Notes under the pieces: model-generated
Seen by the model: only the letters and a program-made list of their open reading frames with translations
What the model was told of the DNA's origin: nothing
The model's database searches: none
Made by a program: the position numbers and the translations under genes
Part shown: positions 1-23,295 of the stretch, piece after piece
Position numbering within the stretch: position 1 is the stretch's first letter
How the letters are laid out: every line of letters begins with the position of its first letter
Virus record (IMG/VR): IMGVR_UViG_2531839454_000013
Direction: 5' to 3' (one strand)
DNA: 23,295 nucleotides
From: a virus
Taxonomy: Duplodnaviria > Heunggongvirae > Uroviricota > Caudoviricetes

Positions 1-990
1 TTTATCCAGACCTTACCGGAAAATTCTGTCGATCTGATAGTCACAGACCCGCCATACTTTAAAGTGAAGCCCGAGGGCTGGGATAACCAGTGGAAGGGCG
101 ACGATGATTACCTGAAATGGCTGGACCGATGTCTGGCGCAGTTCTGGCGGGTACTGAAGCCCGCCGGAAGTCTTTACCTGTTCTGTGGTCATCGCCTGGC
201 ATCTGATATCGAAATCATGATGCGTGGACGCTTTAATGTACTGAACCATATTATCTGGGCGAAGCCGTCCGGACGCTGGAACGGATGCAACAAGGAAAGC
301 CTGCGGGCATATTTCCCGGCAACAGAACGCATTCTGTTTGCAGAACATTATCAGGGGCCATACCAACCCAAAAATGACGGCTATGCGGCAAAGGGGCGCG
401 AGCTAAAACAGCACGTCATGGCCCCGCTGATTTCTTACTTTCGTGATGCGCGTGAATCACTGGGAATAACGTCAAAACAGATAGCGGAAGTCACCGGAAA
501 GAAAAACATGGCTTCGCACTGGTTTGGTATCAGTCAGTGGCAGTTGCCGAACGAAGGCGATTATCTGAAATTACAGGCGTTGTTTGCGCGTGTTGCAGCA
601 GAAAAACATCAGCGCGGTGAACTGGAAAAGCCACACCACCAGCTGGTCAGCACATACAGTGAACTGAACCGGCAATACGCCAGCCTGCTGGAAGAGTACA
701 AATCCCTGCGGCGTTATTTTTCCGTATCGGCAGCTGTTCCTTATACGGATGTCTGGACGCATAAACCTGTACAGTTTTATCCGGGCAAACATCCCTGTGA
801 AAAACCGGCGGGTATGTTGCGGCAGATAATTGAGGCCAGCAGCCGTCCGGGAGATTTGGTGGCTGATTTTTTTATGGGGTCTGGCTCAACAATAAAAGCA
901 GCACTTTCACTGGGACGTCGTGCAATTGGCGTTGAACTGGAAGAAGAGAGATTTAATCAGACTGTAACTGAAATAAAAAATATCTGTTAA
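1..990 (+). CDS. DNA methyltransferase, beta-class N6-adenine/N4-cytosine type; 5' end truncated by window edge
   Basis: Frame is open from nt 1 to the stop at 988-990 (track ORF 64..990 is the same frame). DPPY motif encoded near nt 46-57 (IVTDPPYF); C-terminal FxGSGST AdoMet-binding motif (FFMGSGST) and HPCEKP motif. Motif IV preceding motif I is the beta-class amino-methyltransferase arrangement. No restriction endonuclease partner in the window. Confidence 0.85.
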   Translation, partial: FIQTLPENSVDLIVTDPPYFKVKPEGWDNQWKGDDDYLKWLDRCLAQFWRVLKPAGSLYLFCGHRLASDIEIMMRGRFNVLNHIIWAKPSGRWNGCNKESLRAYFPATERILFAEHYQGPYQPKNDGYAAKGRELKQHVMAPLISYFRDARESLGITSKQIAEVTGKKNMASHWFGISQWQLPNEGDYLKLQALFARVAAEKHQRGELEKPHHQLVSTYSELNRQYASLLEEYKSLRRYFSVSAAVPYTDVWTHKPVQFYPGKHPCEKPAGMLRQIIEASSRPGDLVADFFMGSGSTIKAALSLGRRAIGVELEEERFNQTVTEIKNIC

Positions 991-1070
991 TTGTGCATGG
1001 TGTTATTTCTGATAATTCCGGAATAATAAAAATATATATGTATATTTACAATTGCTGACGAGCATATTTA

Positions 1071-1098
1071 TTGAAAGCGTCCGGGTTATTCGTATTAT
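1071..1098 (+). promoter_or_regulatory. Putative sigma70 promoter for the tRNA cluster
   Basis: TTGAAA (-35), 16-nt spacer, TATTAT (-10), followed by a GC-rich discriminator (GTGCCGCG) and preceded by an AT-rich UP-like tract (1025-1070); about 30 nt upstream of the first tRNA. Found by eye, not scored. Confidence 0.4.
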
Positions 1099-1130
1099 TG
1101 TGCCGCGTCAGAGCAATGATGTAATGGACA

Positions 1131-1207
1131 GGCCCTTTAGCTCAGTTGGTCAGAGCGAGCGACTCATAATCGCCAGGTCGCTGGTTCAAGTCCAGCAAGG
1201 GCCACCA
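1131..1207 (+). tRNA. tRNA with CAU anticodon, most similar to E. coli tRNA-Ile2 (lysidine-CAU, reads AUA); elongator Met not excluded
   Basis: Cloverleaf read by eye: acceptor GGCCCTT/AAGGGCC, D-arm GCTC...GAGC, anticodon loop CTCATAA, T-loop TTCAAGT, 3' ACCA. Closely resembles ileX from memory. One A:C mispair in the anticodon stem as I parsed it. Confidence 0.8.
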
Positions 1208-1208
1208 G

Positions 1209-1285
1209 CCGCCACTAGCTCATCCGGATAGAGCATCAACCTTCTAAGTTGATGGTGCGAGGTTCGAGTCCTCGGTGGCGGGCCA
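1209..1285 (+). tRNA. tRNA-Arg (anticodon UCU, reads AGA/AGG)
   Basis: Acceptor CCGCCAC/GTGGCGG (C1:G72), D-arm GCTC/GAGC, anticodon stem TCAAC/GTTGA with loop CTTCTAA, T-arm CGAGG-TTCGAGT-CCTCG, 3' GCCA. The 5' boundary could be 1208. Confidence 0.75.
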
Positions 1286-1287
1286 GT

Positions 1288-1363
<76 letters not shown>

Positions 1364-1366
1364 TAT

Positions 1367-1441
<75 letters not shown>

Positions 1442-1709
1442 GCAGAGGACGATACTAGGTTGTTTTTGGGCACTGACACTTTATGTGGGGCGTTTTTACC
1501 TGACTCCTTACCTCGCCCTGTACTGTAATGAGTGATATCGGTTGCAGCACCAGTGCCGTTTTTTACGCCACCGGAATGGTGCATTATTGGTAGAGATTTG
1601 CAATGTCTCTGGCAGGGGCCGGTGATGCATCATCCCGATGTTGTAAACATCACCCAAAATAACGTTGAGATTAATCTCGTACTAAGCAAAACCTGGAAAT
1701 ACATCCTTT

Positions 1710-1736
1710 ACCGCCTCCACCGGGCGGTTTTTTTTA
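1710..1736 (+). terminator. Rho-independent terminator downstream of the tRNA cluster
   Basis: 6-bp GC-rich stem ACCGCC/GGCGGT with loop TCCACCG, followed by a run of 8 T. Confidence 0.6.
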
Positions 1737-1817
1737 TTCTGAACCCTAAAAAAAGAAACACGGACACTGATAATGCCCGTGTGGCAATGCCATGTAAGTT
1801 AGCGATGAATATGGCGC

Positions 1818-1850
1818 AAAAAAAGCGCGGCCGTCGGATTAACGCCGCGG
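1818..1850 (-). terminator. Possible minus-strand intrinsic terminator
   Basis: On the minus strand: stem CGCGGC/GCCGCG with a 12-nt loop, then C plus T7 (plus strand shows A7 before the hairpin). The loop is large, so this is weak. Confidence 0.3.
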
Positions 1851-2107
1851 GACAAAGTCCATGAAGAATCATAAGTATCTGTCTCCTTCAGGAGACGAGT
1901 TGATATTACTAAGCTTTAAAAATGGTTTAAATCCTCAGATTAACCTTAATTTCAGGTAAGTCTTATTTCATTTCTTTGCGCCACGCCCGGCGCACATCAA
2001 AAACCACAGAGCCTTTCAGGGGTGAGCTTACGGGATGGTCAGTGTGACTTTCTCTGTGGGCTGGTCACCCCCGGGCGCAGGCTCACCCACTAAAAGGAAA
2101 AGTCACG

Positions 2108-2533
2108 ATGTTTGGTATTTTCAAAAAGAAAACCCGCAAGGCCATTACTGAAGTAAAGAAAATGGAGAACCGCGACGCAGTGGAGGCGACCGTCTGGGGG
2201 GCGTATTCCATCGCATTCGCCGACGGCACCTGTGATGCGAAAGAAATCGCGGTGCTGGAGAAAACCATTGCAGCACTTCCTGCTTTTGCGCCGTTCTCTG
2301 GTGAGATTGCACAAATGAGTGCAAATATCCGCGCCCGTTATGAAGCGTCGCCGCGTTCTGCCAATGCCGAAGCTCTTCGTCAGCTGGCTGATGTTGCCGG
2401 TACTGATGATGCAGTTAATGTGCTGTGCCTGTGTCTGGATATCGCTGACCAGGATGGCATTGGTCCGGATGAAGAAGCACAGCTCAAGAAAATTGCTCAG
2501 GCGCTGCAGTTACCGCTGGAGCAGTACCTGTGA
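2108..2533 (+). CDS. TerB-like (tellurite-resistance TerB / DjlA N-terminal domain family) protein, 141 aa
   Basis: Track ORF with RBS AAGGAAAA 6 nt before the ATG. Two spaced acidic ADG-type motifs (SIAFADGTCDAKEI and LDIADQDGIGPDEEAQLKKIA) about 90 residues apart in an all-helical acidic protein, matching the TerB pattern from memory. Family assignment not verified by profile search. Confidence 0.6.
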   Translation: MFGIFKKKTRKAITEVKKMENRDAVEATVWGAYSIAFADGTCDAKEIAVLEKTIAALPAFAPFSGEIAQMSANIRARYEASPRSANAEALRQLADVAGTDDAVNVLCLCLDIADQDGIGPDEEAQLKKIAQALQLPLEQYL

Positions 2534-2682
2534 AAAGTGCGCGCCTTGTGCTGGCTGCCATCCTGCTGTTTCTGGTAGTGGTGGTGGATTTCACCGGACG
2601 GCTGATGTCGGTGCTGGCAGATGGTGTGCTGGTGGCGATGGCGCTGGCCGTACTCCGGCCTTTACTGCGCAAATCTGAATAA
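2530..2682 (+). CDS. Small hydrophobic membrane protein (~50 aa, 2 predicted TM), translationally coupled to the TerB-like gene
   Basis: GTG start overlaps the TerB stop (GTGA); GGAG lies 8 nt upstream. Translation MKSARLVLAAILLFLVVVVDFTGRLMSVLADGVLVAMALAVLRPLLRKSE. Not in the ORF track (shorter than its cutoff). Followed by a terminator. Confidence 0.4.
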   Translation: MKSARLVLAAILLFLVVVVDFTGRLMSVLADGVLVAMALAVLRPLLRKSE

Positions 2683-2733
2683 CACCACACAAAAGGCATC
2701 TGCGGGTGCCTTTGACGGGGTGTTGTTTTTTAC

Positions 2734-2759
2734 GGGCCGCTGGTGGCCCTTTTTTATTT
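2734..2759 (+). terminator. Rho-independent terminator closing the TerB module
   Basis: GGGCC-GCTGGT-GGCCC hairpin followed by T6, preceded by a second hairpin AAAGGCA...TGCCTTT (2692-2713). Confidence 0.6.
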
Positions 2760-2773
2760 ACAGGAGAAAAAGT

Positions 2774-3166
2774 ATGTCTGAACCCTTATCCGGTTCCGGC
2801 ACGGCTGCGGCGCTCGGCGGGGCGACGGTATTCGGGCTGTTTACCGGAACGGATTTCGGGATTGTGTTTGGTGCGTTCGCCGGGGCGTTATTTGTGGCAA
2901 CGATGCCTCAGGCGCTTTCAGCCTGGCGTGTGGCGGCGCATTTTTTGGTGTCGTTTATCGTCGGCGTGCTGGGGGCGCGCGTGCTGTCAGCCTGGATTGC
3001 ATCAAAAACAGGGTATGACGGTACATCGGCAGATGCGCTGTGTGCGGTGCTGGTATCGGTGGTGTCGGTGAAGATTCTGTCGTTCATCCACCAGCAGGAT
3101 ATTGCATCACTGGTGTCCGGTGTGTTCTCCCGCCTGCGGGGTGGAGGAGGCGGCAATGTTAAGTAA
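2774..3166 (+). CDS. Multi-TM membrane protein with glycine-zipper motifs; putative holin or antiholin
   Basis: ATG at 2774 with RBS AGGAG (in-frame internal start of track ORF 2621..3166). 130 aa, several hydrophobic helices rich in GxxxG/AxxxG, C-terminal GGGGG. Sits in the lysis cassette upstream of the endolysin. Confidence 0.5.
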   Translation: MSEPLSGSGTAAALGGATVFGLFTGTDFGIVFGAFAGALFVATMPQALSAWRVAAHFLVSFIVGVLGARVLSAWIASKTGYDGTSADALCAVLVSVVSVKILSFIHQQDIASLVSGVFSRLRGGGGGNVK

Positions 3167-3431
3167 CCTTCCCGGATTGCTGAATGTGGCGTTATGCACG
3201 GTTATCGTGCTGACGCTCTTTTTTTATCGTCGTCGTGACTCCAGACACAAACCGCTGATGTCATGGCTGGCCTGGCTGCTGATGCTGCTTTATGCCTTTG
3301 CCCCCCTCAGCTATCTGTGTGGTCGCCCGTTAGCAACGGGCTGGCTGGAAGTGTTTTTTAACCTGCTGTTCTGCGTGCTGGTGATACGCGCACGCGGGAA
3401 CGTCACAAAAATCTTTCCATTGTTGAGGTGA
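3156..3431 (+). CDS. Putative holin (about 91 aa, 3 predicted TM)
   Basis: ATG at 3156 with strong RBS GGAGGAGG (in-frame internal start of track ORF 3102..3431). Three hydrophobic segments with a charged C-terminal tail; stop overlaps the endolysin start. Confidence 0.5.
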   Translation: MLSNLPGLLNVALCTVIVLTLFFYRRRDSRHKPLMSWLAWLLMLLYAFAPLSYLCGRPLATGWLEVFFNLLFCVLVIRARGNVTKIFPLLR

Positions 3432-3814
3432 ATATGATGCCGGGTAAATTCAGATTCAGCCGTCGCAGTGAAAAAAATCTGGAGGGCGTCAAACCACAGC
3501 TGGTTGCTGTCGTTCGCCGTGCGCTGGAGCTGACGGAGGTTGATTTTGGTATCACGGAAGGTCTGCGCAGTAAGTATCGCCAGAAACAGCTGGTAGCGGC
3601 AGGGAAAAGCCAGACCATGAACAGCCGCCACCTTACAGGTGATGCGGTGGATGTTGTGGCCTACATTGGCAGCCAGGTGTCATGGGACTGGCCTCTGTAC
3701 GAGAAAATCGCGCAGGCATTTAAGCAGGCTGCCGCAGAGCTGGGAACTGCCATCGAATGGGGTGGGGACTGGAAAACACTGAAAGATGGGCCTCACTTTC
3801 AGTTGAAACGCTGA
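3428..3814 (+). CDS. Endolysin, peptidase M15 family (phage T5 Lys-like L-alanyl-D-glutamate endopeptidase)
   Basis: Track ORF. Clear similarity from memory to T5 endolysin (FRFS..SEKNL..VKP.L..V.RRALEL...DFGI..G.R; zinc-ligand context SRHLTGDAVD and GPHF). No signal peptide. The true start may be an internal ATG a few codons in. Confidence 0.85.
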   Translation: MNMMPGKFRFSRRSEKNLEGVKPQLVAVVRRALELTEVDFGITEGLRSKYRQKQLVAAGKSQTMNSRHLTGDAVDVVAYIGSQVSWDWPLYEKIAQAFKQAAAELGTAIEWGGDWKTLKDGPHFQLKR

Positions 3815-3828
3815 TAACCAGGTGTGTT

Positions 3829-4011
3829 ATGAGCAGAAAACACTGGACACACAGAATGCCGCGAACGGCGGCGAAATGGGCACTGGTAGCGATACTGGTG
3901 CCTTTTTTCCTGGTGGGATGCGTCAGCCTGGATAAGGCGCGCCAGCTTTTCGATACAGCTTCTCAGGTCTGTGAAATTGTCGACGGTGTCCGGCAGTGTA
4001 TGCAGAACTGA
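3829..4011 (+). CDS. Small lipoprotein (60 aa), possible outer-membrane spanin-like lysis component
   Basis: ATG at 3829 with RBS AGGTG. Signal peptide ending in lipobox LVGC; short mature part with two further Cys. Lies immediately after the endolysin. No Rz-like partner was recognised. Confidence 0.5.
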   Translation: MSRKHWTHRMPRTAAKWALVAILVPFFLVGCVSLDKARQLFDTASQVCEIVDGVRQCMQN

Positions 4012-4040
4012 TCGCCTGATAATTGTTTTACTAAGGAGAA

Positions 4041-4232
4041 ATGATGGAATCGCCAATTATGAAATATTTCAATTATGAGCATCTTCCGACTTCGTTAAAG
4101 GAAGTGAGTAAGCCAATTGGTGAACTGGCAAGAGTAATGGATGAATCTTTGCCAGACGGTCCGGAAAAGTCGGCTGGGTTACGTAAATTGCTTGAAGCAA
4201 AAGATGCTCTGGTGCGAGCGAAACTGGGTTAA
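4041..4232 (+). CDS. Hypothetical small soluble protein (63 aa)
   Basis: Track ORF with strong RBS AAGGAG. No TM segment, no recognised family. Confidence 0.45.
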   Translation: MMESPIMKYFNYEHLPTSLKEVSKPIGELARVMDESLPDGPEKSAGLRKLLEAKDALVRAKLG

Positions 4233-4275
4233 GGCATTACAGCAGCCCTTCAGTGAGGGGCTGCGATAATGTGAG

Positions 4276-4317
4276 AAATAAAAAACCGGCAGGGGAAATC
4301 CATTGAAGATTTGCCGG
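4276..4317 (-). terminator. Possible minus-strand intrinsic terminator
   Basis: Bipartite hairpin (CCGGCA/TGCCGG outer stem, AATC/GATT inner stem) followed on the minus strand by T6 (plus strand shows an A-run before the hairpin). Confidence 0.3.
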
Positions 4318-4479
4318 TGGCAATAAAGATGGCCATGCTTTCAACCTTAGTCGCAGGGTTACGGAGTGCAACAACGAATGCTGCCGGTATATGGCTGAAT
4401 GGCGTTTCAATGATGTACGTCATCTTATCTGTAAATGTTAATGACAAACGCTCTCATTTGTGCGGGTCCTTCCGGTGGG

Positions 4480-4520
4480 GTGGCCTGCCACGGGGCGGGA
4501 GCGTCGCGGAAAAAGGCTAG
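4480..4520. other. cos site (cosN-like cohesive-end site)
   Basis: ACGGGGCGGGAGCGTCGCGG resembles the lambda cosN GGGCGGCGACCTCGCGG, with a downstream TTCGTCAT as in lambda; about 185 nt upstream of the terminase small subunit start, the same spacing as cos to Nu1 in lambda. From memory, not aligned. Confidence 0.55.
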
Positions 4521-4549
4521 TTTTTGAAATTTTATTCGTCATCACCACT

Positions 4550-4573
4550 ACTGTAATTAATTGATATTACAGT
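4550..4573. repeat. Perfect 8-bp inverted repeat ACTGTAAT-N8-ATTACAGT in the cosB-equivalent region
   Basis: Read directly; flanked by two copies of TCATCAC (about 4537 and 4612). Possible terminase small subunit or IHF binding site. Confidence 0.5.
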
Positions 4574-4678
4574 TGTTTTATTTTTATGGTGTCGATTCTG
4601 ATTGTTTTTTGTTCATCACTAACACCGTTTGCCTAAAGTTGTTCGCAAGATGCATGTTTAAAACATTCTGGAGCGGGT

Positions 4679-5173
4679 ATGGATCGAGAGTTAAAAAATC
4701 TGACGCTGAATATCAGTCAACTGGCGGCATTGTCAGGTGTACATCGCCAGACTGCTGCGGCAAGGCTGCAAAATCTACCCGTTGCAGGGGGGCATGAAAG
4801 CAACCTCAAGCTTTATCGGGTGGTTGATATTGTGTCGGCATTTCTGGCATTACCACCGCCGGTTGCAGAAGGCGAAATGGACGCGCATGAGCGCAAAGCC
4901 TGGTATCAGTCTGAACGTGAGCGTCTTAAGTTCGAACAGGAAACGGCACAACTCATTCCGGCCAGTGATGTCAGACGGGAGTTTGCCATCTGGGCAAAAG
5001 CGGTCGTGCAGGTGCTGGAGACATTACCGGATATTCTGGAACGTGACTGCGGCCTGCAGCCTGCCGCTGTGAGCCGTGTTCAGTCCATTATTGATGATCT
5101 GCGCGATCAGATAGCCCTGCGGGTGACTGAAGCAGGTGCGGATGATGAGGAGGAATTACAGCAGGAGGAGTAA
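4679..5173 (+). CDS. Terminase small subunit (lambda Nu1-like)
   Basis: Track ORF. N-terminal winged-HTH-like segment (LNISQLAALSGVHRQTAAARLQ) resembling the Nu1 N-terminus, acidic C-terminus; directly upstream of and overlapping the large subunit (TAATG). Confidence 0.7.
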   Translation: MDRELKNLTLNISQLAALSGVHRQTAAARLQNLPVAGGHESNLKLYRVVDIVSAFLALPPPVAEGEMDAHERKAWYQSERERLKFEQETAQLIPASDVRREFAIWAKAVVQVLETLPDILERDCGLQPAAVSRVQSIIDDLRDQIALRVTEAGADDEEELQQEE

Positions 5174-7275
5174 TGCTGAATCAGGAAACCGCAAAGGCAG
5201 CACGAACCGATTCAGGTTATATCCTTCGCGCACCGAGACGAATGCGGGTTGCTGATGCCGTTGCTCAGTATATGCGGGTGCCTATGGGGGCAGGGAACTC
5301 AGTCCCGTGGGATCCGCTGGTGGCACCGTATGTTATTGAGCCTATGAACTGCCTGGCCTCGCGTGAATACGACGCAGTGATATTTGTTGGTCCGGCACGA
5401 ACCGGCAAGACTATCGGCCTGATTGACGGCTGGGGGATTTACAACGTGATTTGCGATCCTGCGGATATGCTGATCATTCAGATGACGGAGGAAAAAGCCC
5501 GCGAACACTCCAAAAAACGACTTGCCAGAACGTTTCGCGTCAGCCCGGAAGTGGTCAGTCGCCTGAGTCCGAACAAAAATGACAACAACGTTTATGACAG
5601 AACATTCCTTGCTGGCAACTACCTGAAAATCGGCTGGCCGTCAGTCAATATCATGTCCTCATCAGATTATAAATGCGTGGCGCTGACGGATTATGACCGT
5701 TTTCCGGAAGATATTGATGGCGAGGGGGATGCCTTCTCTCTTGCCTCAAAACGTACCACCACATTTATGTCCAGTGGTATGACGCTGGTGGAGAGTTCCC
5801 CCGGCAGGGATGTGAAGGATGTGAAATGGCGACGGACTTCACCGCATGAGGCTCCACCAACCACGGGGATACTGTCACTCTATAACCGTGGCGATCGCCG
5901 TCGCTGGTACTGGCCCTGCCCACACTGTGGTGAGTATTTTCAGCCCTGCGGCGATGTGGTTGCTGGTTTCCGTGATATTGCCGATCCTGTGCTGGCAAGT
6001 GAGGCGGCTTATATTCAGTGTCCTTCCTGTTCAGGACGGATTTTGCCTGAACAAAAACGTGAGCTGAACGGACGTGGGGTCTGGTTGCGGGATGGTGAAT
6101 CCATCAATGCGGATGGCAGTCGTTATGGTGATCCCCGACGCTCACGTATTGCGTCATTCTGGATGGAGGGTCCGGCAGCTGCTTACCAGACACTCTCGCA
6201 ACTCGTTTACAAACTGCTTACTGCAGAACAGGAATACGAGACAACCGGAAGTGAAGAAACACTCAAGACGGTTATCAATACCGACTGGGGATTACCTTAT
6301 CTTCCCCGTGCCAGCATGGAGCAACGAAAAAGTGAACTGCTTGAGCAGCGGGCAGAGCCAGTTCCTTCCCGCAGTGTGCCGGATGGCGTTAATTTCCTGG
6401 TGGCGACAGTTGATGTGCAGGCGGGACGTCATCGCCGTTTTGTGGTTCAGGTAACGGGCTATGGCAGCCGTGGCGAACGCTGGATTATTGATCGTTACAA
6501 CATCACGCAGTCATTGCGCGGTGACAGCGACGGGGAGAGCCAGCGAATTGATCCGGCCAGCTATCCGGAAGACTGGGATGTCCTGCTGACGGATGTTTTT
6601 CATAAAAGCTGGCCGCTGGCCTCCGATCCTTCTCAACAAATGCGACTGATGGCAATGGCGGTGGACTCCGGCGGTGAAGACGGGGTCACTGATAATGCCT
6701 ATAAATTCTGGCGTCGTTGCCGTCGTGATGGCCTTGGTAAACGTATTTACCTGTTTAAGGGCGACAGCATCCGGCGCGCAAAACTGATCAGCCGTACATT
6801 CCCTGATAACACCGGACGAACGGGCCGACGGGCGCAGGCCGCAGGTGATGTGCCGCTCTGGCTTCTTCAGACGGATGCCCTGAAAGACCGGGTGAATAAC
6901 GCGTTATGGCGTGACTCGCCAGGTCCAGGCTATGTGCATTTCCCTGACTGGCTGGGGAGCTGGTTTTACGACGAACTGACGTATGAAGAGCGGAGCAGTG
7001 ACGGGAAATGGAGTAAGCCGGGTCGCGGTGCCAACGAAGCTTTTGACCTGATGGTGTATGCCGAGGCTCTGGTCATTCTGCATGGATACGAAAAGATCCG
7101 CTGGCCGGATGCACCGGAGTGGGCGAGCCGGGAAACCTGGCTGGAGTGTGTCCCGGACAGTACCGAACCGTCACCCACACCGGAACCGGTATCCACGCCT
7201 GTTAAAAAACAAAAACGGAAGAAAACAGTAACTGACGATGTTAACCCCTGGCTGACTTCCGGAGGATGGTTATGA
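5173..7275 (+). CDS. Terminase large subunit (lambda gpA family)
   Basis: 700-aa track ORF with Walker A-like GPARTGKT and the gpA-family WYWPCPHCGEYF motif; position between Nu1-like and gpW-like genes. Confidence 0.85.
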   Translation: MLNQETAKAARTDSGYILRAPRRMRVADAVAQYMRVPMGAGNSVPWDPLVAPYVIEPMNCLASREYDAVIFVGPARTGKTIGLIDGWGIYNVICDPADMLIIQMTEEKAREHSKKRLARTFRVSPEVVSRLSPNKNDNNVYDRTFLAGNYLKIGWPSVNIMSSSDYKCVALTDYDRFPEDIDGEGDAFSLASKRTTTFMSSGMTLVESSPGRDVKDVKWRRTSPHEAPPTTGILSLYNRGDRRRWYWPCPHCGEYFQPCGDVVAGFRDIADPVLASEAAYIQCPSCSGRILPEQKRELNGRGVWLRDGESINADGSRYGDPRRSRIASFWMEGPAAAYQTLSQLVYKLLTAEQEYETTGSEETLKTVINTDWGLPYLPRASMEQRKSELLEQRAEPVPSRSVPDGVNFLVATVDVQAGRHRRFVVQVTGYGSRGERWIIDRYNITQSLRGDSDGESQRIDPASYPEDWDVLLTDVFHKSWPLASDPSQQMRLMAMAVDSGGEDGVTDNAYKFWRRCRRDGLGKRIYLFKGDSIRRAKLISRTFPDNTGRTGRRAQAAGDVPLWLLQTDALKDRVNNALWRDSPGPGYVHFPDWLGSWFYDELTYEERSSDGKWSKPGRGANEAFDLMVYAEALVILHGYEKIRWPDAPEWASRETWLECVPDSTEPSPTPEPVSTPVKKQKRKKTVTDDVNPWLTSGGWL

Positions 7276-7484
7276 ACCAGAATGATATTGAAGCCATGAT
7301 TCAGCGTTATACGGAAGCTGAAATGGCGGTGCTGGACGGAAAATCCGTCACCTTTAATGGTCAGCAGATGACCATGGAAAACTTATCTGAGATCCGGCAG
7401 GGACGGCAGGAGTGGGAGCGCCGCCTTGCGGCTCTGATTACACGACGACGGGGGCATCCCGGGTACCGGCTGGCGAGGTTCTGA
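7272..7484 (+). CDS. W: Head-tail joining protein gpW-like
   Basis: About 70 aa; C-terminal RRRGHPGYRLARF resembles lambda gpW from memory. RBS GGAGGA precedes the ATG at 7272 (track gives 7266). Confidence 0.65.
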   Translation: MNQNDIEAMIQRYTEAEMAVLDGKSVTFNGQQMTMENLSEIRQGRQEWERRLAALITRRRGHPGYRLARF

Positions 7485-8992
7485 TGGCAATTCTTGATGA
7501 TGTGATTGGCGTTTTTTCACCAGGATGGAAAGCGGCAAGGCTGCGTTCCCGTGCGGTGATCCAGGCTTATGAGGCCGTAAAAACGACGCGGACACATAAA
7601 GCCCGACGGGAGAGCCGAACTGCCGACCAGTTAAGCCAGTACGGGGCCGTGTCGTTACGTGAGCAGGCCCGTTACCTTGATAACAACCACGATCTGGTCA
7701 TTGGTGTATTTGACAAGCTGGAAGAACGGGTGGTGGGGAAAAACGGGATTATTGTCGAGCCACATCCGGTATTACGCAATGGGGCCATTGCCCGTGATCT
7801 GGCAGCGGAGATTCGCACCCGATGGAGTGAATGGTCTGTCAGTCCGGAGGTCACCGGGCAGTTTACCCGTCCGATGCTGGAACGTCTGATGCTGCGTACC
7901 TGGCTGCGCGATGGTGAGGTGTTTGCCCAGATGGTTTCCGGGCGCATAAACAGCCTGACGCCTTCTGCCGGTGTTCATTTCTGGCTGGAGGCGCTCGAGC
8001 CGGACTTTATTCCCATGACCAGTGATGAGAGCAACAGGCTGAATCAGGGCGTGTTTGTTGATGACTGGGGGCGTCCCGAAAAATATCTGGTGTATAAAAG
8101 CCGTCCCGTATCCGGGCGGCAGATGGAAACCAAAGAAGTGGATGCAGAGCGAATGCTGCATCTTAAATTTGTTCGCCGTCTGCACCAGATGCGCGGGACG
8201 TCTTTGTTGTCCGGTGTGCTGATCCGCCTCAGTGCCCTGAAAGAGTATGAAGATTCTGAGCTGACTGCAGCAAGGATCGCAGCTGCTCTGGGGATGTACA
8301 TCCGGAAAGGCGACGGGCAGAGCTATGAACCGGATGGTAATGGCAGCAAGGAGAATGAACGCGAGCTTACCATTCAGCCAGGCATTATTTACGACGATCT
8401 GAAACCCGGCGAAGAAATCGGAATGGTGAAGTCGGATCGTCCCAATCCTAACCTTGAAACTTTTCGTAATGGTCAGTTGCGTGCCGTGGCTGCGGGCAGT
8501 CGTCTGAGTTTTTCCAGTACGGCACGAAACTATAACGGCACTTACAGCGCCCAGCGTCAGGAGCTGGTTGAATCTACTGATGGCTACCTGATCCTGCAGG
8601 ACTGGTTTATTGGTGCCGTCACCCGCCCGATGTACCGTGCCTGGCTGAAACAGGCTGTGGCATCCGGTGTTATCAGGTTACCCCGCGATCTTGACCGTTC
8701 TTCATTGTATACCGCGGTGTATTCCGGACCAGTGATGCCGTGGATTGACCCTGTTAAGGAGGCTGAGGCCTGGAAAATTCAGATTCGTGGTGGAGCGGCG
8801 ACAGAATCAGACTGGGTACGTGCAGGTGGTCGTAATCCGGATGATGTCAAACGTCGGCGCAAGGCCGAAATTGATGAAAACCGCAAGCTGGATCTGGTAT
8901 TTGATACCGATCCGGCCAGTGATAAAGGAGGCAGCAGTGTCGCAACGAAACGACAGGAGCCGCAGCACACCGACGACCAGTCCGAAGAATAA
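7484..8992 (+). CDS. Portal protein (lambda gpB family)
   Basis: ATG at 7484 overlaps the gpW stop (in-frame internal start of track ORF 7412..8992); about 500 aa; position after terminase and gpW. Confidence 0.8.
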   Translation: MAILDDVIGVFSPGWKAARLRSRAVIQAYEAVKTTRTHKARRESRTADQLSQYGAVSLREQARYLDNNHDLVIGVFDKLEERVVGKNGIIVEPHPVLRNGAIARDLAAEIRTRWSEWSVSPEVTGQFTRPMLERLMLRTWLRDGEVFAQMVSGRINSLTPSAGVHFWLEALEPDFIPMTSDESNRLNQGVFVDDWGRPEKYLVYKSRPVSGRQMETKEVDAERMLHLKFVRRLHQMRGTSLLSGVLIRLSALKEYEDSELTAARIAAALGMYIRKGDGQSYEPDGNGSKENERELTIQPGIIYDDLKPGEEIGMVKSDRPNPNLETFRNGQLRAVAAGSRLSFSSTARNYNGTYSAQRQELVESTDGYLILQDWFIGAVTRPMYRAWLKQAVASGVIRLPRDLDRSSLYTAVYSGPVMPWIDPVKEAEAWKIQIRGGAATESDWVRAGGRNPDDVKRRRKAEIDENRKLDLVFDTDPASDKGGSSVATKRQEPQHTDDQSEE

Positions 8993-10964
8993 TTCCTGGT
9001 TCAGGATGCAGGCTGGTCACCAGAGTGACGCGGATATTTATATTTATGACGAGATTGGTTTCTGGGGTGTTACAGCAAAGCAGTTTATCAGTGATCTGAA
9101 TGCACTGGGCGGTATCACCCACATTAATCTCCATATTAATTCACCGGGTGGCGATGTCTTTGAAGGCATCGCCATTTTTAATGCACTGAAAACACATGGT
9201 GCGTCCATTACCGTTTATGTCGACGGTGTGGCGGCGTCAATGGCGTCGGTCATTGCGATGGTGGGAAACCCGGTCATTATGCCGGAAAACTCCTTCATGA
9301 TGATTCATAAACCATTTGGCTTTACGGGCGGTGATGCGGAGGACATGCGCACCTATGCCGACCTGCTCGATAAAGTTGAGGCGGTTCTGTTACCCGCTTA
9401 TGCACAGAAAACCGGGAAAACCACCGATGAAATTGCTGCCATGCTGGCGGATGAGACCTGGATGTCCGGTGCCGAATGTCTGGCACAGGGATTTGCTGAT
9501 CAGGTGACACCAGCCGTTAAGGCAATGGCATGTATTCAGTCAAAACGTACAGAGGAATTTAAAAAGATGCCGGAATCCATTCGAAACATGATTACTCCGC
9601 CACGCAACAGTGCTCCACGCGTACAGGATGATGAACCTGCAGCCTCCCGGACGCCAGTGCAGGCAGCAGCACCCGTGGTGGATGAAAACAGTATCCGTGC
9701 GCAGGTACTGGCAGAGCAAAAAGCGCGTGTAAACGGTATTAATGATCTGTTTGCCATGTTTGGCGGGCGTTATCAGACGCTGCAGGCCCAGTGTCTTGCC
9801 GATCCTGAATGTTCGCTGGAGCAGGCCCGTGAAAAGCTGTTGAACGAGATGGGGCGCGAGTCCACGCCATCCAATAAAAATACCCCGGCTCATATTTATG
9901 CCGGTAACGGTAATTTTGTGGGGGACGGGATCCGCCAGGCGCTGATGGCGCGTGCCGGATTTGAAAAAACCGAACGTGATAATGTCTACAACGGGATGAC
10001 CCTGCGTGAATATGCCCGTATGTCACTAACTGAACGGGGTATTGGGGTTTCCGGTTATAACCCGATGCAGATGGTCGGTGCGGCGTTCACACACAGTACG
10101 TCTGACTTCGGTAATATTCTGCTGGATGTTGCGAACAAAGCCATTCTGCAGGGCTGGGAAGATGCCCCTGAAACCTATGAACAGTGGACGCGGAAAGGTC
10201 AGTTGTCTGATTTTAAAATTGCCCATCGTGTGGGTATGGGGGGCTTCAGTGCTCTGCGTCAGGTGCGTGAAGGGGCGGAATATAAATACGTCACCACCGG
10301 AGATAAACAGGCCACTATTGCACTGGCGACCTATGGCGAGCTGTTCAGTATCACCCGTCAGGCCATTATCAATGATGATCTGAATATGCTGACCGATGTC
10401 CCGATGAAACTGGGCCGTGCGGCGAAATCCACTATTGCCGATCTGGTTTATGCCATTCTGACGTCTAACCCGAAAATCTCCACAGATAATGTAAGTCTGT
10501 TCGATAAAGCGAAACATGCAAACGTACTGGAGAGCGCTGCAATGGACGTGGCATCGCTGGATAAAGCCCGCCAGTTGATGCGCGTTCAGAAAGAGGGGGA
10601 GCGTCATCTGAATATTCGTCCTGCGTTCGTACTGGTACCGACGGCGATGGAGTCTGTTGCTAACCAGGTCATTCGCTCCTCAAGTGTCAAGGGGGCTGAC
10701 ATTAACGCCGGTATTATTAACCCGGTGAAAGATTTTGCGACCGTTATTGCAGAGCCTCGTCTTGATGATAACAGCCAGACCACCTTCTACCTGGCTGCGT
10801 CAAAAGGCTCCGATACGATTGAAGTGGCTTATCTCAACGGTGTGGATACGCCATATATTGATCAGATGGAGGGCTTCAGTGTGGATGGCGTGACAACGAA
10901 AGTGCGTATTGACGCCGGTGTCGCGCCAGTTGATCACCGCGGTCTGGTGAAATGTACGGCGTAA
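8937..10964 (+). CDS. Fused prohead protease (ClpP/S14-like), scaffold region and major capsid protein in one ORF
   Basis: N-terminal ClpP-like segment (DIYIYDEIGFWGV...INSPGGDVFEGIAIFNALK...VDGVAASMASVIAM), central helical scaffold-like region, C-terminal capsid-like domain of about 350 aa. Likely GTG start at 8937 with RBS AAGGAGG, about 56 nt inside the portal 3' end; alternative ATG at 9006 (track ORF starts 8745). Confidence 0.75.
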   Translation: MSQRNDRSRSTPTTSPKNNSWFRMQAGHQSDADIYIYDEIGFWGVTAKQFISDLNALGGITHINLHINSPGGDVFEGIAIFNALKTHGASITVYVDGVAASMASVIAMVGNPVIMPENSFMMIHKPFGFTGGDAEDMRTYADLLDKVEAVLLPAYAQKTGKTTDEIAAMLADETWMSGAECLAQGFADQVTPAVKAMACIQSKRTEEFKKMPESIRNMITPPRNSAPRVQDDEPAASRTPVQAAAPVVDENSIRAQVLAEQKARVNGINDLFAMFGGRYQTLQAQCLADPECSLEQAREKLLNEMGRESTPSNKNTPAHIYAGNGNFVGDGIRQALMARAGFEKTERDNVYNGMTLREYARMSLTERGIGVSGYNPMQMVGAAFTHSTSDFGNILLDVANKAILQGWEDAPETYEQWTRKGQLSDFKIAHRVGMGGFSALRQVREGAEYKYVTTGDKQATIALATYGELFSITRQAIINDDLNMLTDVPMKLGRAAKSTIADLVYAILTSNPKISTDNVSLFDKAKHANVLESAAMDVASLDKARQLMRVQKEGERHLNIRPAFVLVPTAMESVANQVIRSSSVKGADINAGIINPVKDFATVIAEPRLDDNSQTTFYLAASKGSDTIEVAYLNGVDTPYIDQMEGFSVDGVTTKVRIDAGVAPVDHRGLVKCTA

Positions 10965-10987
10965 ACGTCGCAGACAACAACTCTGAT

Positions 10988-11007
10988 GGCCCGTAAGGGC
11001 TTTTTTT
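10988..11007 (+). terminator. Rho-independent terminator after the capsid gene
   Basis: GCCC-GTAA-GGGC hairpin (GNRA tetraloop) followed by T7; a second hairpin CAGCCCC...GGGGCTG at 11019-11037 sits in the 5' leader of the next gene. Confidence 0.55.
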
Positions 11008-11050
11008 GTACCTGAAATCAGCCCCTGAACGGGGCTGTGCGGAGACAGTT

Positions 11051-11374
11051 ATGGCAAAGAATTTTGTAGAAGAAGGAAAAACGGTGGCGATTGTTGCCAG
11101 TGCAGCCATCAGCAGCGGAGATCTGGTGCAGGTGGGCGATGTTTTTGCGGTGGCGCTGACCGATATTCCACAGGGTGAAACAGGCGACGGCATGACCGAA
11201 GGTGTGTTTATGCTGCCTAAGCTGAAAACGGATGACATGAAAACGGGTAAGAAGGTTTATCTGAAGTCCGGAAAAGTTCAGCTGACTAACAGCGGCTCTG
11301 ATCCGCTGGTCGGGGTTGTCTGGGCAGATGCCGGAACCAGTGCAGAAGAAGTGCCGGTAAAACTCAATGTCTGA
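11051..11374 (+). CDS. DUF2190-like phage head protein (possible decoration or cement protein)
   Basis: ATG at 11051 with RBS GGAGAC (in-frame within track ORF 11006..11374); about 108 aa, Gly/Val-rich beta-type pattern; position immediately after the major capsid gene. Confidence 0.5.
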   Translation: MAKNFVEEGKTVAIVASAAISSGDLVQVGDVFAVALTDIPQGETGDGMTEGVFMLPKLKTDDMKTGKKVYLKSGKVQLTNSGSDPLVGVVWADAGTSAEEVPVKLNV

Positions 11375-11642
11375 TCCCTTTTCCCGGCTGGCAGCGCGTA
11401 TGGATGCTATCACGGTTAGAAAGATGGGAAAGACAGCCTCGATTAATGATGTCGATATGACTGTGATCCCGGGAGAAACACTGGCAGAGCTGAATGCTCT
11501 GTCCGGGCCTGCGGTCTCTCTGGTGGTGTTTTCTTCGGGATACCGCCCACGGCGCGGGGATCGCGTTGTTTATGACGGACAACAATGGACGGTCACACGG
11601 CATGAACGTTTTAACGGTAAGCCAATGATCTTTATTGAGTAA
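11367..11642 (+). CDS. Head-tail joining protein, lambda gpFII-like
   Basis: Track ORF, 91 aa; pattern similar to lambda FII from memory (MxDxF..L.A..D...R.MG..A.I ... RRGD); overlaps the previous stop. Confidence 0.55.
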   Translation: MSDPFSRLAARMDAITVRKMGKTASINDVDMTVIPGETLAELNALSGPAVSLVVFSSGYRPRRGDRVVYDGQQWTVTRHERFNGKPMIFIE

Positions 11643-11653
11643 AGAGGTGTGGG

Positions 11654-12232
11654 ATGAAGGGGCTTGAGAATGCCATCCGTAATCTGAACAGCCTTGATAC
11701 CCGTATGGTGCCACAGGCCAGCGCATGGGCGATAAACCGTGTGGCACAGAAAGCGGTCTCGGTCGCCACCCGGCAGGTTGCCGGGAATACCGTTGCGGGA
11801 GATAACCAGGTGAAAGGGATCCCCCTGAAACTGGTACGTCAGCGTGTCCGGGTGTTTAAAGCCAGTCCGTCAGGAAAAATGACGGCCAGGATCCGCGTTA
11901 ACCGGGGCAATCTGCCCGCTATTAAGCTGGGGACAGCCCGGGTCAGACTGGCCCGGCGTGGTGGAAAACTGCAGTACCGTGGCAGTGTGCTGAAGGTGGG
12001 TAAATATCTTTTCCGGGATGCGTTTATTCAGCAACTGGCGAATGGTCGCTGGCATGTGATGCGGCGTATTGATGGCAAAAATCGTTACCCCATTGATGTG
12101 GTGAAAGTCCCGCTGTCCGGACCGCTGACACAGGCATTTGAAGATGCCCGCGACCGCATTATTGCTGCGGAAATGCCGAAACAGCTGGGGTATGCACTGA
12201 AACAACAACTGAGGTTATGGCTGACCCGATGA
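11654..12232 (+). CDS. Z: Minor tail protein Z
   Basis: Track ORF of 192 aa; strong similarity from memory to lambda gpZ (MKGLENA..NL, NGRWHVMRR..GKNRYPIDVVK, LGYAL..QLR). Confidence 0.75.
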   Translation: MKGLENAIRNLNSLDTRMVPQASAWAINRVAQKAVSVATRQVAGNTVAGDNQVKGIPLKLVRQRVRVFKASPSGKMTARIRVNRGNLPAIKLGTARVRLARRGGKLQYRGSVLKVGKYLFRDAFIQQLANGRWHVMRRIDGKNRYPIDVVKVPLSGPLTQAFEDARDRIIAAEMPKQLGYALKQQLRLWLTR

Positions 12233-12630
12233 ACCGACATACACAAATCCGCCAGGCCGTACTGGCACGCCTTCGGGAACAGTGTGGAGACAGCGCCACG
12301 TTTTTTGACGGGCTTCCGGCATTTATTGATGCGCAGGAACTGCCTGCCGTGGCGGTGTGGCTGAGTGATGCTCAGTACACCGGAAAAATGACGGATGAAG
12401 ATGACTGGCAGGCTGTTCTGCATATTGCCGTCTTCATCCGGGCACAGGCACCGGATTCAGAGCTGGATATGTGGATGGAGAGCACCATTTTCCCGGCCCT
12501 GAATGATATACCGGCACTTTCCGGACTCATCGACACCCTGATCCCTCTCGGTTTTAACTATCAACGTGATAATGAGATGGCCACCTGGGCGATGGCGGAA
12601 ATCACGTACCAGATCACGTACACGAATTAA
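12229..12630 (+). CDS. U: Tail terminator protein U
   Basis: ATG at 12229 overlaps the Z stop (ATGA); track alternative is 12217. Similar from memory to lambda gpU (ATFFDG, PAVAVWL, YTG, PDSELD.WMES, IPALS.LI). Confidence 0.75.
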   Translation: MNRHTQIRQAVLARLREQCGDSATFFDGLPAFIDAQELPAVAVWLSDAQYTGKMTDEDDWQAVLHIAVFIRAQAPDSELDMWMESTIFPALNDIPALSGLIDTLIPLGFNYQRDNEMATWAMAEITYQITYTN

Positions 12631-12639
12631 GGAGGTGGA

Positions 12640-13379
12640 ATGACCACACCAAATCCACTGGCAAAACGAAAGGTGCGGGACGACGTTCTGGATGTAACCG
12701 GCAAGGCGATGCGTTTGCGAACCCTTTATCGGACACTGACTGGCTGCGTCTTGCGATGGTGAAGGATCTGCAACCTGGCGAAATGACCGCTGATGCAGAA
12801 GATGACACTTATCTCGATGATGAAGATGCAGACTGGAAAACGACAACCCAGGGGCAGAAATCCGTTGGTGATACTTCGGCGACGCTGGCCTGGCGTCCGG
12901 GTGACAGCGGGCAGAAAAAACTGGTTCAGTTGTTCGACTCCGGTGAAGTCTGCGCGTTTCGTATCAAATATCCCAACGGCACTGTTGATGTTTTCCGTGG
13001 CTGGCTGAGCTCACTGGGTAAAACCATTGCCTCAAAAGACGTGATGACCCGCACAGTGAAAATCAGCGGTGTGGGGCGTCCGTATCTGGCAGAGGAAGGC
13101 ACTGAAACCGTGAGCGTTACCGGGCTGACAGTATCACCGGCGTCTGCCAGTGTAAAAGTGGGAGCAACCACCACGCTGACCTTTACAGTAAAACCTGACG
13201 GAGCCAGTGACAAAGCGATCAGTGTGCATTCGTCAGATCCACAGACTGCCACGGTTACCCTGAACGGACTTGTGGCCACGGTAAAAGGCGTGAAGCAGGG
13301 CAGTGTCAGCATTGTGGGCATGACCGCTGACGGGATTTTTGTGGCTGTGACTGCGGTGACTGTCAGCGCAGCAGGTTAA
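12640..13379 (+). pseudogene. V: Major tail protein V homologue with the 5' ~110 nt out of frame; intact ORF only from the internal ATG at 12756
   Basis: Strong RBS AAGGAGGTGG plus ATG at 12640 opens a frame (MTTPNPLAK...) that stops after about 40 codons. gpV-like blocks appear in three different frames (KGAG; TTFWM; GDAFANPLSD..) before the long ORF 12756..13379, which matches lambda gpV including the C-terminal Ig-like domain. Could be genuine disruption or local sequence error. Confidence 0.5.
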
Positions 13380-13399
13380 CAGGACGATACTCATCATTT

Positions 13400-13423
13400 G
13401 CCCCGGTTATTCGGGGCTTTTTT
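13400..13423 (+). terminator. Rho-independent terminator between V and G
   Basis: CCCCG-GTTATT-CGGGG hairpin followed by T6. Confidence 0.5.
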
Positions 13424-13436
13424 GCAGGTGGAGAAC

Positions 13437-13826
13437 ATGATGTTTCTGAAACAGGACACGTTTAATTATGAAAAACAGTCCGTGGTGCTCAGTGAGCTGT
13501 CCGGGCTGCAGAGAATTGAATATCTGGCGTTTGTTCAGCAGCGAACGGCAAAGTTTGATGCCGAAGAGGGAGAACTGCCGGAGGCTGAACGACAGATTGC
13601 TTTTCTGCGGATGGGGATGGATATCAATGCCTGGCTGGTTTCCCGCTCACTGTGGAATGCGGAACAGTCTCAGGATGTTGAGACGCTTTGCGCATCCGTT
13701 ATTACAACATGGTCGTATGATGCCCTGGGAGCGGGGGCGGAGATGGTTCTGTCGCTGAGCGGTATGGGAGCCATTGAGAATGCCGGGGATTTGGAGCATG
13801 AGGTGCTGACGCCGGAAAAGTCCTGA
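13437..13826 (+). CDS. G: Tail assembly chaperone G
   Basis: ATG at 13437 with RBS AGGTGGAG (in-frame within track ORF 13398..13826). LSELSGLQRIEYLAF resembles lambda gpG LSELSALQRIEHLAL. Confidence 0.7.
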   Translation: MMFLKQDTFNYEKQSVVLSELSGLQRIEYLAFVQQRTAKFDAEEGELPEAERQIAFLRMGMDINAWLVSRSLWNAEQSQDVETLCASVITTWSYDALGAGAEMVLSLSGMGAIENAGDLEHEVLTPEKS

Positions 13827-14164
13827 CGCGGGAAATGCAGTTTGTCATGCGGCTTGCCCGGGAGTTCCGGCGGGCAGACTGGCGGCGGATGCTGTCGGAA
13901 ATGTCGGCCACTGAGCTTGGGGAGTGGGGCGATTATTTCCGGATGCAGAGTTTCAGTGATGTGTGGATGGATGCGCAGTTTGCCTCGCTGAAGGCATTGA
14001 TCGTGAGAATGGTGTCCGGCAGCAGTGATGCTGCGGTAGCTGATTTCAGCCTTTTACCGGAAGAGAACGGGATACCGGAGCGAACGGACGAAGAACTGAT
14101 GCATCTTGGGGAAGGTATTTCCGGAGGTGTGCGTTATGGACCAGATAGCCAACCTGGTCATTGA
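13820..14164 (+). CDS. T: T portion of the G-T tail assembly chaperone, expected to be made by -1 programmed frameshift from G
   Basis: The -1 frame is open from the end of G to 14164 (track ORF 13835..14164). Candidate slippery heptamer GGAAAAG at 13814-13820, two codons before the G stop. G followed by overlapping T then tape measure is the conserved arrangement. Confidence 0.55.
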   Translation, partial: VLTREMQFVMRLAREFRRADWRRMLSEMSATELGEWGDYFRMQSFSDVWMDAQFASLKALIVRMVSGSSDAAVADFSLLPEENGIPERTDEELMHLGEGISGGVRYGPDSQPGH

Positions 14165-17100
14165 TTTGGGGATTGATGCGGCAGAGTTTAAAAATGAAAT
14201 TCCCCGTATCAAAAACCTTCTGAATGGTGCAGCCAGCGATGCAGAACGGTCTTCTGCCCGTATGCAGCGTTTTATGGAGCGTCAGACTCAGGCCGCCCGG
14301 CAGACAACGCAGGCAGCTTCTTCGGCTGCAACAGCCGCATCCGTCCATGCGCAGACGGTGGAGAAGAACGCACAGGCTCATGAACGCATGGCCCGCGAGG
14401 TGGAGAAAACCCGCCAGCGCATGGAGGCACTGAGCCAGAAAATGCGCGAGGAACAGGCGCAGGCCATGGCTCTGGCGGAGGCTCAGGATAAAGCGGCTGC
14501 TGCGTTTTATCGTCAGATTGACAGTGTGAAACAGGCCAGTGCGGGGCTGCAGGAATTACAGCGTATTCAGCAGCAGATCCGACAGGCCAGAAACAGTGGC
14601 GGGATTGGTCAGCAGGATTATCTGGCGCTGATTTCTGAGGTTACTGCGAAAACTCGTGTTCTTACACAGGCTGAGGAAGAGGCTACCCGACAGAAAGTGG
14701 CGTTTATCCGTCAGCTTAAAGAGCAGGCAACCCGCCAGAATCTTTCTTCTTCTGAGTTGCTTCGTGCTAAGGCTGCCCAGCTGGGGGTAAGCAGTGCTGC
14801 AGAAGTGTATATCCGCAAAATGGAGCAGGCAGGAAAAGCCACGCATTCGCTGGGTCTGAAAAGTGCAGCGGCCCGCCAGGAGATAGGCGTTCTGATAGGT
14901 GAACTGGCCCGCGGCAATTTAGGGGCGCTGAGGGGATCCGGGATAACGCTGGCTAACCGTGCCGGATGGATAGACACACTGATGTCACCGAAAGGCATGA
15001 TGCTTGGCGGGGTTATTGGCGGTATTGCCGCGGCCGTCTATGGTCTGGGTAAAGCCTGGTATGACGGTCAGAAGGAGGGGGAAGAATTTAACCGCCAGTT
15101 GTCGCTGACGGGGCATTATGCCGGAGTCACTGCCGGGCAGCTGTGGACGCTCAGTCGTGCTATTTCCGGGAATGGTATCACGCAACATGCTGCAGCCGGT
15201 GCGCTGGCTCAGGTGGTGGGGAGTGGTGCATTTCGTGGAAACGATATCGGTATGGTGGCGAGAGTTGCCGCACAGATGGAGCGATCGGTTGGCCAGTCGG
15301 TCAGCGATACCATAAATCAGTTTAAGCGGCTGAAGGATGATCCTGTAAATGCCGCGAAGGCTCTGGACAATGAGCTGCATTTTCTTACTGCCACTCAGCT
15401 TGAGCAGATACGCGTCCTTGGGGAGCAGGGGCGGTCCAGTGATGCTGCACGGATAGCCATGTCTGCACTGGCAGAGGAAACCGGTCGGCGTACTGCGGAT
15501 ATTGATAATAACCTCAATGCGCTTGGCAGTACGCTGAAGTATCTGTCTGATTTGTGGAGTCGTTTCTGGGATGCGGCCATGAATATTGGTCGTGAAGACT
15601 CGCTGGATGAACAGATTTCCGCTTTACAGGAGAAAGTGTCGCGGGCGAAAAGACTCCCCTGGACGGCATCATCTTCTCAGGTTGAGTACGATCAGCAGCG
15701 TCTTAACGAGCTTCAGAAGAAAAAACGCCAGAAGGATTTGCAGGATGCAAAAGAGCAGGCAGAGCAGAATTATCAGGAGCAACAGAAACGCCGTAATGCT
15801 GAAAATGCTGCACTGAACCGGATGAATGAAACGGAAGCAGCACGACATCAGCGTGAAATTGCGCGTATTAATGCCATGCAGTACGCCGATCAGGCTGTCA
15901 GGGATGCGGCGATACAACGTGAAAATGAACGTTACGAGAAAGCCCTGGCATCCGGTAAGAAAAAAACACGCGAAACCCGTAATGATGAGGCCACCCGGTT
16001 ATTGCTGCAGTACAGTCAGCAACAGGCACAGGTGGAAGGACAGATTGCTGCTGCCAGACAGTCAGCAGGCATTGCCACGGAAAGGATGACAGAAGCGCAT
16101 AAACAGCTTCTGGCTCTGCAGCAGCGCATCAGCGACCTGGACGGGAAAAAACTGACGGCAGATGAAAAGAGTGTGCTGGCCCGTAAAGATGAACTGATTC
16201 AGGCACTGACGCTGCTGGATGTAAAACAGCAGGAGCTTCAGAAACAGACGGCACTCAACGAGCTGAAGAAAAAAACAATTCAGCTGACCAGTCAACTGGC
16301 TGAAGAAGAGCGCGCTCAGCGTCAGCAACATGACCTGGATATCGCCACGGTGGGTATGGGTGATCAGCAGCGGCAGCGATATCAGGTACAACTGAGTCTT
16401 CGCCAGAAATACCAGCAACAGCTGGAGCAGTTGAGGCGGGATAGTGAGCAGAAAGGGACATATAACACGGATGACTACAGAAAGGCCGAGCAGGCGCTGA
16501 CGGAGAGCCTGAACCGACAACTGAATGAGAATCGCCGTTACTGGCAACAGCTTGAAGTTGTGCAGGGTAACTGGAAAAACGGAGTCCTGCGTGCATTTCA
16601 GAATTTTACCGTGGATGCAGATAATACGGCAGGAACAGCAGAACAGGTGTTCTCGTCAGCCTTCAGCAACATGGGAAATGGCCTGGCAACTTTTGTCACT
16701 ACCGGCAAACTCAATTTCAAATCCTTCACCTCTTCTGTGCTGTCAGATATGGCGAAAATCCTGGCGCAGGCAACCATGATGAAATCGATAAAAGGGATTG
16801 GCAGTGTACTGGGATTTGATCTCAGCAGCCTTTCCCTGAATGCCAATGGGGGGATTTATCAGTCTGCTGATTTGAGTCGTTACAGTGGCACGGTGGTTAA
16901 CCGTCCGACGTTTTTTGCTTTTGCAAAAGGCGCGGGTGTGATGGGGGAAGCGGGACCTGAAGCCATTCTGCCATTGCGTCGTGGTGCTGACGGTAAGCTG
17001 GGGGTTGTGGCGGATATTGGGGGGTCAGGTATGGCGATGTTTTCCCCGCAGTACAACATTGAGATCAATAACGATGGCACGAACGGGCAGATAGGTCCGG

Positions 17101-17201
17101 CTGCCCTGAAGGCGGTTTATGACCTCGGGAAAAAAGCGGCAGCGGACTTTATGCAACAGCAGGCCCGTGATGGTGGTCGGTTAAGTGGAGCATATCGGTA
17201 A
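14136..17201 (+). CDS. H: Tail tape measure protein (gpH-like)
   Basis: ATG at 14136 with RBS GGAGGTG (in-frame within track ORF 14106..17201); about 1020 aa, long Gln/Arg/Ala/Glu-rich helical centre, C-terminus INNDGTNGQIGPAALKAVYD matching lambda gpH. Confidence 0.85.
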   Translation: MDQIANLVIDLGIDAAEFKNEIPRIKNLLNGAASDAERSSARMQRFMERQTQAARQTTQAASSAATAASVHAQTVEKNAQAHERMAREVEKTRQRMEALSQKMREEQAQAMALAEAQDKAAAAFYRQIDSVKQASAGLQELQRIQQQIRQARNSGGIGQQDYLALISEVTAKTRVLTQAEEEATRQKVAFIRQLKEQATRQNLSSSELLRAKAAQLGVSSAAEVYIRKMEQAGKATHSLGLKSAAARQEIGVLIGELARGNLGALRGSGITLANRAGWIDTLMSPKGMMLGGVIGGIAAAVYGLGKAWYDGQKEGEEFNRQLSLTGHYAGVTAGQLWTLSRAISGNGITQHAAAGALAQVVGSGAFRGNDIGMVARVAAQMERSVGQSVSDTINQFKRLKDDPVNAAKALDNELHFLTATQLEQIRVLGEQGRSSDAARIAMSALAEETGRRTADIDNNLNALGSTLKYLSDLWSRFWDAAMNIGREDSLDEQISALQEKVSRAKRLPWTASSSQVEYDQQRLNELQKKKRQKDLQDAKEQAEQNYQEQQKRRNAENAALNRMNETEAARHQREIARINAMQYADQAVRDAAIQRENERYEKALASGKKKTRETRNDEATRLLLQYSQQQAQVEGQIAAARQSAGIATERMTEAHKQLLALQQRISDLDGKKLTADEKSVLARKDELIQALTLLDVKQQELQKQTALNELKKKTIQLTSQLAEEERAQRQQHDLDIATVGMGDQQRQRYQVQLSLRQKYQQQLEQLRRDSEQKGTYNTDDYRKAEQALTESLNRQLNENRRYWQQLEVVQGNWKNGVLRAFQNFTVDADNTAGTAEQVFSSAFSNMGNGLATFVTTGKLNFKSFTSSVLSDMAKILAQATMMKSIKGIGSVLGFDLSSLSLNANGGIYQSADLSRYSGTVVNRPTFFAFAKGAGVMGEAGPEAILPLRRGADGKLGVVADIGGSGMAMFSPQYNIEINNDGTNGQIGPAALKAVYDLGKKAAADFMQQQARDGGRLSGAYR

Positions 17202-17530
17202 TGGAGACGTTTCACTGGAAAGTGCGCCCGGATATGAATGTGGTATCAGAGCCGAAAGTGGTGACAGTGAAGCTGGGCGATGGTTATGAACAGCGTCGTG
17301 CGGCGGGACTGAATAACCAGTTGTCGATTTACAGCGTGACGATACGTGTTCGTAAATGTGAACACCCATCTTTAAAAGCCTTTCTGGAACGGCACGGTGG
17401 CGTCCGCGCATTTCAGTGGACGCCACCTTATGACTGGAAACCGATCAGGGTGGTTTGTCGTAAATGGTCGGCAAGCGTGGGGGCGCTGTGGGTAACCATA
17501 ACGGCAGATTTTGAACAGGTCGTGGCATAG
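17201..17530 (+). CDS. M: Minor tail protein M
   Basis: Track ORF of 109 aa, clearly similar to lambda gpM (FxWKV.P.M.V.S.P.V..V..GDGY.QR..AGLN..L..YSVT; GG...F.WTPPY.W..I.V.C.KWS; FEQVV); start overlaps the H stop (TAATG). Confidence 0.85.
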   Translation: METFHWKVRPDMNVVSEPKVVTVKLGDGYEQRRAAGLNNQLSIYSVTIRVRKCEHPSLKAFLERHGGVRAFQWTPPYDWKPIRVVCRKWSASVGALWVTITADFEQVVA

Positions 17531-17539
17531 GAGGCCCTG

Positions 17540-18226
17540 ATGCAGGATATTTCACAGGAAACACATCATGAGACGACACGCCTCACTCAGTCAGCCCAGG
17601 TGGTGCTCTGGGAAATCGATCTGACAGTGGTCGGTGGTGAACGTTATTTTTTCTGTAATGAGCAGAACGATAAAGGTGAGCCGGTCACCTGGCAGGGGCG
17701 ACAGTATCAGGCGTATCCCATTCAGGGGACGGGATTTGAACTGAACGGCAAAGGCAGTGCTGCCCGTCCGACACTGACGGTTTCTAACCTGCACGGCATG
17801 GTCACCGGGATGGCGGAAGACCTGCAGAGTCTGGTCGGAGGAACGGTGGTCCGGCGTAAGGTTTACGCCCGTTTTCTGGATGCGGTGAACTTCGTCAACG
17901 GAAACAGGACGCCGATCCGGAGCAGGAGGTGATCAGCCGCTGGCGCATGAGCAGTGCAGGAACTGAGCGCGGTAGTGCCTCTTTTGTACTGTCCACGCCG
18001 ACGAAACGGAGGGCGTTTTTCCGGGACGTATCATGCTGGCCAACACCTGCACCTGGACCTATCGCGGTGAGAGTGCGGTTATAGCGGTCCGGCGTCGCGG
18101 ATGAATATGACCAGCCGACGTCCGATATCACGAAGGATAAATGCAGCAAATGCCTGAGGGCTGTAAGTTTCGCAATAACGTCGGCAACTTTGGCGGCTTC
18201 CTTTCCATTAACAAACTTTCGCAGTA
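17540..18226 (+). pseudogene. L: Minor tail protein L homologue, frame-disrupted after about codon 130
   Basis: First 130 codons are near-identical to lambda gpL, then the frame ends early (NGNRTPIRSRR*). Remaining gpL-like peptides are present but in shifted frames (DPEQEVISRWR; SASFVLSTPT; GRIMLANTCTWTYRG; VADEYDQPTSDITKDKCSKCL), needing at least 4 frame changes to reach the native stop at 18224-18226. Confidence 0.6.
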
Positions 18227-18231
18227 ATCCC

Positions 18232-18969
18232 ATGACAGAGACAGAATCAGCGATTCTGGCGCACGCCCGGCGATGTGCGCCAGCGGAGTCGTGCGGCTTC
18301 GTGGTGAGAACGCCGGAGGGGGAAAGATATTTTCCCTGCGTGAATATCTCCGGTGAGCCGGAGGCGTATTTCCGGATGTCGCCGGAGGACTGGCTGCAGG
18401 CAGAAATGCAGGGTGAGATTGTGGCGCTGGTCCACAGCCACCCCGGTGGTCTGCCCTGGCTGAGTGAGGCCGACCGGCGGCTGCAGGTGCAGAGTGATTT
18501 GCCGTGGTGGCTGGTCTGCCGGGGGGCGATTCATAAATTCCGCTGTGTGCCGCATCTCACCGGGCGGCGCTTTGAGCACGGGGTGACGGACTGTTACACG
18601 CTGTTCCGGGAGCTTACCATCTGGCGGGGATTGAGATGCCGGATTTTCATCGCGGGGATGACTGGTGGCGTAACGGTCAGAATCTCTATCTGGATAATCT
18701 GGAGGCCACAGGGCTGTATCAGGTGCCGTTGTCATCAGCACAACCGGGCGATGTGCTGCTGTGCTGTTTTGGTTCATCGGTGCCGAATCATGCCGCCATT
18801 TACTGGGGACGGCGAGCTGCTGCACCATATTCCTGAACAACTGAGCAAACGAGAGAGGTATACCGACAAATGGCAGCGACGCACACACTCCCTCTGGCGT
18901 CACCGGGCATGGCCGCATCTGCCTTTACGGGGATTTACAACGATTTGGCCGCCGCATCGACTCGTGTGA
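18232..18969 (+). pseudogene. K: Tail assembly protein K homologue (JAB/MPN HSHPGG motif plus NlpC/P60-like region), frame-disrupted
   Basis: N-terminal ~130 codons intact and lambda-like, then the frame shifts near 18610-18640. The next conserved block (MPDFHRGDDWWRNGQNLYLDNLEATGLYQVPLS..QPGDVLLCCFGSSVPNHAAIY) is in another frame (track ORF 18636..18836), and the C-terminal block (GDGELLHHIPEQLSKRERYTDKWQRRTHSLWRHRAW) is back in the first frame. Confidence 0.6.
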
Positions 18970-19478
18970 AAACGGGGGCGAAGCCATCCGGGCGCTGGCC
19001 ACAGTCCCGGCGTTTCGTCAGAACTGAGCGACGGCTGGTATCAGGTACGCATTGCCGGGCGTGATCAGAACGGATTTCGCCCGTCTTAATGACCGCTGGC
19101 AAATGGTGCTGTGATCATATGTCCGGTCGCGGGGCCAAGTGGGGGTTTCAGTTGTGCTGGGGGCGGCCGCTATTGCGGTTCTTAGGGAGACCCTTGCGCT
19201 GGGGGGAGCCATTGGCGTGTATACGGCATCTGTTTTCTCTCGGTGCCAGTATGTGCTGGGGTGTGGCCAGATGCTGGCACCGAAAGCCAGAACCCCCGAC
19301 ACAGACAACGGATAACGGCAAACAGAACACCTATTTCTCCTCACTGGATAACATGGTTGCCCAGGGCAATGTTCTGCCGTTCTGTACGGTGAAATGCGCG
19401 TGGGGTCCGGTGGTTTCTCAGGAGATCAGCACGGCAGACGAAGGGGATGGTGGTCAGGTTGTGGTGATTGGTCGCTGA
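18870..19478 (+). pseudogene. I: Tail assembly protein I homologue, frame-disrupted
   Basis: Starts MAATHTLPLASPGMA as in lambda gpI, then leaves the frame within a few codons. The conserved C-terminal half (TTDNGKQNTYFSSLDNMVAQGNVLP ... VVSQEISTADEGDGGQVVVIGR) is in track ORF 19089..19478; intervening gpI-like peptides are scattered across frames. Confidence 0.6.
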
Positions 19479-19497
19479 TGAAAATGTTTTATGTGAA

Positions 19498-19516
19498 ACC
19501 GCCTGCGGGCGGTTTT
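19498..19516 (+). terminator. Hairpin with short T-run between I and J (weak terminator or attenuator)
   Basis: ACCGCC-TGCG-GGCGGT followed by TTTT. Confidence 0.35.
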
Positions 19517-19537
19517 GTCGTTTATGGAGCGTGAGGA

Positions 19538-22500
19538 ATGGGTAAAGGAGCAGTAAGGGGCATACCCCGCGCGAAGCGAAGGACAACCTGAAGTCCACGC
19601 AGTGCTGAGTGTGATCGATGCCATCAGCGAAGGGCCGTTGAAGGTCCGGTGGATGGATTAAAAAGCGTGCTGCTGAACAGTACGCCGGTGCTGGACATGA
19701 GGGGAATACCAACATCTCCGGGTCACGGTGGTGTTCCGGGCGGTGAGCAGGAGCAGACCCGCCGGAGGGATTTGAATCCTCCGGCTCCGAGACGGTGTGG
19801 GTACGGAAGTGAAATAGACACGCCGATCACCCGCCCATCACGTCGGCAAACATCGACCGCTGCGCTTTACCTTCGGGTGCAGGCACTGGTGGAAACCACC
19901 TCAAAGGGGGACGGAATCCGTCGGAAGTCGCCTGCTGGTTCAGATCAGCGTAAGGTGGCTGGGTGACGGAAAAAGACATCACCATTAAGGGCAAAACCAC
20001 CTCGCAGTATCTGGCCTCGGTGGTGGTGGATAACCTGCCGCCGCGCCCGTTAATATCCGGATGCGCAGATGACGCCGGACAGCACCACAGACCAGCTGCA
20101 GAACAAAACGCTCTGGTCGTCATACACCGAAATCATCGATGTGAAACAGTGCTACCCGAACACGGCACTGGTCGGCGTGCAGGTGGACTCGGACAGTTCG
20201 GCAGCCAGCAGGTGAGCCGTAATTATCATCTCGCGGGCGATTCTGCAGGTGCCGTCGAACTATAACCCGCAGACGCGGCAATACAGCGGTATCTGGGACG
20301 GAACGTTTAACCGCATACAGCAACAACATGGCCTGGTGTCTGTGGGATATGCTGACCCATCCGCGCTACGGCATGGGGAAACGTCTTGGTGCGGCGATGT
20401 GGAAAATGGGCGCTGTATGTCATCGGCCAGATGCGACCAGTCGGTGCCGGACGGCTTTGGCGGCACGGAGCCCGCATCACCTGTAATGCGTACCTGACCA
20501 CACAGCGCAAGGCGTGGGATGTGCTCAGTGATTTCTGCTCGGCGATGCGCTGTATGCCGGTATGGAACGGGCAGACGCTGACGTTCGTGCAGGACCGACC
20601 TCGATAAGGTGTGGACCTATAACCGCAGTAATGTGGTGATGCCGGATGATGGCGCGCCGTTCCGCTACAGCTTCAGCGCCCTGAAGGACCGCCATAATGC
20701 CGTTGAGGTGAACTGGATTGACCCGAATAACGGCTGGGAGACGGCGACAGAGCTTGTGGAGGACACGCAGGCCATTGCCCGTTACGGTCGTAACGTCACG
20801 AAGATGGATGCTTTTGGCTGTACCAGCCGGGGGCAGGCACACCGAGCCGGGCTGTGGCTGATTAAAACGGAACTGCTGGAAACGCAGACCGTGGACTTCA
20901 GCGTGGGTGCGGAAGGGCTTCGCCATGTACCGGGCGATGTCATTGAAATCTGCGATGATGACTATGCGGGTATCAGCACCGGTGGTCGCGTGCTGGCGGT
21001 GAACAGCCAGACCCGGACGCTGACGCTCGACCGTGAAATCACGCTGCCATCCTCCGGCACCACGCTGATAAGCCTGGTTGACGGTGAGGGTAATCCGGTC
21101 AGCGTGGAGGTCCAGTCCGTCACCGACGGCGTGAAGGTGAAAGTGAGCCGTGTTCCTGACGGCGTTGCTGAATACAGCGTTGGGGGCTGAAGTGCCGACG
21201 TTGCGCCAGCGCCTGTTCCGCTGCGTGAGTATCCGTGAGAACGACGACGGCACGTATGCCATCACGCCGTGCAGCATGTACCGGAAAAGAGGCCATCGTG
21301 GATAACGGGGCGCACTTTGACGGCGACCAGAGCGGCACGGTAATGGTGTCACGCCGCCAGCGTGCAGCACCTGACGCGAAGTCACCGCAGACAGCGGGGA
21401 ATACAGGTGCTGGCCGCTGGGACACGCCGAAGGTGGTGAAGGGGTGAGCTTTGCTTCGCCTGACCGTCAGCGGAGACGGCAGTGAGCGGCTGGTCAGCAC
21501 GGCCCGGACGACGAAACCACATACCGCTTCAGCACTGGCGCTGGGGCGTTACAGCTGACGGTCCGGGCGGTAAATGCGTGGGGCAGCAGGGCGATCCGGC
21601 ATCGGTATCGTTCCGGATTGCCGCACCGGCAGCGCCGTCGCAGATTGAGCTGACACCCGGGTATTTTCAGATAACCGCCACGCCGCATCTTGCGGTTTAT
21701 GATCCGACGGTACAGTTTGAGTTCTGGTTCTCGGAAAAGCGGATTGCGGATATCAGGCAGGTTGAAACCAGCGCGCGTTATCTTGGTACGGCGCTGTACT
21801 GGATAGCCGCCAGTATCAATATCAGGCCGGGCCATGATTATTATTTTTACGTTCGCAGTGTGAATACCGTTGGCAAATCGGCATTCGTGGAGGCTGTTGG
21901 TCGGCCGAGTGATGATGCTTCCGGCTATCTGGATTTTTTCAAAGGCGAGATAGGGAAAAGCCATCTGGCTCAGGAGTTGTGGACGCAGATTGATAACGGT
22001 CAGCTTGCGCCTGACCTGGCTGAAATCAGGACGTCCATTACGGATGTCAGCAATGAAATCACACAGACCGTCAATAAGAAACTGGAAGATCAGAGTGCAG
22101 CGATCCAGCAGATACAGAAGGTTCAGGTTGATACAAATAATAACCTGAACAGCATGTGGGCTGTGAAGCTGCAGCAGATGCAGGACGGACGCCTTTATAT
22201 CGCGGGTATCGGTGCCGGTATTGAGAATACGCCTGCAGGAATGCAGAGTCAGGTGCTGCTGGCGGCAGACAGGATTGCGATGATTAATCCTGCAAATGGC
22301 AACACAAAACCGATGTTTGTTGGTCAGGGTGATCAGATATTCATGAATGAAGTGTTCCTGAAATATCTGACGGCTCCCACCATTACCAGCGGCGGTAATC
22401 CTCCTGCATTTTCCCTGACACCGGACGGAAAGCTGACCGCTAAAAATGCAGATATCAGTGGCAGTGTGAATGCGAACTCCGGGACGCTCAACAACGTTAC

Positions 22501-22966
22501 GATAAATGAGAACTGTCAGATTAAAGGGAAACTGTCAGCCAACCAGATTGAAGGCGATATTGTCAAAACAGTGGGTAAGGCTTTCCCGCGGGACTCCCGG
22601 GCACCGGAGCGGTGGCCATCAGGGACCATTACCGTCAGGATTTATGACGATCAGCCGTTTGACCGGCAGATTGTTATTCCGGCGGTGGCATTCAGCGGTG
22701 CTAAACATGAGAGAGAGCATACTGATATTTACTCCTCATGCCGCCTGATAGTGAAGAAAAATGGTGCTGAAATTTATAACCGTACCGCGCTGGATAATAC
22801 GCTGATTTACAGTGGTGTTATTGATATGCCAGCTGGTCACGGCCACATGACGCTGGAGTTTTCGGTGTCAGCATGGCTGGTAAATGACTGGTATCCCACA
22901 GCAAGTATCAGCGATTTGCTGGTTGTGGTGATGAAGAAAGCCACCGCAGGCATCAGTATCAGCTGA
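19538..22966 (+). pseudogene. J: Tail tip / host specificity protein J homologue; N-terminal ~2 kb fragmented by frame disruptions, C-terminal 494 codons (21482..22966) intact
   Basis: ATG at 19538 with RBS GAGGA begins MGKG... but stops after 17 codons. J-like peptides then appear across all three frames (track ORFs 19649..19966, 19963..20265, 20249..20497, 20386..20607, 20609..21190, 21235..21447). From 21482 to 22966 a single frame is intact and J-like, with a divergent last ~150 residues. Confidence 0.6.
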
Positions 22967-22985
22967 ATTTTATAACCCATATACG

Positions 22986-23009
22986 GGCGCCAGAAATGGC
23001 GCCTTTTTT
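22986..23009 (+). terminator. Rho-independent terminator after J
   Basis: GGCGCC-AGAAAT-GGCGCC perfect hairpin followed by T6. Confidence 0.65.
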
Positions 23010-23112
23010 ATTGCAGAAAAGCGAGAGGTGTAACCGGCTCATTTAAACCGTCTGGTCTGTTTCCTCCGGCTCTACAAAAATAATGTCCATCATTTTTAAT
23101 GGACACTATCGT

Positions 23113-23295
23113 ATGAAACACCGGACCTGGATCACTGAAGCTTTACGTCTTCACTTTGAAGAACATTTACCCCGGGTTGTGGCCGGGCGTCGCCTGGGTG
23201 TACCAAAATCAACAGTTTGTAGTATGTTCGTGCGCTTTCGGAGAGCTGGCCTTTCGTGGCCTTTGCCCGCAGGCATGTCGGAGCAGGAACTTGAT
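23113..23295 (+). CDS. N-terminal part of an HTH protein, probably an insertion-sequence transposase; 3' end beyond the window
   Basis: ATG at 23113, frame open to the window end. MKHRTWITEALRLHFEEHLPRVVAGRRLGVPKSTVCSMFVRFRRAGLSWPLPAGMSEQELD shows a helix-turn-helix followed by a GLxxPLP segment typical of IS transposase N-termini. Preceded by an inverted repeat ATGTCCAT-N8-ATGGACA (23083-23105). IS family not assigned. Confidence 0.4.
   Translation, partial: MKHRTWITEALRLHFEEHLPRVVAGRRLGVPKSTVCSMFVRFRRAGLSWPLPAGMSEQELD

Follow-up and report, generated by a model that had tools for sequence, protein, structure and literature searches.

Why should the gene for a major tail tube protein open with a ribosome binding site (RBS) and a start codon and then lose its reading frame within a few dozen codons? 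The question is raised by gene V in a prophage-derived contig of Escherichia coli, where an earlier note, made from the letters alone, had recognised a scrambled 5' end and had suggested that it arose by the same process as a similarly disrupted stretch spanning genes L to J, this process being either decay or local sequence error. Here we compare the deposited sequence with intact relatives, and weigh the explanations that might account for the pattern of missing bases.

The sequence analysed (the window) is the entire 23,295-bp draft WGS contig AQCY01000085.1 of assembly GCA_000354335.2. It represents the late region of an mEp460/lambda-like E. coli prophage, in which a methyltransferase gene is followed by four tRNAs, lysis genes and genes for terminase, portal, protease/capsid, Z, U, V, G/T, H, M, L, K, I and J. 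The four-tRNA cluster (window 1131-1441), placed between the methyltransferase and lysis genes, is kept in the closest ETEC prophages and comprises a tRNA with a CAT anticodon, Arg-TCT, Thr-TGT and Gly-TCC; the first of these is assigned to Met by ARAGORN and to Ile in the RefSeq annotation of relatives. A search of the literature by accession numbers found no paper on the contig or the assembly.

Tail gene V as deposited

The start of V and the gene itself occupy the following positions in the window, alleles A and B being defined below.

12629-12639, + strand: RBS AAGGAGG and spacer to the V start; one base (T in allele A, C in allele B) absent between 12638 and 12639
12640-13379, + strand: major tail tube gene V (lambda gpV type); 740 nt, versus 744 nt in intact relatives

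Direct reading of the sequence upholds the earlier description of this start. The RBS AAGGAGG (12629-12635) is followed by an ATG at 12640, from which a frame of 40 codons runs to a TGA at 12760-12762, and the long ORF reported beyond it is present at 12756-13379 and encodes 207 aa. Also as described, gpV-like peptide blocks ahead of the long ORF are spread over all three frames, frame 1 holding MTTPNPLAK, frame 2 GTTFWM, and frame 3 both KTKGAG and GDAFANPLSDTDWLRLAMVKDLQ. The broken start of V is real in the deposited sequence: the gene is present as two pieces, the 40-codon ORF (12640-12762) and the 207-aa ORF (12756-13379), and a single ORF retains V residues 41-247 only. The longer piece matches the Pfam model Phage_TTP_12 over model positions 25-135 only, the N-terminal domain not being complete in one frame, and matches Big_2 at E = 4e-12; the 40-aa ORF gave no Pfam match.

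Missing bases and the restored gene

Alignment of V with the intact genes of E. coli 025542-1 (L001) and phage mEp460_ev081 (L002) revealed five single bases absent within 67 nt, after positions 12638, 12665, 12679, 12696 and 12704. The first lies in the spacer between RBS and ATG, and the remaining four, all at third codon positions, lie inside codons 9-23 of V.

12665-12705, + strand: four in-gene gaps in V, after 12665 (G/A), 12679 (G/A), 12696 (T/C) and 12704 (C/G)

The gap after 12679 falls in a GGG run (12677-12679). Apart from the five gaps the V stretch (201 nt) is identical to relatives, and when the four in-gene bases are restored a 744-nt gene results; its 247 aa match the intact V of E. 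coli 025542-1 with 100% identity, no amino-acid change accompanying the gaps. The clustering of these lesions is not a matter of chance, since five of the six deletions in the first 17.9 kb of the window lie inside the 67 nt, an arrangement reproduced by none of 200,000 uniform simulations.

The restored product contains a complete Phage_TTP_12 domain (positions 1-135, E = 5e-67) together with Big_2; it can be aligned over its full length, residue 1 included, with the lambda gpV structures 9mfe and 6p3e, and in its C-terminal region also with 2l04, the C-terminal domain of lambda gpV. In relatives V is annotated as a 744-nt gene that starts at the ATG equivalent to 12640. Homologues that naturally begin at the position of 12756, which the earlier note had named as evidence that would speak against its reading, were not encountered; because the restored V aligns with lambda gpV from residue 1, the homologous start is that at 12640 and not 12756. 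Situated between U and G/T-H in the order Z-U-V-G/T-H, the restored gene shares its domains, its gene order and a full-length alignment with the lambda gpV-type tail tube protein of mEp460-like phages, whereas the deposited gene departs from that type by its four frame-breaking gaps.

One further irregularity was seen downstream in V. At window 13333-13336 an apparent deletion and insertion, seen when the closest complete relative (L003) is the reference, turns GDF into GIF within Big_2; the same pair is found in E. coli 025542-1, and is a natural variant rather than an error.

Gaps elsewhere in the contig

Compared over its length with L003, the window lacks 119 bases, almost all of them isolated singles, and carries 138 substitutions and 14 apparent insertions, the last mostly alignment noise within the worst patch. 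Two or three adjacent bases are missing at seven spots, and the other gaps measure 1 nt. Besides the natural pair at 13333/13336, gaps are limited to 12638-12704 (five) and to a second region downstream (about 110); terminase through M, other than V, and the C-terminal part of J are gap-free.

17907-21583, + strand: L-K-I-J region; about 110 single-base gaps of the kind seen in the V patch, densest at 18990-19300

Within 500 nt, the worst patch (18990-19300) accumulates 41 gaps, 20 substitutions and 11 apparent insertions. Over its C-terminal part (window 21952-23295), J shows only 92-94% identity to its closest relatives, in a gap-free alignment; the closest complete genomes gave no alignment for 21952-22274 or for the last 266 nt, and the contig stops shortly after J, as expected at a repeat boundary. 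In the equivalent prophage of E. coli L3_E36_ETEC (L004), L is split by a 5.3-kb insertion (L004 19090-24398) bearing Mor-family and HicB genes and a transposase fragment.

Placement of the gaps

Throughout the contig the missing bases show a marked preference for third codon positions, which account for 58 of 77 unambiguous gaps (75%; p = 8.5e-14). A homopolymer or slippage signature was sought among the gaps and none was found, 69% of them lying at run length 1 versus 57% expected, and the deleted bases are evenly split among A, C, G and T.

Polymorphism at each site was scored in 150 relatives, comprising 80 fetched IMG/VR loci and other related loci. All five gaps of the V patch lie on natural SNP sites, that in the spacer near 12638 being polymorphic (T/C) in 34 of the 150. 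Two natural haplotypes are represented at these sites, A (T,G,G,T,C), carried for instance by L001 and L003, and B (C,A,A,C,G), carried for instance by L128, and a three-way alignment of the window with L001 and L128 established that the window is without a base at those five A/B-discordant columns. A sixth such column retains its base, and at the remaining columns the window agrees with both alleles.

12728, + strand: sixth A/B-discordant column; base kept, an A, the allele-B state

The association extends to the second region. Within L-J, 71 of 77 unambiguous gaps (92%) occupy sites that are polymorphic among relatives, versus 873 of 3,740 other sites (23%; Fisher p = 5e-37), and with third positions considered alone the proportions are 56 of 57 gaps versus 558 of 1,210 other sites (p = 3e-17). 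Overall, 106 of the 119 gaps are at a polymorphic site or in a run containing one. L, K, I and, over its N-terminal two-thirds, J are falsely fragmented, and carry the same third-position and SNP-site signature as V. This common signature substantiates the earlier proposal that a single process affected both the V patch and L-J. The V segment is itself repeated, occurring at up to six places per related E. coli genome and at three in the closest strain.

Distribution of the gapped sequence

Among 1,834 E. coli records containing the V segment, the best full-length matches were 201/206, all five gaps being absent from them. For a 66-nt query within the gap patch the best match was 66/69, which means that the gaps recur in none of the complete E. 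coli genomes. Exact patterns spanning the gaps were found in none of the GTDB representative genomes, IMG/VR or the JGI metagenomes, while an intact 35-mer, used as a positive control, was present in 71 IMG/VR loci; nor was the gapped sequence found among the phages or complete E. coli genomes searched. In an exact-protein search for an independent assembly, the 207-aa V fragment occurred on no other contig, and the exact 1021-aa tape-measure protein H (14136-17201) likewise occurred on no other contig in an index of 153 billion genes.

Origin of the gaps

We hold with considerable confidence that the disruption at the 5' end of V arose in building the consensus of the draft WGS contig, as an artefact of assembly, and is not a property of the organism's DNA. 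In the mechanism that we favour, reads from two very similar templates would have been collapsed into one contig, the templates being two mEp460/lambda-like prophage copies residing in the same genome, or else two alleles from a mixed culture, so that the second may have been a paralogous prophage or a contaminant. Many columns at which the templates disagreed would then have received no consensus base, each SNP becoming a one-base gap, presumably in a software step that resolved ties as gaps or stripped ambiguity codes afterwards. The contig contains no IUPAC or N letters, a finding compatible with the stripping of codes that does not prove it.

As observed directly, the gaps are of single bases, are unique to this contig and, in V, are placed exactly at natural allelic differences; the contig is, moreover, part of a draft assembly, and its V segment is one that related genomes carry in several copies. 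Collapse of two templates is preferred because the differences between templates fall at precisely the wobble and population-variable sites, whereas deletions produced by decay or by random read error gain nothing at such sites and leave the pattern unexplained. Collapsed repeats, and false frameshifts through nucleotide-level errors, are recognised problems of assembly (PMC13577107). The present contig resembles collapsed-repeat or mixed-allele consensus errors of the class treated there, being a multicopy prophage sequence with false frameshifts in patches where copies differ; unlike the usual errors of this class, it has an unusually clean signature, in which discordant columns were dropped outright and given neither one of the alleles nor an ambiguity code.

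The templates of the L-J blocks were sought among the 150 related loci, where the best pairs of natural sequences explained 5-12 of the 6-15 gaps per block; the exact template pair is absent from this 150-locus sample, and the best pairs differ at other sites too. With natural sequences as templates, only about half of the discordant columns in L-J blocks are gaps, the rest being resolved to one allele. Natural pairs explain the worst patch least (11 of 26 gaps), and for this reason the templates at 18990-19300 may differ by indels or may be more diverged.

We also considered a second copy that could not be aligned outside the two patches; this was not confirmed, since the available B-like phages are 98-99% similar to the window throughout. 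Because B-like relatives differ from it by 1-2% everywhere, the true second template would have to equal the first outside the patches, as may plausibly be the case where the two prophages of a pair are mosaic or gene-converted.

Random sequencing or read-quality error arising with no second template, for instance in an unpolished long-read or low-coverage patch, is in our judgement an unlikely source of the gaps. Clustered, deletion-biased single-base errors in a draft contig are in keeping with such an origin, and errors of this kind are known to produce false frameshifts (PMC13577107). They would, however, ignore codon position and SNP sites, in conflict with the proportions of 75% and 92% recorded here, and the five V gaps correspond exactly to one natural haplotype difference.

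Genuine pseudogenisation, with frameshifts accumulating in V and L-J of a decaying prophage, appears very improbable. It would accord with the frames being truly broken in the deposited sequence, with the decay of cryptic prophages and with the deletion bias of bacterial mutation, and the broken tail-gene frames in an integrated lambdoid prophage are a feature that the contig shares with prophage pseudogenes formed by mutational decay. Unlike those, the V and L-J gaps are almost all 1 nt long, favour third positions and SNP sites and are known from one assembly only, and in the V patch they come with no substitutions. We found neither the indels expected of decay, which are blind to codon and SNP site, rich in homopolymers and varied in size, nor lesions that were shared or accompanied by substitutions. 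The 119 deleted bases, almost all single, include no deletion larger than 2-3 adjacent bases and show no homopolymer bias, and mutation has no reason to favour third positions or known SNP sites; the restored V patch is free of amino-acid change, among over 1,800 E. coli genomes with the V segment not one has the gaps, and the other genes from terminase to M are intact. Of the two possibilities in the earlier note, local sequence error is thus sustained by the siting of the gaps at SNP sites and third positions, their restriction to one contig and the 100% identity of the restored V, and decay is not. The process shared by V and L-J was almost certainly assembly error, involving neither gene decay nor new biology.

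Biological deletion of single bases at heteroduplex mismatches between two diverged prophage copies is the sole reading other than an artefact that would explain why gaps coincide with allelic differences, and if true it would amount to a targeted inactivation of tail genes. We regard it as extremely improbable: the pattern was present in a single draft contig and nowhere else among the sequences searched, we know of no mechanism for single-base deletion at such mismatches, and mismatch repair restores one allele or the other. Expression of V by programmed recoding through several ribosomal frameshifts is scarcely credible, for although a single programmed -1 frameshift is a feature of lambda-like tail operons, it lies in G/GT rather than V, four shifts would be required here in about 15 codons, direct reading shows that GTAACC and CAAGGC are not slippery heptamers and that there is none at 12696 or 12704, and V is a single open frame in all relatives.

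Implications

The scrambled start of V is thus no real feature of the biology. The ability of a truncated V to form a tail tube, which the earlier note had doubted, becomes a moot point, because the gaps are almost certainly assembly errors and the restored V is identical to an intact V. To judge from relatives, which carry each of the two underlying V alleles as an intact gene, a normal V is most likely encoded by the strain.

The practical use of the result lies in quality control. Frameshift or pseudogene calls derived from contig AQCY01000085.1 should not be counted as prophage decay, and the same caution probably applies to other repeat-derived contigs of GCA_000354335.2. An artefact of this type can be recognised quickly, and with no recourse to reads, by the enrichment of one-base gaps in third codon positions and in SNP sites already known. 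For the organism the consequence is small: the genes V, L, K, I and J of the strain are most likely normal, and it perhaps harbours two prophages related to each other.

Follow-up and report, generated by a model that had tools for sequence, protein, structure and literature searches.

The closest described relatives of this locus are the lambda-like gpM-gpL-gpK-gpI-gpJ tail modules carried by prophages of E. coli 504838 and 025542-1 and by phages PhiR55_1, 21, and cdtI. A genuinely defective member of the same family, with the same genomic neighbourhood, is the prophage of ETEC E1779 (NZ_LR883006.1), which is annotated with disrupted genes; its lesions are discrete (an ISCro1 insertion into the terminase gene and a single internal stop codon within U), without dozens of 1-bp deletions restricted to an intra-genomic repeat. 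A precedent of a different kind is the collapsed or co-assembled repeat, a class of mis-assembly described in 'Genome assembly forensics' (PMC2397507), in which differences between near-identical repeat copies accumulate in the co-assembled reads.

The stretch of DNA analysed here (the window, 23,295 bp) is the entire WGS contig AQCY01000085.1 of ETEC strain BCE034_MS14 (reads SRR446830), whose draft genome was built with Celera Assembler from paired HiSeq2000 100-bp Illumina reads; SPAdes was also used by the authors of the draft. The contig belongs to an unfinished assembly made by an error-prone method (short reads, overlap-layout-consensus) and has one end inside an IS66 element. Its tail genes follow the identical order, M-L-K-I-J, collinear with the annotated modules, and share about 93–97% nucleotide identity with them, gaps included. 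Unlike those modules, none of the L, K, I, and J genes in the record is a single open reading frame (ORF), a difference that we attribute to the assembly and not to the phage; the frame disruptions are very probably a consensus artefact of draft short-read assembly rather than mutations in the bacterium.

Tail-tip genes and their flanks

The terminase (5173–7275, 700 aa), portal, ClpP/capsid fusion, tape measure, and M genes are each one long ORF in the ORF list, as the initial annotation had described. The last two (14136–17530, plus strand) form an intact upstream flank without indels, with the tape measure gene (14136–17201) coding for 1021 aa and M (17201–17530) for 109 aa; the exact tape measure protein occurs on this contig only, and the M product is present on at least 1000 contigs.

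Base-by-base alignment of window positions 1–21952 to the closest complete genome, E. coli 504838 (copy L002), gives 96 indel events, comprising 94 deletions (78 of 1 bp, 12 of 2 bp, two of 3 bp, and two of 4 bp) and two insertions. The main damaged zone lies at 17908–21584 (plus strand) and holds 91 of the 96 events (89 deletions and both insertions relative to the intact homologues); it runs from the 3' half of L through the whole of K and I and into J, of which it covers the first ~60%, and about 107–111 bases are absent from it in total. Apart from a short zone at 12639–12705, described below, the alignment to E. coli 504838 has no indels in the remaining ~17 kb, and the flanks at 12706–17907 and 21585–23029 have none. 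The earlier description of shattered tail-tip genes between whole neighbours is thus borne out, with just short fragments in the ORF list from 17540 to ~21580; the start of the damage near 17.9 kb stands, but its end is at 21584 and not at 21480.

All four damaged genes are on the plus strand. Gene L (Phage_tail_L, 17540–18226) is intact to 17907 and then has ten indel events with 12 bases missing, and K (18232–18969), which codes for a JAB and NlpC/P60 peptidase, has four frame-shifting deletions. The tail assembly gene I (18909–19478) is the most scrambled stretch, with 16 indel events, 40 bases missing, 7 extra bases, and a cluster of odd substitutions at 19066–19260; it is also the stretch in which the reference copies diverge most, with 73 variable columns in one 250-column bin. 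The tip attachment and host specificity gene J (19538–22966) has 44 frame-shifting deletions, all of them before 21585. The last 494 codons of J had been taken to be intact, but the first ~34 codons of the ORF at 21482–22966 are out-of-frame read-through, so about 460 codons are truly undisturbed.

Once the gaps are filled, all four genes are restored and read through without an internal stop, and the amino-acid identity of the L, K, and J products is ~99%. Gap-filled L matches WP_001724602.1, from one of two paralogous copies taken from strain 025542-1 (L005), at 231 of 233 positions (stop included), with PF05100 matched over its full length; K matches at 244 of 248 positions, again with no internal stops, and J at 1150 of 1160, with all six J-specific Pfam domains present. 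As in the lambda-like modules, the gap-filled L, K, and I products give full-length matches to Phage_tail_L, to Prok-JAB and NLPC_P60, and to Lambda_tail_I, respectively, and that of J to the FNIII-A_GpJ, Phage-tail_3, Ig_J, Ig_J_second, Phage_Tail_Tip, and Ig_GpJ_C set. Outside the scrambled part of I (19066–19260) a single isolated substitution is private to the window.

These products bear on the proposal that the window holds a defective prophage in the course of losing its adsorption apparatus, by ~90 real small deletions in the chromosomal L, K, I, and J genes. Defective lambdoid prophages are common, bacterial pseudogenes show a deletion bias, an IS66-family element lies just downstream of J, and a related prophage (L014) carries an IS within the terminase gene and a stop codon inside U. 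However, the real lesions of that relative amount to one IS and one stop codon, a pattern unlike 90 one-base deletions crowded into 3.7 kb and absent from 17 kb of adjacent genes, and the deletions in the window are accompanied by no nonsense and almost no private substitutions, whereas decay would bring nonsense, missense, and private substitutions at a similar or greater rate. We regard genuine decay as very improbable.

A second, small damaged zone lies at the start of the major tail gene V (12639–12705, plus strand) and did not feature in the initial annotation. It contains five one-base deletions, one just upstream of the ATG and four in the coding sequence, and the called V product is therefore a 207-aa 3' fragment (12756–13379). 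Four of these deletions fall exactly at sites that separate the L010-type V allele from the type in L002 and L004, and the fifth is inside a G-run adjoining an L010-variant site.

Positions of the deleted bases

The deletions were compared with the sites that differ, inside the damaged zone, between two paralogous copies of strain 025542-1 (L004 and L005), copies of related strains and of phages serving as surrogates for those of BCE034_MS14 itself. The window has gaps at 55 of the 191 columns at which L004 and L005 vary, as against 51 of the 3592 at which the two agree (odds ratio 28, Fisher p 1.1e-45), and intact copies from eight other genomes, taken as controls, have 0–3 gaps at the same 191 sites. 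Of the 107 deleted columns, 75 vary within a panel of ten references (against a background of 13.7%), and 92.5% are no more than one column from a panel-variable site (background 34%); 31 of the 107 are invariant in the panel, and most of these adjoin a variable column. Third codon positions account for 63 of the 107 deleted bases (59%), mirroring the polymorphism spectrum (363 of 515). The errors thus coincide with differences between copies, in a manner beyond random mutation, whereas lesions of decay would be indifferent to polymorphism and codon position.

The same positions speak to the possibility that the sequence here is of low quality by chance, through low coverage or chemistry errors such as homopolymer slippage or an error-prone library polymerase. 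Nearly all of the events are 1–2 bp deletions, a spectrum that resembles some platform error profiles. The data, however, are Illumina HiSeq 100-bp reads, for which errors are mainly substitutions, and a sister study from the same centre had an average depth over 200x. Nor do the deletions favour homopolymers: in 68% of the 1-bp deletions the lost base had no identical neighbour, compared with 57% expected from the sequence, and the deleted bases lay in runs whose lengths match the background distribution or fall short of it. Random placement was tested and is not the case, and coincidence with polymorphic sites and third codon positions is unexpected from chemistry; chance errors of this kind are an extremely unlikely source of the damage. 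The initial annotation was right that the indels are mainly single-base deletions (78 of the 94 deletions), but the association with short homopolymers that it reported does not hold. Its suggestion of error-prone polymerase activity, with -1 deletions in short runs, is contradicted by the lack of homopolymer enrichment and by the preference for third codon positions, a bias expected from no polymerase-level or read-chemistry error.

The interleaving of L004 and L005 alleles along the window (41–42 switches) was considered as proof of read mixing and was dropped, since eight genuine copies show 2–70 switches, with 48–70 in five of the eight. Only the gaps at variant sites are abnormal in the window.

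Copy number and origin of the disruptions

Megablast was run on 5,426 complete E. coli genomes and on 50,697 phage records; segment 18900–20500 is found at 15,949 places in 4,508 of the 5,426 complete genomes, with a median of three per genome. The nearest relative, 504838, has four places for this segment, and strain 025542-1 has nine for a longer query (17200–23295); these multi-copy counts were made in relatives of BCE034_MS14. Of the 15,949 complete-genome copies, the one most similar to the damaged stretch is 93.4% identical to it. The same damage was not found among the complete E. coli genomes, among the phage records (by megablast), or by exact protein look-ups, in which each of the fragments of L, K, and J looked up was confined to exactly one contig among about 15 billion proteins. 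The lesions are private to one assembly, and L, K, I, and J are intact in the nearest relatives, 504838 and 025542-1. Decay would predict lesions shared with related strains, but no complete genome shares any; there is no intermediate or common lesion in the 15,949 related copies, and the fragments are singletons in public protein data. Having neither point-mutation decay nor a relative with any of the lesions to support it, the erasure of the adsorption apparatus is not upheld.

The other of the two readings offered at the outset, neither of which was preferred there, a localised consensus error from a repeat common to lambdoid prophages, is strongly supported by deletions that lie at paralog-variant sites, are private to one Celera draft contig, and leave no stop after gap filling. 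The L-K-I-J module, together with a short stretch at the start of V, would be present as several 93–97% identical copies in different lambdoid prophages of one genome, and we infer that reads of at least two copies were brought together in one contig. Wherever these reads disagreed, the consensus step may have either chosen one allele or output no base, the latter giving an apparent deletion of 1–4 bp. Where the copies are too different, as at the receptor-binding end of J, or the sequence is unique, as in the tape measure and head genes, reads would have been placed correctly and the consensus would be clean. Candidates for the base-dropping step are competing alleles held in separate gapped alignment columns, or read 'correction'. 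Raised depth and mixed alleles over the damaged zone are predicted by the artefact reading. Besides the 31 deleted columns that are invariant in the panel, two further points count against it. A plain majority vote over two equally covered alleles should call an allele and not a gap, and the M and tape measure region has no damage, although it differs between the surrogates about as little as the damaged zone does; the repeats of BCE034_MS14 must have boundaries other than those seen in the surrogates.

The window is like the collapsed repeats described previously (PMC2397507) in that related genomes carry several copies of the module, the errors fall only within it at sites where copies differ, the contig ends in other repeats, and the assembly is a short-read overlap-layout-consensus draft. 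Such repeats classically present as mixed bases in the pile-up and a wrong copy number, whereas the symptom in the window is dropped consensus bases. Heterogeneous samples are also a recognised source of correlated differences (PMC2397507), and a mixed template, with two variants of the same prophage in the DNA (from a mixed culture or from within-culture recombinants) and a consensus failing at their differences, would likewise be expected to leave deletions at variant sites. A mixed culture should hit other variable loci on the contig too, but the effect stays within 70 bp of V and one module of which single genomes are known to carry several copies, and the unique head and tape measure genes are clean. 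We therefore consider a mixed template very unlikely as the explanation. It is scarcely credible that the deletions are real events in the cell, in which an unknown repair process acting on heteroduplexes from inter-prophage recombination would excise single mismatched bases without refilling them; if true, 1-bp deletions at paralog-variant sites would be an undescribed mutational footprint of inter-prophage gene conversion.

Deposited proteins and contig ends

The biological significance of the disruptions is small, and their practical value is as a warning. Five GenBank proteins derived from the contig (EMV24698.1, EMV24703.1, EMV24704.1, EMV24708.1, and EMV24711.1) very probably carry artefactual truncations, and such fragments would add singleton 'families' to protein databases. 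Taken at face value, the truncations would be scored as a defective prophage or entered as pseudogenes in counts. The initial annotation concluded that no functional tail tip could come from the prophage as written; this holds for the record but tells nothing about the organism. For other draft genomes, the placement of indels at paralog-variant and third-codon sites provides a cheap, read-free test of artefact against real decay.

Both ends of AQCY01000085.1 lie in other repeats, a phage methyltransferase gene at the 5' end and the IS66 element at the 3' end. The latter is the left end of an IS66-family (ISCro1-like) element (23030–23295, plus strand) that begins 63 bp past the J stop codon and within which the contig ends; homology to lambdoid prophages ends at 23029. 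Extra deletions in this end of the element were considered and rejected, the difference between 292 and 295 bases being alignment slop at the IS/prophage junction; the end is clean and matches the IS copy in L014 at 265 of 266 positions.

Provenance and gene content of the contig

Exact look-up of the tape measure protein identifies the window as the entire 23,295-bp contig AQCY01000085.1 of assembly GCA_000354335.2, and its protein fragments have GenBank accessions from 'Escherichia coli BCE034_MS-14'. BCE034_MS14 (AQCY00000000, reads SRR446830; PMC5469772, Sahl et al. 2017, supplementary table) is an ST173, CFA/I strain from Bangladesh marked as sequenced in that study (PMC5469772), for which 100-bp Illumina HiSeq 2000 reads and Celera Assembler were used (PMC5469772, methods).

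The window holds the late region of a lambdoid-type prophage. Gene calls include a DNA methyltransferase fragment, four tRNA genes (1131–1441; ARAGORN) upstream of the lysis genes, and those for terminase, portal, a ClpP-protease/capsid fusion, head-tail joining, tail, tape measure, M, L, K, I and J. The tRNA anticodons are CAT, TCT (Arg), TGT (Thr) and TCC (Gly); the CAT tRNA is assigned to Met by ARAGORN and annotated as tRNA-Ile by RefSeq at the identical position in relatives. Each gene from terminase through M is one ORF, and from 17540 on the homologues of L, K, I and J can be followed only in short pieces whose frame keeps changing. An IS66-family (ISCro1-like) element begins 63 bp past the J stop codon, at the place of lom in related prophages; its left end (23030–23295, 266 bp) forms the 3' end of the contig. 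A contig end inside a multi-copy IS is consistent with a short-read break at a repeat. Provided that this junction is real, J is cut off by the IS from lom and the side tail fibre genes in BCE034_MS14.

Two zones of frame disruption

Alignment of window 1–21952 to the closest complete genome, E. coli 504838 (98.7% identity), gives 96 indel events, comprising two insertions and 94 deletions (78 of 1 bp, 12 of 2 bp, 2 of 3 bp and 2 of 4 bp). Ninety-one events lie inside 17908–21584, a tail-tip zone that covers the 3' half of L, K, I and the first ~60% of J and lacks about 107–111 bases in all; five lie inside 12639–12705, where the major tail gene V begins, and there are none elsewhere in 1–21952; this clustering far exceeds chance. 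The initial annotation's report of disrupted tail-tip frames beside intact flanking genes is thus confirmed; the zone ends at 21584, however, leaving about 460 intact J codons and not the 494 first counted. Its placing of many deletions in short homopolymers does not hold, as 68% of the 1-bp deletions removed a base without an identical neighbour, against 57% expected. The V zone, five 1-bp deletions missing from its list, reduces the called V product to a 207-aa 3' fragment (12756–13379).

When the reference base is put in each gap, L, K, I and J have no internal stop codons, every expected domain is matched full length, and the products agree with those of the paralogous module in strain 025542-1 at 231/233 (L), 244/248 (K), 167/201 (I) and 1150/1160 (J) positions. 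The scrambled stretch of I, ~200 bp at 19066–19260, is where the reference copies differ most; outside it there is one isolated private substitution, and a few others adjoin a deletion. The related degraded prophage of ETEC E1779 (NZ_LR883006.1), in contrast, has ISCro1 (6733–9454) splitting its terminase gene and one internal stop in U (14420–14821, annotated as a pseudogene) and lacks the dozens of one-base deletions of the window; its decay looks genuine.

The tail-tip module is a repeat in related genomes. Among 5,426 complete E. coli genomes, 4,508 carry segment 18900–20500, at 15,949 places in total (median 3 per genome, maximum 16) and at four in 504838; a longer query (17200–23295) finds nine in 025542-1. 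None of the 15,949 copies resembles the damaged version (best identity 93.4%, nearly all records 90–95%), so that the lesions are confined to this one record. By exact look-up among ~15 billion proteins the L, K and J fragments are on exactly one contig each, and the intact M protein on at least 1000.

Deletions at sites that differ between copies

Strain 025542-1 (Bangladesh) carries both an orthologous prophage (L004) and a paralogous tail-tip module (L005), with L, K, I and J intact in each. The two copies differ at 191 aligned sites inside the damaged zone. There the window is gapped at 55, agrees with L005 at 62 and with L004 at 61, and matches neither at 13; beyond the zone it agrees with L005 at 197 of 200 differing sites. 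Of the 191 variant columns 55 are deleted, as against 51 of the 3592 invariant ones (odds ratio 28, Fisher p 1.1e-45). A panel of ten references was also compared, drawn from complete-genome prophage copies (four), phage records (four) and further prophages (two). It is variable at 75 of the 107 deleted columns (background 13.7%), and 92.5% of these 107 are at most one column away from a variable site (background 34%). Third codon positions account for 63 of 107 deleted bases, a spectrum similar to the natural polymorphism of the module (363/515). Neither mutation nor sequencing chemistry can know codon phase or where other copies differ, whereas a consensus of reads from several copies can follow both.

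The V zone carries the same signature, with four of its five deletions coinciding with differences in a third V allele (L010) and the fifth in a G-run beside such a difference.

Switching between L004 and L005 alleles (41–42 times over 3.7 kb) was considered as proof of read mixing and dropped, since the module is naturally reticulate: eight genuine copies from other genomes switch 2–70 times, five of them 48–70 times. Only the gaps are abnormal, with 53 at these sites in the window versus 0–3 in genuine copies. Across window 17901–21590, the polymorphisms of genuine L-K-I-J copies form a highly reticulate pattern of sharing, which indicates that lambdoid tail-tip modules are mosaic at a very fine scale or undergo recurrent gene conversion.

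Origin of the disruption

The frame disruption is almost certainly a property of the database record and not of the organism, and the tail-tip damage is not novel biology. Between the two origins initially put forward, localised consensus error is strongly favoured by the site-specific deletions, the private lesions, the contig provenance, the lack of other decay and the multi-copy status of the module in relatives, and a decaying prophage is highly improbable given that site-specificity, the missing substitutions and the missing shared lesions. Random platform error is more improbable still, as Illumina is an ill-fitting platform for it, the deletions have no homopolymer bias, and they are site-specific. 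A mixed template should leave an identical signature but should not stay within an intra-genomic repeat, and is as improbable as decay. A process in the cell that removes mismatched bases from heteroduplexes formed by prophage copies has no known precedent and is the least probable of these.

For the consensus error, we propose that reads of at least two prophage copies were merged into a single contig wherever the copies are alike enough for reads to overlap, and that consensus calling or read correction then sometimes left out the base at positions of disagreement. That near-identical repeats go with misplaced reads, and with differences gathered at copy-specific sites, is a general pattern (PMC2397507). 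A plain majority vote between two alleles should call one of them rather than leave a gap. Clean sequence resumes ~250 bp ahead of the point at which the surrogate copies, taken from related strains and phages, become strongly divergent at the 3' end of J, which would fit reads or mates becoming placeable again.

Artefactual fragments from 17540–22966 are deposited in GenBank as ordinary proteins (EMV24703.1, EMV24704.1, EMV24708.1 and EMV24711.1), under the names 'phage minor tail protein L' (130 aa), 'hypothetical protein' (245 aa), 'phage tail family protein' (193 aa) and 'fibronectin type III family protein' (462 aa), and are one-contig sequences in public protein collections. The truncated V protein EMV24698.1 (12756–13379) has a second GenBank accession, KDV13713.1, and is counted on two contigs; its cluster is represented by a Logan-derived 207-aa protein. 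The defect may thus be present in a sister assembly too, which would point to a pipeline-wide artefact.
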